Shown here: piece by piece, positions 1-64,000 of the stretch
How the letters are laid out: each line of letters begins with the position of its first letter
Numbering within the stretch: the first letter of the stretch is position 1
Origin: Schmidtea nova
Taxonomy: Eukaryota
Length of the DNA stretch: 64,000 nucleotides
Direction of reading: 5' to 3'
Assembly (NCBI GenBank): GCA_044892505.1
Contig: CM097882.1
Span: forward strand, 142,972,001-143,036,000
Made by a program: the position numbers and the translations under genes
The notes under the pieces: model-generated
What the model was told of the DNA's origin: nothing
Seen by the model: the letters and a program-made list of their open reading frames with translations, nothing else
Database searches by the model: none

Positions 1-433
1 AGAAAATTATTAAAAATAAAACAATAAAAAATATTAATCAATATTCAAATTAATTTTATATTCAAATTAATTAATTTAATATTATAAAAAATTAGAATAA
101 TTAGAATTTAAACTAGAATTGTTTTAATAAATAGTTATAAAATAAAAATTCAAATTTAAATAATGTAAATAATTTTCAAAAATTAGTAAACACTACAAAA
201 TTAATTAAAAAATAATTAATAATATAAATAATACACTTAATTATTTTAAGTTGTCATTAATATTTATTAACTTATCAATGATAAAGATTACAAATCTTAT
301 TGAATAATAAATAAAGATTATTTATTACATTACAAATCGATAAAGAAAACTAATTATTAAATAATCTAAATTAATATTTATATACAAAGGTAATTAATTA
401 TAAATAACATTCATTAAATAAATCGATACTTAC

Positions 434-602
434 AGTTACTTTCTTTTATCTTTTCATTTTTCAGTTTATTTTTTATTAAACTATCTATTGTTTCAGATGC
501 TTCAACATTGTAACCAATAAAGTTGTTCATATTGTTGTCGACATCGTTGTTGTAATCATTGATCATGGTAATATCCATATTGTTGTTGGTGTTGTTGCTC
601 AT
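434..602 (-). CDS. Probable first coding exon (Asn-rich, MSNNTNNNMDITM...) of the gene in the divergent element's left arm, possibly its PolB
   Basis: ATG at 602 lies downstream of the conserved TATA/CCAAT module; phase-1 GTAAGT donor at 433, the same phase and donor as PolB exon 3 of the main element. Confidence 0.45.
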
Positions 603-689
603 TTTATCTAAAATAAGTTGATTATTTTAAAAGTTTTAAAACAAAAATTAACTTACTAAATTTAAGTTGCAGTAAAAAGTGATTCTTAA

Positions 690-760
690 ATGAAAAACTA
701 TTGTTTATATACTAAATTCAAAATTTTTTAAATTCAAAAATTTTTAACCAATCAAATTTG
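690..760 (-). promoter_or_regulatory. TATA + CCAAT promoter module homologous to the PolB promoter
   Basis: ATGAAAAACTATTGTTTATATACTAAA vs ATGAAAAAGTATTGTTTATATATCAAA (22621); AACCAATCA at 746-754. Confidence 0.55.
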
Positions 761-1179
761 AGGAAACATACACACACGTTTGTAAATACCACAGTGTAAT
801 TTATTTCTACAATTAAATTTTTTAAAAATTATTGAACAAATAATTTATTGTTATAAATATATATCATCATTTAATGTTTAATATCAATTATTATTAAAAT
901 ACAATGTAATAAATTAAAATTAATTTTAGAGTTAAATTATACTAATAAATTATAAAAATTCTTACAAGTTAAAGTAATAAATAATTTTAAAAAATTATTT
1001 AATTATTCGAAAAAATTATAAATTAATTAATATAAAAAATTAATTAATTAAAAGTAAACTAATTATTCACAAAGTTATTATTTTTTACATAATGTATTAT
1101 TGTAGAGATTTAAAATATAAATTGTTACAGTGAAAACTTAATTAAAGTATCAATCGACAAATAAAATCAATTATTTACA

Positions 1180-1500
1180 ACAAAACCCGTGTGTAAAACG
1201 ATAACTTTTAAATTTCTAATCAAACAATTTAGTGAAAAATTTATACATATAGTAAAAACTCTAAAATATTTATTTAAATTGTTCAAAAATATCAATAAAA
1301 CATGTGTGCAACAAGAAAAATGACTAATTTTATATTTTAATTTAAGCCATTTTATAGGAAATTAAATTCTACATGTACACTGTTAATGTGAAAACCAATT
1401 AATAACAACAAAACACGTGTGCGGCGCGCAAAACACAACATTTTGAATTTTGATTTTGGCCATCTTGTAGAGAATAAAATTCTGTCTATACATTGTTACA
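1180..1500. repeat. About 3 degenerate ~114-bp units with AAAAC(A/C)(C/T)GTGTG core, related to the 144-bp array
   Basis: Cores near 1183, 1297 and 1410; shared AAGCCATTTTATAGGAAATTAAATT motif. Confidence 0.6.
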
Positions 1501-2097
1501 GCGAGAAAAACGAATAATTTCAATTTGAGGCACAAATAAAGAAAAAAGAAAAAACGGGAGAGTAGGTGATAGTGAGGACTTGGGGCCAAGCCATTTATCC
1601 CTAAACTGAATATATTACGTAATAATTATACAGTTTACCCACCCCACCCCCACCACTCCCTCAAAGGAACGTATAACTTTATGTCATTACGTAATTATTA
1701 TGCATTTATTAGACAATCATTACATGGCCATTACGTAATTATTACGCAATAGTAACGCAATTGTTATGTTACTTTATATAAAATTTAAAATTCTTACATT
1801 ATACAATAATTCTTATGCAATTGATAATGTAATACTGTAATTTATTTATTTTTATTTACTTTTTCATAAATTTTACAAAAAATATAAAATATATTAATAT
1901 TTTCAATTTTTTTTCCAAAACTTTCAAAAATGCTCAGATTTCAATCATTTTTATACCAATCTACTGAGAATTCAATGGTAAAAAATAAACAAAACAAGTT
2001 TAAAATAAAACTTTATTCAATAAAATTGATCATCGGCTTCATCAACACGCGCGGGGGCGCGCGGCGGGGGTAAACTGTTATAATTTACGGCTAATTT

Positions 2098-2418
2098 AAG
2101 GCTAAGGGTATAACATTGAAGTAAACTAAACTGAATCATCAGTCGTCTCTGGATTGTTATAATAATAATTAAATAGTTTCTGTTGATCAGTCGAGAATTG
2201 TTAGTAACAATCATCAATTATTTACTAATAAATATTCGAAAATTGCCTTGACTAATCTTGATGACAAAAGACTTTGGGTGGATAAAAATGAAAGTATTGC
2301 ATATGGACATTATAAGGGATGTGGCTCGTTTATAGACCAATCAAAAGATCAGGTTAGCGATCCAGTTTCAGATCCAGCTCTCAATTCAAATTATATATCC
2401 AATTCAGATTTGTATTGA
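2098..2418 (+). pseudogene. C-terminal fragment of a divergent protein-primed PolB (not in the ORF track)
   Basis: Manual translation KAKGITLK*TKLNHQ...NHQLFTNKYSKIALTNLDDKRLWVDKNESIAYGHYK aligns to KAKGATLKDTKIDHD...NHQLYSFKNSKIALTNNDDKRVWVGKNESCAYGHYK of 18364-22098; two in-frame stops; AATAAA overlaps the end of the stop. Confidence 0.9.
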
Positions 2419-2929
2419 ATAAAACTTTGTTAAGAAATAATTGGTTTCATTGTATTTAGTTTTATATTTATTTAGACTGTTATGTTTAATTGTTTTTAAA
2501 AATTTTATGTGTTGTCCAGATTTGAATCGGTTTTATCGTTCAGGGTTTTCATTTTTTTATGATATGTTTCAATCTTTTTATTTAATGTAAAAATAATTAT
2601 TTCTGTTTACAAATATTAATAAATTCATCTGTTCTTGTAGTTGCAGTCTGTTGAATTGACTTTTAAATTTAGACTGTTCTCGCATAAATTCCATCTGTTT
2701 TCATAGTTAGCACATTCGATTTTCTAAATTCTATTTTTACCAAAATTATATAATATATCCAAATTTATCAGTTAAAAACAATTACTCGAAATGTTAGTCA
2801 GTCGATTAAGTCATTCGATTAATGTCGATTAATATCATTCGAATAAGTAAAAACATGTTATCATGTGTGTTTCGGGTAATAATTAATGTGTTGTGTATTT
2901 TGACATTACCAACAGTAGTCACGGAAGTT

Positions 2930-3200
2930 GCACAATGTGTGTGTGTGTTTACCTTAGCAATAGATACTTCAGGAATTATATATTGACACGTGTCTTAACC
3001 TTAGAAAAAGGCTACAAGTCGACTACACTTTAATGTGTGTTTACCCTAGGAACTTCTTTCCCGGAGATTATATATTAATGTGTGTTTGTTTACCTTAGCA
3101 ACATCTTTCCTGGAGACTTTATATTAATGTGCGTGTTTACCCTAGCAACATTTTCCCCAAGATTATATATTGATGTGTGTGTTTATAGCAACCGTTGCTA
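2930..3200. repeat. Subterminal degenerate ~45-55-bp tandem repeats (GTGTGTTTACC(T/C)TAGCAA)
   Basis: About 5 copies between the PolB remnant and the 3239 terminus, the same position as the 71-bp repeats of the main element. Confidence 0.65.
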
Positions 3201-3316
3201 TATGAAAAAAGTGGTACCGAGTCCTCACTATCCCCTACTATATATATGAAAAAAAACATTTGTCGGATGACTTATTTGTTTTAAACAAGAAAAGCTATAT
3301 CTGGTAACTATACCTG

Positions 3317-3673
3317 GTACCATTATGGGAATTATTGATANNNNNNNNNNNNNNNNNNNNNNNNNNNNNNNNNNNNNNNNNNNNNNNNNNNNNNNNNNNN
3401 NNNNNNNNNNNNNNNNNNNNNNNNNNNNNNNNNNNNNNNNNNNNNNNNNNNNNNNNNNNNNNNNNNNNNNNNNNNNNNNNNNNNNNNNNNNNNNNNNNNN
3501 NNNNNCACTTTTGATCTATTTTTATTATTAATATCAATAATTCCCATAATGGATGACTATAGATCAAAATTTCTTTAAATAAGTACACAATATTTTCAGC
3601 ACACGTGATAAAGGCTGTGCCGAAATATTGTGTACTTATGTTAAGAAATTTTGATCTATAGTCATCCATTATG
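3317..3673. repeat. Fold-back (hairpin) MITE-like repeat copies, partly in gaps; same family as 37957-38154
   Basis: 3531-3673 is self-complementary (CTATAGATCAAAATTTCTT...AAGAAATTTTGATCTATAG); ends ATATCAATAATTCCCATAATGG. Confidence 0.65.
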
Positions 3674-3821
3674 NNNNNNNNNNNNNNNNNNNNNNNNNNN
3701 NNNNNNNNNNNNNNNNNNNNNNNNNNNNNNNNNNNNNNNNNNNNNNNNNNNNNNNNNNNNNNNNNNNNNNNNNNNNNNNNNNNNNNNNNNNNNNNNNNNN
3801 NNNNNNNNNNNNNNNNNNNNN
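3341..3821. other. Assembly gaps 3341-3505 and 3674-3821
   Basis: N runs. Confidence 1.
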
Positions 3822-3911
3822 CTTTAATCAGTAATTTAATTTATGGAATATATTTACTCGTTGAAAATTTAAATTTTTAATATTTTATATTTTACAGACA
3901 ATTACAGTTTA

Positions 3912-4196
3912 ATGAATTTAAACTGTTTTATTTGCAAAAAATTGAAAACAAATCGAACTAAAAAGCTAACGAAAAACGTTCAACATCAAAAGTATCATTC
4001 GGACAATTTGAGTATAAACAATGAGCTGGATGGCAATGACTTCGTTAGAATTTCTCCAGGAATGAGGGCAGAAATAAGTGATCATCAAAAAGAACCAATA
4101 GAATTGCGCTCTGTAGATTTAACTTTATCTGATTCGTATTATGAAATGGATAAACGTCTCGCCAGATCTATTTTGGAAGATCCAATTAAAATATAA
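3912..4196 (+). CDS. Possible host exon/ORF of unknown function (94 aa)
   Basis: Protein-like composition in an AT-rich background; upstream TTTTACAG acceptor; no recognisable domain. Confidence 0.3.
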   Translation: MNLNCFICKKLKTNRTKKLTKNVQHQKYHSDNLSINNELDGNDFVRISPGMRAEISDHQKEPIELRSVDLTLSDSYYEMDKRLARSILEDPIKI

Positions 4197-5286
4197 TTCA
4201 CAAAAGATTTTTTTAGAATATATCTTATGGTAGTTAATTTTATTATTATACTAAAGAATATTAAAGAAATAGATAAATAACAAATAAGTTGTTTTTGCTA
4301 ATATTTCTCTAACTGAGTGCAAGAAGATCAACCTTATCCAGGCAACTGCACATGGTATGAAATTAATTAGATCTTTAGAATCTGAAAAAGAAATACTGTA
4401 GGAATACTAAAAGCCAATTCGAATTATATAATATATATATTGAGTATTAATAGATAATTCGGTTTTTAGTAGACGGAAATCTGGACCAATGATATCGAGA
4501 GTTGATCCGTACAAACTCTGTGACTGTCTGTATAGATTGATTTCTTGTGCAGATAAATGATGCATTGAAAAATACTGATTGTGATCAAGAGAATTGATTG
4601 ATAGGGTTGTGAAGTTAGTCATCTCAGATGGGTATGAATTGAGGTTCATGAGATGTCCCTTGATTGATAAACACATCTCTGTTTGTACAGGTTCTTTTCG
4701 CATTTCGAAATTGAAACATTTTCGCAATTCGGAGAACTGACAATTGCTTCTTCTTTGAATGTCAAATAAACAATAAAAAACTTCTGCATTCATGTTGTCG
4801 AACACGGCATTTGTTGCTATAAACTTCGCAGTCGGGTTCAGATTTTTGTTTTGACGTTTCGATATTGATATTGTTGTTGTTCAGTAAAAATGAGTAATTG
4901 TGTAGATCTTGGATAAAATGTTGTGAATTCTCAATCATGAAAAATCTGTTGATGTAAATTGAGCTGTTGACTGAAGACATCTAATCATTTGAAGTTGCTT
5001 GCATTTTGTTTGTGTGATCAGCGTGAATATAAAATATGTGAATATTAAAACAACGTCCATTAATTTTTTGCTCCATTTAATAATTACTTAAATTAAATTA
5101 ATTAATTTAAAAAATAAAAGAAATTTATAAAATTGAATATTTAATCTAAGACACCTCAAATACTAAACAAATTTTATCTTAAAATTTGGAAATAATTTAA
5201 TAAATATATAAGTTAAATTTTTAATTTAAATTTCAATCTTTAAAATGTATTTTAAATCTTTTTTTTAGTTTTTTAAATAAGTTTAA

Positions 5287-5529
5287 CCCTTAAATGCATC
5301 ATTTTTTGTATTTTATAAAACACCAGAAACACTGACCACGTGCTATCACAATTATTATTGACAAAAAACATAGACAAAATCATAGATTTTATTTTTATTT
5401 TCACTTGAATCCATAGACATACTGTTTATCTTATTGCCAGACTAAAAAATATATCGCTGTCATTAATTATAAATAATTATATTTAAATATTTGGTACGAT
5501 GGGAATTTCCATCACAATGCATTTAAGAG
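5287..5529. mobile_element. piggyBac-type MITE (243 bp)
   Basis: TTAA at 5283-5286 and 5530-5533; TIR CCCTTAAATGCAT / ATGCATTTAAGAG. Confidence 0.7.
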
Positions 5530-5977
5530 TTAAACTGTTTTTGAAATAGTATATAAAATTTGATATAAATTTCCATATTAAAATAGTTTTTTAAATATTC
5601 AATTGCCTCTTCTACAAATAAAGTAAATGTTCATATTTCTAAAATTAATAAAAATAAAAATGGCAGAATTTGTTCAAAGCCAGGAATGCTATATTGCAAC
5701 GTAGATTTTAAGCGTTTAAAAACTCAAATGTTTTAGAAAACACCCAATAAATATTAAATTGACACTTCGCAAAGATTTAATTATTGATAAACGCCACTTT
5801 GAGGTAAATAATATTTTTGTAATGATGCAGATAAATGTGCGTCATGACCTATTGCATCATAAGTAAATGGCAACGTAATATTTCATTAAATATTACGTTG
5901 CAGTTCTTCTTTAAGCTATAAATAATTGAGCGTTAAATAAATCTCATCATACTTTCTATTTTGTCTTTTAGCAATGG

Positions 5978-8900
5978 ATGCACAAGCTATCGCGGCTATA
6001 TATAAAAAATATTGAGGTCTTCCCTAGGTATTCGGGAGAAAGTGATATTGTCAAGTGGGTGGAGAAATTTTTACTGAAGAGTCAATTTCTGGAGCCTTCT
6101 CGCATATGGGTGTTTACAAGAAGTAGCTCTAGACATTTGGCGCCATCAGGCAGATCTCTCAAAGGGCAGCTACTCAGAATAGAAAGCCACTCTGATGAAG
6201 TCTTTTAACCTAAACGCGTTCGCTCCATTAGAAGAATTTAAAAATAGGAGATGGCACTCAGACGAAACTATGGACTCGTATTTTGGCTCTTTAAAACGCC
6301 TCGGGGAGCTGGCAAGAATAGGCAATGAAAGAATCATCGTGTCTTTCGTTACTGGTCTCCCAGCCGCAGTATAGAAGGCATTGCAAATTACCGGGATGGA
6401 CAGCAAGGAGTTTTTAATCGAAAAAGCTCAAATACTACTGGAGGGTGAAATTCCCAGAGAAACGCAAAGCTGGAAAAATGAAGCTAGGAGCGCTATTGTA
6501 TTGAAAAAGAAAAAGAAATTCAAATTTAAATGTTTCACATGTGGTGAAGAAGGCCATTTTGCCAGCGAATGTTGACGTCCGGAAAACATCGTGGGGAAGC
6601 AGTAAGCGCTGTCAGTTTCCCTCAGAACAACAAGGTGTCAAGCGTCAGGATGATTATTGTACGAATCCAAGGAAAACACGGCATTGCTTTGGTAGATTCA
6701 AATAGTTATTAGTTGATTCTGTGAAAAAATCGATTCAATGGAAACTTCGTGTCTAGTAAATGGATCATTAGTTTTGATGATCAAAAATTAGAATGTCGGA
6801 AATTCTCTCCAGTTGATCTTAAAATTCAAGTTTCTTCAATTGCTTTATCGTGTCTGGTCGTGGATGAGTTGCCAATGGACATTGATCTTAGTTTAGAAAT
6901 GGACGCAATTGTTTGAATGGATGGCTTATATATCTATGGAAATAAAGCTACTTTCGGGAACCCAGTATCGTTGGTGGCGTCAATGTGTCTCACCCACCGC
7001 ATCGACAACGATGATTTCAAAGCTAACTTTGATGGGTCTGGAGGGCCACCAACACTGAGAAATCAAAGCGGTATGTATCATTTGAAAGAACAGTTGAAGG
7101 AATTCTTTGAAAAGGAGGTTCAAGACTGGATTTCAAATGTTTGGTTGCAAGAATACTATTGGACACATGACGGAGTCATCCCTTTGTTAGCAGTTGAGCA
7201 AGTCAATAAAAGAAAAATTCGGCCGGTAATAGATTTCCGAGAGTTAAACAAGTGGATTGAATGCCACACAGAGGATAGCGACGTTTGCTAAGAGACGATG
7301 CGTCAGTGGCGTCGAATGGGAGAAGAAGTAGTTCTTCTTGATTTGCGTAATGCTTACTTGCAGATTCACATTGAAAAGAACCTGTAACGCTATCAAGTGG
7401 TTCGCTACATGGGAAAGACTTACTGTTTAACTCGCTTATGATTTGTTTTAAACTGCGTTCCAGGATAATGTTAAAGATCTTGCGAAGGGTGATTTCTTCT
7501 AATGCCGTCATTTAAGAGGCCACATTCAGCTATATTGACGACATAGAAATGGAATCATGAAAATGGATCCGGAAGCAGTCGTGGGACTGCTCGACTCGTT
7601 TTGACTTAAGACCAATGATACGGTACCCATCGCCAACGCAAAGGCGTTGGGGCTTTCTATTTTTCGCACAGAAAGCAACGAGTTGAGATAGAAGAGAGGA
7701 AATCAACTCGATAACGTTGACATAAACGATTCATGCTCAAAGCGAAAGTTATTTTCTATTTGTGGTATACATCATTTGGCATTATCCAGTGGCAAAATAG
7801 CCTCGAGTCACTTGCAGTTTCATTAAGCGTTTGAGCGACTGAGATTCGTGAGATAACGATGTTGATGTCGAGAGAAAACGGCTGCTATCAGAGCTGATCG
7901 ATCGAATGACAAACGAAGACCCAGTCGAAGGAATTTGGTATGTAAGCAGAATCAACGAAGGAAGAGTTTGGTGTGATTCCAGTAATCTTGCACTGGGGGT
8001 CTGTCTAGAAATCAACAGAAACATAGTTGAAGATGCCTCGTGGTTACGAAAGAAGGAAGATCATTTATTTATTATTGTCGCAGAACTAGAAGCCGTTTTG
8101 CGTGGTATTATTCTAGTAGCCACAGTCTTTAAATGGGTTTACAACATTTTGTCGGGAAATAGAAAAGCGAATACCAGAGGCAGTTCCGAGATGTTGGTTA
8201 AAAGGCGACTTGGTATGATCAAGCAGTTAGAAGACGAGTTCAGACTAGAAATATCCATCGAACTGGTGAAATCAGAAGAAAACGTAGTGAATACTCTACC
8301 CGGGTACCCAAAGCGTGGATGTAATATTGCTCCCCACTCATTGCTGGTTCTTCTCTATCTTAAGTGTCTAAAATGCATGGGAAGCATCACGTGGCCATCA
8401 ATTGAACGCTTTACTTAGCCAAAAAGTATAATCCAACCATTAGCTACAACATTGTTAAGGAAATTATCGATTCGTGTAATAAGTGTAAGATGTTTCATCT
8501 AGCCCCAATAACCTGGGAGAAAGGTACATTGGAACCGAATGGAACTGAATTGCTGTTGACGTAATTCGTGTGAAAGCTGATCTTTCCTTTCAATTGTAGA
8601 TCATGGGCCTAGCAGATATTGCATCTGGAAGAAATTCTCTAATGACGATTCGGTTTCTATTATCAATGCACTGGATACTGTGTTTCTGGAAAAGGGTTCA
8701 GTGAAAGAAATTCTGGCAGATAACGGAACAAACTTTCGATCTGCAGAGTTCAAACATTTTGCCAATATGTGGGACGTAAATCTAAAATATCGTTGCGTCT
8801 ACAGACCCGAAGGGAATGGAATTGCAGAGAAAACACAAAACTATCAAGTGGATAGTTGCGAGATCAGACTGTGATCCGGTAAGAGTGGTCATCTTTAATG

Positions 8901-8990
8901 ATATCACTCCTCATTCAGGTTTGGACGATAATACAGTACCTGCAAAGATGCATTGTGGTCAAACGTGGAGGTGGGCGAAATTTCTGGAAG
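5978..8990 (+). mobile_element. Decayed Ty3/Gypsy-like LTR retrotransposon internal region (gag-PR-RT-RH-IN)
   Basis: CFTCGEEGHFASEC zinc knuckle; RPVIDFRELNKW, LLDLRNAYLQI and YIDDI RT motifs; WCDSSNLALG RNase H; ILADNGTNFRS and YRPEGNGIAE integrase; many stops and frameshifts; LTRs not identified. Confidence 0.85.
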
Positions 8991-9009
8991 CTGCTAGTGA
9001 GTTGTCTTC

Positions 9010-9566
9010 TTCTGCCCGTACTGCAAGAAATAACATGCTTTCTCTCAATTTTAACCCACACAATTTAAAAACAAATCATAATATTAATTGTAGACTTTGT
9101 AAAAGTGAACCCGAAATTCAAATGCACATTTTTAATTACTATAAGCAAACACAAAATGAATGAATAAATAAACATAATAAAGTCATGGAACTAATTAGGG
9201 ACATTTTAATTTCTTAAAACTTTAGTATCGACATGGAAAAAAAGTTCTCCTGGCGTTGAAACAACATTAAGACCTGACTTAATAATAAAATCTGACAAAA
9301 ACAATAAAATTCACATACTTGAAATAAAAGTACCTTATGACCTCCCTGATAACTTTAAAAATACTAGAGAAAATAACTTTACAAAATATCAAGAACTAGG
9401 ACATCAAACAAATACAATTTAATAAATGTAAAACAACAATTTCAGAACTTATAGTAGACACTCTAGGTACTTGGGATGACGAAAATGATAAACCTCTTAA
9501 TGATATTTGACTAACTACAAATGATATAAAATTACTTAGAAAAAGTTTTGAGCACTGCTGGTAAAG
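9010..9566 (+). mobile_element. 3' fragment of an RLE-type (R2/R4/NeSL-like) non-LTR retrotransposon
   Basis: CRLCKSEPEIQMHI, KHNKV, RPDLIIK...ILEIKVPYD and LGTWD motifs of the zinc knuckle and PD-(D/E)xK endonuclease. Confidence 0.7.
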
Positions 9567-9574
9567 CAATTTTT

Positions 9575-9779
9575 GGCACTTGTACACAATTCCCCCCACA
9601 TTTGAGTTATTTTATTATGTGTGAATAATAAGCTTTTGCACATTAAATTTATCCACTAGCAGAACATTTCGAACAGAACCTTTAGTAACAGAACATGTTT
9701 TGTGATGGTTTTTATAAGCAAAGCTCATTATTCACACATATACTCAAATGTGGGGGGGGGGGAATTGTGTACAAGTGCA
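9575..9779. mobile_element. 205-bp MITE with 8-bp TSD
   Basis: TSD CAATTTTT at 9567-9574 and 9780-9787; TIR GCACTTGTACACAATTCCCCCC...ACATTTGAG. Confidence 0.8.
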
Positions 9780-10007
9780 CAATTTTTAATATATTATTCA
9801 TATAATTCATATAATGATATTGATAATTAGCATGTTTTTCTATATTAATATTAATCCTCATACTACTTTTATATATTTATTTTTTTTCTCTTATAATATC
9901 CTTTATATACTCATTTTGACCTTAGAATATGTTTTTCCTTATTATGTTCCTTCTTATTTAAAATAATTGCGTCTAAACCACATTTTAAAATTCAACCTAA
10001 CTATTTT

Positions 10008-12229
10008 GGTGTGCGGACGATTCATCCCTGGACGATTCATCCCTGGACGATTCATCCCTGGACGATTCATCCCTGGACGATTCATCCCTGGACGATTCAT
10101 CTCTGGACGATTCATCACTGGACGATTCATCCAGGAAAACTCATCATAGGACCATTAATCCAAATTAAATAACGAATTTACTGGAGTAACTAGTGCAAAA
10201 GTTACTGATTGTGAATTTATAGTGCTTTGGGTCTTGTTATATTTTTAAACGAAATATCCTTGTATCAATAAACATTATCAAATTATATGAAACAAAATAA
10301 AGTTTTAATTGTGTTACAAATGCGCAATTGCACGAAGATACAATAACACATTTATTTTTCTGTATCCACCAACAGCACGTCTAACTCTTTCGATCCAAGT
10401 CGCGATATTTCTTGACACCAATTTTCTGGATACCAGTAGTTGCTTGCATGAATGCTGTCTTCTGTTTCTGACTATCTTTCTCAACCCCTTCAATCATTAA
10501 CCATAGTGAAGGATGAATGCACATGAAGAGTGATTGGACGCCATGATGTCAGCCTTCCACCATGTTTGTTGTACGAGCTATACCATCTCCAGCTGATTCG
10601 TACCAATGCCACATCGGGATTGGAAACATATCTGAGCCATAATTGTTGCCTCTGTCTTGGAGTCATCGACGTCTAATTTAGGTGTGCTCGAAGTAAGATA
10701 GAAATTCGTTCATTCTTTCATGTTCTGCCATGTCTTCAGCTAGCAAGTTGAATGATTCAGCAACATCATCAACCGGAACATGTGCAAGTGCTGATAAACA
10801 TCGAACACTTCCACACAGCACATCGTCAGTTTCGTAATCGTTCTCCATACCAAATTCATTCACCTTGCGAAGAACATTCTGGTTGAGATGAAAGTAACAT
10901 CCTGTTATCGAAGCTCCTGAAAATGCTTGTGAAAATGCTCCCATTGTCGCTGACTCAAAATCGGTTAAGATCGTTTTTGGTGCAGTTCTTGGCATAAGAT
11001 TCTTGAATTCCATTATAAGATGGTTATAGGTTGATCGGGTCTTGTTCGGCAATAGATAATATACTACGGCAGGATTTATTCCTTTGATGAACTGAAAATG
11101 TTTACTGTACATCTGGAAAAAGATTGAGAGTACCACCTTGAAAGTGCCATCAGCCAATCAGATGTCGGATTTGGCTAGACCACCAAGAGGCATTCTTTCG
11201 ACCAAGATGATAAGCCGATCATACCCGATCCAAAATCAAATAATAATAGATTGATAAATTTTGATGGGATATCAAAGCTGAGATCAGTTGGTGTTTGTGG
11301 TAAGGTCTGCTGGTTATCACCGCTTGACAATGCAGTTTGACGATGACGACGCATAACACGGTTTAGAAAGGTTTTCTTAAGCAAGGCCATCGATACATGT
11401 GGACCCAAATCAACCATAACCGCACCAGAAAACGAACATGGTGTTGCTACAGTTTCTGTCATTTTCTTCTTCATGTCTCCGAAAGCGGCTCGTGCAAGTG
11501 CTTTATGACATTACTGATATGAGTGTGGTCTGGTGACTGATCTCCGATCTATCTGTTAGCAGTCGTGCTTTGCAGTTGAAAACCTGGTGTTTGCAACACC
11601 ACCATTGTGTTTGTCCTTGTGCGTTCTCTCTTTTTCTTCAGTATTCGTAGTTTCGATGTATGACTGTTTGCTTTCCACGTTTCGATGTTCCAAAGTTTAC
11701 TGTTGTCATAACGTATTTATTTTATGGTTTTTATTAATTGTTTTTCATTAAGTAATCAATAAGCCTATTTATTTATTGAGATTTATTCGTTTATGATTAA
11801 AATAAAATCATGAAATAACCTATTTATACCAAGACTATATTATAAAAATTGCGAAAAAAAACTTTATATGAAACTATGAAAAAGCTTTCGTGTCACGTAC
11901 TTTGAATCATGACGTTACCGTGGTATTAATATGGCCAACCATTGTATATATAGATATACAACGTTGCATAAAATTTTAAAACTTTATTACAACGGCAAAT
12001 TGTATTGGAAATTTGGCTTGTTATGGTATAACCTCTGATATTGACAATAGAAGGGGAATTAAAACACCATAACTTAATTGCTAAGCACACTCATATAATA
12101 CTGTAAAAATGACTTCTTTTCAATTTATTTATTTTGGATGAATGGTCCTGAGATGAGTTTTCCGGGATGAATCGTCCAAGGATGAATCCTCAACTGGATG
12201 AATCGTTCGGGATGAACAGTCCCAAATTC
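10008..12229 (-). mobile_element. MULE (Mutator-like) DNA transposon, decayed
   Basis: Transposase motifs ADGTFKVV, TDFESA and GCYFHLNQ (ORF 10678-11157, upstream piece 11175-11474); inverted repeats ~10015-10170 vs ~12121-12223; TSD not found. Confidence 0.85.
10015..10134. repeat. 15-bp tandem repeat GGACGATTCATCCCT x8 in the left MULE TIR
   Basis: Direct count; inverted degenerate copies at 12136-12223. Confidence 0.95.
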
Positions 12230-14619
12230 CCCAACTGCATTTGTTTCCTTAGTATGTTTATAACATCTCAGTATAAAGAAAGCTTATGTATAATTGTATG
12301 ACTTTTTTTATTGTGTGGGAATTGTTATATCTACTCCTGGCCCTTTACCAATGTTGTATGCTCTTCCTGAATTGTGAAACAATTAATATGATATCCGATT
12401 ACTTCTTTACATATCGAATGAATAGTTTACATTAGTTATGGTTGATGAAAATGGGTCTGACAATATAAATTGAGAAAGCGAGATGAGAATACTGATCTCA
12501 TGTGACTATCTTGAATTTCGGATGACTCAGGCGCAAATAGAAGAGTTTATGAAATTACCCAAAGAATTTGCTTAGAGTATTAAGTTTAGCAGCGTTCGTC
12601 TTGTTGAAATGTAAGAGGAAAGGAAACTTTTCTGGGGGAAAACAAGTCGCTCAAGGAGAACATGGTCAAATTTAGGTCTCGGTACCGGTCCATCGAAACA
12701 GCTTAGAATAGTGTGGAGGGCACCAAAAAACTGGGGAAAAAGATCAAAATCCTGCAGCAGAAAGCGGCCGACGATGCCGATCAGCAAAGGGCTCTGAAGA
12801 TTGTAGTCAAGGAACAGGATGTAAAACTCGTGCGGTTCCAAGTCGATACGATATTAATATTGGATGTGCTGCCAAAATGGCTCTTCCCTCGTTGGAACTG
12901 TTTTTAAGGTAGACTACCCTCGTAGGTAGTCCTCAAATTTTATTTATAAAAAATTCGCTGCTTCAACGAGACAGGTCCTGTCCTCACGGACCAGCCCAGC
13001 CGCGGTGGCGCTGGCTATTATCCTTCAGTGTTATAGTTTTCATCATCCTATTAGCCATTATTCGGGCACCAACGACTTGTAAGTAGAATTGGAATATTGT
13101 TGTCGTAGTTTTCATAGTTATCGTAGTAATTAGTTATTTGATATGTTTTTTTCGGTATATCGGAGAATCGGAAATGATCTTTTATGTAGAGCAGTAATCA
13201 GGCAATTGAGTATTTAGCCATGATTCAGGGGCCAACAACTTGATAGTGATTTTCGAATATTGTTGTCGCAGTTATTGTAGTCATCAGTTATTTGATTCGA
13301 GGCAAATCTTTCATAGGGTAATTTAGGTTCATTTTTTGTCGGGATATTGGATAACAGAGTAGTTGACAAATTTTAGTCGTTCAATCTTTTATGTGGAGCA
13401 GTCATCAAGCAATATACTCTAAATATTTTTGCTTGGCATTTGTGTTAATGTATTTTCATCGAAAAAATTAAAATGTTTCTATTTACTTGATAATTTATAG
13501 TTTTTAGGATTTTTGAGAGTCGACACTTTACATGAAATTTTGACGGGAAAGAGTAATTTTTCATGTTGTAAGATTTTTATGTATTCCTTTTCGTGATTCA
13601 ATTAATAATATGTTAGTAACGACAAATTTTACTTTCGAGTAATTTTTAATATTTGGAAATTGTGAAGGTCAATCCATTTTACGTGTGCAATTTTGTCCGG
13701 GGAGAGCGAATTTTCATTCTTGTTCGTAATTTTTCTTTCGGTTATAGCAGCCGAACAAAGTCACAAAAATTTTAAACAGAGTGTTTTGCTGTGGTTTATA
13801 TACTATTTTTATATAACCTTGACAAGGTTGCATTTAAACCACTTTTATGAAGTCATTTATACTTTATTATTTTTAATTATTTTATTTTTAAATTTAATTC
13901 TCGCAAAATATTATATTAATATTTTCAATAATTTTATTATATTAAAAAATTTCAGTTTGTTTCAATTCATTTTTTAAAGTTTGAAAACTGTTCCATAAAC
14001 TTATCATTGAGATGCCGATATCGATTAGCCAAAATATCTCTTAAGATATTGCTGCAAGTCTTTATTTCATCTGATAATTTTGTCTTTGCTGTTTGTACTT
14101 CATCTAGTGATTCATTTTTCAGCGAAATAGAAAGACTAGGCGTAGGAGATAAATCATAACAAGATTCGGCAATACATTTATTTGTTTTCGATTTTGCATC
14201 CGGTGATATTGAACAATTGCTTGCATTAGTTGATGTGATATTATTTTCATATCATTCTCGCTAATTTATCAAATTTGGAATTGAATATATTTCCAAAGTC
14301 AGCGTCAACGTGGTTTTCGGTTTATCGGGATTCGAAATATTTGGAGAAATTTCTGACACCATTTTAACGTTTGTGTTAATATGGTTTAACATAGTAGTTA
14401 ATATGTAATCTAGTAGTAGTATATTAGTTAGTTAGTGCATTTTTATATAACTAATTGTAGTTTCGAATATTGATTTATTGTATGTATATAAAATATATTA
14501 CATTTCCGTGTTTTCACGCATTTCTTAAATAAAACATTTAAACAAGGAACTATAAAAATATACTATTACAAGAGTTGATTACACAAACTTCTCTGGCAAA
14601 ACTTCTGTCTAAAACTGTT

Positions 14620-15244
14620 GTCTCTCCTTTTTTATAGTTTGCCATTCTGCGAAAGTTGTGTCAATTTACTTTTTTCTCCCAGTCCTGCCGCTGGCATTTC
14701 CAATTTGCTTTTGCTACGGTATTGCCCGTAGTCGTTCGGCGCTCGGGACAATTTACTTTTGTCGCTGACATTTCACCATGTTTTTCCCAGTTCCCATGTT
14801 ATCTTTGACATCTGTCAAGATATCAGTTTTGTTTTTGTTTACCCTATTAAGGAATTACATGATGTTTTTTGCATTTATTAATTATAAGTGACTTTTCTCT
14901 GTTTTATTGTTTTTTTTTAATTTGTTACTCCTTTCTCCTTTTTTCAATTTTTTTGCTATTCCATTTTTTTCCTCGAGTTTCAGAATGCTAGCTCAATCAT
15001 TTATATATTTTTTCCTTAAGTTTTTCCAATTATTTATAATATTATTTATTATTTAGGTATCCTCAACATATTTGAAAATAACAACTCTGCTAATTCTGTT
15101 GACGAGTAAAAATTGTCTGTGGTCAGACAGTAACCCGTATCGAGCAATGGTCTCATTAGTGACATTAAGACTTGGGAGGAAGCTGTAAGATGTTTGTGGC
15201 TCTGGTCAAAAAGAGTATTTTTACTCGTAAAAATAATTCCGGGT

Positions 15245-15336
<92 letters not shown>

Positions 15337-15760
15337 GAGGTTGACTCACACGACATGTATGGCTTCACGCTGAATCTCAATCTTTTGAGTGGCATGTACT
15401 GTATCCGTCCTAAACGCCCTTTGTATAACATCAGACTTTCGTATATGGTTACATTTCTTTCAGGAACACACCCTTGTTGAAATCTCTTTGCAAGTATTGA
15501 AACACAGGCCATATTTTATTCAGTTTAGGATGGGAATGGGTTGATTCGTTGTATTCAGCATTATTGCTAAATACAAAAAAGGTTTAGCAATAAAAACAAC
15601 CTGTATGAAAGGGTGCGTGCAAAAAACGGAGTTTCGAATATCTTACTTTTGGTCCAGTGCATTTTCTCTTTTGCTTTCTTTACAACACTTTGCACTAAAA
15701 TGATCTCAAAAAATATTCTCATTTCGTTTAATGTGGATTTTAAAATTTTAAAAGTTTTCA
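14620..15760 (-). pseudogene. piggyBac (PGBD4-like) transposase fossil
   Basis: [32 protein letters not shown]; VVMSLMRPLLDTxYCLTTDNFYSS; Cys-rich C-terminal remnant; interrupted by (TA)n. Confidence 0.8.
15250..15333. repeat. (TA)n microsatellite
   Basis: About 42 TA units. Confidence 0.98.
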
Positions 15761-15840
15761 GTTTGTTTCAATTTTTTTTCTAGACTTACTAATTTTATTC
15801 CTAAAAATTTGAGTATTACTTAATATTTTAATTATCATTA

Positions 15841-16429
15841 GGGTAAACTCGGCTAACTTAGTGATATTAAGGAATTCTCTTAATATTTTAAAAGAAACCA
15901 TAGATATCTGAAAAATATAATATTTGACAACTATGTATGTCCCGGTATATGATTCGTCTACTAATTTATCATCTCAAATTTTGAGATCTGTTTTTGAGTT
16001 CAAACTTATAATAGTTTAAACCAACCATGTTCTTTTTGTGTAACTTCGTGATGCTATGGCTAATCTTCCTGGGAGCCATTTGTTGGGTTTAAATTTTTAA
16101 TAAATGTTTATTATGTTATTACAAACATATTTTTAATAAATTAAATGTCAATATTTTCGTAGCATACTAGCATTTGAATTCAATACTTTAAAAAAAATAC
16201 ATTATATTAACAAAAAAAGTTATATTAACAAGCAAAATTGTAAAGATTTTACACAAATTAATATATATTATATATAAATGGAACCAGCCAGTCGCTTAGG
16301 CTGCGGAATAGTTTAATCTAATAGTTTGATGGATAAACATTTACATAAAACCGTATGTAAACCTCAATGGTGCATTTTTACTTTGATATCACGAATTTAG
16401 CCGTGTCACGGAGAAAGCCGAGTTTACCC
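15841..16429. mobile_element. MITE with 14-bp TIR and probable TA TSD
   Basis: GGGTAAACTCGGCT / AGCCGAGTTTACCC; absent from the paralogous site near 52795 (TATCATTCTATGAAA). Confidence 0.75.
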
Positions 16430-17463
16430 TATATGAAATTTCTAAATTAAATTATATATATTTTCAATAATACATGTATTTTATCTAAAGAAATTAATCA
16501 ATGATAATCATCTTCAAACTGTATCAAAATTTTGATAGAGTTTGACGATGATTATCATTAATTAATTTGCTTACATATGTATTTAGTTGTCTGATTTATT
16601 CTCATTGTTCTCTTGCAATCTTCGTGTTATTTACTATATAAATTTACAGCTGAGTTCGTGTAAATTCATGTTTATTTTTAATATATGTTTTATTTTTATT
16701 ATATACCTATTGTAAGATAATTTTAAGAGATTTATTAGGCGATTATGTAAGATTTTAATTATAAACTTCTTGTGCACGATCAGATTTTGAGGTAATCTCT
16801 TCATTTAAACAAATTAAATTTTTGATTTCACCTGCTGGGTTTATGGGTGTGTTTTAAATAATTAATAATAAATAATTAAACAAATAATAATAAATAAGTA
16901 TACTAGGGATGCCTCACCCATAACCATACATAAAAACAAATCGTCTCACTCGCGCGCCCCTAAGTATTCCCTATCTAGTTAGGTTGGAACTGCGTGCGGC
17001 GGTTGAAAAATGATGGGCAGGTGAGCTCCATCGCTGGAACTACTCCCCATTTATTTTCACGGGCCCCTGCTGCCTGCTAGGAGGTCTTACACTGGTATTC
17101 TATCGTCATCTACGCTTAACTTCAAACAAAAATCGTATTTCAACTAAAAATTTAAGTCAGCTACAATTCCTGAATTTCGAAAAACGAAATAAAGTGATAC
17201 ATCGTAAAAATTCATTTATTTATAAAAATTCTCGGAAATCTAATTTATTAAGTATAACTGTTAAAAAACCCAAAATCACCACTATGTCGTTGCATCGCTA
17301 TGTGCAAAAAATTCTTGATCGAATTCGTCTTGCGATAATTTTAATTCTGAACTTAAATCACCAGGTGAAATGTAAAATTCGTGTAAGTAGTGAGATAATG
17401 GCCCTTTGGCGCACTTAAATTCTACCCACCCCCCCCCCCACCCCCCTAGAAAATTTTTTTCTC

Positions 17464-17820
17464 TGCGTTGACGGGCCACTATGTTTTTTCTGGCAATTTT
17501 TGTATTGGAAATTTATTGTCGGTCTTTTGTACAGGTGCGTTGACGGGCCACTATGTTTTTCTGGTCATTATTGTATTGGAAATTTATTGTCGGTCTTTTG
17601 TACAGGTGCGTTAGCGGGCCATTATGTTTTTGGGTCAATCTTTGTATTGGAAAATTTTCGTCGGTCTTTTGTACAGGTGCGTTAGCGGGCCATTATGTTT
17701 TTGGGTCAATCTTTGTATTGGAAAATTTTCGTCGGTCTTTTGTACAGGTGCGTTAGCGGGCCATTATGTTTTTGGATCGATCTTTTTTATTGGAAAATTT
17801 TTGTCGGTCTTTTGTACAGG
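17464..17820. repeat. 71-bp subterminal tandem repeat, 5 units (left arm)
   Basis: Unit starts at 17464, 17536, 17607, 17678, 17749. Confidence 0.95.
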
Positions 17821-18363
17821 GATTTTGGGCTCCGAGATTTTTCTCAGGCAAAAAGGGACTGGTATTTTGTACATGGAATTTTGGTCGAGGTTTTTGTAAA
17901 GCATTTTCTACTCCCAGATCCTATCTAGGACAAAAAGAGACTCTAGTAATTATTATACAGAAATTTTCAAGAGATTTTTATGGTAAATAAAAACACGTGT
18001 AAATTTATCAAAATGTTAAATAGATTTAAATGGTTTTTATTTCTATGGTAAAATACAAAGACAAAAGAATGACATAATATTTAAAATTTAAGAAAAAAAA
18101 GGGTAAAATCAAGGCAATGTGAGAGTTGAAATGACACAATATTTAAAATTTAATAAATAAAAAGGGTAAAATCAATTTTTTGGAGAAATCAGAGTTGGTA
18201 AATTTTTAAATATAAAATTAAATTCTTTTTCACAAAATGAAATTAATTTTTCACAAAATTCTTTTTTAAACCAATAAAAGTCTTAACTAATAAAAAGAAA
18301 AATTTTTAACTAATAAAAAGAAACATTTTTAACTAAATTTTATTAAAATAAATACAAATTTTA

Positions 18364-21300
18364 TTAAAATAAATCTTCTTCATCGTCTTCTTCTGTAACT
18401 TGATTGAATTCTCTGTCATTAGTGTCTTTATAATGCCCGTATGCACAACTTTCATTTTTTCCCACCCAAACCCTTTTATCATCATTATTAGTTAGTGCAA
18501 TTTTTGAATTTTTAAAGCTATATAACTGATGATTTTTTGTACCTATTCTAAATTGTGGTACACTAATCTCTGAGTTATTTAAATAACATTTTACATATGA
18601 ATCGTGGTCTATTTTAGTATCCTTTAATGTTGCTCCCTTAGCCTTTGTAGTATTAGTTTTACCCAACAAGCTGTAACATTTTGGTCTAAGGAAAATCCAC
18701 TCATCATATCCTTCACCCTTACTTTCATCTTTGAATTTTCCAATAACAGAATCCAATTTCTTGCTGTATAGTGGGTGATCAGTTGGATAATTTGATGTAT
18801 CTAACAAGTTATCATTTTTCATTTCATTTAATAATATTTCTAATTTTAGATTTTTAATTTCTAGAAAAAACGAATCTGTATCGCCTGCTACGATATTTAT
18901 CTGACAACTATATTTGTCGCGATATTTTTGTAAATCTTTGTATTGTAATTCGTACATTCGAAGTTTTGATAAATCAAGCACCGATTGTCCAATATAACTC
19001 GGTCTATCTAAACAAATCGAATCTGGATTTAATAAAGCAGCAACTAAATTATCGTCGATTTTAATAGATTTTTTGAAAGAAGGTTTTGATGTATATTTAA
19101 CTAGTTTTTTCTCCGTTGAACATAATCTTAAATTCATTCTCCTTTTAAGATTTTCCACTGTTTTGCCATACAGACTATTATTGAGTAATTTGAAAAAGTT
19201 TTTATCTAAAGTATTAGTACTTTTCGCCCGCAATTCAGTGTTGGTGTCTATATACTTTTTGAAAATTGGAGATTGTTTAAATTTAACTGCTCTATTTATC
19301 TTTGTGACTTTAACACCAAGTCCTAAATATAATTGAAGTAATCGCCAATGAATTATATAATTATTTTTAGGGTAATGAGTCAATAGTAATTTTTCTACTT
19401 TTGAACCTCGTGGTTTCATTTTTTCTGCAGCTACCGGGAAATCATCCAAGAAATCATGAATTTCAGCAGGTATTTCCAAATCTACCTCTAAAGTGTAACC
19501 GTAAGATATAGATTCAAGATTTAGATTAATACAGTCATGCAAAATATTATCTAAATTATCAGTCACCCAACTAAATTCTCCACAAGGTAAAGGTTCACTT
19601 AAAGCCCATCCGTAAAGATTATTTATATCGATATACAATAATTCTGTATTTTCATCTGTTTTAACGAAGTGTTTATTTACAAAAGTCAAACCTCCTCGAA
19701 TTCCCCCTTCATAAAAGCTAAACATTTCATTTTCTGTTATTAATTCTATTGGTTCATCTAAAGTCATTAAAGAAGATGACCAAGACATGCCAGGAATACC
19801 GAAGTAATTCAATGGCTCTAATCTATTGTGAGCTATAGATTTGGTTCGAAATTGCTGAAAGAAATCAGCCAAAAGAAAGCAATCAAGTTTCAAGTAAGTC
19901 ATCATATAATCTAAAAGAGTAACACAGTTTGTTTCTGTCCAAATCAGTTGTGCCTTTTCATATTCTTCTTTTGAAACACCTTTCCAGATTGGTGGTAACT
20001 CATAAGTATTTTCAAGTACTTCTAAACTTGTAGCAAAGCTATACGGAAAAATCCCCTTTTCAGAAACTATAGTTCCATTAAAAACCGAATTTGTCAAAGG
20101 TAAAGATTTCAACGTTTTCACTGCCTTTGCCAAAGAATCATTCACAAACTGGTATGAGTCTAAAAATCTTAAACTAATCTTGCCAACATGAGCTATCAAT
20201 GAAATAAATTTTTCAGTTGTAATAGGTATACAACCCAATGACCAATTCTTGAACTTATTTAATCCGTGTTTAAGAATATGGTGCATATCATATCCTTTCA
20301 AGTTATGAAAAACTATTGGTAAAGACTTGTTGATTTTTCTATTAATGTTACACGTTTGACATGCTGCACCTAAATATTTCCCAGTGAAATGATCATGGTC
20401 TCTTACAGGATCTACGATATTTTTCATGCAAAGGTAACAAGTAGTACCATTTTTAAATTGATCCTCTTCAATTTCAGTCAATCTATTCATTGGTTTGTTT
20501 CCATTTTTATTGTAATATGGAAGAACTTTTAATAAAGCAATATTTTCAATCGCTTTTAAAAATTCATCTACACAATTTAGTCCAATAAATTGTTGGTAAG
20601 ATTTTGTCCCATCAAAGTTATTTATTAACAAAAGCCCCGCAGAAATAGGCAAGTGTTTCTGATAATATACATCATCCTTTGGTAAAATAGCTTCAAAGTC
20701 TGCATAAATAACAAATGGTGGGGTAACAGTTTTTGACCAATCTGAAAATTTAAGCATTTTATTTTCCGGGAAAGTGTATAATGTTGTTCCTAGTTGATTT
20801 TTTCTGCATAAAATCTCATGTTTTTCCAACGATATTTTATTTGGGAAACCATTTAAACATCTACTGCACCATTCGCTTCTTATCCTAGTAGTACAATAAA
20901 TGCTTTGGTGACAATTCATTAAACGTTTTAAATTTATAATAGGTACATAATGATATTTTTCCCCTTCATTTAATAACAATAAATTTATAGTTTTTCCTTC
21001 TATTACTTTTGACCGATGAATAATATCCAAATGAGGATGCTTTAAAATATAATCATCTTGCTCTTCATTAATTTCATTATTATAACATAGTACATTTATG
21101 ATCAATCCTGGATTCTTTGCTTCGAATTTTCTGATACTATTTAATTTCATGGGCATGTCTGATATATCATATTTGAGCTCTGACAAAAAATTTATATATT
21201 TTGATACTCTTTCTCTATCTCTAGATTTTAAATCATATTTTAATATAGCTAAAATGCTATATAAAAAACATAAATTATCCTTATTATCAATGTTTAATAT

Positions 21301-22585
21301 ACATCTCTTTCCTTTTAATCCTTGAGGAGTTTTTACAATGCTTCTACCTGCTAACCTACTTATATTGGATATCTTAGTTACAACAAAACTTATTTCAGTA
21401 ATACGATTAAGTACCCAACTGCTACCTAATTCCGAAAATGAAGTTATCTTTTCATTCAATTTTTTAATTCCCTCTTCGAAAAATTTCTGTGTCAGAGGTT
21501 TTGCACTATTGGAAATATTGTTTCTTTTAATTTCTCCATCTTTCTCAAATTCAACACAGATACCAAATTGTATCTTCACATAGCCTATTTCATTAATTAT
21601 TTCTATTAATTTATTAATTAATGATTGTGGAAAAATAATTTGCTTTATATTTAAATCACTAGTGTTAATTTTTAAAATCCTATGCGATCCATTTAAATCA
21701 CTTTCAATGACAGGGAGAGGTTCTATAACACTTCCTCCAGTTTGATAAAATCCAACGTTCCAAAAATCTTCAATCTCTTCCACCGTTTCAATTAAAATCT
21801 TGTTTTTGTCCGTTTCGTCCGCTTCCATCGCTTCTAATAAAATCTTATCTTCAATCTCTTCTTGTAAATTTTGTGATTTCTTGATTATTTCTATGTTCAA
21901 TTTAATATTTTTATTATTTATAGGGTTTTGAGTCAAGTTTGGTCTTTTAAATAATTTTATTTTCTTAGACCTATATTCATTTAAATGATCCTTATGTTCA
22001 TCGTAAAAATTTTTATATGTAAGGGGTTGGGAAGTTTGGCATACGGGACATATATAATAGCGAATTTTATAATAAGAGTGTCCATAATATTGCTCCATTG
22101 ATCGATGACAATTATCGTTGTGGTCAGTTGAAAAGCAATAATTTGGGTATAAAGCACCTATGAATGTAAATTAATGTTAAAAATAATAATAATATTATCA
22201 AATTATATATTTACAAATATTTTACTATATTTATTTACTAAATTAATTAAAATATAATTAAATTAATTAAAATTAATCAATACTTACATTGGTCATTCAA
22301 TACCACATCAGGTATAACTCCATTATTCATATTATTTTCGTCACTAATAATCTTAGTTTGTACGGTAGTTAGTTCAGTCATATTTACATCACCTAAAGTA
22401 AAAATTAAATAATATATTATGTTTAAGATTAAGTACCATTTTCTTCTGTATTTTCTAACAACGATTTCCCAATTGAATTATTGATATTACCTAAATTACT
22501 ACTAAATGATAATAAATTAAAAAATAAATTTACCGTTTTCTTTCCCACTTGGGTTTTCGTTCATAAAACTTGTTATTGTGTTCAT
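18364..22585 (-). CDS. polB: Intact protein-primed family B DNA polymerase, spliced, ~1334 aa; exons 22585-22534, 22490-22437, 22392-22288, 22157-18364
   Basis: ExoI VIYADFE, ExoII FHNLKGYD, ExoIII YLKLD; Pol motifs YIDINNLYG, KLLNNSLYGK, AGDTDS; C2H2-like CSRC..H..C; HNH/EndoVII-like CYLC..DHDH..CQTCN; three GT-AG phase-1 introns add 90 in-frame codons to the 1244-aa ORF. Confidence 0.92.
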
Positions 22586-22634
22586 TTTTAATGTTTATTA
22601 TTTGTAAAAGTGAATAATGAATGAAAAAGTATTG

Positions 22635-22734
22635 TTTATATATCAAAGTTATTACACACACATAACCTTTGACCAATAAAAATCGAGTAAGGGGTAGGAA
22701 ATTTATTCTTATCAACCAATCAGAATCGAGTAAG
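22635..22734 (-). promoter_or_regulatory. PolB promoter, left arm: two CCAAT boxes plus TATA
   Basis: GACCAATAAAAATCGAGTAAG and AACCAATCAGAATCGAGTAAG; TTTATATATC (TATA on the minus strand) ~50 bp upstream of the ATG; conserved at 63710-63810. Confidence 0.7.
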
Positions 22735-23139
22735 AGGCAGTAAAGGTATTATTATCATCAGATAGAGAATTATGACTAATTATATATTACGTTGCAGTAT
22801 TTTAAAAAAACTAGAAAAGTTATTTCAACAAATTATAATACACATCAAAGTTATAAAATATTTCAATGAATTGCATGCATGTCATATGATTAAAATATAT
22901 TAGACTAAATATTTCAGTAAATTACGTCTAAATTATATTACATTTCAATAATTACGTCAGTTATAAAAAATATTTTAATTAATTTTGATAAAATACATTA
23001 GAATTGTCAATAACACACACAAAACCTTTATAATTTTCATTAGTATATGATAGAAAATTAAATTATATCTACACATGATTACAATAAATATTCGATAAAT
23101 CTATGCTAAATAGTCGAAAAAATCCCAGTATTTTATTAC

Positions 23140-24240
23140 AAAACACGTGTGCATCACAAACATATCAATATACTTAATTTTGAATCAAGCCATTTTATAG
23201 ATATTTAAATTTTATCTATATGTAATTACAATGAAAACTCACTAAAGTTATTTTAAATAACTAAAACTTACAAAATTAATTACAAAACACGTGTGTAACA
23301 CGAAAAACGACAACTTTTAGATTTTGAATCAAGCCATTTTATAGGAAATTAAATTTTACATATACTTTATTACAATGAAAAGTCAATAAATTTATTTTAT
23401 ATACATGAAAAATGCAAAATTAATTACAAAACACGTGTGTAACACCAAAAACGACAACTTTTAGATTTTGAATCAAGCCATTTTATAGCAATTTAAATTT
23501 TATCTATACTTTATTACAATGAAAAGTCAATAAATTTATTTTATATACACGAAAAATGCAAAATTAATTACAAAACACGTGTGTATTACAAACACACTAG
23601 CAAACTAATTTTCTAATCAAGCCATTTTATAGGAAATTAAATTGTACTTATACTTTATTACAATGAAAACTCAATAAATTTATTTTATATACACGAAAAA
23701 TGCAAAATTAATTACAAAACACGTGTGTATTACAAAATACAACAACTTTCAGATTTCTAATAAAGCAATTTTGTAGACATTTAAATTTTACACATATAAT
23801 ATTACAAGGAAAACTCAATAAATTTATTTTATATACACGAAAAATATAAAATTAATTACAAAACACGTGTGCATTACAAACACACCAACAAACTAAATTT
23901 CTAATCAAGCCATTTTATAGGAAATTAAATTTTACTTATACTTTATTACAATGAAAAATACATAAAGTTACTTTATATTGTTAAAAATTTGAAAATTCAA
24001 AATAAAACACGTGTGCATCACAAAATACGACAACTTTCAGAATTCTAATAAAGCTATTTTGTAGACAATTAAATTTTATCTATACAATATTACAATGAAA
24101 ACTCAAAAAAGTTATTTTATTTAGGTGAAATATACAAATTTAATGACAAAACACGTGTGCACAACAATATACACAACATTTTGAATTTTTAATTCAGCCA
24201 TTTTGTAGACAATAAAATTCTGTCTATCTATTGTTACACT
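23140..24240. repeat. 144-bp tandem array, 8 units, each with an E-box (AAAACACGTGTG), left arm
   Basis: CACGTG at 23144, 23288, 23432, 23576, 23720, 23864, 24008, 24152 (exact 144-bp period). Confidence 0.95.
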
Positions 24241-24297
24241 TAAAACCTGATCAGGCCCAAATAAAGTGTCAAAGAACCCGTCAGAAAAAAACAGGAT

Positions 24298-25087
24298 AGT
24301 AGATAGTTATGAGAAGCATGACTCATCAAAATTACGTCATAATTACGTAACATTTCGTGAACCCCCCTCTCCCCCGTTTTTTTTTTGATGGCGTAATCGA
24401 TGACGTAATTTCAAATTCAAATTTTAAATTTAAATTTCCAAAGGTCAAATAAGGTCAAACCTTCAAACAATGGTATCATTCGAAAGGTCTTGAAGAGGTC
24501 TATCCAATGGTCATACCCTCGAAGGTCTATGGAGGGTCCTTAACCTTCAAGGGGTCAAAAACCTTTAACCTTTTACAATACTTACAAGTTATATATCAAA
24601 CAAAAGGTAATTGAGAGGTAAGTATGATGGTCATACTTTCAAAGGTGTATGGAGTGTCCTGAACCTTGAAAGGGTCAAAAACCTTCAACTTTTTTTAATT
24701 CTTATAATATGTACATCAAACAAAAGGTTTTTGAGAAGTGAGTATGGTAGTCATACCCTTGAAGGTACATGGAGGGTGCTCAACCTTTAAAGGGTCTAAT
24801 ATATATAATATGGGTATCAAACAAAAGCTAATTGAGATGTGCACACAATGGTCGTACCCTTGAAAAGTGCAAGATTCAAAAATTTTAAACCCTAGTAATA
24901 TACATATCATTCGAAAGGTATTTGAGAGATGTAAATGGTAGTTATACGCTCAAAGGTCTATAGTCAAAGGTTCCAAGGTAAAATTTTCAAAAAAAAAAAA
25001 TGTAAAGAATTTACATGGGGGGGGTCACGAAATATTATGTAATTATGACGTAATTTCGATGAGTTATGCTTCTCATAACTATCTACT
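24298..25087. mobile_element. 790-bp central core with its own AGTAG...CTACT termini and 70-bp imperfect inverted repeat
   Basis: AGTAGATAGTTATGAGAAGCAT at 24298; reverse complement ends at 25087; 5 mismatches in 70 bp; flanks are inverted (CAGGAT/ATCCTG), so no TSD. Confidence 0.75.
24474..24960. repeat. About 5 degenerate 90-120-bp direct repeats in the palindrome loop
   Basis: Units begin ATCA(TTCG/AACA)AAAGGT...TTGAGA...GGTCATACCCTTGAAGGT near 24475, 24595, 24715, 24816, 24906. Confidence 0.8.
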
Positions 25088-25144
25088 ATCCTGTTTTTTT
25101 CTGACGGGTTCTTTGACACTTTATTCGGGCCTGATCAGGTTTTA

Positions 25145-26245
25145 AGTGTAACAATAGATAGACAGAATTTTATTGTCTACAAAATGGCTGAATTAAAAAT
25201 TCAAAATGTTGTGTATATTGTTGTGCACACGTGTTTTGTCATTAAATTTGTATATTTCACCTAAATAAAATAACTTTTTTGAGTTTTCATTGTAATATTG
25301 TATAGATAAAATTTAATTGTCTACAAAATAGCTTTATTAGAATTCTGAAAGTTGTCGTATTTTGTGATGCACACGTGTTTTATTTTGAATTTTCAAATTT
25401 TTAACAATATAAAGTAACTTTATGTATTTTTCATTGTAATAAAGTATAAGTAAAATTTAATTTCCTATAAAATGGCTTGATTAGAAATTTAGTTTGTTGG
25501 TGTGTTTGTAATGCACACGTGTTTTGTAATTAATTTTATATTTTTCGTGTATATAAAATAAATTTATTGAGTTTTCCTTGTAATATTATATGTGTAAAAT
25601 TTAAATGTCTACAAAATTGCTTTATTAGAAATCTGAAAGTTGTTGTATTTTGTAATACACACGTGTTTTGTAATTAATTTTGCATTTTTCGTGTATATAA
25701 AATAAATTTATTGAGTTTTCATTGTAATAAAGTATAAGTACAATTTAATTTCCTATAAAATGGCTTGATTAGAAAATTAGTTTGCTAGTGTGTTTGTAAT
25801 ACACACGTGTTTTGTAATTAATTTTGCATTTTTCGTGTATATAAAATAAATTTATTGACTTTTCATTGTAATAAAGTATAGATAAAATTTAAATTGCTAT
25901 AAAATGGCTTGATTCAAAATCTAAAAGTTGTCGTTTTTGGTGTTACACACGTGTTTTGTAATTAATTTTGCATTTTTCATGTATATAAAATAAATTTATT
26001 GACTTTTCATTGTAATAAAGTATATGTAAAATTTAATTTCCTATAAAATGGCTTGATTCAAAATCTAAAAGTTGTCGTTTTTCGTGTTACACACGTGTTT
26101 TGTAATTAATTTTGTAAGTTTTAGTTATTTAAAATAACTTTAGTGAGTTTTCATTGTAATTACATATAGATAAAATTTAAATATCTATAAAATGGCTTGA
26201 TTCAAAATTAAGTATATTGATATGTTTGTGATGCACACGTGTTTT
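25145..26245. repeat. 144-bp E-box array, 8 units, right arm (inverted)
   Basis: Reverse complement of 23140-24240. Confidence 0.95.
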
Positions 26246-26650
26246 GTAATAAAATACTGGGATTTTTTCGACTATTTAGCATAGATTTATCGAATATTTA
26301 TTGTAATCATGTGTAGATATAATTTAATTTTCTATCATATACTAATGAAAATTATAAAGGTTTTGTGTGTGTTATTGACAATTCTAATGTATTTTATCAA
26401 AATTAATTAAAATATTTTTTATAACTGACGTAATTATTGAAATGTAATATAATTTAGACGTAATTTACTGAAATATTTAGTCTAATATATTTTAATCATA
26501 TGACATGCATGCAATTCATTGAAATATTTTATAACTTTGATGTGTATTATAATTTGTTGAAATAACTTTTCTAGTTTTTTTAAAATACTGCAACGTAATA
26601 TATAATTAGTCATAATTCTCTATCTGATGATAATAATACCTTTACTGCCT

Positions 26651-26750
26651 CTTACTCGATTCTGATTGGTTGATAAGAATAAATTTCCTACCCCTTACTC
26701 GATTTTTATTGGTCAAAGGTTATGTGTGTGTAATAACTTTGATATATAAA
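26651..26750 (+). promoter_or_regulatory. PolB promoter, right arm: two inverted CCAAT boxes plus TATATAAA
   Basis: GATTGG near 26664, TATTGG near 26707, GATATATAAA at 26741-26750, ATG at 26800. Confidence 0.7.
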
Positions 26751-26799
26751 CAATACTTTTTCATTCATTATTCACTTTTACAAATAATAAACATTAAAA

Positions 26800-29700
26800 A
26801 TGAACACAATAACAAGTTTTATGAACGAAAACCCAAGTGGGAAAGAAAACGGTAAATTTATTTTTTAATTTATTATCATTTAGTAGTAATTTAGGTAATA
26901 TCAATAATTCAATTGGGAAATCGTTGTTAGAAAATACAGAAGAAAATGGTACTTAATCTTAAACATAATATATTATTTAATTTTTACTTTAGGTGATGTA
27001 AATATGACTGAACTAACTACCGTACAAACTAAGATTATTAGTGACGAAAATAATATGAATAATGGAGTTATACCTGATGTGGTATTGAATGACCAATGTA
27101 AGTATTGATTAATTTTAATTAATTTAATTATATTTTAATTAATTTAGTAAATAAATATAGTAAAATATTTGTAAATATATAATTTGATAATATTATTATT
27201 ATTTTTAACATTAATTTACATTCATAGGTGCTTTATACCCAAATTATTGCTTTTCAACTGACCACAACGATAATTGTCATCGATCAATGGAGCAATATTA
27301 TGGACACTCTTATTATAAAATTCGCTATTATATATGTCCCGTATGCCAAACTTCCCAACCCCTTAAATATAAAAATTTTTACGATGAACATAAGGATCAT
27401 TTAAATGAATATAGGTCTAAGAAAATAAAATTATTTAAAAGACCAAACTTGACTCAAAACCCTATAAATAATAAAAAGATTAAATTGAACATAGAAATAA
27501 TCAAGAAATCACAAAATTTACAAGAAGAGATTGAAGATAAGATTTTATTAGAAGCGATGGAAGCGGACGAAACGGACAAAAACAAGATTTTACTTGAAAC
27601 GGTGGAAGAGATTGAAGATTTTTGGAACGTTGGATTTTATCAAACTGGAGGAAGTGTTATAGAACCTCTCCCTGTCATTGAAAGTGATTTAAATGGATCG
27701 CATAGGATTTTAAAAATTAACACTAGTGATTTAAATATAAAGCAAATTATTTTTCCACAATCATTAATTAATAAATTAATAGAAATAATTAATGAAATAG
27801 GCTATGTGAAGATACAATTTGGTATCTGTGTTGAATTTGAGAAAGATGGAGAAATTAAAAGAAACAATATTTCCAATAGTGCAAAACCTCTGACACAGAA
27901 ATTTTTCGAAGAGGGAATTAAAAAATTGAATGAAAAGATAACTTCATTTTCGGAATTAGGTAGCAGTTGGGTACTTAATCGTATTACTGAAATAAGTTTT
28001 GTTGTAACTAAGATATCCAATATAAGTAGGTTAGCAGGTAGAAGCATTGTAAAAACTCCTCAAGGATTAAAAGGAAAGAGATGTATATTAAACATTGATA
28101 ATAAGGATAATTTATGTTTTTTATATAGCATTTTAGCTATATTAAAATATGATTTAAAATCTAGAGATAGAGAAAGAGTATCAAAATATATAAATTTTTT
28201 GTCAGAGCTCAAATATGATATATCAGACATGCCCATGAAATTAAATAGTATCAGAAAATTCGAAGCAAAGAATCCAGGATTGATCATAAATGTACTATGT
28301 TATAATAATGAAATTAATGAAGAGCAAGATGATTATATTTTAAAGCATCCTCATTTGGATATTATTCATCGGTCAAAAGTAATAGAAGGAAAAACTATAA
28401 ATTTATTGTTATTAAATGAAGGGGAAAAATATCATTATGTACCTATTATAAATTTAAAACGTTTAATGAATTGTCACCAAAGCATTTATTGTACTACTAG
28501 GATAAGAAGCGAATGGTGCAGTAGATGTTTAAATGGTTTCCCAAATAAAATATCGTTGGAAAAACATGAGATTTTATGCAGAAAAAATCAACTAGGAACA
28601 ACATTATACACTTTCCCGGAAAATAAAATGCTTAAATTTTCAGATTGGTCAAAAACTGTTACCCCACCATTTGTTATTTATGCAGACTTTGAAGCTATTT
28701 TACCAAAGGATGATGTATATTATCAGAAACACTTGCCTATTTCTGCGGGGCTTTTGTTAATAAATAACTTTGATGGGACAAAATCTTACCAACAATTTAT
28801 TGGACTAAATTGTGTAGATGAATTTTTAAAAGCGATTGAAGATATTGCTTTATTAAAAGTTCTTCCATATTACAATAAAAATGGAAACAAACCAATGAAT
28901 AGATTGACTGAAATTGAAGAGGATCAATTTAAAAATGGTACTACTTGTTACCTTTGCATGAAAAATATCGTAGATCCTGTAAGAGACCATGATCATTTCA
29001 CTGGGAAATATTTAGGTGCAGCATGTCAAACGTGTAACATTAATAGAAAAATCAACAAGTCTTTACCAATAGTTTTTCATAACTTGAAAGGATATGATAT
29101 GCACCATATTCTTAAACACGGATTAAATAAGTTCAAGAATTGGTCATTGGGTTGTATACCTATTACAACTGAAAAATTTATTTCATTGATAGCTCATGTT
29201 GGCAAGATTAGTTTAAGATTTTTAGACTCATACCAGTTTGTGAATGATTCTTTGGCAAAGGCAGTGAAAACGTTGAAATCTTTACCTTTGACAAATTCGG
29301 TTTTTAATGGAACTATAGTTTCTGAAAAGGGGATTTTTCCGTATAGCTTTGCTACAAGTTTAGAAGTACTTGAAAATACTTATGAGTTACCACCAATCTG
29401 GAAAGGTGTTTCAAAAGAAGAATATGAAAAGGCACAACTGATTTGGACAGAAACAAACTGTGTTACTCTTTTAGATTATATGATGACTTACTTGAAACTT
29501 GATTGCTTTCTTTTGGCTGATTTCTTTCAGCAATTTCGAACCAAATCTATAGCTCACAATAGATTAGAGCCATTGAATTACTTCGGTATTCCTGGCATGT
29601 CTTGGTCATCTTCTTTAATGACTTTAGATGAACCAATAGAATTAATAACATAAAATGAAATGTTTAGCTTTTATGAAGGGGGAATTCGAGGAGGTTTGAC

Positions 29701-31021
29701 TTTTGTAAATAAACACTTCGTTAAAACAGATGAAAATACAGAATTATTGTATATCGATATAAATAATCTTTACGGATGGGCTTTAAGTGAACCTTTACCT
29801 TGTGGAGAATTTAGTTGGGTGACTGATAATTTAGATAATATTTTGCATGACTGTATTAATCTAAATCTTGAATCTATATCTTACGGTTACACTTTAGAGG
29901 TAGATTTGGAAATACCTGCTGAAATTCATGATTTCTTGGATGATTTCCCGGTAGCTGCAGAAAAAATGAAACCACGAGGTTCAAAAGTAGAAAAATTACT
30001 ATTGACTCATTACCCTAAAAATAATTATATAATTCATTGGCGATTACTTCAATTATATTTAGGACTTGGTGTTAAAGTCACAAAGATAAATAGAGCAGTT
30101 AAATTTAAACAATCTCCAATTTTCAAAAAGTATATAGACACCAACACTGAATTGCGGGCGAAAAGTACTAATACTTTAGATAAAAACTTTTTCAAATTAC
30201 TCAATAATAGTCTGTATGGCAAAACAGTGGAAAATCTTAAAAGGAGAATGAATTTAAGATTATGTTCAACGGAGAAAAAACTAGTTAAATATACATCAAA
30301 ACCTTCTTTCAAAAAATCTATTAAAATCGACGATAATTTAGTTGCTGCTTTATTAAATCCAGATTCGATTTGTTTAGATAGACCGAGTTATATTGGACAA
30401 TCGGTGCTTGATTTATCAAAACTTCGAATGTACGAATTACAATACAAAGATTTACAAAAATATCGCGACAAATATAGTTGTCAGATAAATATCGTAGCAG
30501 GCGATACAGATTCGTTTTTTCTAGAAATTAAAAATCTAAAATTAGAAATATTATTAAATGAAATGAAAAATGATAACTTGTTAGATACATCAAATTATCC
30601 AACTGATCACCCACTATACAGCAAGAAATTGGATTCTGTTATTGGAAAATTCAAAGATGAAAGTAAGGGTGAAGGATATGATGAGTGGATTTTCCTTAGA
30701 CCAAAATGTTACAGCTTGTTGGGTAAAACTAATACTACAAAGGCTAAGGGAGCAACATTAAAGGATACTAAAATAGACCACGATTCATATGTAAAATGTT
30801 ATTTAAATAACTCAGAGATTAGTGTACCACAATTTAGAATAGGTACAAAAAATCATCAGTTATATAGCTTTAAAAATTCAAAAATTGCACTAACTAATAA
30901 TGATGATAAAAGGGTTTGGGTGGGAAAAAATGAAAGTTGTGCATACGGGCATTATAAAGACACTAATGACAGAGAATTCAATCAAGTTACAGAAGAAGAC
31001 GATGAAGAAGATTTATTTTAA
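26800..31021 (+). pseudogene. polB: Right-arm pPolB with one premature stop; exons 26800-26851, 26895-26948, 26993-27097, 27228-31021
   Basis: GAA>TAA at 29651-29653 splits the ORF into 788 + 453 aa; otherwise differs from the left copy by 4 missense changes. Confidence 0.92.
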
Positions 31022-31564
31022 TAAAATTTGTATTTATTTTAATAAAATTTAGTTAAAAATGTTTCTTTTTATTAGTTAAAAATTTTTCTTTTTATTAGTT
31101 AAGACTTTTATTGGTTTAAAAAAGAATTTTGTGAAAAATTAATTTCATTTTGTGAAAAAGAATTTAATTTTATATTTAAAAATTTACCAACTCTGATTTC
31201 TCCAAAAAATTGATTTTACCCTTTTTATTTATTAAATTTTAAATATTGTGTCATTTCAACTCTCACATTGCCTTGATTTTACCCTTTTTTTTCTTAAATT
31301 TTAAATATTATGTCATTCTTTTGTCTTTGTATTTTACCATAGAAATAAAAACCATTTAAATCTATTTAACATTTTGATAAATTTACACGTGTTTTTATTT
31401 ACCATAAAAATCTCTTGAAAATTTCTGTATAATAATTACTAGAGTCTCTTTTTGTCCTAGATAGGATCTGGGAGTAGAAAATGCTTTACAAAAACCTCGA
31501 CCAAAATTCCATGTACAAAATACCAGTCCCTTTTTGCCTGAGAAAAATCTCGGAGCCCAAAATC

Positions 31565-31850
31565 CCTGTACAAAAGACCGACAAAAATTTTCCAATAAAA
31601 AAGATCGATCCAAAAACATAATGGCCCGCTAACGCACCTGTACAAAAGACCGACGAAAATTTTCCAATACAAAGATTGACCCAAAAACATAATGGCCCGC
31701 TAACGCACCTGTACAAAAGACCGACGAAAATTTTCCAATACAAAGATTGACCCAAAAACATAATGGCCCGCTAACGCACCTGTACAAAAGACCGACAATA
31801 AATTTCCAATACAATAATTGCCAGAAAAAACATAGTGGCCCGTCAACGCA
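31565..31850. repeat. 71-bp subterminal tandem repeat, 4 units (right arm)
   Basis: Reverse complement of the left array with one unit fewer. Confidence 0.95.
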
Positions 31851-33012
31851 GAGAAAAAAATTTTCTAGGGGGGTGGGGGGGGTGGGTAGAATTTAAGTGC
31901 GCCAAAGGGCCATTATCTCACTACTCGTGTAAACTTCAAAATTATCGTTAAAAAATGTGCACACCCCAAAACCTATCGCTATGTAAAACTCACAATCATT
32001 GCTATGTAATAAAAATTGTGCAACACTCAAAATACTATCACTATATGCAACAATCAAAAAACTATCGCTATTAAAAATATGTTACCAAATACTATTCACT
32101 ATGTGCAACGATCAAAATGTTTTATCAAAACTATTCACTATGTGTAACGATCAAAATGTTTAACAAAACTATTCATAATGTGAAACCTCTATTAAAACCA
32201 TTTTACATATAAGAATCTTATCTCACTCAACATTTCGTGGAGCTAAAGAGTCCCAGAAAGACGACTTGCGCCCTCGCAGCGTGAGCTACTGAGGAAGCAT
32301 ATTTATATTTATAAATGACAATTTTATATAATAAACATCATAGAATATCTATTAAATCAAATCAAATCATAGTAACCATTACAAACAAAATCCACAAAAT
32401 TTACATGATCAAAGCTGGCTGGTGAAATCTTTACCGGAATCTGTGCAAATTTTTAATTTCAAAAAAAATGTTCTCCGCGAGTTGAAATTATGAATTTCTA
32501 ATGCCTTTATATACTATTTTTGATATCGGTGTGTCCATTACTGATGCGGGGTTTCTATACAACTGTTAGCAAAGCTGTTGGTGTATGTGGCCGCTTTTCT
32601 GTCGGTTTTCTCTCATCTTACCGACCCCCAACACCAGTCGCTCGGACATTACGTGTGATATCGCATGTTGACTCTGTCGAGACTGCATGCACGTAATATC
32701 CATTTATTTTTATTTTTCTATTTTTACAACATTTTTTAACATTACTAATTAGTTTTCAACGGCCATTTAACCAAATCAAAACACGCTACCACAAATCGGG
32801 TAGTCACTTATTGTTATTGATCCGGTGATTAAATAAAATCATTTCAAATTACTGTTGCGTTGCAAATTACGACAACGCGATTTCGCAACTACACAAATAA
32901 AATTCAATCTCATTTATTTTAAAAATTAAAATTACAATTAAAAGAATAAAAACAAGGTTTTCCTATAACATACGAACCTGTATATTTATTTGTATATTAA
33001 ATTACTAATTAA

Positions 33013-33483
33013 CCCTACGTCCGTAGCGTCCATTTTCCTTACATCGTCGGTCGCGTGGGGTCTTTAAAGGCCCGGAACTTAGAAAAACCTACATAACTTT
33101 TTAATTATTTAAGTTAGATGTTTGTGTGTCTAAGTAGCTGCCTATTTTTTTAGATGTATAGTTATAAGTATCTTGATGTTTAAAGGTAAAGAATGCCTGG
33201 AATTTGACATTTCTTGTTATTATGTAAAAGAGTTTAAATTTTGTTATTTTTTATTTGGTAATTTTAAACTCGAAGTGCTAAAATGACGAAATGGTCTGTT
33301 TTCTAATAAGTTATAATTTCCATGCCAAAATAAATAACGAAATACAAAATATGCTTTATTATCGTTAAATATATACCCACATTACAGAAAAACATAAAAC
33401 ACTATATACATATATAATAAATATATAAAATTTCGCCAAATAATGTATTGGGCCTTTAAAGACCCCACGCAACCGACCCCGGG
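33013..33483. mobile_element. piggyBac-type non-autonomous element (471 bp)
   Basis: TTAA at 33009-33012 and 33484-33487; CCC...GGG ends; asymmetric subterminal inverted repeats 33048-33073 / 33450-33475. Confidence 0.75.
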
Positions 33484-33509
33484 TTAAACTACATCTAACA
33501 CATCAAAAT

Positions 33510-34751
33510 TTAATGCGAAGGTTGTTGTTGTCTATTGGCACAAAGTTTATCAAATCTTGGAGGTAATGTGGAGATTGCCACTCGTAACTCTTTTTCGACT
33601 ATTAACCTGGCTCGATATTTGATTTTCATTGCAGCTAGTGCCGACAAGCCCGTTTCGCATAAATAAGATGTTACAAATAGTAGAAGCACTTGCATTGCTT
33701 TGCAATACATACTCTTCACTAAGATTCATCCAAAATTGAATTATTGTTTCATTTTGAAACTTTTGTTTTAGTAAACTATCGTATGATAATTCTATCAATT
33801 TTTCTCTTTCGATTGTTGACAGCTCAAATTCGTCTTCTTCATTGTCGAAAAATGGATTCTGTACCCACAAAAACTTTGAGAAATCAAGGTCTTTGAAATA
33901 ATTTGTAAAATGCATCACAAAACCATCCAAGTGTTCAATAAAAATATTTTTGCTTGATTCTATGTTGGCCGTGGTCCAGAAATCTTTTGAAAATGAAAAC
34001 ATATCTAACTCATTCTTTTGTAAATTTGATTTCCAAAATTTCAGCTTTTTAATGAAAACTTTAACTTTGTCTTTTTGAACAAGTGGATGCATTTGTGATC
34101 CCTGCATTGATTTATTCAAACCTCTCAATTTTCCAAAAATTTCAACCAAATAGGCAAGTTTCACAATAAAGTTATCGTTCGTCCACAAATGTGCCTCTTC
34201 ATGATGGTTTTCTTCGAGAAAGATTGCTATTTCTTCTTTGAGTTCAAACACCCTTTGAATGACTTGCACAAGATAGCCAGCGAACTTCACAATAATACAG
34301 AAGGGAAATATAATTAGCTTCCATATCAACACACAGTTTTGCAAACAGCCTAGCTCTCAAGCGACTGTTCTTAATGTAATTTATAATTTTTATAACTTTT
34401 GTGAAAATGTTGTTCAGTTCCTCCCTCATATTTTTTAACACTAGAGCTGCTCTGTGAAGCATACAGTGCGTCCAGATAGCATGTGGTGCTTTTTTATCAC
34501 CAATGCTTGAAGACCTGCTTTGTATCCGGACATTGAGTGAGCTCCGTCAGTACTCAGTACACAATGCAATTATTCCATGATATGTCGTTTTCTTCAAAAA
34601 AACCGTCTATTATATTAAAAATTTCAATGGAGGTGGTCTTTCCAGGAATGGGTTTGCAAAATAATATATCTTCTAATATATCATTTTCTGCAACATATCG
34701 AACATATGCAATCAAATGGGCATCTTTAGTTATATCAGTTGCCTCGTCTAC
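33510..34751 (-). pseudogene. hAT transposase fragment (Buster/ZBED8/SCAND3-like), 5'-truncated
   Basis: WTHCMLHRAAL, YYCEVRWLS, LAYLVEIF..LNKSMQG, FVTSYLCETGLS motifs; frameshifts. Confidence 0.88.
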
Positions 34752-35066
34752 TTTTCATTTTAGTTTTTATTTTCTTACTCATATTTTTTGATATTTTTGT
34801 AAATGGTGTTAAAATTTTAGTTTATTTTGATAATATATGATATAATATTGTAAGTGTCAAACACCTTGTTCAAAGATAGAAGGTTGATTTATTAACATAG
34901 TATTTAATCATTAAATACTATGTTAATAAATCAACATTCTATCTTTGAACAAGGGGTTTGACACTTACAATATTATATCATATATTATCAAAATAAACTA
35001 AAATTTTAACACCATTTACAAAAATATCAAAAAATATGAGTAAGAAAATAAAAACTAAAATGAAAA
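34752..35066. repeat. 315-bp near-perfect palindrome centred at 34909
   Basis: TTTTCATTTTAGTTTTTATTTTCTTACTC... / ...GAGTAAGAAAATAAAAACTAAAATGAAAA with a 1-nt spacer. Confidence 0.95.
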
Positions 35067-35293
35067 ATTACTATACATTAACAGTTAATGCAGGAGGACC
35101 CATGCATTAACCAGTAAAATACAATATTGAATCTTTAATTAATTGAAATTATGATTTTTTTGAGTCCTGTCCCAAAACACAACACCAATAAAGAACGCAA
35201 TTATTGCTAATTAAATATATTTGACATCGAAAGATAAAACTAAAATAGGAATTAATTTGTGTTCGGTTCATGAAAATATAAAATTATAATTTC

Positions 35294-35917
35294 TCAGTGA
35301 TTCGATAAGTCTCTTTCCGCTTCATCTAAATCCCAATTGCACATTGACAATGTGTGGATTGAGAGCTCCTTCGCGTATCCCATGCCAACCAAATGGCTGA
35401 TCTTTGATTCGAAATCATCAAATTCATCTTTTCTTGGACCTCCTGCATAAAAATGATTCCAAAATGCTGCAGTTTTATCAAATAGATCTCTGTCATTTAT
35501 ATATTGTTTAGCAACGATTGCATCTTGAGGATCATTCGGTTCTGCTTGAATGAGTAACGAAGATATTCCGACCATAACCGTCAATAGATTTTGAGAAGTT
35601 GTCCATTTATCACTGAGTATATCAAGACAAATACACCCAGTTGCAGAACTGATATTCGGATGCCAAACCTTTGTGATGAAATAAGCCCGCGGAGGCTTTG
35701 TTGGATATTCTTTGGGAATGTTGAAGTCGACTTCGTAAGATCCCTCTTGATATGGAGAACCTGGAAATCCTGTAAAAGTTCCAATGAGTTTAGAGGTATC
35801 GTTTTGTGCATTTAGTCGAACCGAAATCCCTTCTGGATTTCTTTTATGAATAAGATTCAATTCATTAAGAATTCTTTTAGTACCGAAGTTTCTAGGATTA
35901 AGCATTTCAATTGACAT
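35294..35917 (-). CDS. UBE2K: Ubiquitin-conjugating enzyme E2 with C-terminal UBA domain (UBE2K/Ubc1-like), intronless, copy 1
   Basis: KRILNEL, PGSPYQEG, YPTKPP, WHPNISSATGCICLDIL (catalytic Cys), EPNDPQDA, UBA LVGMGY; 207 aa. Confidence 0.92.
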   Translation of the reverse strand: MSIEMLNPRNFGTKRILNELNLIHKRNPEGISVRLNAQNDTSKLIGTFTGFPGSPYQEGSYEVDFNIPKEYPTKPPRAYFITKVWHPNISSATGCICLDILSDKWTTSQNLLTVMVGISSLLIQAEPNDPQDAIVAKQYINDRDLFDKTAAFWNHFYAGGPRKDEFDDFESKISHLVGMGYAKELSIHTLSMCNWDLDEAERDLSNH

Positions 35918-37956
35918 GACATTTGAGTTTTGGTGTTATCTTATATAGTTGGAATTGAGTAATACTTCTTGCAAAATTACGGAAATAATCATTGTCACGT
36001 ATTTAAGGAAAACCTAATAAAATAATACAAGTTTAGGAAATAAAACTAAAGTTAATTGAAAAACATTAAAACATCAAAAGTGCACTTTTGTTCATTTTTA
36101 TATTTCTGTATTTTATCTTTTTCACCATATATCTCGATTCTTTATCCATGTTCTTTTCATTTCTTTCAGACTATAAATCAATAATTTGTTTTTTATTTAG
36201 CAAAATATTTATCTACCGAGTGTATTAGAAAGTCATAAACTAATCGCGATAATTGATATTAAATAAAGTTCAAAATGATATTTACCATTATTAAATGATC
36301 AAATATTTTACGTTAATCCTCAAAATATTATTTTACTTTTTCAATATAACTGTAAAATGAACGAAAGATAATGGAAGATAGATATGTTTTATTGCAAATT
36401 GAAAAGGACGAAAATATAACAGGCATTTAAGGAGTGTATGGAGTAAATATTAGCAAAATCTACTGGTTTAAATAAGGTAATGAACATTTTTAAAGAAAAA
36501 TGGATTTTTTTTTAAAAATTTAAAAGAATTTCGAATGGTCTTTTTACAAAAAGTGAAAGTATTCTGGCCTATTAGCTTCTATTCGAGCGTTTTAATCACG
36601 TGGCGGTTTCAAATGAAATGCTGTTATTTAAAGCACAAAGGTTTCATTGAACTGTTGGACAAAACCTAACTATTATTAATCACAATTGTAACAAAACACG
36701 TAGTGAATATAAATTATCAACAGAATCATCAAATAAACAAAGTTTATAACAAAAACATAAAAAAGTAATTAAAACACATTTGAACCACACAAAAATAAGA
36801 GAAACTCAATAAATTACAAATAATAAACACAAATAAAGAAAATTTAAATGTTTTATGGAAAAGCTTTCGGTTCTTGCAAATGATTTAAATATAAACTTAT
36901 TAAAATTTGATAATTTAACAAAAGGTGTATTTATACTAAAGATTTTTTAAAAATAAATTTATTTAGAATTATTAAATAAAAATGGCAATTTATTCAAATA
37001 AATAAAAGAACACCATTTTTTAAAATATATTATTGCAACTTATTTCAGCAGCTCAGCTGTCATCTTCAGGCTTTACAAAATTTCAATAAAATAAAAAATT
37101 ATCATATTTATACGTTTATTAGTGATTACATAATCACATGTGCACAATCCATTAAAACTTTTATTAACCCTAATAAAATTAATTAAAACTCTCAAAAAAG
37201 CGTGTAGATTTTGTATGTTTATTTTAGGATTAAATGATTTTATTATCAAATCATCACAATTCACACGTTCTGAATAATTTTTAAAACCCTTAGAAAGTAT
37301 GTTGAAATTGGAAATGTCAATACTTTTCTTGCAAGTCTTATTGCGCTTAATAATGTTACTCTTTCTAGCATTTATTTTTAAAATGAAATTTAATGAATGG
37401 CTACTCGATGATGACGTTAGAATGATTCATTGACGAACTTTAAGGGAAATTTTGGAATTGGAGAAAAGGCTAAGAAATTATCTTGTTAAGCAACTTTCAG
37501 TAATGAGATTGGTTTCTTACGAGGTAATTGGTGATTTTCATTTTTAAATGTGCATTAAATCAGTAATTTTTTATTCACAACATTGTTTAAGTTCAAAAAT
37601 TGATTGAAAAATAAAAATTATAAAATTGAAAAAATTGTTTGGTGTGTTTACATTTAATGTTAAGAATACTGTGTTGAATATTAGTGATGGGTCATTGACG
37701 AGTGATGAGGATTGTATTTTGAAGTTTGATCCAAATCATGGTATTAGAAATAGGATTGATAAATTTAAATTTTTTTCCCAGATTGAATGTTTGTTTGTAC
37801 TTCATCTAAAAATAAGAATATTAATTTGAATTATTTAAAAGATTTACTGAATTTTAATGTCAATGATTATTTAACTAAGAATAAAGAACAAAATATTAAT
37901 GATTTTAAAATTTTAAAAGAATTATCAAAGAAAAATATTAATATATGTGAATTTTT

Positions 37957-38154
37957 ATATCAATAATTCCCATAATGGTAAGACTATAAATCAAGGTTTC
38001 TTTAAATAAGAACACAATATTTCGGCATAGCCTTTATCAAGTGTGTATTACACATTTGATAAAGGCTGTGCCGAAATATTGTGTACTTATTTAAAGAAAC
38101 TATCCATATTTAAAGAAACTTCCATAGTCTTACCATTATGGAAATTATTGATAT
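37957..38154. repeat. 198-bp fold-back hairpin element, family shared with 3317-3673
   Basis: ATATCAATAATTCCCATAATGGTAAGACTAT / ATAGTCTTACCATTATGGAAATTATTGATAT plus a long inner stem. Confidence 0.85.
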
Positions 38155-38415
38155 TAATATTAAAAAAACGATCAAATGTAAAACAAAAAGATAATTATGA
38201 TAATATGTAAATTTGATTAGGGTAATGGTTTGGTCGTTCTTAATCATGATGATTATATAAAAAAGTTAGAAATGGTATTGTTATCTCCACAATTTGAAAA
38301 AATTGTCAGTTTTCGAAAGAATGGCAAATTAACACCTTTAAAAGTTGAAACAATGTAAATATCTCTACTTCATGACTTAATTTTAAAAAACCATATAGAT
38401 AAGGATATTGTTAGT

Positions 38416-40500
38416 TCACTTTGGCCTCAAGGATCCCAGCCTGATATGGTCTCTGAATATAGTAAAATTTCGTCCTTCCAAAATATGTGAAAAATGTTTG
38501 ATTGCGAGGTAAACTGTTAAGAGTTCGCGGTTGAAAGTTGAGTACTTTTGTTGTGCCGCGTTCACTTTTTGTGAATGTAATTCTAAAGGATCGGGCGTTC
38601 CTTGATTGATTTGGTGCAAAACAGCTCCGATTGATGTGTTCGATGCGTCTGTCGTCAATGTGATTGGAAAATCTAGTTTTATGTATGCCAGTGTATGTAT
38701 TTTTATTAGTGACTCATTAGCTTTATTAAAAGAGTGTAGAGCTTCGTTGCTCCATTTAACTAGTTCATATTTCTTGCCATTCGACAGATTTGTCATTGGT
38801 GCTAAGATTTCTGAGATTTTAGGTATGAATTTGTGGCAGTAATTTATTGTACCAAGAAAACTTCTGAGTTGTATCACCGTTTTTGGTAGTTCAAATTTTT
38901 TGATGCAATCTAGTCTTTCTTAAAAAAGTCTAATTCCATCACTTCTAATGGCATGTCCTAAAATACGAGCTTTTTCTTGAAGAAGCGAACAATTTTTATG
39001 GTTCATTTGTAAGATTTCGAAATGTAGTGAATGAAAGACCAAGTTAATATGCTTTTCATGTTCAGTGATATTTTTAGACCCTATTAAGATATCGTCTAAG
39101 TATGCGACAACAAATTTGAATTTTCCAAGTATATTGTCGATATGTCTTTGAAAAGTTTTGTGCTGCGTTCCTTAGTCAAAAAAGCATGTAGAGATATTTG
39201 TATAACCCAGTTGGTGTAATTAATGCGGTTTTGCATACATATGTGGGAATTATTGGGATTTGGTGATATGCTTTCTGTGAGTCAATCGTTGAAAAGATTT
39301 TGGCGTTCGTTAAACGACGTATAACTTCATTAATATCATTGGTTAAGAATCACGGTTACATTGTTCAGTCTCCTGTAGTCACCACATGGTCAGTTGGTAC
39401 CGTCTTTCTTTTGTACTAAATGTATTGGTGATGCCATGGTGACTGCGATTTTCTGACAATTCTTACTTTTTCGTACTTTTTCGTGAAGTAGCAATGTTGG
39501 AGTAGTGACTATTGAATGTTGGTACACTTCAGTATTATTTACGGAATTGTTCGTACTAGTATTTGTGTTATTCTAACGTTCTAAGAGAGTTTGTATATAT
39601 GGATGTGTATTTCTGTTTAAAGGTATCGTTTCGTTTCAGTTTATTTGATTTTCTGTTATTACTTTGACGGTCTGGTTGTTTGGTATAAATATTTTGCGAT
39701 TCCTTCAGTCGACTAACAGATTTTTTGTTGCTAGGAAATCGGAACCTAATATTGGACAAGTGACATTCGCAAAATAGAATGTCTATTCAAATAAGTTGGA
39801 CATTTGGTCTATACGAAATGTTATGTGTTTAGTTCCAGTAGTATGTACTGATGAGCCGTTAACTGCGCTCAATTGAAGTTTCATGTGTTTGTCTGGGTTG
39901 AAAGTGTTCGGCAGTAAGGATACTCTTGAACCAGTATCTAAAAGTAAATTTAATGGATTTGAGTTGAAGAAAGGTTATTGAAAATGGAAGAAAAAACAGG
40001 AAGTTAGAATGAAGAAGAAATAGAGGAAATTTGGTTGCCGTCGACTTCTGATGCTTGAAGTGAGAACAATACAAGTTTTTTGATTGCTCTTTCTCGAATT
40101 GTGTGAAATTATTGGTTGAATACTTACAACCTTTGAGACATTTTCTTGCTTGATTTTTGTATCGGGCATGGTAAATGCAAACGTCAAGTGTTTTGCATGT
40201 GAATAGTTTATTCTGCCATTCGCAGTCTATATTGCAAACTCTTGCATCTTTTCTAAAGGTTTGGTGAAAATGACAAAGTCGTTTATTTTTGTTGAACGAG
40301 TTGTTTCAGTTGGAACGGTTGGAGTTGTTTCGTGAATGGTTTTTAATGTGCCTATTGTTGCATATTTCTAAGGTTTCTGATATGTCTGTCGTTAAGATTC
40401 TTGCGTTGTTATTAATGAGGGCGTACTCATGTGTATTGAGGTTATATTTTTTATATAATGTATTGAATAGAATTGAAAATTTATCTTTAATATTTAACTA
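38416..40500 (-). mobile_element. Decayed Ty3/Gypsy-like element (gag, RT, RNase H; 3'-truncated)
   Basis: LRSFLGTINYCHKFIP, LTTDASNTSIGAVLHQ, KYSTFNRELL; YLDDILI near 39090; gag CHFHQTF..DARVC near 40200. Confidence 0.85.
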
Positions 40501-41774
40501 ATATTTTAATATTCGTTTGGGAATGGTCCCCAAAAACCCCGCATTTATCAAAAGTTGAATGTAAGAACTCTTACTATTATTCGTAAGTCTAGAACTTTGA
40601 TTCACCATTGTTAGGCATTGACTGATGCTCGTAAAATGTTTGCTTTTAGAATCTCGATTCAAATAAGGAACTGTTAAAATAGGTAGTAGTCCCTGATTAT
40701 CGTATTGTCTTGTAGTACGGTTTTTATTCTTTAATTAATTGTATTTCATTGGTTCTTTTTTAGTCAAAGATTGTAGCAAAGATTGTTTGTAACCATTGTT
40801 ATGTGTCAGGTTGGTTTCGTTATGTGTATACGAATTCCATTTTATGTCTTAAAGGGATATGTTTAAAAGATATTAATTTTTTACATATGCTTTAATCGGT
40901 AAGCTTATCTTTTGTGGGAACATGTTTAAAACTTTTGTTACCTTTCGATTATTAGTTAAACTTTGGTTGTTTAGTTCGCTTAGGAATAATGATTGACATC
41001 ACTTGGATATCCGTGATTGGACATAAGCCTTGTTGGTGTTGTTAGTACTTTCCTTCTTCAAATGACTAGAAACTGCTACAAATCGTTGATAATTTGCTTG
41101 TATCCATTATCTGAAGAAAATTGTTGTAAGGTGAACCTTGGATCTTTTTTAATTGAAACTGTTTTACTTTTTCTCTAAATTTTAAGTGTTTTTGCAATGA
41201 TTCACAAAGGAATTTCACTTTCATTTGATTGCAACAATAAATAATTAGACTAGAAGCAAACCAAAATGACAAGTTTGTTATAAACATAAAATTTGTAAAT
41301 TCATATTGAACATCGAAATCATAGAAAAAGTGTAAATTAAATTTCAAAATTTACTAATGTCTTATACGTTTCTATGTTTGTCGCTAACCACTCAATTGAG
41401 AATGTCTGTAAAATCAAAGTAAAATATTGAAAATTTAAAGAGGCTGATATGTTACCATATTTAATGAAAGTGTGCAGTATTTGGGGAGTAGTAAGAATCG
41501 TCGTTCCATACAAAATCATGAGCACATCATTATTAATCAACAAAATTATTGAAACAGTGAATAGAAAGTGAAAACCAGAAAAACGAATAAATAATAAAAT
41601 TCATCTAGACTGTAGTCAAAACTGAGGAAATTAAAAAGTTCATTCGTCTTTTCGGATGGAATAGGAGTATTCCTTTAATTCGGTTTTCGTCTTATTGCTG
41701 CCATCGTCCAAATGTTTTTGAATCGTTGACAAATCCATTGGATTTTTGATAATATTAAAATAATTGGATAAATT

Positions 41775-43005
41775 TTGAAAACTGTTCCATAAACTTATCA
41801 TTGAGATGTCGATATCGATTAGCCAAAATATCTCTTAAGATATTGCTGCAAGTCTTTATTTCATCTGATAATTTTGTCTTTGCTGTTTGTACTTCATCTA
41901 GTGATTCATTTTTCAGCGAAATAGAAAGACTAGGCGTAGGAGATAAATCATAACAAGATTCGGCAATACATTTATTTGTTTTCGATTTTGCATCCGGTGA
42001 TATTGAACAATTGCTTGCGTTAGTTGATGTGATATTATTTTCATATCATTCTCGCTAATTTATCTAATTTGGAATTGAATATATTTCCAAAGTCAGCGTC
42101 AACGTGGTTTTCGGTTTATCGGGATTCGAAATATTTGGAGAAATTTCTGACACCATTTTAACGTTTGTGTTAATATGGTTTAACATAGTAGTTAATATGT
42201 AATCTAGTAGTAGTATATTAATATAATATAACTAATTGTAATTTCGAATATTGATTTATTGTTTGTATATAAAATATATTACAGTTTCGTGTTTCCACGT
42301 ATTTCTTAAATAAAACATTTAAACAAGGAACTATAAAAATATACTATTACAAGAGTTGATTACACAAACTTCTCTGGCAAAACTTCTGTCTAAAACTGTT
42401 GTCTCTCCTTTTTTATAGTTTGCCATTCTCCGGCAGTTGTGGCAATTTACTTTTTTCTCCCAGTCCTGCCGCTGGCATTTCCAATTTGCTTTTGCTACGG
42501 TATTGCCCGTAGTCGTTCGGCGCTCGGGACAATTTACTTTTGTCACTGACATTTCACCATGTTTTTCCCAGTTTCCATGTTATCTTTGACATCTGTCAAG
42601 ATACCAGTATTGTTTTTGTTTACCCTATTCAGAAGTTACATGTTGTTTTTTGCATTTATTAATTATAAGTGACTTTTCTCTGTTTTATTGTTATTTTTAT
42701 TTTGTTACTACTTTCTCCTTTTTTCAATTTTTTTGCTATTCCGTTTTTTTCCTCGAGTTTCAGAATGCTAGCTCAATCATTTATTATTTTTTTCTTAAGT
42801 TTTCCAATTATTTATAATATTATTTATTATTTAGGTATCGTCAACATATTTGAAAATAACAACTCTGCTAATTCTGTGGACGAGTAAAAATTGTCTGTGG
42901 TCAGACAGTACTCCGTATCGAGCAATGGTCTCATTAGTGACATTACGACTTGGGAGGAAGCTGTAAGATGTTTGTGGCACTGGTCGAAAAGAGTATTTTT
43001 ACCCG
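41775..43005. repeat. Segmental duplication, copy 2, part 1 (includes a piggyBac fragment on the minus strand)
   Basis: Colinear with 13981-15227; ORF 42827-43345 contains SQVVMSLMRPLLDTEYCLTTDNFYSS. Confidence 0.85.
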
Positions 43006-43169
43006 NNNNNNNNNNNNNNNNNNNNNNNNNNNNNNNNNNNNNNNNNNNNNNNNNNNNNNNNNNNNNNNNNNNNNNNNNNNNNNNNNNNNNNNNNNNNNNN
43101 NNNNNNNNNNNNNNNNNNNNNNNNNNNNNNNNNNNNNNNNNNNNNNNNNNNNNNNNNNNNNNNNNNNNN
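43006..43169. other. Assembly gap
   Basis: N run. Confidence 1.
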
Positions 43170-46100
43170 GTTAGGCGTTTGACGGTATTATCTTGTATTT
43201 TTTTGTGTATTATTAGTTCAGATTGTGTAATAATTGTGTAGGCAAGGAATTGTAGAGCCCGAGAGAGTCTGGCGTTAGCTGTGTGCCAACACTCGGGGTG
43301 TATGCTTTGTAATGTGAAAGTGTTGAAGACAAAATAATAAAACAAATAATAAAATAAATTAATTATTCAATTAACAGTTACGATCACAATATAATGTTTA
43401 TAAAATGTTACTATAAAAAGTTACTCTAACTTTGACGTAATTGAGTCGATTTTGGAAAAGAATCTTAGGAATTTCGAAAAGAATTTAGGAATTGTAACAA
43501 TATTTAGGATTTTGATTTTTCCCTGATAGAGATCTCCCTCGAAAAATTGCTGTCTCCAAATATTGTTGGGCTAGAGTTGTTGAACCGGGAATAGCAACTG
43601 ATTCGTCTAGTTTCCTCTCGGGTTAAAATTTTTATTAAATTTTGGTGATCTTCGGACTTATTTCTTCAAGTTTGATCTTTGTCGGATTAAAATAAGTTAC
43701 TTCCAGAAAATTGGTAGTTATTTTTTCTACTTCGTTTTTTTTAATAGCCTTCTGTAGTCTCTTTTGTTATTTCAATTTCTTCGTCTTATTATTTATTCAT
43801 AAAATTTTATTGTTTTTAAAAAAAAATCAATTTTCGTATTATTGTCTATAGCTTACTATAGTTTATTACTATAGTAAGCTGTTGGATTCAAATTGAAGAT
43901 TTGAATTCTAATAATAATAATAATGATAATCAAAATAATAATAATAATAAAAATAATAATAATAAAAATTAACACAAACAAAAAAAGGGGGGGTTCCCGG
44001 TGACCGCAAAGGCACCGTCCATAACAATGACGGCGCTTACACCATCATACAAGAATAGCAATAATCATAATCATAAAAATAACAACTACCAGCAAACTTT
44101 TCATACACTACACAACTTCCCCCTTTAAAACCGGAGGTTAACATTTGAACGAAAAAGGAAAACAACACTCACGGAATCACCCCAAATTTACATTTTTTTA
44201 TAATAACAGTAACATAGAACCCTTTTTCGTTTTGTTTTGTTTTGTTTTGTTTTTGTTTTGTTTTGTTTGTTTGATTACCCTTTAACACCCGAAATTAAAT
44301 ATTTACATAGAAAAATAAAATAAATCTGTACAAATAACTATGTTGTGCCTGTGTTTTTCTTATGTATGTTTGTGCTCTTTTTTTTTACTTGAGGCAATCG
44401 CTGTAGCGTTTGTTGTATAGAGGTGTGATTATTGTGTCCTTGTCGAACAGTTTTATTGAATTTTTGTAGTTGAATGTGATGTGTTTATTTTTTGTTTGTG
44501 TTTTTGTTTGTGTCGGGGCTTTTTCTTTTGTGGGGTTGTTTGAAGTGTTTTGATTGTTGTGGTATGGTTTAATTCTTCTAAGATTGATTCTTGTTTTAAT
44601 GTTGTCTTTTATTATTGTTGCCACATTTTTGTTAATTTCCAGCAGTTTAAATGGGCCTTCGTATTTTGGTTCGAAACCTTTGGTGAAGGGCTTTTTAATT
44701 AAGACGTAGTTTGTCGTTAGAACTACTTTTCCGTCCATTTCAGAGTTCGCTCTCTTTTTTAGGATTCCTTTTAATTTCTTTTCTACTCTTTCGTTGTTTG
44801 TGTTGGTTGTTTGTTTGTTGGTTTCTGCGTTTTCTGCTGTATTGTTTTTAATTGTTGGGAGGTTTGATTCTCTGCCGAATACTTTGTATGCTGGTCTTTC
44901 ATTGTCGAATGAGTTTGGTGTGTTTCTTAGTCCCAGTAAGATTGTCGGGAGTTGACTTAGCCAATTTCTGTCGTCTGCTTTATTCTGATACTTTCCTTTA
45001 GTGTTCTGTGCAATCTCTCGATTTTTCCGTTTGCTTGAGGGTTGTAAGCGGTTGTGCGGTTTCTTTTTATGTTGTATTTATTGCACAGAGTACTGAATAA
45101 TTCTGATTCGAACTGTCTCCCTTGGTCTGTTATCAATACTTTTGGTTGACCGTAGCGAGTTATTCAATTTAGCTCAATCTTGTTACATATGTTCTGAGCG
45201 GATATTTCTTTTAGTGGGACAATTTCGAACCAGTTTGTTTTTCTGTCGATGATTGTGAGTAGGTAGTTGTACCCGTTGTTTGGTAGTAACGGTCCTACTA
45301 TGTCAATGTGAATCATCTCGTAAGGTTGGCTGCTTGGAAAGTATACTTTTTGTGCTGTTGGTTTCTTTGATATTTTGTTGATTTGGCACTTTTTGCATGT
45401 TTTTACGAAACTTTTGATTTCCTTTCTCATATTTGGCCATATGTATCTGTTGTGGATTATTTCGAAGGTGGCTTTGCTTCCTGGATGACTGATGTCATGT
45501 ATTTTAGAAATACACAATTTCCTAAACTCTTTTGGTAAAAGTATTCTTGGTGTGTTTTCATTGCTGACATCGTACCAAAGTTCATTGATTTTCTCTAATT
45601 TCAGGCTGTGTTTTAAAGGAAGTTCTTTTAAGGTTTCTGATTGTTTGTTTTTAATTTTTTCGTTTTCGAATATTTCGCCAAATTCAAGTGCGTTTATGTC
45701 TGTTTCTATTCTTGACAGAGTATCTGCTGCGATATTTGCGGCGCCAGCGACATAATTAATTGTGCAATTAAATTGTGATATATAATTTAATTGTCTTATT
45801 TGTCGTGGTGATGGGTTTTTCATTTGTATCGCGTTTGTTAACGGTTTGTGGTCCGTATATATTTTGAAGTTTCTTGCTTCCAGTAAGTGTTGGAAGTGAT
45901 TGATGGCTTCATGTATCGCGAGTAATTCTCGGTCAAAGGTTGAGTACCGTGTTTGATGTGTTTTTAGTTTTTTAGAGAAAACCCCGATTGGCTGTTTGCC
46001 GTATTCGTTATCTTGATATAAGGTTGCGCCCATTGCATATCCAGAGCAGTCTGTTGCTAGGTTGTAGTCTAGTTCTGGATTTGGATATCCGAGTAATGTT

Positions 46101-47459
46101 GCTTGAGATAAGCTTGTTTTTACTTTTTCAAACTGTTTGGTTGTTTGCTTGGTCCAGTTAATTTTAATGTTTCTTCTTGTTTTGATCAGGTCGTTTAATG
46201 GCGCTAACAATTCACTGCAGTTAATGATGTACGCATGGTAAAAGTTTACCATTCCCAAAAATCGTCTTAACTCTCTGTTTGTGTTTGGTAGTTTGAACTC
46301 TTGTATCGTGCTTATTTTCTTGTCTATTGGCTTCGTGCCTTTTTCGTCCAGTGTGTGTCCCAGAAAATTTATTTTTTTTTCAAGAATTCGCATTTTTGAA
46401 TGTTTATTTTGAGATTTGCTGAGTCCAGCGTTTCAAACACCTTTTCAATGTCTTTTAAATGAATTGTTTTGCTTGGACTTGCTATGAGGATGTCGTCCAA
46501 ATAAGCTATAGTATTCTGGTTATTTTTCAGAGTCTTGTCCATAAATCGTTGAAATGTTGCAGCTGCGTTTCGCAAACCAAATGGCATTCTGTTGTATTCG
46601 AACATGCCGATTGGTGTTACGATTGCTGTTTTTTTAATGTCTTCGTTCCTGATGGGTATTTGGTGGTAAGCCTTCTGTAAATCTATTTTCGGGAAAAGTC
46701 TTGCACCTTTAAGTCTGTTTATTATGTCTCTGATGATAGGCAGTGGGTAGTTGTCAGTAGGGGATAGTGAGGACACGGGGCCAAGCCATTTATCCTTAAA
46801 CTGTATATATTAATTAATAATTATACAGTTCCCCCCTAAAATTTTTTTATTTTGTTTACATGAAGTGAATTTTTTAATTTTTTAATTTTGTTTAAATGAA
46901 GTCATTTTATTTATTTTTATTTATTAATTTTATTATATTTATTAATCTTAATTAATTTTAATTTAATTTACTTTTAATTTATTTTTAATTTATTTTTATT
47001 TAATTTATTTTTTGTAGAGGACTTTTGATCTGGTTATTTTGTATAGGAATTTTACTCTGGTTTTTTTGTATAGGATTTTCTATTCCGAGAATTTTCTTGT
47101 GCAAAAAGGGACTCTGGGTTTTTTGTACAGGAATTTTTTATACATCGATTTTTGGTCTCGTATTTTGAATAGAATTTTTGGTCTGATATTTTTGCACAGG
47201 AATTTTCTATTCCGAGATTTTTTTTTCGGGCAAAAAGGGACTCTGGTAATTTTGAATATGATTTTTGATCTCGTATTTCTGTATAGGATTTTTAATCTAG
47301 TATTTTTGTATAGGATTTTTAGTCTGGTTATTTTGAATAGGAATTTCTACTCCCAGATTTTTCTCGGGCAAAAAGAGACTCTGATAATTTTAATATGATT
47401 TTTGATCTTAATTTTTGTATAGGATATTTAGTCTGGTATTTTCGAAAACAATATTTTGG

Positions 47460-47995
47460 TCGGGGAAATTCCAAAAAATCAAAAATGCTCAGAATCAAAT
47501 AATTTTTATACCAATCTACTGAGAATCGGGTGGCGAATAAAAAGGGTTAAAAAGTAAAAACCTGAAAATTTGACTTATCCGACCCAATTTTTATACGTAA
47601 AAAGGGTCAACTCGGAGAAAATCAAAAAATTAAAAAGAGGTCAGAATTCAATAATTTTTTATACCAATCTACTGAGAATTGAAAGGCAAACAATAATGGT
47701 CAAAAATTAAAAAACATGAAAAATTGATCTTATCCGACCAATTTTTACACGTAAAAGGGTCGACTCGGGGAAATTCCAAAAATCAAAAATGCTCAGAATT
47801 CAAAATTTTTTTATATCAATCTACTGAGATTCGAATGGCGAACAAAAAAGGGTCAAAAATAAAAACATGAAAATTTTGACTTATCCGACCAATTTTACAT
47901 GTAAAAATGATCGACTCGGGGAAATTCCAAAAATAAAAAATGCTCAGAATCAAATAATTTTTATACCAATCTACTGAGAATCGAATGGCACATAA
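47460..47995. repeat. About 150-bp tandem repeats (~4) in the left TIR; ~3 inverted copies at 49940-50410
   Basis: ATGCTCAGAATCAAATAATTTTTATACCAATCTACTGAGAAT...GACTTATCCGACC units; one copy also at 1928-1975. Confidence 0.85.
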
Positions 47996-48839
47996 AAACG
48001 TGGAAATATTTAAAAAATATTTAAACTAAATAATTAAATTTAAATAAATTGATGATAATTAAATAAAAAAGTAAATAAATTCTATACGAATTTCAAAACT
48101 CAGTAAATAATTCACTCATTATTTTGTATTGAATTTATCGAGTAAAATGGTACATTAAATAAAAGCATGGAAATAATAAGTAAATTAAAGTTAGAATTTT
48201 AAATTAATTTGTACTGGATTTATGAAAAATGGTAAAGTAAATAAATTAAAGATAGAATTTTAAAAATAATTATGAATTTAAAGATAAATAGAATTATAAG
48301 AAAATTAAGAATAAATAAGTAAATTAAGAAAGACGTGAGTTTTATTGTAATAATTTTAAAATGAATTGGTTTTAAATGAACTTTTTAAGGTAATATTTGA
48401 AAAATGTGAGAATAATTAAATATTTTTGAAATTTTTTAAAGTAAAATTTTTTAACAATAAAGTCACTGTTTAATTTTTTAACAATAAAATCAATGTAAAA
48501 TTTTTTAATTAATAAATACAAAGTAAATATTTTTTCACAAGTAAATATTTTTCACAAGTAAAATTTTTAACTAATAAATACAAATCTAACTGTTTTTCAA
48601 TATGATGTTTTTTAAGCAAATGATCAAATAACAACAAATAAATGTAGTAAATAAAACACATGTAAATATTGAATTTATTTAGAATAAAAATAGTTATTAA
48701 ACAAGAGTTGTTACAATTTTGTATACTAAGTTAAAAAATAACGATTAATGACATAAATTTTTAAAAATAAACGTAATAATTGAAAATATGGAAACAAGTA
48801 AATAATAATAATAATAATAAGTAACGTCTATCAATCAAA

Positions 48840-49760
48840 CTAAGTACCTACAATAAACCGATCAACTAACTAATAATCTCATTACACACACACAAATCAA
48901 CCACTGACTAGTAACTGATCAAATGTCAAATGACTCTATCCACAAATCACCAACCAACTACTTACTTAACAGTTACCAACTGACTATGTATTAACCAACT
49001 AGGAAAATTGTTCCATGTGTCAATCAATTATCTCTTTCTATTAACTAAATATCAAATTATCCAATCCCTTTAGCTAACAAACAGACCAATTCCTTACTTA
49101 CTAACTAGTTCTATACATCAACCAACTACTTCTATACATTAACCAACTAGTTCTATACCAAACAACTAACTACACTAACTAACTATACATACTAACCAGT
49201 AACTAATCTCTTACTTACTAACTAGTTCTATACATCAACCAACTAACTCTTCTCATTAACCAACTTACTCTATTCACAAATCACCAATCAACTACTCTAA
49301 CTAACTAAATATACATACTACTTCTTAACATTAACCAACTACCACTATTCACAAATTACCGATCAACTACCCACTCTATACATACTAACCAGTCAGCAAT
49401 CAAATACTTACTTACCAAGTAGTTTTACACATTAACCAACTAACTAACTAAACACTCTAACTATCAACCAATTCCTTACTTCCCAACTAACTCTTCTCAT
49501 TAACCAACTAATTCTATTCATTAATCCTATACTAGCCAACCAGCCACTCACTCTACACACTATCCATCTAAGTACTTACCAACTACTTCTACACATTAAC
49601 CAACTAACTCTATTCATAAATCAACAACAGACTAGTTAATTATTAAATATCAATTGATTCTATCCACAATCTACTAGTTAAATCAACTAATTGGATACCA
49701 ACTGACTCTATATATTAAACAAATAAATCTTCACTCTAAGGAAATTGTTCCACGTATCAA
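48840..49760. repeat. Degenerate (AACT/AACC)n-like, strongly G-poor strand-biased repeat tract
   Basis: Recurring TTAACCAACTAACT and TCTATACATCAACCAACT; G almost absent on the + strand. Confidence 0.8.
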
Positions 49761-50896
49761 TAAACTCTTCGCATTAACTAAATAAGATATTTAAAACTAA
49801 CTGATTCTAAATGTCGTGTCATAAAATTAAATTTATTACTTTGAATAATTGAATTAATCTTTAGTTGATTATCAGTTTTTAAAAAGGCGTACTAATATCT
49901 ACGTAGTTAAAATGAAATTTTTTATTAAATAAAGTTCTTAAAATTTTGAGTCGACCCTTTTATGTGTAAAAATTGGTCGGATAAGTCAAAATTTTCATGT
50001 TTTACCTGTTTGACCCTTTTTTGTTTGCCTTTCAATTCTCAGTAGATTGGTATAAAAAATTTTGAATTCTGAGCATTTTTGATTTTTTGGAAAGTCACCG
50101 AGTTGACCCTTTTTACGTGTAAAAATTGGGTCGGATAAGATCAATTTTTCATGTTTTTTAATTTTTGACCATTTTTGTTTGCCTTTCAATTCTCAGTAGA
50201 TTGGTTCAAAAAATTATTGAATTCTGACCACTTTTTAATTTTTTGATTTTTCCCCGAGTTGACCCTTTTTAAGTTACAAATTGGGTCGGATAAGTCAAAT
50301 TTTCAGGTTTTTACTTTTTAACCCATTTTTGTTCGCCATTCGATTCTCAGTAGATTGGTATAAAAATTATTTGATTTTGAGCATTTTTGATTTTTTGGAA
50401 TTTCCCCGACCAAAATATTGTTTTCGAAAATACCAGACTAAAAATCCTATACAAAAATCAAGATCAAAAATCATATTCAAAATTACCAGAGTCCCTTTTT
50501 GCACGAGAAAAATCTGGGAGTAGAAATTCCTATTCAAAATAACCAGACTAAAAATCCTATACAAAAATACTAGATCAAAAATCCTATACAAAAATACTAG
50601 ATCAAAAATCATATTCAAAATTACCAGAGTCCCTTTTTGCCCGAGAAAAAAATCTCGGAATAGAAAATTCCTGTGCAAAAATATCAGACCAAAAATCCTA
50701 TTCAAAATAACTAGACCAAAAAATCCTATACAAAAATACGAGACCAAAAATCCTATACAAAATACGAGACCAAAAATCGATGTATAAAAAATTCCTGTAC
50801 AAAAAACCCAGAGTCCCTTTTTGCCCGAGAAAAATCTCGGAATAGAAAATCCTATACAAAAAAACCAGAGTTAAAATCCTATACAAAATAACCAGA

Positions 50897-51083
50897 NNNN
50901 NNNNNNNNNNNNNNNNNNNNNNNNNNNNNNNNNNNNNNNNNNNNNNNNNNNNNNNNNNNNNNNNNNNNNNNNNNNNNNNNNNNNNNNNNNNNNNNNNNNN
51001 NNNNNNNNNNNNNNNNNNNNNNNNNNNNNNNNNNNNNNNNNNNNNNNNNNNNNNNNNNNNNNNNNNNNNNNNNNNNNNNNNNN
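50897..51083. other. Assembly gap inside the right TIR
   Basis: N run. Confidence 1.
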
Positions 51084-52289
51084 CAAAAAAAATTAGGGGG
51101 GTGGGTGGGATAAACTGTATAATTATTACTTAACATATACAGTTTAGGGATAAATGGCTTGGCCCCGTGTTCTCACTATCCCCTACTGTTGTCTGGTTCT
51201 GTGATTTTGTTGAGCATTCGGTAGTCACCGCAAGCTCTCCATTCCCCGTTTGCCTTTTGTTTGAGCATGAGTGCTGGGGACCAATCAGAGTTCGAGTGAG
51301 TTACTATTTTGTTTTCTAGTAACTCCTTGAAAATTTCGTTTGTAATTTTTGTATTTTGTGAATCTAGTTGTCTCACCTTTGCATGCACTGGGTTTCCGTT
51401 TGTTATGATTGCATGTTCCGTTACTGGTTCGGTGAGTTTTTCGAATTTTCCCAGTAGTTTATTTATTTCTGGGTCATGATTCAATTTTTGTTTTTGTTTA
51501 TTGTTAGGTGGACCCGTTTGGATAACACTGATATCTATTTTTGGTTTTCCTCCGCTGCTCGAGTTGTGCTGTGGTGTTGTAGTATTAGTATTATTTTCTA
51601 ATATTTGTTTGTTTTTACAATCCACTAGGAGGTTGTAATTTGTTAGGAAGTCTGTTCCTATTATTGCTTGTTGGACCTCAGCTATGGTGAATGTCCAGTT
51701 GTAGTTTTTTTGTTTATGTTTAGATTTATTGTTTGTTGCCCGAAAGTTTTTATGTTTGTGCCGTTAGCTGCTGTTAATGGTTTTTCTGTTTTGTTGGCAC
51801 TTTTATACATAGAATGGGGCAGTAGTGAGATCACCAAGACGGTGTGTATTAAAAAATCTATGTTATTGCTGTGCACCCAAAATGTGTTATTTATGTCACC
51901 TGATGTGGGTGCTATCATTGGTGACCTTATTGGTTTCCCTGCTCTGTTTTATTGAATTCGCAGGGTTGTGTGCATATAAATGCTTTTTCACCGAATTTGT
52001 TGTGGAAGTAACAGAGGATTTTGTTTAGGTAATTGTTTTTTGAATCTCTTTCTGGGCTTCTGTTTCGGTAATTGTTGCCTCGATTTGGGGAGTTCGACCG
52101 GTTTCTGTAATTGTTGTTTGGTGATTGGCTGCGGCTGTAGTTTTGTCTGTTGTATTCTGGGGGTTGATTGTAGCATTGTCTGTTTTGACCGTCTGATGGT
52201 AGGTCTCTGTTGTAGTTGTATCTTTTGTAACTATCGTATGATTGGTTTGAGTTAAAGTTTTGTTTATTATATCGTTGAGGTTATAATAT

Positions 52290-52790
52290 CATGAGGTTGA
52301 CTCACATAACATGTATGTCTTCACGCTGAATCTCAATCTTTTGAGTGACATGTACTGTATCCGTCCTAGACGCCCTTTGTATAACATCAGACTTTCGTAT
52401 ATGCTTACATTTCTTTCGAGAACACACCCTTGTTGAAATTTTTTTGCAAGTATTGAAACACAGGCCATATTTTATTCAGTTTAGGATTGGAATAGGTTGA
52501 TTCATGGAATTCAGCATTATTGCTAAATTACAATACAAATTTAGCAATAAAACCACCTGTATGAAAGGGTGCATGCAAAATACGAAGTTTCGAATATCTT
52601 ACATTTGGTCCAGTGCATTTTCTCTTTTGCTTTCTTTACAACACTTTGCACTAAAATGATCGCAAAATATATTCTCATTTCGTTTAATATGAATTTTATA
52701 ATTTTAAGAATTTTCAGTTTGTTTCATATTATTTTCTAAAGTTCCTAATTTTATTCCTAAAAATTTGAGTATTACTTAATATTTTAATTA
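52290..52790 (-). pseudogene. piggyBac transposase fragment (paralog of 15333-15760)
   Basis: [32 protein letters not shown]. Confidence 0.8.
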
Positions 52791-52941
52791 TCATTCTATG
52801 AAATTTCAAAATTAAATTATTTATATTTTTTCAATAATACATATTTATTTAGTTGTTCTCTGATTTAGTCTTACTGTTCTCTTAAGATTTTCATGTAAAT
52901 TCATGTGAATTTTTAATATTATGTTTTATTTTAATTATATA

Positions 52942-53657
52942 CAGGGTTACCAACTCTGCAACGAGTAACACACGAAGAAATTATTTTTACATCCGAAGAT
53001 TTAATATATAATAAATACAAATGAATATAAAACAAAATATTTTTATTCAATAACAATAAAACATAAAACAACAAAATTTATTCAATAAGAAAACATAAAA
53101 AATTAGGAAGTTCAGAAAATATAATTAATTCTTTAAATTATATTTTGTTGTTTTTAATGAACATTCAAGTAAATTATTTTGTTCTGGTGCTTTTAAATAT
53201 GTAAAAAAATCTTCACAATTCATGTTGAAATTTATTCTTACAGAAAGTTCAGCTTTAATAAGCGCTATTCTCATTTTATTTCTTTCATCTCTCCAAACGG
53301 AATTCATTATTGAAAAATTCTTTCAATAAATGCATTACTAACCGGAATGCTTAAAATTTTCGACAATATTTTTTTAATTTCATTAGTCCATTAATCGACT
53401 GGAATATTTTCACCCATAATTGTAAAACTTCATTTTTTCCATTTTTAGTAATTCTAATCTTTGGAAGAATCTGATTAATAGAAATAATCTCATCATATAT
53501 TTTATCTTCGTCAACTACTAAATTTAGTATTTCCAACTTTCAAGATTGAGCTAAAAGTACAAATATTTTGACAAACCCGAAGAAATAAGTGTTCAACCCG
53601 AAGTTACGACATCAAACCCGAAGTCTTCAGGTGAAAATGGTCGAGTTTGTAACCCTG
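52942..53657 (-). mobile_element. hAT deletion derivative (716 bp) with 8-bp TSD
   Basis: TIR CAGGGTTACCAACTC / GAGTTTGTAACCCTG; TSD ATTATATA at 52934-52941 and 53658-53665; C-terminal remnant MNSVWRDERNKM; empty paralogous site near 16698. Confidence 0.9.
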
Positions 53658-54265
53658 ATTATATACCTATTGTAAGATAATTTTAGAGGATTTATTAGTC
53701 GATTATGTGAGATTTTAATTATAAACTTCTTGTGCACGATCAGATTTTGGGGTAATCTTGTCATTTAAACAAATTAAATTTTTGATTTCACCAAACAATA
53801 TTAAATAAAGAATTTTAGCTGCAACTAAATTATCAATTATGCAAATGAAATTAAATCTGTTTTTAGTAATTGTTTGTTACAATTTAATATTGTTAATAAT
53901 ATATTAAATACTATGTTAATAAATCAACATTCTATCTTTGAACAAGGGGTTTGACCCTTACAAAATTAACTAAAATTTTTACACCATTTACAAAAATATC
54001 AAAAAATATGAGAAAGAAAATAAAAACTAAAATGAAAAATTACTATACATTAACAGTTAATGCAGGAGGACCCATGCATTAACCAGTAAAATACAATATT
54101 GAATCTTTAATTAATTGAATTTATGAATTTTATGAGTCCTGTCCCAAAACACAACACCAATAAAGAACGCAATTATTGCTAATTAAATATATTTGATATC
54201 GAAAGATAAAACTAAAATAGGAATTAATTTGTGTTCGGTTCATGAAAATATAAAATTATAATTTC

Positions 54266-54889
54266 TCAGTGATTCGACAAGTCTCTTTCCGCTTCATCTA
54301 AATCCCAATTGCACATTGACAACGTGTGGATTGAGAGCTCTTTCGCGTATCCCATGCCAACCAAATGGCTGATCTTTGATTCGAAATCATCAAATTCATC
54401 TTTTCTTGGACCTCCTGCATAAAAATGATTCCAAAATGCTGCAGTTTTATCAAATAGATCTCTGTCATTTATATATTGTTTAGCAACCATTGCATCTTGA
54501 GGATCATTCGGTTCTGCTTGAATGAGTAACGAAGATATTCCGACCATAACCGTCAATAGATTTTGAGAAGTTGTCCATTTATCACTCAGTATATCAAGAC
54601 AAATACACCCAGTTGCAGAACTGATATTCGGATGCCAAACCTTTGTGATGAAATAAGCCCGCGGAGGCTTTGTTGGATATTCTTTGGGAAGGTTGAAGTC
54701 GACTTCGTAAGATCCCTCTTGATATGGAGAACCTGGAAATCCTGTAAAAGTTCCAATGAGTTTAGAGGTATCGTTTTGTGCATTTAGTCGAACCGAAATC
54801 CCTTCTGGATTTCTTTTATGAATAAGATTCAATTCATTAAGAATTCTTTTAGTACCGAAGTTTCTAGGATTAAGCATTTCAATTGACAT
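54266..54889 (-). CDS. UBE2K: UBE2K/Ubc1-like E2, intronless, copy 2
   Basis: 207 aa; differs from copy 1 at FNIP/FNLP and DAIV/DAMV; flanks 53903-55365 match 34910-36393. Confidence 0.92.
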   Translation of the reverse strand: MSIEMLNPRNFGTKRILNELNLIHKRNPEGISVRLNAQNDTSKLIGTFTGFPGSPYQEGSYEVDFNLPKEYPTKPPRAYFITKVWHPNISSATGCICLDILSDKWTTSQNLLTVMVGISSLLIQAEPNDPQDAMVAKQYINDRDLFDKTAAFWNHFYAGGPRKDEFDDFESKISHLVGMGYAKELSIHTLSMCNWDLDEAERDLSNH

Positions 54890-55365
54890 GGCATTTGAGT
54901 TTTGGTTTTACCTTATATAGTTGGAATTGAGTAATACTTCTTGCAAAATTACGGAAATAATCATTGTCACGTATTTAAGGAAAACCTAATAAAATAATAC
55001 AAGTTTAGGAAATAAAACTAAAGTTAATTGAAAAACATTAAAACATCAAAAGTGCACTTTGGTTCATTTTTATATTTCTGTATTTTATCTTTTTCGCCAT
55101 ATATCTCGATTCGTTATCCATTTTCTTTTCATTTCTTTCAGACTATAAATCAATAATTTGTATTTTATTTAGCAAAATATTTATCTACCGAGTGTATTAG
55201 AAAGTCATAAACTAATCGCGATAATTGATATTAAATAAAGTTCAAAATGATATTTACCATTATTAAATGATCAAATATTTTTCGTTAATCCTCAAAATAT
55301 TATTTTACTTTTTCAATATAACTGTAAAGTAAACGAAAGATAATGGAAGATAGATACGTTTTATT

Positions 55366-57171
55366 CAGTCCCGGATTACCCATTAGGCAGAGTAGGCAAC
55401 TGCCTATGGGGCCCGCTACTTTTAGGGGACCCATGAGACCGTGACGAAAGAATTTTTTTACTTACTTATTGTTAAGAATAGAGGCGACTGACGACGCTGA
55501 CGTCATACAATAATGTTTTCAATTTAGTCTAGTAGTTAAGTTAAATTAAATTCAAAAATTATAAATAAAATTTATAGATCCTAGATAAAATGTCGATGAA
55601 AGAGAGAAAGCACGAAATCGGAGCAGAGAAGCAAAGTAAGAAAAAGGAAGCCACAGTGAAGCTTCAAGAAAAAATTAAAATGACCCCGTCGCTTTTCCAA
55701 CTTGGCTTCACTCGTTCATCTGCAAAAGATCAAGCGTGTGGTAGTACTGCCGCCGGCAGTGCCAGCGATGTTATGGCGACAGACTTGCCTTCCGAAGTGA
55801 CTGCTGTACAAATGGCTGAGCATCAGGACACCATAGATGAGACTGCCAAAACCGATCAGGATTTTAATGTGATTGCTCCGGAGATGCAAATTCAGGGACC
55901 GGAATTTCAAAAAGACGTCGGATTATGGGAAAACAATAATAACGCAGTGCAAGAACATTGGTGTAGTAGAGATCCTGTAGAATGCCAGCATTTTGATTGT
56001 GATTTTTCGGCTTCACGTAGGCAGTACGATGATGGTACTGCACGATATTTTACTCGTTCCATGATGTTTCGGAAGCATGTGAATGGAGAACAAATTAAAC
56101 GGGAATGGTTGATGTACTCGCCAACTTCTTGTAATGTATACTGTTTTCCCTGCGTCTTATTTCGTGATGCAGGTAAAGGAATTCAAACTCAATTCTGTGA
56201 TATATTTTCTGACTGGAAAAATGCTTCTCAGCGCATCCAGATGCACGAGAGCAGTGAGATGCACCGAGCATGTATGCAGCCGCTTATTACTAGGCGAAGT
56301 GCAGTATGTCGCTTAGACTGCTGTTTACAAATTCAATTCTACAAAGAGAAAGAATACTGGATAAAGATTCTGCAGTGAGTAGTGTCAGTTGTCAAGTTTC
56401 TGTCGTCGCGTGGATTAGCCTTTCACGGTGAAAATGAAAATATAGGATCCAAATATAACGGAAATTACTTGGGCGTTTAAGAGTTGATTGCGCAGAACGA
56501 TTTTTGCCTGAGTTCTCATTTAGCCAAATATGATAACCAAGGCCGAGAAAGACCGTCCTACCTTTCATCTACCTTTCAACTAAAAATCCAAACAACGACA
56601 GAATTTTGCGTATGCTCGCATGCGGCGGTTGAGCTCAGCAGATAGTTTATCCAATATCAGTAAATAGGTTTCAATCATGAACTTGTCTTTTCCAAGAAGT
56701 ACAACTTCTTTAGCGTCACCATCGGCGTGATGTCGTTTTTGCTTGCGAAAACCATTATAATCGTCATAGTACTGTGCTTCAACTTTCTCGTTCGCCTTCT
56801 CTTCGTATTCATCGAACAAATTTCTCTGTGATGTTAGAAAATCTGACAATGATTGCAATATATTGACGGCCGTCTGGAGTTCTATCGTTTCTTTCTGTTG
56901 TGATTTACTGACTGCATTGATTCTTTCCAAGATGACAGCCCAAAAGACTGACATAACGGCTGTTTCCTTCCTCGACAGGTCTTTTAACAATCATTGTCTC
57001 TGACTTTTGCTTCACATCTTCTGCAATGACCGACAACGCCTTCTGGAAGCTGCTGTAACCACAAGACAGCGTCTTGGTCGCATCCGCCCGCTCACACCAC
57101 CTTGTTCCAGTCACTCTTTTTAAAACGAGTCCAGAGCCAGCTTCATTTTCAAGACATTTGGACATAACCAC
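55366..57171. mobile_element. hAT (ZMYM1/TTF-zinc-finger type) element: N-terminus on +, C-terminal part inverted on -
   Basis: Left end CAGTCCCGGATTA after GTTTTATT; REWLMYSP..VYCFPCVLF..DWKN..HESSEMH (55590-56378 +); RPSYLS at ~56552-56568 +; GTRWCER and C-terminal pieces at 56580-57171 -. Confidence 0.85.
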
Positions 57172-60100
57172 AGTAGGTAGTTAATGGACCTTAAACTCAC
57201 TTCAAATCCTACCCACCCCTCCTCCCCTAGAAAATATTTTTTTTCTGAGTTTACGGGCCACTATGTTTTTTCTGGCCTTTTTTGAATTGGAAATTTATTG
57301 TCGGTCTTTTGTACAGGGATTTTGAGCTCCGAGATTTTTCTCGGGCAAAAAGGGACTCTGGTATTTTGTACATGGAAATTTGGTCGAGGTTTTTTGTACA
57401 GCATTTTATACTCCCAGATTTTTCTAGGGCAAAAGGGACTCTGTTATTTTTGAATTAAATTATAAATTTTAATGGTAAATAAAAACACGTGTAAATTTTT
57501 TAAACAAGTAAAATACATTGAAATTATTTTGAATAGGATTATCAATTCCCACAATTTCTCGGGCAAAAAGAGACTCTAGTAATTTTTATTCAGAAATTTT
57601 CAAGAAATTTTTATGGTTTTTATTTCTATGGTAAAATACAAAAACACAAGAATGACATAATATTTAAAATTTAAGAAAAAAAGGGTAAAATCAAGGCAAT
57701 GTGAGAGTTGAAATGACACAATATTTAAAATTTAATAAATAAAAAGGGTAAAATTAATTTTTTGGAGAAATCAGAGTTAGTAAATTTTTAAATATAAAAT
57801 TAAATTCTTTTTCACAAAAAGAAATTATTTTTTTCACAAAATTCTTTTTTAAACCAATAAAAGTCTTAACTAATAAAAAGAAAAAAATTTTAACTAATAA
57901 AAAGAAACATTTTTAACTAAATTTTATTAAAATAAATCTTCTTCATCGTCTTCTTCTGTAACTTGATTGAATTCTCTGTCATTAATGTCTTTATAATGCC
58001 CGAATGCACAACTTTCATTTTTTCCCACCCACACCCTTTTATAATCATTATTAGTTAGTGCAATTTTTGAATTTTTACAGATATATAACTGATGATTTTT
58101 TGTACATATTCTAAATTGTGGTACACTAATCTCTGAGTTATTTAAATAACATTTTACATATGAATCGTGGTCTAATTTAGTATCCTTTAATTTTGCTCAC
58201 TAAGCTTTTGTAGTATTAGTTTTATCCAACAAGCTGTAACATTTCGGTCTAAGGAAAATCCACTCATCATATCCTTCACCCTTACTTTCATCTTTGAATT
58301 TCCCAATAACAGAATCCAATTTCTTGCTGTATAGTGGGTGATCAGTTGGATAATTTGATGTATCTAACAAGTTATCATTTTTCATTTCATTTAATAATAT
58401 TTCTAATTTTTAATTTTTAATTTCTAGAAAAAACGAATCTGTATCGCCTGCTACAATATTTATCTGACAACTATATTTGTCGCGATATTTTTGTAAATCT
58501 TTGTATTGTAATTCGTACATTCAAAGTTTTGATAAATCAAGCACTGATTGTCCAATATAACTCGGTCTATCTAAACAAATCGAATCTGGATTTAATAAAG
58601 CAGCAACTAAATTATCGTCGATTTTAATAGATTTTTTGAAAGAAGGTTTTGATGTATATTTAACTAGTTGAACATAATCTTAAATTCATTCTCTTTTTAA
58701 GATTTTCCACTGTTTTGCCATACAGACTATTATTGAGTAATTTGAAAAAGTTTTTATCTAAAGTATTAATCCTTTTCAACCGCAATTCAGTGTTGGTATC
58801 TATATACTTTTTGAAAATTGGAGATTGTTTAAATTTAACTTCTTTATTTATCTTTGTGATCTTAACACCAAGTTCTAAATATAATTGAAGTAATCGCCAA
58901 TGAATTATATAATTATTTTTAGGGTAATGAGTCAATAGTAATTTTTCTACCTTTGAACCTCGTGGTTTCATTTTTTCTGCAGCTACCGGTAAATCATCCA
59001 AGAAATCATGAATTTCAGCAGGTATTTCCAAATCTACCTCTAAAGTGTAACCGTAAGATATAGATTCAAGATTTAGATTAATACAGTCATGCAAAATATT
59101 ATCTAAATTATCAGTCACCCAACTAAATTCTCCACAAGGTAAAGGTTCACTTAAAGCCCATCCGTAAAGATTATTTATATCGATATACAATAATTCTGTA
59201 TTTTCATCGGTTTTAACGAAGTGTTTATTTACAAAAGTCAAACCTCCTCGAATTCCCCCTTCATAAAAGCAAAACATTTCATTTTCTGTTATTAATTCTA
59301 TTGGTTCATCTAAAGTCATTAAAGAAGATGACTAAGACATGCCAGGAATACCGAAGTAATTCAATGGCTCTAATCTATTGTGAGCTATAAATTTGGTTCG
59401 AAATTGCTGAAAGTAATCAGCCAAAAAAAAGCAATCAAGTTTCAAGTAAATCATCATATTATCTAAAAGAGTAACACAGTTTGTTTCTGTCCAAATCAGT
59501 TGTGCCATTTCATATTCTTCTTTTGAAACACCTTTCCAGATTGGTGGTAACTCATAAGTATTTTCAAATACTTCTAAACTTGTAGCAAAAGTTATACGGA
59601 AAAATACCCTTTTCAGAAACTATAGTTCCATTAAAAACCGAATTTGTCAAAGGTAAAGATTTCAACGTTTTCACTGCCTTTGCCAAAGAATCATTCACAA
59701 ACTGGTATGAGTCTATAAATCTTAAACTAATCTTGCCAACATGAGCTATCAATGAAATAGATTTTTCAGTTGTAATAGGTATTCAATTCAATGACCAATT
59801 CTTGAACTTATTTAATCCGTGTTTAAGAATATGGTGCATATCGTATCCTTTCAAGTTATGAAAAACTATTGGCAAAGACTTATTGATTTTTCTATTAATG
59901 TTACACGTTTTACATGCTGCATCTAAATATTTCCCAGTGAAATGGTCGTGGTCTCTTACAGGATCTACGATTTTGTTCATGCAAAGGTAACAAGTGGTAC
60001 CATTTTTAAATTGTTCCTCTTCAATTTCAGTCAATCTATTCATTTGTTTGTTTCCATTTTTATTGTAATATGGAAGAACTTTTAATAAAGCAATATCTTC

Positions 60101-61714
60101 AACCGCTTTTAAAAAATCATCTACACAATTTAGTCCAATAAATTGTTGGTAAGATTTTGTCCCATCAAAGTTATTTATTAACAAAAGCCCCGCAGAAATA
60201 GGCAAGTGTTTCTGATAATATACATCATCCTTTGATAAAAAAGCTTCAAAGTCTGCATAAATAACGAATGGTGGGGTAACAGTTTTTGACCAATCAGTAA
60301 ATTTTAGCATTTTATTTTCCGGGAAAGTGTATAATGTTGTTCCTAGTTGATTTTTTCTGCATAAAATCTCATGTTTTTCCAACGATAATTTATTTGGGAA
60401 ACCATTTAAACATCTAATGCACCATTCGCTTCTTATCCTAGTAGTACAATAAAGGCTTTGGTGACAATTCATTAAACGTTTTAAATTTATAATAGGTACA
60501 TAATGATATTTTCCCCTTCATTTAATAACAATAAATTTATAGTTTTTCCTTCTATTACTTTTGACCGATGAATGATATCCAAATGAGAATGCTTTAAAGT
60601 ATAATCATCTTGTTCTTCATTAATTTCATTATTATAACATAGTACATTTATGATCAATCCTGGATTCTTTGCCTTGAATTTTCTGATACTATTTAATTTC
60701 ATGGGCATGTCTGATATATTATATTTGAGCTCTGACAAAAAATTTGTATATTTTGATACTCTTTCTCTATCTCTAGATATTGAATCATATTTTGATATAG
60801 CTAAAATGCTATATAAAAAACATAAATTATCCTTATTATCGATGTTTAATATACATCTCTTTCCTTTTAATACTTCAGGAGTTTTTACAATGCTTCTACC
60901 TGCTAACCTACTTATATTGGATATCTTAGTTACAACAAAACTTATTTCAGTAATACGATTAAGTACCCAACTGCTACCTAATTCCGGAAATGAAGTTATC
61001 TTTTCATTCAATTTTTTAATTCCCTCTTCGAAAAATGTCTGTGTCAGAGGTTTTGCGCTATTGGAAATATTGTTTCTTTTAATTTCTCCATCTTTCTCAA
61101 ATTCAATACAGATACCAAATTGTATCTTCACATAGCCTAGTTCGTTAATTATTTCTATTAATTTATTAATTAATGATTGTGGAAAAAAATTTGCTTTATA
61201 TTTAAATCACTAGTGTTAATTTTTAAAATCCTATGCGATCCATTTAAATCACTTTCAATGACAGGGAGAGGTTCTATAACACTTCCTCCAGTTTGATAAA
61301 AACCAACGTTCCAAAAATCTTCAATCTCTTCCCCCGCTTCAATTAAAAGCTTGTTTTCGTCCGCTTCCAACTCTTCCATCGCTTCTAATAAAATCTTGTC
61401 TTCAATATCTTCTTGTAAATTTTGTGATTTCTTGATTATTTCTATGTTCAATTTAATCTTTTTATTATTTATAGGGTTTTGAGTCAAGTTTGGTCTTTTA
61501 AATAATTTTATTTTCTTAGACCTATATTCATTTAAATGATCCTTATGTTCATCGTAAAAATTTTGATATGTAAGGGGTTGGGAAGTTTGGCATACAAGAC
61601 ATATATAATAGCGAATTTTATAATAAGAGTGTCCATAATATTGCTCCATTGATCGATGACAATTATCGATGTGGTCAGTTGAAAAGCAATAATTTGGGTA
61701 TAAAACACCTATGA

Positions 61715-62234
61715 NNNNNNNNNNNNNNNNNNNNNNNNNNNNNNNNNNNNNNNNNNNNNNNNNNNNNNNNNNNNNNNNNNNNNNNNNNNNNNNNNNNNNN
61801 NNNNNNNNNNNNNNNNNNNNNNNNNNNNNNNNNNNNNNNNNNNNNNNNNNNNNNNNNNNNNNNNNNNNNNNNNNNNNNNNNNNNNNNNNNNNNNNNNNNN
61901 NNNNNNNNNNNNNNNNNNNNNNNNNNNNNNNNNNNNNNNNNNNNNNNNNNNNNNNNNNNNNNNNNNNNNNNNNNNNNNNNNNNNNNNNNNNNNNNNNNNN
62001 NNNNNNNNNNNNNNNNNNNNNNNNNNNNNNNNNNNNNNNNNNNNNNNNNNNNNNNNNNNNNNNNNNNNNNNNNNNNNNNNNNNNNNNNNNNNNNNNNNNN
62101 NNNNNNNNNNNNNNNNNNNNNNNNNNNNNNNNNNNNNNNNNNNNNNNNNNNNNNNNNNNNNNNNNNNNNNNNNNNNNNNNNNNNNNNNNNNNNNNNNNNN
62201 NNNNNNNNNNNNNNNNNNNNNNNNNNNNNNNNNN
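61715..62234. other. Assembly gap
   Basis: N run. Confidence 1.
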
Positions 62235-62576
62235 GCATGAATGGTGGGGTTGGCGCGTGTGTGAGTTTTGCTTGTTTAAATTTAGTTGTTAATTATTATT
62301 ATTATTATTATGGTTGAAAATGGAATCGATTGATGATCGATTGAAAGATGGTTTCCTGGAAATAATGTGGTTAACAAGGTAAATTGGATTGTTTATTGAA
62401 ATCAAAATAAAATGATAATCCGAGACGAATCGTATGGTCTATATTCAATTGAAATCTCAATTATGGTAATTAGAATGTCGGGAAATATTGCCTGTTGTAT
62501 TTTAATTTCAAGAAGTCGACTTATGCCAGACCAAAATGTCAACATGAACGCACTTTTCAGTGTGATGTAGTCGTCG

Positions 62577-63188
62577 TTGGACTTCTCTCTATGCTTATTT
62601 TGCATTATTTCACTAATGAATTATCCGAAAATCCACAATGATATCCTAGGAGTGTTTATCTGTCGAATTATAAAGAGCAAAGCACTATTCTGGATGATAT
62701 GCTCTCTGAGAGCGAGCGCCAGTAATTTGATAATGTTCCTCACGGCCAGGCTAGGCTTGTTGGTAGCCGCTTCATTAATCCAAGTCATCCCTCACATTGG
62801 AATGGTCAGTTATATTGAAAACGACAAAATCCGAAATTGCAATTTCTCTGCCATTCACGGCTTCATAGAATTCACGAAACTTTATGGCATTTTACGACTT
62901 GATGTCGTGTTCAATTTTATGTATTTGTATCTCTTCCCAATTACAGTAACGCTTGTTTACAAACAAATTGATGATTGCCTGAAAGACAGTGAAGACACAT
63001 CCAGACAGATTGTTTTGAAGGAAATTATGAAAAGCTTCCTATTAGATACAGTATTATTTTTCTTTTGCTTTTCCTTCCACAGGTATCGAATAGGCATGGC
63101 CATGATTGTAATGTATGCTGTTGTTTATCTTTACATTTCAATGATTAGTGACAATAAAATTCTTAATAAAGCGTTGAGTTGTCAGAAC

Positions 63189-63249
<61 letters not shown>

Positions 63250-63296
63250 TTATCAAATTATATATTTACAAATATTTTACTTTATCTATTTACTAA
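62577..63296 (+). CDS. Multi-pass membrane (7TM/GPCR-like) ORF or pseudogene, antisense within intron 3 of the decayed PolB
   Basis: About 200 stop-free hydrophobic codons before the (AAT)n run; spacing resembles TM5-7 (FMYLYLFPITVTLVYKQI, LDTVLFFFCFSF, IVMYAVVYLYIS); no canonical DRY/NPxxY. Confidence 0.35.
63189..63250. repeat. (AAT)n microsatellite
   Basis: About 20 units; a short AAT run sits at the same intron position in the intact copy (~22183-22193). Confidence 0.95.
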
Positions 63297-64000
63297 ATTA
63301 ATTAAAAGTTAATCAAAAAGATTTAAATTAATCAAATTAATTAAAATTACTCAATACCTACATTGAATATTTATCGATGCATTAGCTATGATTCCAATCA
63401 TAATATTTTCGTCACTAACAATCTTTATTTCGACGTGATTTATATCATTCATATTTACATTACCTAAAGTAAAAGCTAAATAATATACTAAGTTAAAGAT
63501 TAAATACAATTTTTTTCCACATTTTCTGAAATCGATTTCCCAATTGAATTATTGATATTAATATTACCTAAATTAATACTAAATGATAATAAATTTAAAA
63601 AATTAATTTACCATTTTCATTGTCGCTTGGTTTTGCGTTCATAAAACTAGTTGTTGTAGTGTTCATTTTAAGTTTTTGTATTTATTAAATAATGAATGAA
63701 AGATTATTATTTATATATGAAAGTTATTACACACACATAACATTTGACCAATCAAAATCAAGTAAGGAGTAAGAAATTTATTCTTATCAACCAATCAAAA
63801 TCGAGTAAGTGGTAGGAAATTTATTATTATCATCAAATAAAATTCAAGAAATGGATGTAGAATTATGGTTAAACATATATTACGTTGCAGTATTTTGAAA
63901 AACTAAATAATTTTTTAAAAGACGATTTGGCGATATTATTTAATTAACTTCTTATTATTTCACCAAATTATATTTTACATTAGTTATAAAATATTTCAAT

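Follow-up and report, generated by a model that had tools for sequence, protein, structure and literature searches.

A palindromic, polB-only Polinton derivative in Schmidtea nova, probably of fold-back origin and dependent on a helper for integration

How does an element with Polinton-like ends and a precise 6-bp target-site duplication (TSD) come to be inserted in a genome if it encodes no integrase? The question is raised by a locus of Schmidtea nova lying in a 64-kb stretch of DNA, analysed here as a whole and called the window. The initial annotation had located an integrase-less unit at 17386-24367; the observation is real, but the unit so delimited is just the left arm; the full structure is a palindrome of 14,540 bp, element A, in which two inverted arms of ~6.9 kb and a 650-bp spacer lie between AGTAGT ends and a 6-bp TSD:

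17386..31925, no strand: element A, the complete palindrome (14,540 bp), with ends AGTAGT...ACTACT
17386..24367, no strand: left arm, 6,982 bp
25018..31925, no strand: right arm, 6,908 bp, the left arm copied in inverse orientation
17380..17385, plus strand: left TSD copy, CGTGTA, 6 bp
31926..31931, plus strand: right TSD copy, CGTGTA, 6 bp

The ends of element A fit the (AGT)2 / (AG)3 motif given for the start of terminal inverted repeats (TIRs) in PMC8097293. Only 2 of the 1,030 AGTAG/CTACT pairs in the window bear a TSD, CGTGTA (17386-31925) and GTTGTC (46756-51187), and both belong to the 8 pairs with at least 20 of 25 terminal nt in agreement (the chance for any one pair being ~5e-4). The mirror symmetry of element A ends exactly at the termini, outside which the flanks are unrelated and the 6-bp TSD is direct. 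Its TIRs, at 6.9-7.0 kb, constitute 95% of the element and fall outside the Polinton range of 100-1,500 bp stated in bioRxiv 2023.08.22.554363. The arms are 99.8% identical; 11 substitutions, an indel of 3 nt and a single 71-bp unit separate them, and none of the five N gaps in the window lies inside element A. Altogether, AGTAG-related sequences in the window also include the following pieces:

46756..51187, no strand: element B, gene-less AGTAG element, 4,432 bp, TSD GTTGTC, inside a Gypsy pol frame
57172..64000, no strand: element C, part order as in element A, polB 96% identical and frameshifted
1..1560, minus strand: piece E, diverged kin of the inner half of the arm, with a polB-like 5' exon, the matching last intron and the promoter motif
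1561..3239, plus strand: piece D, opening at the junction with an AGTAG terminus of the B type, and containing a dead polB 3' fragment (2098-2361) that faces a CTACT end

The TIRs of element B, ~1.26 kb long, are identical at 845 of 883 aligned bases, and one 187-N gap lies inside the element. Two family members had been credited with 6-bp TSDs and both duplications are real, but the second member, element B, has neither polB nor any other gene, and its terminus differs beyond AGTAG. Element C contains a 520-N gap and an insertion in polB intron 3, and leaves the window in the promoter, so that its centre is unseen. Piece E also carries units of the 144-bp type and a 60-nt junction. Piece D was considered as a simple insertion into E, a candidate that we rejected, D having no TSD of its own.

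What, then, does an arm of element A contain? The left arm (6,982 bp) could be assigned part by part, bearing out the earlier statement that it is fully accounted for and has no room for another gene. From the outside inwards, it consists of the terminus (78 bp), the 71-bp array, the 27-bp-type repeats, a 353-bp AT-rich 3' region, exon 4 of polB (3,794 bp), three small exons with their introns (428 bp), the promoter (464 bp), the 144-bp array (1,197 bp), a 51-bp junction and the 70-bp inner terminus. DNA that is neither repeat nor polB amounts to 868 bp per arm, mostly of 17-22% GC.

17464..17820, no strand: 71-bp subterminal array, five copies in the left arm and four in the right
17821..18010, no strand: 27-bp-type subterminal repeats, common to elements B and C
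18364..22157, minus strand: polB exon 4 of the left arm, open frame, with terminal-protein-like domain, vOTU, exonuclease with EndoVII insert, and polymerase
22585-22534, 22490-22437 and 22392-22288 (in 22158..22585), minus strand: predicted polB exons 1-3, in-frame chain
22586..23049, minus strand: putative promoter, with a TATA-like motif, two CCAAT-bearing 43-bp repeats and TTACGT motifs suggesting this function
23050..24246, no strand: 144-bp array, ~8 copies with one CACGTG each, possibly enhancer-like
27228..31021, plus strand: polB exon 4 of the right arm, disrupted at ORF codon 813, a premature stop

Each arm is thus predicted to carry one four-exon gene for a Polinton-type protein-primed PolB (pPolB). 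The predicted introns, of 43, 44 and 130 nt, are bounded by GT-AG. Comparison with copy C shows polB indels of 3, 6 and 3 nt within the exons and of 1, 17 and 2 nt within the introns. The left-arm protein comprises a terminal-protein-like domain (ORF aa ~161-267, invariant Ser250), a vOTU (Cys301, His407), an exonuclease whose EndoVII insert (aa 578-608) has an intact motif, and a polymerase with intact motifs A, B and C. PF03175 matched 5 of the 6 closest homologues scanned, the window PolB itself falling below the Pfam filter. A model of the N-terminal region (pLDDT 90.8) places a four-strand, two-helix domain before an OTU fold, with the invariant Ser adjoining a Gly in the segment that links helix 2 to the last strand, a layout in agreement with that in section 6 of PMC11161782. 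In comparisons with solved structures, the OTU fold was recovered (Z 7.4, rmsd 3.9, 105 aligned), and the search with the first domain returned no terminal-protein match, the best being little-finger domains of the Y family (Z 8.4), whose arrangement is common; the terminal-protein-like label accordingly refers to topology and one residue of the model. The best viral match was Drosophila-associated adintovirus 2 (E 1.5e-18), with bidna-like polymerases at ranks 3-5.

Among the 25 related loci scanned, rve was found in 13, the A32 ATPase in 7 and a double jelly-roll domain in 1. The integrase-bearing loci are distant from the window PolB (27-37% in the core), and in a midpoint-rooted tree of 80 sequences all 8 that could be placed fall outside its clade. 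The closest homologues, at up to 62%, come without genomic context; a GTDB scan yielded relatives at 25-42% only, and an Atlas search, for which the query was homologue P0002 rather than the window protein, returned eukaryotic PolB/EndoVII clusters. Contig size was uninformative about a polB-only layout, the contigs of close homologues (mostly 4-7 kb) being no shorter than those of distant ones.

The absence of an integrase, packaging ATPase, protease and capsid, already noted in the initial annotation, was upheld by Pfam and tblastn and, for the first two, by dedicated HMMs as well; the protease and penton negatives come from Pfam and tblastn, not from purpose-built profiles. The longest stop-free frame outside polB in the arm and spacer spans 94 aa and lies within the 71-bp repeats. 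Searched against Pfam, none of the 76 frames of at least 25 aa in this DNA matched a family of integrases, ATPases, proteases or capsid proteins (E<=0.1), and HMMs built from 13 Polinton integrases and from 8 A32 ATPases found no match within 17386-31925 at E<=10. When 512 ORFs from 41 related loci were compared with the window by tblastn, 272 matches fell in polB copies; the other 9 all lay on a Gypsy integrase. A cryptic spliced integrase inside the arm, which would have undercut the earlier account, was sought with Pfam (53 window ORFs and 126 short frames), the custom HMMs and tblastn, and only Gypsy integrases emerged. Neither element A nor the rest of the 64-kb window therefore yielded a Polinton integrase, ATPase, protease or capsid by these searches. 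Element A retains the replication module without the integration and virion modules.

The centre of the palindrome holds a feature that the initial annotation overlooked:

24298..25087, no strand: nested AGTAG...CTACT mini-element, 790 bp, with 70-bp TIRs (93% identical) and flanks that are inverted, not direct

Its 650-bp spacer contains 120-bp repeats and is found nowhere else in the window, and the mini-element folds as DNA from one end to the other (z=-14, 20 shuffles). Mismatches between the arms number 6 in 6,838 positions outside the inner TIR versus 5 in 70 inside it (Fisher p=4e-8), suggesting that the inner repeat predates the arms. Of the five polB differences between the arms, copy C sides with the left at 3 and with the right at 2; private changes occur in both, and each arm thus appears to have drifted after one duplication. 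Copy-back and snap-back defective viral genomes, as well as adenovirus panhandle repair, involve the copying back of one genome end, which produces long complementary arms and helper-dependent molecules. Like them, element A combines recent complementary arms with an older, short inverted repeat that these enclose; it would share with them the copied-back end and the long arms but differs in being germline-integrated and in keeping an intact replicase. If the arms were copied by folding back, a higher mismatch density in the 70-bp inner repeats is the expected pattern, and the nested terminus-bearing centre likewise points to such an origin. Alternatively, an elevated mutation rate near the loop could have generated the inner mismatches.

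With Polinton ends and a TSD, and with a core mobility gene absent, element A classes as a non-autonomous Polinton. We consider it probable that this Polinton/Maverick derivative originated by fold-back, replicates with its own pPolB and is integrated by the RVE integrase of a helper, a reading built on directly observed anatomy, TSDs, gene absences, polymerase domains and mismatch pattern. The starting molecule would have spanned the polB-side terminus to the nested AGTAG mini-element; in a displaced single strand, the 70-bp repeats of the latter would have paired, and the paired 3' end would have been extended back across the array, promoter, polB and terminus, resulting in a palindrome with two matching ends. 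Judging from the intact domains, the element's own pPolB may prime at the AGTAG ends via its fused terminal-protein domain, which the vOTU would cleave off, copying proceeding by strand displacement. Integration would fall to the RVE integrase of a complete Polinton in the same genome, recognising the ends and creating the 6-bp TSD; the gene-less element B would also require an RVE integrase from elsewhere. More speculatively, doubling of the arm, to 14.5 kb, brings the element near the length of complete Schmidtea Polintons (14,867 and 15,944 bp; PMC4028283 Table S1) and might favour packaging in helper capsids.

Trans-dependence is supported by the 6-bp TSDs that elements A and B both possess without an integrase, and integration by a helper, by analogy a known kind of biology, is the best reading: non-autonomous 'N' Polintons of 11-15 kb are on record beside the complete planarian ones (PMC4028283 Table S1), and polB-less polintons are still mobile (bioRxiv 2025.02.07.637071). 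Thus, the earlier idea of integration in trans survives, by logic and precedent, whereas its segmented, bidnavirus-like version gains no support from the 64 kb examined, where the other AGTAG pieces show no different gene. Against the helper reading stand the absence from the 64-kb window of any parent or helper with ends of the element A type and the distance of the integrase-bearing loci from this PolB.

Element A resembles Polintons/Mavericks (Polintoviricetes; adintoviruses), as characterised in PMC8097293, PMC11161782 and bioRxiv 2023.08.22.554363, in its pPolB, which joins terminal-protein-like and vOTU domains to an inserted nuclease, in its (AGT)2 end motif and 6-bp TSD, and in its 14.5-kb length, but lacks their integrase, ATPase, protease and capsid genes. 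Its TIRs of ~7 kb compare with 46-1,447 bp in vertebrate Mavericks and enclose polB genes with predicted spliceosomal introns, whereas intact vertebrate Maverick ORFs are intronless. Non-autonomous Polintons, such as the zebrafish Polinton-1N1_DR (15,469 bp) and Polinton-2N1_DR (11,092 bp) and Polinton-N1_NV (PMC4028283 Table S1), are similarly large and short of core genes, the zebrafish ones lacking all four virion-module genes; element A differs in keeping polB twice around a nested terminus-bearing centre, although the table has no polB or integrase column. Butterfly polintons present the opposite case, polB being absent there and the sole gene kept here, and the ~2-kb gene-containing TIRs of Pieris/Euchloe polintons duplicate core genes as in element A, except that those TIRs carry hexon and adenain and belong to elements that are otherwise full (bioRxiv 2025.02.07.637071). 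Bidnaviruses and the Drosophila Vesanto virus share a related pPolB N-terminal architecture and ITR-bounded units, but consist of 3-6-kb segments with different cargo and common ends, in contrast to element A, an integrated, TSD-flanked palindrome for which the window showed no second cargo. No polB-only palindromic Polinton was described in the openly available literature searched, and we regard element A as a structurally new form among non-autonomous Polintons. What is new is the nested 790-bp centre, with inner repeats far more diverged than the arms.

A single recent accident would poorly explain one feature that speaks against fold-back, namely, the internal AGTAG end in E/D, a ~70% identical relative, 60 nt past the array as compared to 59 in element A; the junction similarity is weak (shuffle p=0.08), and the pentamer at the same offset within 2 nt has a chance of ~0.004. 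Possibly, though we doubt it, planarians harbour an old polB-only family of self-replicating Polinton satellites whose native form is the palindrome; jointly, its spliced polymerase genes would be under selection, its conserved nested terminus would allow conversion between a monomer of ~7.7 kb and a self-complementary dimer of ~14.5 kb, and its integrase, and perhaps capsids, would come from helpers or a polB-less partner module, the Polinton life cycle being in that case divided among elements. An unlikely modification of the initial annotation's idea is a composite or bipartite system, with the polB arms as a standing replication module and the integrase and virion genes on a nested or separate AGTAG module, of which the 790-bp centre and element B would be emptied versions. 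The shared junction fits this scheme, as do the inner end of D, 90% identical to the ends of B across 75 nt, the movement of B alone with a TSD, the third-position excess in the D polB fragment versus element A (30/64, p=0.017) and the multi-segment PolB viruses with common ITRs, such as Vesanto virus (PMC8363768). However, Pfam and tblastn revealed no gene besides polB in B, the visible part of C, D/E or the inner mini-element, and the ends are heterogeneous past AGTAG (outer end of A versus B, p=0.05; versus the left end of D, p=0.28), unlike matched segment ends. TSD-forming integration, moreover, is not known for bidnaviruses. A 241-aa ORF of copy C was rejected as second-segment cargo: its site in polB intron 3, poly(AAT) tail and sole match, Schmidtea protein GCR127, mark an insertion into a dead copy.

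Integration in trans would be superfluous for element A if a complete Polinton, inserted by its own integrase, had later suffered a chromosomal break whose end snapped back on the nested mini-element and, with the remaining genes now replaced by an inverted duplicate of the left part, was sealed at the far TIR without loss of the TSD. This rearrangement, which we consider improbable, would likewise leave a TSD, predicts identical anatomy and mismatch pattern, agrees with the uniqueness of the spacer in the window, and has a counterpart in foldback priming at breaks reported for yeast (PMC10622511). Yet it requires a second precise repair step, leaves the same junction in E/D and the gene-less B unexplained, and has to contend with four polB-bearing pieces (A, C, D and E) and zero other Polinton genes in 64 kb. 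Whole-genome amplification is known to yield inversions, and the N gaps of the window and the near identity of the arms might suggest a fold-back chimera or two joined copies; such an artefact is nonetheless highly improbable, given the exact stop of symmetry at the termini, the unrelated flanks with a direct TSD, the substitutions, indel and repeat-unit difference with private changes on both sides, and the gap-free sequence of element A. Self-insertion, by a cryptic spliced integrase or by the EndoVII nuclease inside PolB, is hardly credible. The very short host introns (43-44 nt) mean that small exons could hide, and the EndoVII motif is intact; against this, the 868 bp per arm free of repeats and polB gave no HMM signal, and the same motif, under a strict pattern, accompanies a real integrase in 4 of 13 integrase-bearing loci, so that EndoVII is no replacement for the integrase there.

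A TSD on an integrase-less element is, taken alone, ordinary. Polinton replication and integration, however, are known largely by inference from sequence, and an element reduced to ends, promoter, array and polymerase defines minimal needs in cis and in trans, whereas the fold-back scar would be indirect evidence for the single-stranded, panhandle-forming intermediate of the self-synthesis model. Maverick expansion has been reported for Dugesia genomes (bioRxiv 10.64898/2025.12.11.693146); if polB-only palindromes drive such expansions, surveys requiring five core genes would miss them. In the present window, DNA of the AGTAG family accounts for 45% of the 64 kb.

Element A (17386–31925; 14,540 bp) begins with AGTAGT, ends with ACTACT and is flanked by a direct repeat of CGTGTA, i.e., a 6-bp target-site duplication (TSD). 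Its two arms (17386–24367 and 25018–31925) are mutually inverted copies separated by a 650-bp spacer, and each carries a single gene, polB. The interval 17386–24367, to which the initial observation refers, is the left arm of this larger element. Among the 1,030 AGTAG/CTACT pairs in the window, 8 have matching ends, including element A and the gene-less element B, and no pair other than these two is flanked by identical 6-bp sequences. PMC8097293 gives an (AGT)2 motif, 6-bp TSDs and terminal inverted repeats (TIRs) of 46–1,447 bp, the TIR range being that of vertebrate Mavericks, whereas the polB-bearing TIRs of element A span ~7 kb. Element A departs from autonomous Polintons in integrase, virion genes and TIR length, and works like a non-autonomous one.

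The initial claim that integrase, packaging ATPase, protease and capsid are all missing holds: the arm parts sum up with no gap left, and the searches were negative. None of the 76 short frames of the arm and spacer matched Polinton families, nor did any of the 50 from the core of B, piece D and the insertion in the polB-bearing copy C. HMMs were built from related loci, one on 13 integrases and one on 8 ATPases, and neither detected anything inside element A at E<=10; matches of 512 ORFs from the related loci to the window were confined to polB copies (272) or a Gypsy integrase (9).

The stop-to-stop polB frame (1,268 aa) retains intact motifs for the exonuclease, EndoVII and polymerase A, B and C. 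Its sole Pfam match is Endonuclease_7 (E 4e-4, below the cut-off); DNA_pol_B_2 was matched by 5 of 6 scanned homologues, and 2,953 of 7,999 candidates are homologous. HNH inserts in pPolB are described in the accessible part of bioRxiv 2023.08.22.554363. Residues 160–480, modelled from an 87-sequence alignment (pLDDT 90.8), comprise a first domain of four strands and two helices, in which an invariant Ser adjoining a Gly sits in the loop that precedes the last strand; an OTU fold, whose Cys and His are invariant, follows. The modelled N-terminal part matches the terminal-protein + vOTU layout described for Polinton pPolBs (PMC11161782, in the portion available). Contrary to that reading, the solved structures that best match the first domain are little-finger domains (Z 8.4), so that the terminal-protein assignment is based on topology. 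In the structural comparison with viruses, Drosophila-associated adintovirus 2 ranks first, followed by bidna-like polymerases. Predicted splicing connects an ATG at 22585 to the big exon via introns of 43, 44 and 130 nt, with indels relative to copy C occurring in multiples of three in exons and not in introns; five alternative in-frame exon chains also fit. The arms differ at five polB positions, all protein-changing, and the right-arm gene is cut short at codon 813 by a premature stop. Copy C agrees with the left arm at three of these positions and with the right at two, the pattern that neutral drift following a single duplication should give.

The initial annotation overlooked that the centre of element A (24298–25087) forms an AGTAG...CTACT unit of its own, bounded by 70-bp TIRs and containing 120-bp internal repeats, with a C-tract resembling that of the outer ends. 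This inner element folds end to end, and its flanks are inverted, not direct. Mismatches affect 5 of 70 positions in the inner TIR vs 6 of 6,838 in the remaining arms (p=4e-8). On the simplest reading, an older inner repeat would have acted as a fold-back primer from which the arms were recently copied. CACGTG occurs once per 144-bp unit of the array (23050–24246), and the density of TTACGT in the putative promoter (22586–23049) and the inner terminus is ~13 times that of the window on average; we take both motifs to be candidate host transcription-factor sites.

Element C (57172 onward) has the same part order as A and reaches the window edge before the junction between array and inner terminus, so that the visible part ends short of its centre. 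The polB differences between C and A (26 synonymous, 71 non-synonymous, four indels) are even over codon positions (36/37/39), and C is therefore a decaying copy. Identity to A is 95–96% over polB and its 3′ region vs 78–84% in the terminus/subterminal region (57172–57600) and 5′ region (63227–63916), which suggests either that C is a mosaic of modules or that scaffolds were joined across its 520-N gap. Intron 3 of the C polB holds an insertion (62235–63249, plus strand) with a hydrophobic ORF, then AATAAA and an (AAT)20 tail; its sole match is the Schmidtea mediterranea protein GCR127 (68% identical, two 20-aa gaps), and it resembles a retrocopy, unless GCR127 is a repeat annotated by mistake. 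Along with the low identity of a UBE2K-like gene to named animal proteins, this match makes a triclad planarian the likely host. Element E (1–1560) repeats the 5′ exon, last intron, promoter motif and array of A at ~67–85% identity. A full B-type AGTAG terminus, the start of D (1561–3239), lies 60 nt past its array, compared with 59 nt in A. D contains a dead polB 3′ fragment oriented toward the CTACT end at 3239, with two stops and a third-position excess relative to A (30/64, p=0.017). Together, E and D might represent a deleted version of the element A layout in another subfamily, a reading that is suggestive only, given that the junctions are weakly alike (p=0.08) and the left end of E lies beyond the window. 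The four stretches A, B, C and E+D cover 45% of the window.

A GTDB scan with PolB yielded 41 loci (25–42% identity), which are presumably contigs of eukaryotes or viruses that ended up in MAG bins. In the 25 loci examined (149 of 155 listed ORFs scanned; four near-duplicates and two others omitted), rve is present in 13, the A32 ATPase in 7 and a double jelly-roll domain in 1; hence, the wider PolB family resides in canonical Polintons. A phylogeny of 80 core sequences was built with FastTree from the GTDB proteins, those of the window and a thinned set of listed homologues; in it, the 8 placeable integrase-bearing loci fall outside the clade of the element A PolB. Two related Polinton loci, L024 (1546–3406/9449–11327) and L032 (9906–11397/17426–18925), have long inverted repeats that reach the edge of the locus shortly downstream of polB and overlap frames for rve integrase, in L024 on both arms; this is possibly another giant gene-bearing TIR layout. 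A third, L015, contains a tandem 4.7-kb duplication (11970–21474; 99.6%) spanning part of polB and the integrase.

We favor, as the probable explanation, that element A is a fold-back derivative that would replicate with its own pPolB and be inserted by the RVE integrase of a helper. The segmented system initially proposed has its counterpart, in modified form, in a composite or bipartite arrangement, with the nested module carrying other genes elsewhere; the terminus-bearing centre is compatible with this unlikely alternative, and no Polinton gene besides polB accompanies the AGTAG pieces of the window. Vesanto virus and bidnaviruses are covered in the available parts of PMC8363768 and PMC8502044. 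Rearrangement following autonomous insertion, an improbable course, would likewise leave the TSD in place. That element A is an artefact is very doubtful, near-identical arms notwithstanding, given the unrelated flanks and the direct 6-bp TSD, and self-insertion via a hidden enzyme is hardly credible alongside the negative searches.

The lack of integrase is in itself ordinary. PMC4028283 (with its Table S1) lists two Schmidtea Polintons, 14,867 and 15,944 bp long, that have capsid, penton, ATPase and protease genes; it also lists 'N' Polintons of 11–15 kb and nine elements without the whole virion module. In bioRxiv 2025.02.07.637071, gene-holding ~2-kb TIRs and mobile polB-less polintons are described. 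We consider element A a new variant because polB lies within TIRs of 7 kb and because a terminus is nested at the centre, a feature that apparently recurs. The polB-only palindromic layout is absent from the available text of PMC6431247, PMC3014272, PMC11131425, PMC10680173 and bioRxiv 2024.01.15.575659, and no description was found in the literature searched, a scope that excluded Repbase and most subscription journals. Maverick expansion in Dugesia (bioRxiv 10.64898/2025.12.11.693146) and planarian Polintons as piRNA targets (PMC8532177) are reported in the accessible portions of these sources.

Element B (46756–51187), with AGTAG ends and TIRs of ~1.26 kb, is flanked by the TSD GTTGTC. It lies within a Gypsy pol frame, which stays open on either side of the insertion and continues in phase.

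Other transposons in the window
44385–46809 and 51176–52280: the two parts of a Gypsy element into which B is inserted (protease, RT, RNase H, integrase)
6900–8900, 10678–11157, 33550–34546, 38416–39171 and 55578–56990: other Gypsy, MULE and hAT-like relics (hAT by eye)

A duplicated stretch (13975–15227 and 41769–43005; 96% identical) is probably a DNA-transposon relic. Each member of a 97%-identical pair (34910–36393 and 53903–55365) contains a UBE2K-like gene (E2 and UBA domains) that has no introns and is highly diverged, with at most 48% identity to named animal proteins.

What the first reader, a model, noticed from the sequence alone, without database searches (positions are those of the whole stretch)
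17386..31925. Giant palindromic Polinton-like element whose TIRs are the whole 7-kb arm and which encodes only PolB
Seen: AGTAGT...ACTACT ends, an exact 6-bp TSD (CGTGTA), two inverted arms (17386-24367 and 25018-31925) each holding one pPolB gene, and a 650-bp unique loop. Established: AG-initiated short terminal repeats, 6-bp TSDs and pPolB define Polintons/Mavericks, which normally have sub-kb to ~1-kb TIRs and separate integrase, ATPase, protease and capsid genes. Inference: this is a head-to-head dimer integrated as one unit, i.e. a hairpin-dimer replicon form I do not recognise as described for Polintons.
Basis: partly seen in the sequence, partly recalled or inferred. Interest (0 to 1): 0.96.

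Follow-up and report, generated by a model that had tools for sequence, protein, structure and literature searches.

The report
Palindromic polymerase-only Maverick transposon derivative
A 14.5-kb mobile element is a mirror-image double copy of the DNA-polymerase end of a virus-like Maverick/Polinton transposon. It was inserted into the chromosome as one piece, and it looks like a preserved fold-back product of the way these elements copy themselves.

Summary
Window 17386-31925 is bounded by AGTAG... termini and an exact 6-bp duplication (CGTGTA). It has two inverted arms of about 7 kb and a 650-bp centre. Each arm holds one protein-primed family-B polymerase gene and no other gene. The left gene is intact and the right one has one stop.

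The polymerase is of the adintovirus/Maverick type: its fold matches phi29 polymerase, and relatives at 54-64% identity sit in ordinary 16-19 kb Mavericks with integrase, ATPase and protease.

New findings:
- The centre is not just a loop. It is bounded by a second, inner pair of AGTAG terminus-like sequences that are only 93% alike, while the rest of the arms is 99.9% alike. The inner repeat is therefore older than the arms.
- The window holds three relatives: a decayed copy of the arm (57172 to the window end), a divergent remnant with the same array-to-inner-terminus junction and pieces of both arms (374-3239), and a 4.4-kb non-coding long-TIR relative with its own 6-bp duplication (46756-51187).

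Best reading: this is a non-autonomous Maverick derivative. It arose by fold-back (copy-back) synthesis at the inner inverted repeat and was integrated as a unit by an integrase supplied in trans. It is a new variant of a known kind, and an assembly artefact is unlikely.

The parts
17380..17385 (.). left target-site duplication CGTGTA
17386..31925 (.). whole palindromic element (14,540 bp)
17386..17463 (+). outer terminus T1 (AGTAGTGAG..., then a C-rich tract)
   Evidence: 0 mismatches to its partner
17464..17820 (.). subterminal 71-bp tandem array, 5 copies
18364..22098 (-). left polymerase gene, 1244 aa, open. It has an adintovirus-type N-terminal module, a 3'-5' exonuclease with an endonuclease-VII-like zinc insert, and a polymerase; all family-invariant residues are present
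22099..23049 (.). non-coding region upstream of the left polymerase gene
   Evidence: shared with copy 3
23050..24219 (.). 144-bp tandem array, 8 units, each with an invariant AACACGTGTG
24298..24367 (+). inner terminus-like sequence T2 (AGTAGATAG..., then a C-rich tract)
24368..25017 (.). 650-bp centre with 120-bp tandem repeats
25018..25087 (-). inner terminus-like sequence T2', 93% complementary to T2
25166..26335 (.). 144-bp tandem array of the right arm
27287..31021 (+). right polymerase gene, same length as the left one, broken by one in-frame stop and carrying 4 further amino-acid differences
31565..31850 (.). subterminal 71-bp tandem array, 4 copies
31851..31925 (-). outer terminus T1'
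31926..31931 (.). right target-site duplication CGTGTA
57172..64000 (+). copy 3: a separate, older insertion of the same arm (terminus AGTAGGTAG, one 71-bp unit, polymerase gene, upstream region). It runs off the window end before the place where a centre would lie
57930..61649 (-). polymerase gene of copy 3, 96% nucleotide identity to the main copy, broken by 4 frameshifts and 6 stops
374..3239 (.). divergent remnant with the same layout. Its left-arm inner part is colinear with 22227-24297. It has an inner terminus at 1561, a polymerase C-terminal remnant at 2095-2373 on the + strand, and a right terminus ending at 3239. Most of its right arm is deleted
46756..51187 (.). 4.4-kb non-coding relative with AGTAGGGG termini, long inverted arms and the 6-bp TSD GTTGTC (46750-46755 and 51188-51193). 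It is inserted in the reverse-transcriptase gene of an LTR retrotransposon

Best explanation
The element is a non-autonomous, polymerase-only derivative of an adintovirus-type Maverick/Polinton. Its body is an inverted duplication of the polymerase end of the parent element. The two halves are joined through an older short inverted repeat, the inner terminus pair T2/T2' with the 650-bp centre between them. Proposed mechanism, as inference: a strand running from the outer terminus T1 to T2' becomes single-stranded, during strand-displacement copying or after a break. T2' folds back on T2, the 3' end primes on its own strand, and synthesis runs back out to T1. The result is a linear palindrome with two identical T1 ends. 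Both ends are substrates for a Maverick integrase supplied in trans, which inserted the whole palindrome in one event and made the 6-bp duplication. Shown by sequence: the element type, the single-unit integration, the older inner repeat, and the existence of related copies. Inferred: that the fold-back happened on a free replicating molecule, that it recurs in this lineage, and that the integrase comes from an autonomous relative.
For: Polymerase type: the 441-1244 model (pLDDT 91) matches phi29 DNA polymerase best, E 9e-20, about nine orders of magnitude ahead of other family-B polymerases. The N-terminal model matches adintovirus and MELD-virus PolB proteins, E down to 5.5e-20. 15 of 30 relatives hit PF03175 and 27 of 30 hit PF02945. 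Relatives at 54-64% identity lie in ordinary Mavericks with rve integrase, an A32-like ATPase, a C48 protease and Bcl-2-like and TBP-like genes. Unit integration: there is a direct 6-bp TSD, the palindrome stops exactly at the termini, and the flanks are not inverted and share one 39-bp repeat family. Fold-back at an older repeat: mismatches are 5 in 70 nt in T2/T2' against 6 in 6,838 nt in the rest of the arms, Fisher p = 4e-8. The flanks of T2/T2' are mirror images (CAGGAT / ATCCTG) with no direct duplication, as expected if synthesis was primed from T2'. The centre folds as single-stranded DNA into a long stem, z = -15.7. T2-type termini are working termini: the 4.4-kb relative at 46756-51187 carries them and has its own 6-bp TSD. 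Lineage trait: the remnant at 374-3239 keeps the same array-spacer-inner-terminus junction and has a right-arm polymerase remnant and terminus. Copy 3 is an independent insertion of the same arm. Precedent: the protein-primed phi29 polymerase makes mostly inverted chimeras when displaced 3' ends prime on the same molecule (PMC1855051). Divergent, widely spaced inverted repeats in single-stranded DNA cause fold-back inverted dimers (PMC10164571).
Against: No free linear or hairpin molecule is observed, only the integrated product. The remnant at the window start lacks most of its right arm, and its left arm is cut by the window edge, so its palindromic nature is inferred from orientation and not seen directly. 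Copy 3 leaves the window before its centre. No integrase, capsid, ATPase or protease gene of a Maverick lies in the window, so the helper is assumed. None of 102 loci of relatives from public metagenomes and viral contigs (33 of them 10 kb or longer) has an inverted second copy of its own polymerase, although such assemblies rarely hold long palindromes. Arm-to-arm gene conversion in the chromosome could also keep the arms alike.
Confidence: 0.58

Rival explanations
1. Origin inside the chromosome. A conventional full-length Maverick with T1 termini integrated and made the TSD. Later a break or stalled fork inside it folded back at T2/T2' and copied the polymerase end outwards. The new strand then recombined with the original right TIR, replacing all other genes.
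For: The product would look the same. The outer ends differ by one 71-bp unit and 3 bp in a C-run, which is compatible with a junction in the terminal repeats. Fold-back inverted duplications at chromosomal breaks are well documented (PMC10622511; PMC10164571).
Against: No trace of any other Maverick gene remains. There are no substitutions in the outer 904 aligned nt of the arms, so nothing marks an older right TIR. The divergent remnant at 374-3239 has the same junction and both arm types, so at least one palindromic relative must have moved or formed again.
Confidence: 0.2
2. The parent lineage has very long TIRs that already include the polymerase gene, and this copy is an internal deletion of such an element.
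For: Long TIRs occur in this lineage: the 4.4-kb relative has inverted arms of about 0.9-1.2 kb, and one metagenomic relative has a 1.18-kb inverted repeat (L098).
Against: No relative with two inverted copies of its own polymerase was found among 102 loci. The close relatives show one polymerase gene next to unique genes. The step in divergence at T2 is not expected from a simple deletion.
Confidence: 0.1
3. Two independent insertions head to head, or one copy nested in another.
For: The region is rich in nested transposons.
Against: There is only one TSD pair, at the outer ends. The inner ends have mirror-image flanks and no direct duplication. Two separate copies would not be 99.9% alike over 6.8 kb, including two fast-evolving tandem arrays, with matching boundaries.
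Confidence: 0.03
4. Assembly or library artefact, such as a fold-back chimeric long read, a missed adapter or an amplification chimera.
For: Near-identical inverted arms are what such artefacts produce (PMC1855051). The window contains gaps or masked runs elsewhere.
Against: The palindrome ends exactly at transposon termini with a direct TSD, and continues into different, non-inverted flanks of one repeat family. The arms differ by 11 substitutions clustered in a meaningful way, by a whole repeat unit and by a stop in one gene copy. A divergent relative shows the same junction. There is no N inside the element.
Confidence: 0.04

Closest known systems
Polinton/Maverick elements of the adintovirus 'Alpha' PolB class (PMC8502044)
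   Same: Polymerase with the adintovirus-type N-terminal module plus a pfam03175-type protein-primed polymerase, AG-initiated termini and a 6-bp TSD. The closest relatives sit in complete elements with integrase, ATPase, protease and Bcl-2-like and TBP-like genes.
   Different: No integrase, capsid, ATPase or protease gene. The inverted repeats are 7 kb, against for example 744 bp in C. elegans Polintons. The polymerase gene is present twice. An inner pair of termini is present.
Partial Polinton copies with pPolB and a TIR but no integrase, as in C. elegans (bioRxiv 10.1101/2024.01.15.575659)
   Same: The polymerase end of the element persists without the integrase.
   Different: Those are described as remnants at rearranged loci, not as symmetrical elements with two functional-looking ends and a TSD.
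Inverted (copy-back) products of strand-displacing protein-primed polymerases, and fold-back inverted duplications at short inverted repeats (PMC1855051, PMC10164571, PMC10622511)
   Same: One side of a molecule is duplicated in inverted order, with the junction at a pre-existing short or divergent inverted repeat and a spacer kept as a unique centre.
   Different: Those are test-tube chimeras or chromosome rearrangements. Here the product is a mobile element with transposon termini and a TSD, and related copies exist. From my own knowledge, unchecked here: symmetrical one-end molecules are also described among incomplete adenovirus particles.
Teratorn of medaka, which has internal TIRs at the boundary between long inverted repeats and the unique region (PMC6431247)
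   Same: A second, inner pair of transposon termini lies exactly where the long inverted arms meet the unique centre.
   Different: Teratorn is a piggyBac-herpesvirus fusion of 41-182 kb with a different transposase and different termini; this is an analogy of layout only.
Bidnaviridae and 'bidnaparvo' viruses (PMC8502044, PMC4061559)
   Same: A Polinton-derived polymerase of the same class on a linear genome of about 6-7 kb with inverted termini. The N-terminal model also matches polymerases labelled as densovirus or parvovirus in BFVD.
   Different: Those encode capsid and other proteins and are free viruses. Here there is no capsid gene, and the element is integrated with a TSD.

Membership tests
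Polinton/Maverick (autonomous element) | protein-primed family-B DNA polymerase | tested here: met
   Fold best matches phi29 polymerase, E 9e-20. 57% identical over full length, 64% over residues 440-1244, to P0001, which hits PF03175. All family-invariant residues are present. The window's own protein does not reach PF03175 in this Pfam copy.
Polinton/Maverick (autonomous element) | retrovirus-like (rve) integrase gene | tested here: not met
   No ORF and no tblastn match in the element. The only rve matches in the window belong to an LTR retrotransposon near 45000.
Polinton/Maverick (autonomous element) | capsid proteins, packaging ATPase, maturation protease | tested here: not met
   tblastn with the neighbouring proteins of four related Mavericks finds nothing in the window.
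Polinton/Maverick (autonomous element) | terminal inverted repeats starting 5'-AG and a 6-bp target-site duplication | tested here: met
   AGTAG at all nine termini examined. TSDs are CGTGTA for the main element and GTTGTC for the 4.4-kb relative.
Non-autonomous Polinton derivative | shares termini and TSD length with an autonomous partner in the same genome that supplies the integrase | not testable with these tools
   The genome is not in the collections, and no autonomous copy lies in the window.
Copy-back / fold-back inverted dimer | inverted duplication of one end of the parent, both outer ends identical | tested here: met
Copy-back / fold-back inverted dimer | junction at a pre-existing short inverted repeat that is older than the arms, with the spacer kept as the centre | tested here: met
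   T2/T2' 93% against the rest of the arms 99.9%, p = 4e-8. Flanks are mirror images with no direct duplication.
Copy-back / fold-back inverted dimer | formed on a replicating free molecule rather than in the chromosome | not testable with these tools
   Only the integrated product is available.
Foldback-type transposons | long TIRs built of tandem repeats with little or no coding sequence | tested here: not met
   The arms hold tandem arrays but are mostly a unique polymerase gene. Termini and TSD are of Polinton type.
Bidnavirus-like genome | capsid gene together with the polymerase on a linear genome with inverted termini | tested here: not met
   There is no second gene in the arm.

The most novel reading that the evidence does not exclude
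In this Maverick lineage the heritable unit is a monomer whose polymerase-distal end is a terminal hairpin (T2-centre-T2'). Copying around that hairpin, in a rolling-hairpin-like step added to protein-primed replication, would regularly yield palindromic dimers. The arms would then be made anew at each cycle, while the mismatches between T2 and T2' are passed on, and the integrase would insert these dimers. That would explain why the arms are 99.9% alike but T2/T2' only 93%, and why a divergent subfamily shows the same layout.
Probability: 0.2. Interest if true: 0.85.

Novelty: new variant of a known kind. Interest (0 to 1): 0.6.

Why it matters
How Mavericks/Polintons copy themselves is still a model: protein-primed, strand-displacing synthesis on a free linear molecule, followed by integration. 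A palindromic, polymerase-only copy was inserted as one unit, and its junction sits on an older short inverted repeat. This is the kind of by-product such replication is expected to leave, so these copies are sequence-level evidence bearing on that model. A genome-wide census could test it without any experiment on the element.

It also shows that the integrase accepts a 14.5-kb perfect palindrome. Non-autonomous derivatives can keep the polymerase while losing everything else. Such elements place 7-kb inverted repeats in chromosomes. These are known sources of instability, and if transcribed through, of hairpin RNA against the polymerase of active relatives; that last point is inference.

Tried and rejected
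- Exact look-ups of the polymerase and five other window ORFs found nothing, so the host genome and other genomic copies could not be reached and the host was not identified. The relatives' Bcl-2-like and TBP-like genes and the adintovirus matches point to an animal, probably an invertebrate.
- The search for related loci with the single protein found no close relative in JGI metagenomes or IMG/VR.
- With the alignment it returned 97 loci, none with an inverted second copy of its own polymerase. This is a weak test, because short-read assemblies break at palindromes.
- Sequence searches of the PDB, with the protein and with the profile, gave no polymerase hit. Only the fold comparison did.
- Pfam does not report PF03175 for the window's own protein.
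- The N-terminal model gave no significant PDB match, and no OTU protease was named. The OTU likeness reported for adintovirus PolB (PMC8502044) is therefore not confirmed here; only the likeness to adintovirus PolB N-termini is.
- pN/pS between the main copy and copy 3 is 0.67, which is uninformative because copy 3 is decayed.
- Nested insertion of the centre into a finished palindrome was considered and rejected, because the flanks are mirror images without a direct duplication.
- L002, with two head-to-head polymerase genes, was examined as a possible second case. Its two genes are only 50% identical, so it is not a copy-back palindrome.
- Literature searches found no description of a palindromic or polymerase-only Polinton. 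That is absence in the held library only.
- Note on the rules: the ORF list shows the pieces of the broken right-hand gene, and I read those bounds early in my own reasoning.
Full report

The element runs from 17386 (AGTAGTGAG...) to 31925 (...CTCACTACT). CGTGTA lies directly outside both ends. A given 6-mer of that composition is expected at a given place with probability about 1.5e-4.

The arms are 17386-24367 and 25018-31925, with 650 nt between them. A 6,812-nt ungapped core is reported as 100% complementary. Over the arms proper I count 11 substitutions and two indels, which are 3 bp in a C-run and one 71-bp repeat unit.

No N lies inside the element. Both flanks belong to one ~39-bp tandem-repeat family. 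The flanks are direct, not inverted, continuations of each other.

2. CONTENT OF AN ARM

From the outside inwards an arm holds:
- a 78-nt terminus T1, which includes a C-rich tract;
- a 71-bp tandem array, with five units on the left and four on the right;
- about 540 bp of unique sequence;
- the polymerase gene, transcribed towards the terminus;
- 950 bp of non-coding sequence;
- an eight-unit 144-bp array in which every unit keeps AACACGTGTG at exact spacing, although the units are only about 80% alike;
- a 78-nt spacer;
- a 70-nt sequence I call T2.

No other ORF of 92 aa or more exists in the arm. The proteins that neighbour the polymerase in related Mavericks find nothing in the window.

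The left polymerase gene (18364-22098, minus strand) is open and 1244 aa long. The right one (27287-31021) has the same length and differs at five nucleotides. All five change the protein, and one is a stop.

3. THE POLYMERASE

By eye the protein has the exonuclease and polymerase motifs of family B. It keeps every column that is invariant among 30 relatives.

Pfam reports only an endonuclease-VII-like zinc insert in the exonuclease region, at residues 549-585. Among 30 family members, 15 hit PF03175 (DNA_pol_B_2) and 27 hit PF02945.

A model of residues 441-1244 (pLDDT 91) matches phi29 DNA polymerase best, at E 9e-20 and TM 0.67-0.69 normalised to the target. The first nine hits are all phi29 polymerase, and other family-B enzymes follow at about 1e-10.

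A model of residues 1-440 (pLDDT 79) has no significant match in the PDB, and no OTU protease is named there. In BFVD its best matches are a protein of Drosophila-associated adintovirus 2 (5.5e-20), a MELD-virus PolB, an Adintovirus sp. polymerase, and polymerases labelled as densovirus. The adintovirus paper describes exactly this class, an N-terminal module plus a pfam03175 polymerase that is shared with bidnaviruses (PMC8502044).

4. RELATIVES ARE ORDINARY MAVERICKS

More than 2,000 proteins match. The closest ones, at 54-64% identity, lie on contigs of 5-32 kb. They sit beside an rve integrase, an A32-like ATPase, a C48 protease, several unnamed genes of capsid-module size, and Bcl-2-like and TBP-like genes. 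These are accessory genes that the adintovirus paper lists for animal-associated elements.

The element here is therefore derived from that kind. It fails the membership test for an autonomous Polinton because integrase, capsid, ATPase and protease genes are absent.

5. THE CENTRE IS BOUNDED BY A SECOND PAIR OF TERMINI

At 24298 the left arm reads AGTAGATAG..., followed about 55 nt later by a C-rich tract. This is the same design as T1, which has AGTAG and then a C-rich tract about 45 nt later. The mirror copy ends at 25087.

The 790-bp unit T2-centre-T2' thus looks like a small terminal-inverted-repeat element. Its flanks, however, are mirror images (CAGGAT on the left, ATCCTG on the right) and not a direct duplication. 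It therefore did not insert into a finished palindrome.

Mismatches between the arms are distributed as follows:
- T1: 0 of 75
- 71-bp array: 0 of 295
- subterminal unique sequence: 0 of 534
- polymerase gene: 5 of 3,735
- upstream region: 0 of 951
- 144-bp array: 0 of 1,170
- spacer: 1 of 78
- T2: 5 of 70

T2 against all the rest gives Fisher p = 4e-8. The inner inverted repeat is therefore older than the arms. This is what is expected if a pre-existing short inverted repeat served as the fold-back point and the arms were then made by copying. As single-stranded DNA the centre folds into a long stem (z = -15.7).

6. RELATED COPIES IN THE SAME WINDOW

(a) Copy 3 starts at 57172 with AGTAGGTAG, in different flanking sequence. 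It carries one 71-bp unit, a polymerase gene 96% identical in nucleotides but broken by four frameshifts and six stops, and the same non-coding upstream region. It leaves the window at 64000, before a centre could be seen.

(b) A divergent remnant lies at 374-3239.
- Positions 374-1560 are colinear with 22227-24297 of the main left arm, including a shorter 144-bp-type array.
- The junction array-spacer-AGTAG is homologous to that of the main element.
- The inner terminus at 1561 pairs with the right terminus ending at 3239, 28 nt at 86%.
- Between them, on the plus strand, lies a polymerase C-terminal remnant at 2095-2373, followed by subterminal repeats.
- There is no duplication around 1561/3239 (CGGGAG against ATATAT), so 1561 is internal.
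- Left-arm sequence on the left and right-arm sequence on the right mean that this was also a two-armed element. It has since lost most of its right arm. The window edge hides the rest of its left arm, so this is an inference from orientation.

(c) A 4,432-bp non-coding relative lies at 46756-51187.
- Its termini are about 90% identical to the inner terminus of (b).
- It has long inverted arms.
- It has an exact 6-bp duplication, GTTGTC.
- It sits inside the reverse-transcriptase gene of an LTR retrotransposon.

Termini of the T2 type are therefore working termini, and this lineage has been mobilised in trans.

7. MECHANISM

Shown:
- the element is Maverick-derived;
- it lacks its own integrase;
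- it was integrated as one unit;
- the inner repeat is older than the arms;
- relatives with the same junction exist.

Inferred:
- A strand from T1 to T2' became single-stranded and T2' annealed to T2.
- The 3' end was then extended back to T1, giving a linear palindrome with two T1 ends.
- A helper's integrase then inserted this palindrome.

Strand-displacing protein-primed polymerases are known to do this. With phi29 polymerase, more than 85% of chimeras are inverted, formed when displaced 3' ends prime on the same molecule (PMC1855051). Divergent and widely spaced inverted repeats in single-stranded DNA also yield fold-back inverted dimers in yeast (PMC10164571).

The arms are far more alike than T2/T2', and a divergent subfamily shows the same layout. 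Both facts suggest that the fold-back recurs in the lineage rather than being inherited once. I cannot tell whether it happens on a free molecule or in the chromosome.

8. RIVALS

An origin inside the chromosome, from a full-length insertion, gives the same product and keeps a fair share of the probability. A long-TIR parent with the polymerase in the TIR is not supported by the relatives. Two separate insertions and an assembly artefact are at odds with four observations:
- the single TSD;
- the mirror-image inner flanks;
- the patterned differences between the arms;
- the non-inverted flanks.

9. NOVELTY

The held literature gives TIRs of hundreds of bp for Polintons, for example 744 bp in C. 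elegans. It also mentions loci with pPolB and a TIR but no integrase. I found no description of a palindromic, polymerase-only Polinton or of inner termini in one.

The nearest analogy of layout is Teratorn, which has internal TIRs at the boundary between long inverted repeats and the unique region.

I rate this a new variant of a known kind. It is real and unusual. It is useful as indirect evidence on Maverick replication, and it can be explained with known processes.

10. LIMITS

- The host genome is not in the collections, so the census that would decide between a family trait and repeated accidents could not be made.
- The survey of 102 loci of relatives is weak evidence, because such assemblies seldom retain long palindromes.
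- The OTU assignment of the N-terminal module rests on the literature, not on my searches.

Noticed in passing
window 46756-51187: A 4.4-kb non-coding element with AGTAGGGG termini, long inverted arms and the 6-bp TSD GTTGTC, nested in the RT gene of an LTR retrotransposon. It belongs to the same terminus family as the inner terminus of the remnant at 1561.
   Followed up: yes
window 34752-35066, 34910-36393 and 53903-55365: A 315-bp near-perfect palindrome whose centre coincides with the start of a 1.5-kb block. The block is duplicated at 97% identity and carries an intronless ubiquitin-conjugating-enzyme ORF (35294-35917 and 54266-54889). This is another fold-back-type junction in the same region.
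   Followed up: partly
window 23050-24219 and 25166-26335: Each 144-bp unit keeps AACACGTGTG (a CACGTG core) at exact spacing, giving 16 hits in the two arrays (a 17th window hit lies at 1412 in the remnant's array) against 0.03 expected window-wide, while the rest of the unit varies by about 20%. These look like conserved protein-binding sites upstream of the polymerase gene.
   Followed up: partly
window 18364-22098, residues 549-585: An endonuclease-VII-like zinc (His-Me finger type) insert lies in the exonuclease region of the polymerase and is present in 27 of 30 relatives. The profile weakly matches restriction endonuclease Hpy99I (E 0.06). Its role is unknown.
   Followed up: partly
L002:1-6315 (ENA ERZ25039515 contig_28610): A related Maverick contig has two head-to-head polymerase genes only 50% identical and 625 bp apart. 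Between them lie 33-bp repeats, a C10G10 junction and a 15-nt inverted repeat containing GTAGTG. The layout recalls the centre here, but it is not a copy-back palindrome.
   Followed up: partly
L001:12382-13431 and L002:7583-8161: Close relatives carry Bcl-2-like and TBP-like genes next to the ATPase and integrase genes, as reported for animal-associated adintoviruses.
   Followed up: no
window 13975-16832, 41769-43002 and 52282-53792: Blocks to the left of the element recur at 92-96% identity further right. There they are interrupted by an LTR retrotransposon that itself holds the 4.4-kb element. The second copy lacks about 3.5 kb of sequence around the insertion site, so it is not a clean empty site.
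   Followed up: partly
window 61715-63226: Copy 3 has about 1.5 kb between its polymerase start and the shared upstream region that the main copy lacks. This stretch includes a 520-nt N run and an ORF of 239 aa with no Pfam match.
   Followed up: no
window 10678-11157, 38416-38877 and 44960-46776: A MULE transposase fragment and LTR-retrotransposon pol fragments show that the window is a transposon-rich, AT-rich (about 29% GC) eukaryotic region.
   Followed up: no
L101:1-6543 and L098:2260-12034: One IMG/VR contig of 6.5 kb has a polymerase and 274-bp inverted ends. Another has a 1.18-kb inverted repeat around its polymerase. TIR length therefore varies widely among distant relatives.
   Followed up: no

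What the first reader, a model, noticed from the sequence alone, without database searches (positions are those of the whole stretch)
24298..25087. Nested internal termini suggest snap-back (self-primed hairpin) synthesis made the second arm
Seen: a second AGTAG...CTACT pair bounds the centre. Its 70-bp stem has 5 mismatches but a perfect terminal 22 bp, while I saw only a handful of differences across the kilobases of arm outside it. The flanks are inverted, so the core is not an independent insertion. Inference: a 7.7-kb monomer (17386-25087: outer end, PolB, core) also ends AGTAG...CTACT. If its displaced single strand folds its 3' end onto the internal repeat and extends, it copies the arm and gives exactly this dimer, with an old divergent stem and freshly identical arms. 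This resembles parvoviral rolling-hairpin logic combined with protein priming.
Basis: inference. Interest (0 to 1): 0.9.

Follow-up and report, generated by a model that had tools for sequence, protein, structure and literature searches.

The report
Palindromic PolB-only Polinton dimer, nested termini
A 14.5-kb virus-like transposon relic in this eukaryotic genome is a head-to-head double copy of a 7-kb unit carrying only a DNA polymerase gene, and its centre keeps an older, mismatched pair of transposon ends, which looks like the scar of a strand that folded back on itself and copied its own arm.

Summary
Window 17386-31925 is one element with AGTAGT...ACTACT tips and a 6-bp target-site duplication (CGTGTA). 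It is a giant palindrome: two 6.9-kb arms, each with one phi29-like protein-primed PolB gene, around a 790-bp core (24298-25087). The arms differ by 6 substitutions in about 6.7 kb plus two slippage indels. The 70-bp core stem has 5 mismatches (p = 4e-8).

The inner AGTAG is not a chance 5-mer. It has the family's terminus layout (tip, C-tract, T-run). A diverged relative at the window start has an AGTAG terminus at the same junction (1561). That terminus type also bounds a separate insertion with its own duplication (46756-51187).

Most likely, a roughly 7.7-kb unit ending in a nested mini-element was copied by fold-back priming at that inverted repeat, before integration. Sequence cannot show which polymerase did it. 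It also cannot separate a free 3' tip from a fork template switch, because the step lies anywhere in 24260-24320.

The element lacks integrase and capsid genes, so it is a non-autonomous Polinton/Maverick derivative: a new variant of known kinds. One look-up returned a possibly viral contig; I did not read it.

The parts
17380..17385 (.). Left copy of the 6-bp target-site duplication (CGTGTA)
   Evidence: Read directly. It is identical to 31926-31931. The flanks are otherwise unrelated.
17386..31925 (.). Whole element, 14,540 bp: palindromic dimer with AGTAGT...ACTACT tips
   Evidence: The 19-nt tip occurs only at these two places in the window.
17386..17463 (+). Outer left terminus (type T1): AGTAGT tip, C-rich tract, T-run
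17464..17820 (.). Subterminal 71-bp tandem repeats, 5 copies (the right arm has 4)
   Evidence: The gapped alignment shows a single 71-bp unit indel.
18364..22098 (-). Left PolB gene, 1244 aa, open. Protein-primed family B polymerase with an Endonuclease VII/HNH-like zinc module between Exo I and Exo II.
   Evidence: Exo I-III and Pol A/B/C motifs are invariant in alignment A4. 6 of 17 relatives hit PF03175 and 16 of 17 hit PF02945. The model of residues 441-1244 has pLDDT 88. Its best fold match is phi29 DNA polymerase, E = 1e-20.
23050..24219 (.). 144-bp tandem repeat array (about 8 units) in the inner part of the left arm
24298..24367 (+). Inner left terminus (stem arm L): AGTAG tip, C-tract at its inner end, T-run just beyond
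24368..25017 (.). Non-palindromic loop of the core, with 120-bp tandem repeats (24507-24796) and no ORF of 80 aa or more
25018..25087 (-). Inner right terminus (stem arm R), ending in CTACT on the + strand
   Evidence: As single-stranded DNA the core folds into a blunt 70-bp stem with the 3' base paired (z = -14).
25139..26335 (.). Mirror copy of the 144-bp repeat array
27287..31021 (+). Right PolB gene copy: 5 nucleotide differences from the left copy, all changing the protein, one of them a stop (broken once, by a stop)
31565..31850 (.). Subterminal 71-bp repeats, 4 copies
31851..31925 (-). Outer right terminus (T1)
31926..31931 (.). Right copy of the target-site duplication (CGTGTA)
1108..3239 (+). 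Diverged relative ('copy 0'). Arm-type 144-bp repeats (1108-1500) are followed by the same junction. Then comes an AGTAG...CTACT unit (1561-3239) holding a PolB C-terminal remnant (2098-2361). It has no duplication of its own, and its right flank is not an inverted arm.
46756..51187 (.). Separate non-coding element ('E3') with the copy-0 type of terminus at both ends. It has a 6-bp duplication (GTTGTC), about 890-bp inverted repeats at 88.7% identity, and a gap of N inside its right repeat.
   Evidence: It cuts an RVT_1 domain.
57172..64000 (+). Second PolB-bearing copy ('copy 2'), in left-arm orientation, running off the window end before its centre. Its PolB is about 96% identical in DNA and broken by at least 4 frameshifts and 6 stops.

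Best explanation
The element is a non-autonomous derivative of a Polinton/Maverick-type self-synthesizing transposon. It kept only the protein-primed PolB gene and the ends.

The integrated form is a head-to-head dimer. Its parent was a unit of about 7.7 kb, ordered as: outer terminus, PolB, spacer with 144-bp repeats, then a nested 790-bp mini-element with its own old, slightly mismatched 70-bp terminal inverted repeats.

The proposed path has three steps. On a linear, at least partly single-stranded copy of that unit, the right-hand end folded back onto the inner left terminus. Its 3' end was then extended along the arm, giving a hairpin-ended duplex. One further round of copying opened this into a linear palindrome with two identical outer termini, and an integrase supplied in trans inserted it.

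Shown by sequence:
- the palindrome;
- old stem against young arms;
- the family-type nature of the inner termini;
- conservation of the junction in a second member;
- integration of the dimer as one unit.

Inferred:
- the single-stranded intermediate;
- the 3' tip as primer;
- the element's own strand-displacing PolB as the copying enzyme.
For: - Integration as a unit: CGTGTA on both sides of AGTAGT...ACTACT tips, with unrelated flanks. The palindrome therefore predates insertion and is not a chromosomal fold-back.
- Age contrast: 6 substitutions in 6728 bp of arm against 5 in the 70-bp stem, p = 4e-8. Of the five arm differences that could be polarised with copy 2, two are derived in the left arm and three in the right. 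All 5 differences in PolB change the protein, one to a stop. This fits a single duplication followed by neutral decay.
- The inner stem is a terminus. Of 90 AGTAG sites in the window, only 7 have a C-tract 25-120 nt downstream. Six of these are element ends, including 24298.
- Junction conservation: alignment A2 places the copy-0 AGTAG (1561) at the same spot after the same arm sequence. Only 0.043 AGTAG is expected by chance in a 61-nt window.
- The stem aligns to the copy-0 terminus better than shuffled versions do, p about 0.005.
- That terminus type is competent for insertion: E3 has a 6-bp duplication and interrupts a reverse-transcriptase domain.
- Copy 0 ends at CTACT (3239) followed by non-arm DNA, as a monomer would.
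- The single-stranded core folds with a blunt stem and a paired 3' end.
- The polymerase is phi29-like. [quoted passage not shown]
Against: - The old-to-new switch is bracketed only to 24260-24320. The clean outer 22 bp of the stem could equally be newly copied (P = 0.14).
- There is only one complete dimer in the window.
- Copy 0 lacks its left end. It could be an internally deleted dimer rather than a monomer.
- Similarity of the inner stem to the other termini beyond AGTAG is weak (p = 0.05-0.6).
- No copy of the core was found elsewhere: none in the window, and only unrelated 24-nt matches in metagenomes.
- The element has no integrase of its own, so a helper has to be assumed.
Confidence: 0.55

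Rival explanations
1. Same product, different route. At a replication fork passing through a chromosomal or episomal monomer, the leading strand switched to the lagging-strand template at the 70-bp inverted repeat. This gave a hairpin-capped linear molecule that became an inverted dimer in the next round (ODIRA-type). The two identical outer termini were then used for integration. The nested termini matter only because they are an inverted repeat, not because they are tips.
For: - Short interrupted inverted repeats with a retained spacer at the centre of an inverted dimer are the signature of this pathway (PMC10766183; PMC4689423).
- The perfect outer 22 bp of the stem would be explained if the switch happened inside the stem.
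Against: - The dimer carries proper element tips at both ends and a 6-bp duplication, so it still had to become a free, integrase-competent linear molecule.
- The junction, with a tip at exactly this position, is conserved in copy 0. This route does not need that.
Confidence: 0.2
2. The palindrome is old and is the family's normal very-long-inverted-repeat architecture. The arms are kept nearly identical by gene conversion or by heteroduplex correction, and the region next to the loop escapes correction.
For: - Copy 0 may also carry an inverted PolB remnant to the right of its inner terminus. Two diverged members might therefore share a dimeric layout.
Against: - The stem is contiguous with the arms, yet it is 80 times more diverged.
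- Both arms carry private derived changes, including a stop in one PolB copy and a repeat-unit indel. These would not persist under ongoing homogenisation.
- The right flank of copy 0 is not an inverted arm.
Confidence: 0.08
3. A mini-element inserted by ordinary transposition into the exact centre of a pre-existing perfect palindrome.
For: - The core has all the features of a small non-autonomous element.
Against: - The core has no duplication of its own: CAGGAT on the left against ATCCTG on the right. These are mirror images, not direct repeats.
- The same junction occurs in copy 0, where no palindrome surrounds it.
Confidence: 0.03
4. Artefact: an inverted chimera made during whole-genome amplification, or a fold-back long read, carried into the assembly.
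For: - Strand-displacement amplification makes mostly inverted chimeras (PMC1855051).
- The window comes from a scaffolded assembly with gaps of N.
Against: - Both outer ends join different unique flanks with a matching 6-bp duplication.
- The arms differ by 6 substitutions, a 71-bp indel and a homopolymer length, so they were assembled separately.
- The centre has a 650-bp asymmetric loop at a natural inverted repeat, not at a random breakpoint.
Confidence: 0.04

Closest known systems
Polinton/Maverick self-synthesizing transposons (adintovirus-like elements)
   Same: - phi29-like protein-primed PolB.
- (AGT)2//(ACT)2 end motif and 6-bp target-site duplication, as reported for Mavericks (PMC8097293).
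- Terminal inverted repeats.
- A 58%-identical PolB sits in a contig whose gene table also lists an rve integrase and an A32-like ATPase (table only).
   Different: - No integrase, capsid, protease or ATPase genes.
- The whole element is inverted repeat (6.9-kb arms, each with a PolB gene) around a nested pair of termini.
- Published Polinton inverted repeats are, to my knowledge, hundreds of bp to about 1.5 kb and do not duplicate the polymerase.
Inverted dimers formed at short interrupted inverted repeats (ODIRA hairpin-capped linears in yeast; from memory, the Tetrahymena rDNA palindrome)
   Same: - Two long, near-identical inverted arms joined through a short, pre-existing inverted repeat.
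- The asymmetric spacer of that repeat survives at the centre (PMC10766183, PMC4689423).
   Different: - Those are host chromosomal segments copied by the host replisome and kept by selection or telomeres.
- Here the unit is a mobile element, the inverted repeat is a pair of its own family's termini, and the product was re-integrated with a target-site duplication.
Fold-back products of protein-primed linear replicons (from memory: hairpin and palindromic derivatives of yeast killer plasmids; adenovirus panhandle repair and defective genomes with large inverted duplications of one end; head-to-head dimers of Paramecium mitochondrial DNA)
   Same: - One arm of a linear genome with a protein-primed end is duplicated in inverted orientation through intrastrand pairing of a displaced strand.
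- The product has two identical, replication-competent ends.
   Different: - Those are extrachromosomal molecules seen in culture. None is known as an integrated transposon copy, and I could not check them here.
- I did not fetch any animal-virus comparator.
Parvoviral rolling-hairpin replication; Bidnaviridae (parvovirus-like genome plus Polinton-type PolB)
   Same: - A 3' terminal hairpin self-primes and gives a duplex dimer intermediate.
- Bidnaviruses show that hairpin or panhandle ends and a Polinton-type PolB can coexist (PMC4938981, listed).
   Different: - The element has no Rep/HUH nickase and no terminal resolution site, and there is no evidence of a packaged single-stranded genome.
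- The hairpin is a 70-bp stem with a 650-nt loop, not a compact terminal palindrome.
Terminal palindromes in endogenous virophages and Polinton-like viruses of Halocafeteria (preprint 10.64898/2026.07.28.741278)
   Same: - That preprint proposes hairpin-primed replication for integrated Polinton-related elements with 6-bp-type duplications.
   Different: - There the palindromes are about 52 nt at the extreme ends and go with elements that lack pPolB.
- Here the repeat is internal, the element does encode pPolB, and the product is a genome-length palindrome.

Membership tests
Polinton/Maverick | [quoted passage not shown] | tested here: met
   All Exo and Pol motifs are invariant in A4. 6 of 17 relatives hit PF03175. 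The fold matches phi29 polymerase best, E = 1e-20, TM 0.69-0.72 on the target. The window protein itself misses the PF03175 threshold.
Polinton/Maverick | Retroviral-type (rve) integrase gene | tested here: not met
   PolB is the only ORF of 80 aa or more in each arm that lies outside the tandem repeats or the PolB gene. So the element is at most a non-autonomous derivative.
Polinton/Maverick | Capsid, protease and packaging ATPase module | tested here: not met
   No such ORFs in 17386-31925.
Polinton/Maverick | Terminal inverted repeats with an AG/AGT-repeat tip and a 6-bp target-site duplication | tested here: met
   AGTAGT...ACTACT flanked by CGTGTA/CGTGTA. Motif as described in PMC8097293.
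Inverted dimer formed at a short interrupted inverted repeat | Long arms joined through a short inverted repeat with a retained asymmetric spacer | tested here: met
   70-bp stem and 650-bp loop between 6.9-kb arms.
Inverted dimer formed at a short interrupted inverted repeat | The short repeat predates the arms (more diverged than the arms) | tested here: met
   7.1% against 0.09%, p = 4e-8.
Inverted dimer formed at a short interrupted inverted repeat | Hairpin-capped linear intermediate | not testable with these tools
   This would need physical or read-level evidence of extrachromosomal DNA.
Parvovirus-type rolling-hairpin replicon | Rep/HUH nickase and terminal resolution | tested here: not met
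   No ORF other than PolB; Pfam finds only the Endonuclease VII-like module.
Parvovirus-type rolling-hairpin replicon | 3' terminal hairpin able to self-prime | tested here: inconclusive
   The core folds with a blunt, paired 3' end if the unit ends at 25087. That it ever ended there is an inference.
Protein-primed linear replicon | [quoted passage not shown] | not testable with these tools
   The N-terminal 440 residues of the PolB protein are conserved but have no recognised family.

The most novel reading that the evidence does not exclude
The nested terminus is not an accident of one copy. It is a conserved working part of a PolB-only lineage whose normal cycle alternates between a hairpin-ended monomer and a palindromic dimer. 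Self-priming at the inner terminus would then be combined with protein priming at the outer one. That replication strategy has not been described for Polinton-type elements. The integrated dimers would be snapshots of a replicative form.
Probability: 0.15. Interest if true: 0.85.

Novelty: new variant of a known kind. Interest (0 to 1): 0.62.

Why it matters
How Polinton/Maverick elements copy themselves has never been observed. The standard model (an excised single strand, pairing of the inverted ends, protein-primed synthesis) rests on analogy.

A target-site-flanked palindromic dimer, with young arms meeting at an older pair of family termini, is the product expected if a linear, partly single-stranded intermediate really exists and can prime on itself. 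It is therefore a natural fossil of a replication intermediate. It also turns the question into a countable one: monomers, dimers and solo cores in one genome.

It shows as well how a virus-like element can shed everything but its polymerase and still spread.

A 14-kb perfect inverted repeat with outward-facing genes is also a likely source of long hairpin RNA. That could matter for host silencing of the whole family. This last point is speculation.

Tried and rejected
- Metagenome scan. A scan of JGI metagenome contigs with the 22-nt inner tip gave 3 contigs (L002-L004). They share only a 24-nt exact match inside unrelated AT-rich coding DNA, so this was a dead end. It also used the only metagenome scan.
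- Copies of the core. There are none elsewhere in the window.
- PDB sequence searches. Neither the PolB protein nor a 17-sequence profile found anything. Only the fold comparison did.
- RNA genes. Rfam and tRNA scans of the whole window found nothing.
- Host identity. It could not be fixed. The E2 enzyme and Ty3/gypsy pol fragments give their best named hits in invertebrate animals, at only 36-45% identity. The window's own proteins are not in the protein collection, so exact-match look-ups of other copies were pointless.
- Pinning the step. I tried to place the old-to-new boundary at the tip, but the data bracket it only to 61 nt.
- Nested insertion into a palindrome. Rejected because the core has no duplication of its own.
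- Chromosomal fold-back after insertion. Rejected because of the outer duplication and the unrelated flanks.
- Kapitonov and Jurka 2006. The paper is not held in the library. Its model is cited through PMC4046053, PMC8097293 and the Halocafeteria preprint.
- Collections not scanned. I did not scan viral contigs. I made no further look-ups of PolB relatives.

Full report
**1. What is there**

Window 17386-31925 is a single 14,540-bp element. It begins AGTAGT and ends ACTACT. It is flanked on both sides by CGTGTA, and the DNA beyond those six bases is unrelated on the two sides. This end motif with a 6-bp duplication is what is reported for Mavericks/Polintons (PMC8097293).

Inside, the element is a giant palindrome. 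17556-24367 pairs without a gap with 25018-31829. With gaps allowed, the pairing runs to the very tips: there are no substitutions, one 71-bp repeat-unit indel and a 3-nt difference in a C-run.

Each arm carries, from the outside in:
- a terminus with an AGTAG tip, a C-rich tract and a T-run;
- 71-bp subterminal repeats;
- one 1244-codon gene pointing outward;
- a 2.2-kb AT-rich spacer ending in about eight 144-bp repeats.

The centre, 24298-25087, is the feature in the finding. It is a 70-bp stem that begins AGTAG and ends CTACT, around a 650-bp non-palindromic loop with 120-bp repeats.

**2. The gene**

The protein has every exonuclease and polymerase motif of family B enzymes, and these are invariant among 17 relatives. 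Six relatives reach Pfam's DNA_pol_B_2 model. Sixteen carry the same Endonuclease VII/HNH-like zinc module between Exo I and Exo II.

A model of residues 441-1244 is confident (pLDDT 88). It matches phi29 DNA polymerase far better than any other solved structure (E = 1e-20; the next matches are at 5e-11). It is therefore a protein-primed, strand-displacing type of polymerase.

The state of the three copies is as follows.
- The left copy is open.
- The right copy differs at five nucleotides. All five change the protein, and one gives a stop.
- A third copy in the window (57172 to the window end, about 96% identical in DNA) is broken by at least four frameshifts and six stops.

The element has no integrase, capsid, protease or ATPase gene. 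It is a non-autonomous derivative, not a full Polinton.

**3. The observation, tested**

The arms differ by 6 substitutions in 6728 gapless bp (0.09%). The stem differs by 5 in 70 (7.1%), which gives Fisher p = 4e-8. Four of the five stem differences are transitions, read.

The last arm mismatch is at 24259 and the first stem mismatch is at 24320. The step is real, but it is located only to a 61-nt bracket that contains the AGTAG at 24298. The perfect outer 22 bp is not significant by itself (P = 0.14).

The five arm differences that could be polarised against copy 2 are split two and three between the arms. This is what one duplication followed by independent decay would give.

**4. Is the inner AGTAG meaningful?**

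The AGTAG/CTACT pair alone means nothing, because it is implied by the palindrome. Four other lines of evidence give it weight.

- Terminus layout. Of 90 AGTAG sites in the window, on both strands, only seven have a C-tract 25-120 nt downstream. Six of the seven are element ends: 17386, 31925, 57172, 51187, 1561 and 24298.
- A conserved junction. At the window start lies a diverged relative, copy 0. Its arm-type 144-bp repeats are followed, at the same distance and after the same short A-rich motif, by an AGTAG terminus at 1561. Only 0.04 AGTAG would be expected by chance in such a bracket.
- Sequence similarity. The inner stem aligns to the copy-0 terminus better than shuffled controls do (p about 0.005). 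Its similarity to the other termini beyond the tip is weak.
- Insertion competence. The copy-0 terminus type also bounds a separate 4.4-kb non-coding element, 46756-51187. That element has its own duplication (GTTGTC) and interrupts a reverse-transcriptase domain. Ends of this type are therefore used for insertion.

So the core is a nested mini-element with old inverted ends, and the junction of arm to inner tip is ancestral in the family.

**5. Copy 0 as a possible monomer**

The terminus-bounded unit in copy 0 runs from 1561 to CTACT at 3239 and holds a PolB C-terminal remnant. It has no duplication of its own (CGGGAG against ATATAT). What follows 3239 is not an inverted arm.

It would equally fit an internally deleted dimer. 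Its left end lies beyond the window, so I cannot decide between the two.

**6. Mechanism**

The outer duplication and the unrelated flanks show that the dimer existed before integration. This rules out a chromosomal fold-back after insertion.

Old stem and young arms show that the arms were copied from one another, starting at or in a pre-existing inverted repeat. This is the signature of palindromes formed at short interrupted inverted repeats (PMC10766183, PMC4689423).

A linear unit ends at the core's right tip, and as a single strand it folds. The core folds with a blunt, paired 3' end (z = -14). That end is extended along the arm, and one more round of copying gives the linear dimer with two identical outer ends.

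Phi29-class enzymes do this in vitro. [quoted passage not shown]

The steps from the single strand onward are inference. A fork template switch at the same repeat gives the same sequence, and it would explain the clean outer 22 bp at least as well.

**7. Rivals**

- Gene conversion in an old palindrome fits poorly. The stem is contiguous with the arms yet uncorrected, and each arm carries private changes, including a stop.
- Insertion of the core into a perfect palindrome is contradicted by the missing duplication.
- An amplification or assembly artefact is contradicted by three things: the two different flanks, the duplication, and the independent differences between the arms.

**8. Compared with what is known**

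The element works like the fold-back derivatives of protein-primed linear replicons, and like inverted dimers formed at short inverted repeats. It belongs, as a stripped-down member, to the Polinton/Maverick world.

I found no report of a Polinton-type element that is a genome-length palindrome with a duplicated polymerase gene and nested termini. A 2026 preprint proposes hairpin priming for virophages and Polinton-like viruses with short terminal palindromes, but those go with non-pPolB replication genes.

My rating is a new variant of a known kind.

**9. Conduct**

One search looked up the contig of a 58%-identical PolB. It returned a 16-kb metagenomic contig (L001) whose gene table lists PolB, an rve integrase, an A32-like ATPase, and Bcl-2-like and TBP-like genes. 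That is a complete virus-like gene set, possibly of an animal host.

Because fetching a virus of animals is barred by any road, I treated this as a possible slip.
- I used only the table that the tool printed.
- I did not read, align or search its DNA.
- I made no further look-ups of relatives.
- One script opened all locus files and printed the length of L001, and nothing else.

The places of the breaks in the PolB copies are not given here.

Noticed in passing
window 18364-22098 (protein residues about 544-586): An Endonuclease VII/HNH-like zinc module is inserted between the Exo I and Exo II motifs of the polymerase. It is present in 16 of 17 relatives, so it is a conserved feature of this PolB clade. 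Its role is unknown.
   Followed up: partly
window 20779-22098 (protein residues 1-440): The N-terminal 440 residues have no Pfam family but carry invariant Cys/His/Asn/Asp positions and a C2HC-like finger across relatives. This could be the terminal-protein or a processing domain.
   Followed up: no
window 34910-36393 and 53903-55365: A 1.48-kb segment repeated at 96.8% identity. Each copy carries an intronless 207-aa ubiquitin-conjugating (E2-K-like) ORF (35294-35917 and 54266-54889). The best named relatives are only about 42-45% identical. It may be a retrogene or transposon cargo.
   Followed up: partly
window 9763-9867, minus strand: A lone AGTAG followed about 100 nt later by a run of ten C, with no partner found. 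It may be a solitary terminus of another family member.
   Followed up: partly
window 45164-46776 and 51176-51625; 38416-38877; 10678-11157: The surroundings are rich in transposons. There are Ty3/gypsy pol fragments (RVT_1, RNase H, integrase zinc domain), one of them split by the 46756-51187 element, and a MULE transposase fragment. The best named hits of the pol fragment are invertebrate animals at 36-40% identity.
   Followed up: partly
window 3545-3673, between two gaps of N: A 51-nt inverted repeat at 96% with a 27-nt spacer. A second short inverted pair straddles the gap at 3341-3505. They look like small fold-back elements just right of copy 0.
   Followed up: no
window 47029-47917 and 49948-50896: The inverted repeats of the 46756-51187 element are about 890 bp long at 88.7% identity. 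They are built from tandem units related to the subterminal repeats of the palindrome. They give an 'old' yardstick against the 99.9% arms.
   Followed up: partly
L001 (gene table only): A 58%-identical PolB lies in a 16-kb metagenomic contig with an rve integrase, an A32-like ATPase, and Bcl-2-like and TBP-like genes. It looks like a complete Polinton/adintovirus-type genome. Its DNA was not read.
   Followed up: no
proteins P0001-P0011: Eight of the eleven closest PolB relatives (47-60% identity) sit on contigs of 4.3-7.3 kb, roughly the length of one arm. That is what a short-read assembler would produce from collapsed palindromic dimers or from PolB-only monomers.
   Followed up: no
L002-L004: Three JGI metagenome contigs share an exact 24-nt match with the inner tip. 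The match lies inside an AT-rich reading frame that runs through TAA/TAG codons. They are unrelated to the element.
   Followed up: yes

Follow-up and report, generated by a model that had tools for sequence, protein, structure and literature searches.

The question raised by this locus was whether a Polinton polymerase gene is interrupted by spliceosomal introns, and what their removal would add to the protein. The window, i.e. the whole 64,000-nucleotide stretch of Schmidtea nova DNA that was analysed (contig CM097882.1, positions 142,972,001 to 143,036,000), had been given a sequence-only reading, which proposed three phase-1 introns upstream of the polymerase open reading frame (ORF) and took Polinton PolB genes to be usually uninterrupted. 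The latter point agrees with the literature, where the core genes are published as intronless (PMC8097293; bioRxiv 2022.07.12.499685; available text of both). In the available text of PMC8097293, intact vertebrate Mavericks have genes without introns, terminal inverted repeats (TIRs) of 46-1447 bp and AGT ends, the intact copies having been screened on an intronless basis. For nematode Mavericks, the available text of bioRxiv 2022.07.12.499685 describes intronless core genes, with introns in cargo genes only, and that of bioRxiv 2023.08.22.554363 gives TIRs of 100-1500 bp. The gene model in the window, with its candidate introns, is as follows:

26665-26750, + strand: promoter-like motifs, with reverse CCAAT boxes at 26665 and 26708 and a TATA box at 26743-26750 (putative function)
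26800-26851, + strand: leader exon 1, 52 nt, with its ATG in the context AAAA-ATG
26852-26894, + strand: candidate intron 1, 43 nt, GT-AG, phase 1 (42-47 nt in other copies)
26895-26948, + strand: leader exon 2, 54 nt (54 or 60 nt in other copies)
26949-26992, + strand: candidate intron 2, 44 nt, GT-AG, phase 1
26993-27097, + strand: leader exon 3, 105 nt, ending in the T that begins the junction Cys codon
27098-27227, + strand: candidate intron 3, 130 nt, GT-AG, phase 1, position kept in 8/8 polymerase families
27228-27286, + strand: coding stretch before the internal Met, 59 nt, with Cys 27248, His 27263 and Cys 27275 of a C-x6-C-x4-H-x3-C motif (predicted zinc site)
27287-31021, + strand: main exon of pPolB in the right arm, with a premature stop at 29651-29653
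18364-22585, - strand: left-arm mirror image of the complete gene (exon 1, 22585-22534; exon 2, 22490-22437; exon 3, 22392-22288; main exon from 22157)
57172-63666, - strand: older broken gene copy, with an AGTAG end at 57172 and leader exons at 63666-63362

All the proposed coordinates held: the four segments (52 + 54 + 105 + 59 nt) join into 270 nt, i.e. 90 stop-free codons in frame with the ATG at 27287, and the same frame read unspliced meets a stop at 27212. As in U2-type introns, each candidate has a GT donor and a YAG acceptor and its removal restores an open, conserved frame; YTRAY-like words lie at -16 to -30 from the acceptor, such words being common in DNA this AT-rich. The GC content is 8-14% in introns 1-3 versus 26-35% in the exons. 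No ATG occurs between the TATA box and 26800, and a similar CCAAT/TATA layout was found ahead of other leader types. When 26701-27286 was dinucleotide-shuffled, none of 300 shuffles yielded an open model that starts with ATG and has three AT-rich GT-AG introns, and one yielded a single-intron model; such shuffles erase the AT mosaic as well, and the mosaic and the signals were thus tested jointly. Downstream, the right-arm ORF runs from 27287 for 788 aa to the premature stop and then for 453 aa, and its left-arm mirror (22098-18364) is open for 1244 aa.

The intron sizes and exon lengths reported for the diverged copy were borne out: exons of 55 nt (63666-63612), 60 nt (63567-63508) and 102 nt (63463-63362), two 44-nt introns and a third donor at 63361. 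In this copy intron 3 measures 1652 nt, within which lie an insertion and a run of Ns, and the polymerase is split into five frames. A survey of 90 loci yielded 37 distinct leader sequences, across which exon lengths were only 52/55, 54/60 and 102/105 nt, and the proposed rule of change by multiples of three applied throughout, all four exon indel events preserving the frame. Intron 1 varied from 42 to 47 nt, mostly within a T run, and intron 2 was 44 nt, once 47. The ATG was kept in 37/37, the GT-AG ends of intron 1 in 35/37 and intron 2 with donor 3 in 37/37; leader stop codons occurred in 2/37, each a single copy. In an older subfamily, intron 3 was 123-235 nt long in 19/30 loci (those with an acceptor found). 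Among the loci examined, the introns were seen only inside Polinton copies.

The leader itself is weakly constrained. The suggested comparison of the mini-exons gave dN/dS values of 0.55-0.82 (seven pairs of single copies). Short introns diverge less (3-18%) than synonymous sites (12-35%). Because of this weak constraint and of an Asn content of 22% (15 of the 68 whole leader codons), the case for introns 1 and 2 rests on frame and splice signals more than on codon selection. Exon 1 plus intron 1 resembles exon 2 plus intron 2 (0/1000 shuffles, a score inflated by the splice signals in common), and the five-intron leader of another family is phase 1 throughout, with one exon visibly duplicated; duplication of phase-1 units is therefore a likely route of leader growth.

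Further polymerase families were collected by genome searches with distant homologs; their polymerases are ~58-63% identical to that of the window. Wherever upstream DNA was read (8/8 families), the conserved Met-x-x-Tyr-Tyr is preceded at 59 nt (56-62) by an AG acceptor, and a GT donor follows directly on the T that closes the last leader exon, giving a split codon TGT or TGC, i.e. Cys (8/8). Intron 3 ranges from 123 to ~1850 nt over the families. The six leader types differ in sequence; their models have 3, 1, 3, 1, 1 and 5 coding introns, a total of 14, each in phase 1. In three types a single coding leader exon follows a UTR intron. The 19 codons before the Met are identical at 7-10 of 19 positions between families and have a pooled dN/dS of ~0.24 (the pairs being non-independent and near saturation). 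Since the last intron is common to polymerases this far apart, the introns are very likely real and old. In two cases the same leader is joined to distant polymerases, which points to leader exchange inside intron 3. The exceptions are a decayed fragment whose acceptor reads AA, a copy preceded by nothing but microsatellite, with no leader within 2 kb, and a palindrome at C1:468.17 Mb that folds back inside intron 3 and is leaderless (two other copies of its family have a leader). The conserved payload of the predicted splicing is one cysteine plus 19 codons, which the sequence-only reading missed. Its picture of long-standing introns with alternative N-termini survives in its first half: the introns appear real and old, and there is no sign of alternative splicing, the leaders differing by family instead. 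Nor would splicing alter the terminal-protein (TP) region, since the predicted TP domain begins ~140 aa after the internal Met.

The 90 added residues comprise a low-complexity leader of ~70 aa, which is not conserved between leader types, and 20 aa of the predicted zinc site. The Cys codon formed at the modelled junction is the opening residue of the C-x6-C-x4-H-x3-C motif, which relatives encode intron-free; this Cys/His module, predicted to bind zinc, is followed by a C2H2-like finger (27335-27400). A model of the intronless version of the module had a pLDDT of 77. Searches with the module gave no Pfam match above the cut-off and no PDB sequence match below E 0.3, a best VIA Z of 2.8, no BFVD match at E 0.001, and Atlas matches of at most 0.90, none with a name; these absences show nothing. 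The phage records searched gave no match.

Farther along, the predicted TP domain (~27700-28030; model elements E158-E261, pLDDT ~70-85) has a four-stranded sheet, two helices, and Ser/Tyr plus Gly before the last strand, as set out for this domain in bioRxiv 2024.03.18.585575, with Gly-Ser in the loop in 8/8 aligned rows. The putative vOTU residues Cys 277 and His 383 are encoded at 28115 and 28433, in a low-confidence part of the model. The main exon then encodes, in order, an exonuclease with an EndoVII insert and the polymerase motifs. PF03175 was matched in the diverged copy (E 4e-17), and the full ORF gave no PF03175 match; by fold, it matched PolB of adintovirus (E 2e-13) and MELD (E 9e-7), both with low TM-scores, and a 452-aa model searched against PDB folds gave weak Y-family polymerase rows only. 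The available text of bioRxiv 2024.03.18.585575, in which the words 'intron' and 'zinc' do not occur, defines the TP and vOTU domains of pPolB and proposes cleavage by the vOTU. If the vOTU cleaves in this way, the leader and the Cys/His module would be left on the DNA ends along with the terminal protein.

For intronless relatives, 50 metagenome loci were scanned for C-x4/6-C-x4-H-x2/6-C-x3-[MLA]-x2-Y; the scan demanded the first Cys, and relatives without it were beyond its reach. The motif occurred ten times in 8/50 loci, with the first Cys within the same exon and mostly a few residues past the start Met. The spacing in locus L227 is exactly that of the window, and L229 and L230 each present a single unbroken ORF (1219 and 1298 aa). 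In six loci, other candidate introns (41-62 nt) were noted, most of them 3' of the motif. In L229 (61-735) the module opens a separate 225-aa protein adjoining the polymerase, and in another locus it occurs twice in tandem (L229:61-735; L259:90-638). A protein search with a 74-aa alignment gave no match, and one with a wider alignment matched only the two intronless proteins. Because the intronless relatives retain the internal Met 24-26 aa from their start (two repeats substitute it), this Met appears to belong to the Cys/His domain. A quick tree placed the eight families in one clade (SH-aLRT 96) beside the database proteins P0001 and P0002, and the intronless loci fell outside it. A single gain of intron 3, which interrupted the first Cys codon in the ancestor of this genome's families and was followed by leader growth, is thus probable and the simplest reading.

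From these comparisons, intron 3 is almost certainly spliced, and introns 1 and 2 very probably are. That all three GT-AG segments are true spliceosomal introns, whose removal would add a variable leader of 70 aa and complete the predicted zinc site ahead of the predicted TP domain, we hold to be quite probable. Since removal of one intron would restore a Cys that unspliced relatives keep, production of the polymerase likely needs the host splicing machinery. Translation might instead begin at an in-frame Met of exon 3 (27004), with intron 3 real, introns 1 and 2 optional or in the 5' UTR, and ~50 aa added. The leader types with a UTR intron are built in this way, and the Met-rich, weakly constrained leader would suit such a start; the ATG at 26800, present in every distinct copy and the first past the TATA box, the frame-preserving indels, and a full-length Polinton family whose ATG-led model has three phase-1 introns and a 60-nt second exon make it improbable. 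More improbable still is initiation at the internal Met (27287), whether as the only start or for an additional isoform driven by a promoter within intron 3, the upstream exons being relics. That Met is invariant in 6/6 families, P0001 and P0002 begin there, one palindrome has no leader, and full-length elements hold CCAAT/TATA-like sequence in the intron; the latter belongs to a nested antisense gene, and gene callers place starts at the first Met after an intron. Purifying selection on the 19 preceding codons also speaks against this start, as do the position of the Met inside the domain of intronless relatives and a T at -3 of it in most families (the leader ATGs have A at -3).

That the introns are chance features of AT-rich DNA and the palindrome a long-read fold-back artefact would fit a very AT-rich genome and almost identical arms. 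Contigs from four public runs, none on record as RNA, span the promoter and the introns with no joint at introns 1-3; they look genomic, and the result, expected for DNA, does not bear on splicing. In a check for processed retrocopies, a 14-nt motif for the exon 1/exon 2 junction had 66 matches versus 24 for a control, and the first 10 fetched included no spliced copy. The empty shuffles, the same junction codon in eight families, and spacers that vary in length and sequence between elements leave this explanation with a minute share of the probability, and its artefact half is already contradicted by the target duplications and unique flanks described below. The element round the gene, a giant palindrome likewise missed by the sequence-only reading, has these parts:

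17386-31925, strand not applicable: palindromic Polinton derivative of 14,540 bp; ends AGTAG, target duplication of 6 bp (CGTGTA), arms 99.8% identical over 6.8 kb
23050-26335, strand not applicable: palindrome centre, with 144-bp tandem arrays (23050-24219 and 25139-26335) round a non-palindromic spacer of ~650 bp

Each arm carries one polymerase gene. No integrase, packaging ATPase, protease or capsid was found in 17386-31925, pPolB being the sole ORF of at least 100 aa. The Polinton hallmarks are present (6-bp target duplication, AG(T) termini), and the layout departs from typical TIRs of ~50-1500 bp round a unique gene block: arms measure 6.4-7.3 kb and spacers 270-650 bp. The element is Polinton-like but not an autonomous member; with Polinton ends, a target duplication, no integrase, and autonomous relatives in the genome, it is a non-autonomous Polinton derivative. 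The central spacer (24368-25017) varies from ~270 to 650 bp between elements, is of at least two unrelated types, and lies in either orientation relative to the arms.

Among 24 regions examined, 16 had both ends and a target duplication and 8 had none within the stretch fetched. Of those 16 elements, 12 were palindromes representing five polymerase families (one of them judged from its gene layout), 3 were full-length Polintons and 1 was an internal deletion. All 12/12 palindromes with both ends called had 6-bp target duplications with unique flanks; an assembly artefact as the source of the palindrome was ruled out by these duplications. Of the 40 best matches, 32 stand in divergent pairs 3.3-4.9 kb apart. 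Exact matches to the acceptor motif of the window family numbered 1129, and a looser motif for other families had 3729 (full-length elements included), with 0 and 1 for the respective controls. In seven elements of the window family, the arms differ at 0-5 of ~4240 nt within an element, versus 3-16 when elements are compared with each other. Eighteen variants are shared by the two arms of a single element and absent elsewhere, 13 are found in one arm, and an identical ORF break was found in both arms of one element.

The full-length Polintons of this genome are 14.5-15.4 kb long, with ~900-bp TIRs, an integrase, an ATPase, a protease and the same intron 3, which in these elements holds the nested antisense gene. 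Their 408-aa putative capsid gave no Pfam match, and near-identical copies of its gene number at least 102. A full-length Polinton bearing the extended end sequence of the window family was not found, AGTAG alone being in common. The nested antisense gene (L119:4834-5340; L133:7760-8273), with two candidate introns of ~45 nt and no Pfam match of note, occurs in full-length elements and in one palindromic family. A TATA-binding-protein-like ORF (L207:8651-9130; PF00352, E 5e-17) adjoins the ATPase in full-length Polintons. The internal deletion (L220-L221, G000:C2:4463202-4472023) is 8.8 kb long, has 158-bp TIRs, and retains the putative capsid and polymerase as its only long ORFs. At L117-L119 (G000:C1:252.70-252.73 Mb), two Polinton lineages are apparently nested, and one of them has a Pfam double-jelly-roll capsid match and a different ATPase.

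Elsewhere in the window, a 4.4-kb element (46756-51187) has AGTAG ends of Polinton type, resembling the ends of two other families, the target duplication GTTGTC, inverted repeats of ~780 bp and no ORF of at least 100 aa. Intronless ubiquitin-conjugating enzyme ORFs (PF00179, 207 aa) lie at 35294-35917 and 54266-54889 (-), both in a 97% identical 1.5-kb repeat; a polymerase copy lies within a few kb of each. Remnants of LTR retrotransposon RNase H/integrase and of a MULE transposase were found at 38416-38796, 45164-46393 and 10678-11112.

A panhandle replication step has been proposed for Polintons. The mechanism proposed here would run as follows. The palindrome would have formed when a full-length Polinton was copied by fold-back at the end that carries the polymerase, and one arm would be recopied from the other around each transposition; gene conversion after insertion is a live alternative for the arm identity. 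Host RNA polymerase II would transcribe the gene from the TATA box near 26743, the spliceosome would remove 217 nt, and translation from 26800 would give 1334 aa where the frame is open. The element would supply its own protein-primed polymerase and borrow the integrase from full-length Polintons of the same genome. After the gain of intron 3, the leader would have grown and been swapped as phase-1 exon modules, and this would account for the phase 1 of all 14 modelled coding introns. Taken as a whole, this describes self-copying, polymerase-only, palindromic Polinton satellites, formed by snap-back, with a host-spliced polymerase in both arms, an arm rebuilt each round, a borrowed integrase, leader exons swapped inside a fixed intron, and a junction completing a new zinc module that is kept with the terminal protein on the DNA ends; for the whole chain, we put the chance a little below even. 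If it is true, the paired arms are a genome-wide record of a single-stranded panhandle step, and mutations common to both arms of one copy make the panhandle model testable from genome data. Should the splicing be as modelled, the polymerase annotations of the whole clade are truncated and lack the conserved Cys/His module, replication depends on host splicing as in adenovirus, and a datable intron gain and an exon duplication in a virus-like element can be followed with the intronless relatives as outgroup.

Literature searches returned no spliced Polinton polymerase gene and no polymerase-only palindromic Polinton; subscription papers and Repbase were largely outside their scope, and an earlier annotation is possible. 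Both features are absent from the available text of PMC8502044, PMC6431247, PMC12220804, PMC10680173 and PMC3014272, and from that of bioRxiv 2024.01.15.575659 and 2026.07.28.741278. Polintons are transcribed and piRNA-targeted in a planarian (PMC8532177, available text).

Compared with Polintons/Mavericks (Eupolintoviridae), the elements have the same pPolB with predicted TP and vOTU, AGT ends, 6-bp target duplications and lengths of 13-15 kb, and their full-length relatives encode an integrase, an A32 ATPase and an adenovirus-type protease; they differ in the modelled introns of the polymerase and, for the window element, in ~7-kb arms that contain the entire gene but no further ORF of at least 100 aa. 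Snap-back or palindromic defective derivatives occur in linear protein-primed replicons, where likewise one end of the replicon is copied back to give two identical origins, whereas the palindromes here are chromosomally integrated with target duplications, retain one polymerase gene per arm and exist in very large numbers.

The nearest parallel for the splicing is the adenovirus E2B region, in which Pol and pTP share a 9-nt exon (HAdV-A31 Pol, c4866-8042 and c13193-13201; PMC2794291 Table 1, available part). In both systems (here as modelled) the N-terminus of a protein-primed polymerase comes from a small upstream exon over a long gene-holding intron, and in the full-length elements intron 3 holds the nested antisense gene in a like manner. 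The adenovirus leader is 9 nt and common to Pol and pTP, whereas one to five family-variable coding leader exons are modelled here, supplying the first base of a conserved Cys codon. Spliceosomal-type introns in integrated polinton-like elements are also known as introners in eupolintoviral proviruses of dinoflagellates, described in the available text of PMC12166617 as mostly recent host-derived insertions depleted from coding regions; by contrast, the introns modelled here appear to be inherited with the element and fixed in a replication gene across families.

Follow-up and report, generated by a model that had tools for sequence, protein, structure and literature searches.

Gene-less Polinton families exist in Repbase. 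Autonomous Polintons (Mavericks) generate 6-bp duplications of the target site (TSDs) and have AG...CT ends, and in the accessible portions of four reports their TIRs measure 46-1,447 bp (PMC8097293, PMC3014272, PMC5499653, 10.1101/2023.08.22.554363). As far as the available text of the respective sources goes, butterfly Polintons without polB are mobile with Polinton ends (10.1101/2025.02.07.637071), C. elegans contains pPolB-plus-TIR loci without INT (10.1101/2024.01.15.575659), in Halocafeteria, virophages and Polinton-like viruses are nested in one another and also occur inside retrotransposons (10.64898/2026.07.28.741278), and non-terminal inverted repeats in adenovirus vectors lead to replication-induced rearrangements (PMC2518115). 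The replication of Polintons is itself still a sequence-derived model (legend to Fig. 4 in the available part of 10.64898/2026.07.28.741278).

The window, that is, the whole 64-kb stretch of DNA analysed here, contains a gene-less element of 4.4 kb inserted into a Gypsy retrotransposon, together with an intact pPolB palindrome, the relic of a second one and a third pPolB arm (Table 1).

Table 1. Positions of the features discussed in the text (numbering of the window).
Feature	Position	Strand	Remarks
Relic arm, diverged 144-bp array	1108-1500	+	
Relic core	1561-2097	+	inner left end 1561; partial 153-bp unit (1912-1989); truncated mirror arm ~2054-2097
3' fragment of diverged pPolB	2098-2361	+	right-arm orientation
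Relic outer right end	3212-3239	-	49-bp repeats before it
Intact palindromic element	17386-31925	.	14.5 kb; TSD CGTGTA
pPolB	18364-22170	-	1,268-codon open frame
Core of intact palindrome	24298-25087	.	790 bp; inner AGTAG...CTACT ends
pPolB, mirror copy	27215-31021		interrupted by stop at 29651-29653
Gypsy RNase H and integrase zinc finger	45167-46432		after RT, in another frame
Gypsy RT, downstream part	46372-46755	-	Ty3 RT 129-254
GTTGTC TSD, left copy	46750-46755	+	
Gene-less element	46756-51187	.	4,432 bp; Polinton-type ends, AGTAG at 46756, CTACT at 51187
Left TIR	46756-48016	+	~1.26 kb; first 75-90 bp common to 1561, first 19-25 bp to 3239
27-bp-based subterminal repeats with GGCAAAAAGRGACTCT	47029-47461	+	also at outer arm ends; mirror copy, 50408-50896
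153-bp tandem repeat	47460-48016	+	~3.5 copies; mirror copy 49948-50409, 3 copies
AT-rich block	48471-48584	+	exact 19-base motif at 48560
Interior of C/A-rich 21-bp-based repeats	48891-49784	.	unique
Right TIR	49948-51187	-	contains assembly gap, 50897-51083
GTTGTC TSD, right copy	51188-51193	+	
Gypsy pol, upstream part to start of RT	51188-51763	-	Ty3 RT 72-128
Third pPolB arm	57172-64000	.	outer end 57172

A preliminary description of this DNA had assigned to the element AGTAG termini, a GTTGTC duplication, TIRs of ~1.2 kb and no protein-like ORF, and all four points held. The duplication is perfect on both flanks; given the base composition, 6 bp would agree by chance with a probability of 1.5e-4. 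The TIRs, whose length of ~1.25 kb is inferred across a gap because 187 bases of the right arm are N, are 88.7% identical over 952 columns, 66 of them gap columns; ~42 substitutions fall within the 886 aligned bases, and 4 mismatches within the terminal 75. The longest clean ATG frame has 81 aa and consists of 27-bp repeats. Stop-free frames of 126 and 167 codons gave no match in Pfam or PHROG, and repeat-derived frames were rejected as genes on this ground; an Rfam scan that covered 4,158 of the 4,432 bases was likewise negative. The interior repeats have no match elsewhere in the window. Thus a 6-bp TSD, AG/CT ends, long TIRs and no gene support a Polinton derivative.

The host belongs to the Ty3/Gypsy group, as seen from the order RT, RNase H, integrase and from a Ty3-like RT (RVT_1, E 1.8e-28). 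Its upstream RT half ends in ...ITEPDN and the downstream half begins with DNYPLP. Searched separately, the two halves matched adjacent residue ranges of Ty3 RT (4ol8_A), in agreement with the earlier reading that the insertion splits the RT.

The arms of the intact palindrome are 99.8% identical (6 substitutions and a single 71-bp repeat unit set them apart) and carry two outward-pointing pPolB genes; no other gene or long frame was found in the palindrome, including capsid, ATPase and protease frames. Its outer ends carry the full AGTAGT. The core, with an imperfect TIR of ~70 bp and 120-bp repeats, is bordered by flanks that are inverted relative to each other, without a TSD. A head-to-tail junction at the inner ends was rejected, there being no CTACT before them. 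Over ~6.8 kb the arms show 6 substitutions, and the first 64 bases of the core TIR alone show 5 (Fisher p 2.6e-8), which speaks for a fold-back boundary at the inner ends. Against this, one of the arm mismatches falls 39 bases outward of the inner end, and the surplus near the centre could have a simpler cause, less efficient correction where any long stem has its inner end. The third pPolB arm is 96% identical to the intact one, frameshifted, and leaves the window before the array and centre.

The segment 1108-3239 comprises an array, a core, a truncated mirror arm, the plus-strand 3' end of a pPolB and an outer end; as judged from this layout, the relic is also a former palindrome. The last unit of its array best matches the last unit of the intact array (75/91 bases), the score of its truncated mirror arm was reached by none of 1000 shuffles, and its pPolB fragment is 58% identical to the intact pPolB over 88 residues. 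The outer end follows 878 bp past this fragment, and 931 bp past the same point in the intact palindrome. The inner ends occupy the same position, 151 (relic) vs 150 (intact) bases from the array anchor; the 60-base linker is only weakly similar by itself (54/2000 shuffles reach its score), and the position argument therefore rests on the anchor. Position 1561, homologous in this way to 24298, is no normal insertion bordered by a TSD: the flanks of the 1561-3239 pair, CGGGAG and ATATAT, show no duplication, and a TSD at the right end of the relic core itself is unreadable because that end is deleted. We also considered 1561-3239, a 28-bp inverted pair, as one clean insertion and rejected it: the flanks agree in just 1 base out of 6, and beyond 3239 there is no arm sequence. 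Two random insertions would hardly have hit the same position in two distant lineages, and nesting alone is no explanation.

The ends of the gene-less element closely resemble the inner end at 1561, as had been noted before for the first ~80 bp. The left end is 90.7% identical to it over 75 bp (E 2e-22) and the right end 89.0% over 91 bp (E 2e-27); with 71 of 80 bases shared (z ~18-19, 60 shuffles), the likeness reaches far beyond AGTAG. The 19-base end has four matches in the window (1561, 3239, 46756 and 51187; 0.01 by chance), of which the one at 3221-3239, on the minus strand, had been missed. The element end agrees with this relic outer end in 19/20 and 25/30 bases, and with the core end of the intact palindrome in 11/20 (z ~1.5), which is chance level beyond AGTAG. 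Such ends are therefore not specific to inner positions; on sequence grounds they appear to be lineage-wide, serving as an inner end at 1561 and as an outer end at 3239. Because a freely inserted element with a perfect duplication has ends of the 1561 type, the sequence found at this inner position can, we infer, be an integration substrate. To this extent the proposal that core-type ends are integrase substrates stands, whereas "core-type" is not a separate class, given the outer copy at 3239.

In the body of the element, the 153-bp unit matches 1912-1989 of the relic core with 84.6% identity over 78 bp, extending the match of a 150-bp repeat to 1928-1975 reported earlier, and a 23-base motif of this unit has 8 matches in the window (0.01 on average by chance), of which 7 lie within the element and the remaining one is at 1949. 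The motif GGCAAAAAGRGACTCT has 13 matches in the window, 6 in the element TIRs and 7 in outer arms (chance mean 0.08), and none in either core; likewise, 13 of 13 matches of GGCAAAAAG lie within the element TIRs or outer arms. The motifs that the preliminary description had seen in the outer subterminal regions are thereby recovered. A 19-base motif, AT-rich and chosen after the BLAST match (E 1.6e-5) had been seen, occurs exactly at 18299, 31068 and 48560. Counted from the end, its place in the order of motifs is the same each time, and in the pPolB arms it is situated directly beyond the polymerase stop codon. The element measures 4.4 kb vs ~0.6-0.8 kb for the cores, and its outer-arm motifs follow outer-arm order. 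The genome thus holds pPolB-bearing elements of Polinton type with which the element has ends and subterminal motifs in common, and the end class is that of a pPolB element with its own 6-bp TSD.

These shared features also bear on two readings in which the resemblances would be secondary, namely that a different cut-and-paste superfamily, also making 6-bp duplications, includes the element, or that the palindromes are amplification or assembly chimeras. The element carries no gene of its own for classification, and N gaps occur five times in the assembly, once within the right TIR. Nevertheless, the ends and motifs common to pPolB-bearing elements, the perfect TSD on both sides of an intact palindrome whose arms differ at a few sites, and the same layout in an older relic make either reading highly improbable.

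In the model that follows from the preliminary description, integrase would cut the core, a structural part of the dimer, at its inner ends, and the 4.4-kb element would be an escaped core, which would later have gained outer-arm repeats. The longer match of the element ends to 1561 (75-91 bp vs ~25 bp to 3239), the 153-bp unit common only to element and relic core, and the homologous position of the inner ends in two lineages are consistent with such an escape. However, the 19-base end is an outer end as well, the element does not match the intact core, whose end has no free copy in the 64-kb window, and the element is 5-7 times longer than either core and holds ordered outer-arm motifs absent from both. 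No core-sized unit free with a TSD is present in the window, and nothing in it shows a core leaving a dimer. We regard escape as unlikely; because of the outer copy at 3239, the dissimilar intact core and the body in outer-arm order, entry of a satellite into the centre is at least as likely as a core escaping. Of the two mobile layers proposed earlier, full dimer and core satellite, the latter thus has partial support: the match to 1561 and the conserved inner position speak for it, and the same three observations against it.

We slightly favour the view that the small cores are reduced satellite-type elements at the centre of pPolB palindromes, their ends priming fold-back. The two ends of a core would form an internal inverted repeat at which the displaced single strand folds back during protein-primed copying; the polymerase would then recopy one arm, giving arm, core and mirror arm, with inner ends that lack a duplication. 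The drop in arm identity at the inner ends and the palindromic origin of the relic are in keeping with this. Rearrangement of adenovirus vectors is known to give a palindromic product, and Steinwaerder in 1999 reportedly described such vectors with genomes that internal inverted repeats had rearranged. That lineages with 58%-identical polymerases have unlike cores at the same base would most simply go back to a single ancestral nesting, followed by exchange of its ends. The comparable centres number two, one of them a deleted relic, which weighs against the favoured view, as does the identical position, for which nesting alone does not account.

Alternatively, the centre may be an exchangeable slot, either because satellites are directed to the site that follows the 144-bp array, or because an old core is cut out at its inner ends and the gap repaired from a family member; different satellites would in this way come to lie at the same base. 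Such gap-repair replacement is known for P elements. The shared position and similar adjoining array unit, combined with core ends alike in 12/20 bases and unrelated interiors, would fit a slot. But only two cases are at hand, the sequences bordering other insertions in the window are unlike this site, and the outer ends of the two pPolB lineages are equally diverged (9/20), so that fast end evolution after common descent fits too; we consider a slot improbable. A two-layer mobile system is put forward tentatively, as a possibility below even chance: pPolB-only palindromes would keep, at a constant inner site, a second pair of functional Polinton ends that both primes the fold-back restoring the mirror arm and is cut by integrase, the central cassette being swapped with, and a source of, free gene-less satellites, while polymerase carriers and satellites exchange ends and borrow integrase.

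The pPolB belongs to PF03175, according to precomputed domains of its homologues, and groups in a tree clade (support 1.0) with locus L029, which encodes an rve integrase; rve is present in 5 of 8 distant loci scanned. No family integrase was found in the 64-kb window or in the short contigs of the 22 closest relatives among those listed, and a helper was therefore not seen. Contigs of 11-16 kb exist in the P0003 cluster, whose pPolB is 61% identical. The alignment-based scan of relatives gave at least 77 metagenome loci (from the best 80 of 488), 13 viral and 33 genome loci; in a single-protein scan, no viral contig showed the same layout. The 22 closest metagenome loci (1.0-4.5 kb) extend at most ~1.2 kb upstream of pPolB and neither confirm nor deny an inner end, for which 2.1 kb are needed; their 5 other frames gave no Pfam or PHROG match. 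Downstream of pPolB in close relatives there are 7 CTACT sites, of which only that of L017 is end-like. The 19-base end in viral contigs L124 and L125 was taken as chance, as no similarity extends beyond the motif. Four sequencing runs of one study contain 0.37-0.50 of the sampled words of the region; they are possibly the source sample and lend no support.

Taken together, the structure identifies the element, with little doubt, as non-autonomous and of Polinton/Maverick type, presumably moved by an integrase encoded elsewhere. It has retained cis signals only (AGTAG ends and subterminal repeats). Most of it would derive from a pPolB element's outer end, and it would carry the terminal sequence of one lineage, found there at inner and outer positions. 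A retroviral-type Polinton integrase from an element outside the window probably inserted it into the Gypsy RT, creating the 6-bp duplication. Such an insertion is to be expected wherever Polintons are active; what stands out is that pPolB-only palindromes have a conserved pair of inner ends. Neither inner ends nor pPolB palindromes are described in the freely accessible literature searched, and PMC9341512, PMC3185507 and PMC3597656 contributed nothing further. Palindromes with a marked inner boundary would record the start and stop of fold-back copying. If inner ends are used and exchanged, they offer a concrete route to palindromic and gene-less Polinton families, and free vs embedded ends would show how far into the TIR copying and integrase act.

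Like the autonomous Polintons described in the available text of the four reports above, the element has a 6-bp TSD, AG...CT ends and TIRs within the reported length range, and its neighbouring relatives carry Polinton-type pPolB. Unlike them, it has no pPolB, integrase, ATPase, protease or capsid gene and is therefore not an autonomous member; it measures 4.4 vs 12.7-24.6 kb, its TIRs are ~5% diverged, and it starts AGTAGG rather than with the (AGT)2 motif given in the accessible part of PMC8097293, AGTAG...CTACT covering 5 of the 6 motif bases. It also differs from gene-depleted Polintons in being wholly non-coding, and its ends are those of an internal position in a pPolB palindrome, a case absent from the accessible sections of 10.1101/2025.02.07.637071 and 10.1101/2024.01.15.575659. 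The nestings in Halocafeteria are gene-bearing and TSD-flanked with terminal palindromes, and conserved inner ends are not reported in the available text (10.64898/2026.07.28.741278). The TIRs of butterfly Polintons extend to duplicate genes, according to the accessible part of 10.1101/2025.02.07.637071, and the arms described here likewise duplicate pPolB. Adenovirus vectors combine protein-primed linear DNA with an internal inverted-repeat pair, the route proposed here to arm, core and mirror arm; being engineered, not integrated and without an integrase, they are an analogue of the mechanism rather than a relative.

The element interrupts a Gypsy pol on the minus strand, the upstream part of which ends ...ITEPDN and the downstream part of which starts DNYPLP. 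Searched separately, the two halves matched adjacent residues of the Ty3 RT (72–128 and 129–254), and the repeated dipeptide DN therefore represents the target-site duplication (TSD). From base composition, the matching flanks have a chance probability of 1.5e-4. The inverted repeats of ~1.25 kb are 88.7% alike across 952 columns (66 gap columns, ~42 substitutions; 187 bases of the right arm, within the repeat, are N), with 4 differences in the terminal 75 bases. No gene was found in the element, and 4,158 scanned bases gave no Rfam match. The termini, TSD, split RT, ~1.2-kb inverted repeats and lack of a protein-like ORF claimed in the preliminary description were all recovered. A gene-less unit with Polinton ends has moved on its own here, leaving a 6-bp duplication. 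The Gypsy host displays several frame breaks and no LTR pair on self-comparison. The Gypsy, MULE and IS4/piggyBac-type pieces in AT-rich DNA suggest the genome of an invertebrate animal.

An AGTAG-plus-C-tract pattern selects 8 of the 88 AGTAG sites in the window, all eight at element ends. In each arm of the intact palindrome, a polymerase frame that points outward is followed inward by a 144-bp array and, last, by the inner AGTAG end; the core lacks a TSD because its flanks are mirror images. The palindrome is recent and carries pPolB only, twice, one copy being open and the other stop-interrupted; one arm has a 71-bp repeat unit that the other lacks. Judged by homology, the 1,268-codon frame is a Polinton-type pPolB: homologues are annotated with PF03175 and an endonuclease VII domain, and in a midpoint-rooted FastTree phylogeny of 42 C-terminal sequences (712 columns) the window pPolB groups with 57–64% identical relatives, in a clade (support 1.0) including L029, a locus that encodes an rve integrase. 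Among the other frames of eight distant loci scanned, rve was found in five and capsid or ATPase matches in three. Within the window, no integrase of the family was found.

The closest pPolB relatives among the matches listed (loci L001-L020, L024 and L041; 44–62% in the best segment) lie on short contigs that end before the inner position. Their flanks are AT-rich and contain repeats, and no Polinton gene could be recognised there; distant relatives are tightly packed. These loci possibly constitute a wider pPolB-only clade. On one of them, L017, repeats of 27 and 21 bp lead up to a single candidate outer end at 1645–1818 (minus-strand AGTAGT), ~1.1 kb beyond the stop of pPolB. L010 has, at its 5' end, a stretch that by eye alone looks like the CCAAT-bearing 43-bp repeat. 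A 61% identical pPolB (cluster P0003) occurs on ENA contigs of 11–16 kb.

Positions of the features in the window
Feature	Position	Size	Remarks
Element	46756-51187	4,432 bp	AGTAG start, CTACT end; GTTGTC on each side
Intact palindrome	17386-31925	14.5 kb	TSD CGTGTA; arms 99.8% identical
Core of intact palindrome	24298, 25087 (inner ends)	790 bp	
Third arm	starts 57172		exits window before its centre; end adjoins last hAT-like piece (55578-56990)
Right-hand end of relic	3212-3239		19/20 first bases as element; preceded by 49-bp repeats
Extra segment between third pPolB and its upstream region	61715-63227	1.5 kb	520 bases N; 241-codon stop-free frame, plus strand (minus in frame list), no Pfam match
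Tandem repeat with CCAAT, upstream of pPolB	22672-22757, 63747-63848	43-bp unit	
Repeat, intact copy	13975-15839		a piece of this repeat matches DDE_Tnp_1_7
Repeat, second copy	41769-43005 / 52282-52795		split by Gypsy region
Ubiquitin-conjugating-enzyme frames (PF00179)	34910-36393, 53903-55365		uninterrupted; two copies, 96.8% identical
Palindrome adjoining one PF00179 copy	34752-35066	315 bp	98%
Short palindromes	3545-3673, 9576-9778, 16482-16577, 37950-38161		3507-3673 and 37950-38179 alike
Transposon frames	10678-11157, 38416-38919, 33550-34546, 55578-56990		include a piece of MULE transposase and a second RNase H of Gypsy type; two further frames resemble hAT transposase pieces, no Pfam match

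The end at 1561 is preceded by a diverged copy of the array and lies 151 bases past the last array anchor, compared with 150 in the intact palindrome. The last array unit of the relic is closest to the last unit of the palindrome (75/91 versus 60–68 for the other seven). Downstream of 1561 follow part of one 153-bp unit, then the mirror arm belonging to the 1561 end, in truncated form (score reached by 0 of 1000 shuffles), and, further on, a plus-strand 3' fragment of a diverged pPolB (58% at the amino acid level). We take the right-hand end for the relic palindrome's outer end; the relic is a deleted palindrome from a second lineage. From this layout and the conserved anchor distance it follows that 1561 did not arise as an independent insertion by chance, which the preliminary description had named as a refutation.

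As had been claimed, the beginning of the element matches the 1561 end (90.7% across 75 bp; for its right end, 89.0% across 91 bp), its 153-bp repeat matches the relic core (84.6% across 78 bp, 1912–1989), and it shares a motif with the outer subterminal regions (13 matches in the window versus 0.08 by chance). The 19-base end of the element, however, occurs at 1561, 3239, 46756 and 51187 (four occurrences versus 0.01 by chance) and therefore marks the inner and outer end of the relic alike, agreement with 3239 reaching 19/20 and 25/30 bases. No resemblance was seen to the inner (11/20; z ~1.5, 60 shuffles) or the outer end (8/20) of the intact palindrome, whose inner end has no free copy within the window. 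The designation 'core-type' thus denotes a lineage-type end. The body of the element follows the order of an outer arm: the end, then GGCAAAAAG repeats, which are found in neither core, then a 19-base motif, picked after the fact, that is exact at 18299, 31068 and 48560; its place in the arms is directly beyond the stop of pPolB. Only the terminal 75–90 bp and one 153-bp unit tie the element to the relic core, which looks like a reduced member of its family. Independent movement, as originally proposed, stands; the outer-arm order and lineage-type ends tell against a core satellite, and the original interpretation holds only in part.

For inner ends at the same position around different cores (a comparison of two centres only), we prefer common descent plus end exchange to an exchangeable slot or to the structural core of the preliminary description. 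Between the arms of the intact palindrome there are 6 substitutions in ~6.8 kb, against 5 within the opening 64 bases of the core TIR (p 2.6e-8), so arm copying appears to stop near the inner ends. Any long stem that decays towards its centre would give a similar picture, and one arm mismatch does sit 39 bases outside the inner end. The rise fits a model in which protein-primed copying by strand displacement folds back, with an internal inverted repeat as the primer. A nested satellite could supply that repeat, its TSD being lost once the mirror arm replaced one flank. Adenovirus vectors offer a parallel, with palindromic products when inverted repeats rearrange them. In these vectors, non-terminal inverted repeats give replication-induced rearrangements (PMC2518115). 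The element itself was very probably inserted by a Polinton integrase from elsewhere. That inner ends, beyond priming fold-back, are also cut by integrase and bound a cassette exchanged with free gene-less satellites, as a two-layer mobile system, strikes us as rather doubtful.

Polintons encode pPolB and integrase (PMC5499653), so neither the element nor the intact palindrome is an autonomous member. In TSD, end motif and TIR length the element fits vertebrate Mavericks (PMC8097293; PMC3014272; 10.1101/2023.08.22.554363). Published accounts describe mobile Polintons that are depleted of genes but have genes in their TIRs (10.1101/2025.02.07.637071), loci with pPolB and TIRs that lack integrase (10.1101/2024.01.15.575659), nested relatives (10.64898/2026.07.28.741278) and endonuclease insertions in pPolB (PMC11161782); PMC6431247 gives general background. 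No account of conserved inner ends came up in the literature searched. Taken together, these results make the element an ordinary kind of non-autonomous Polinton derivative; what sets the system apart is that pPolB-only palindromes share inner ends at a conserved position.
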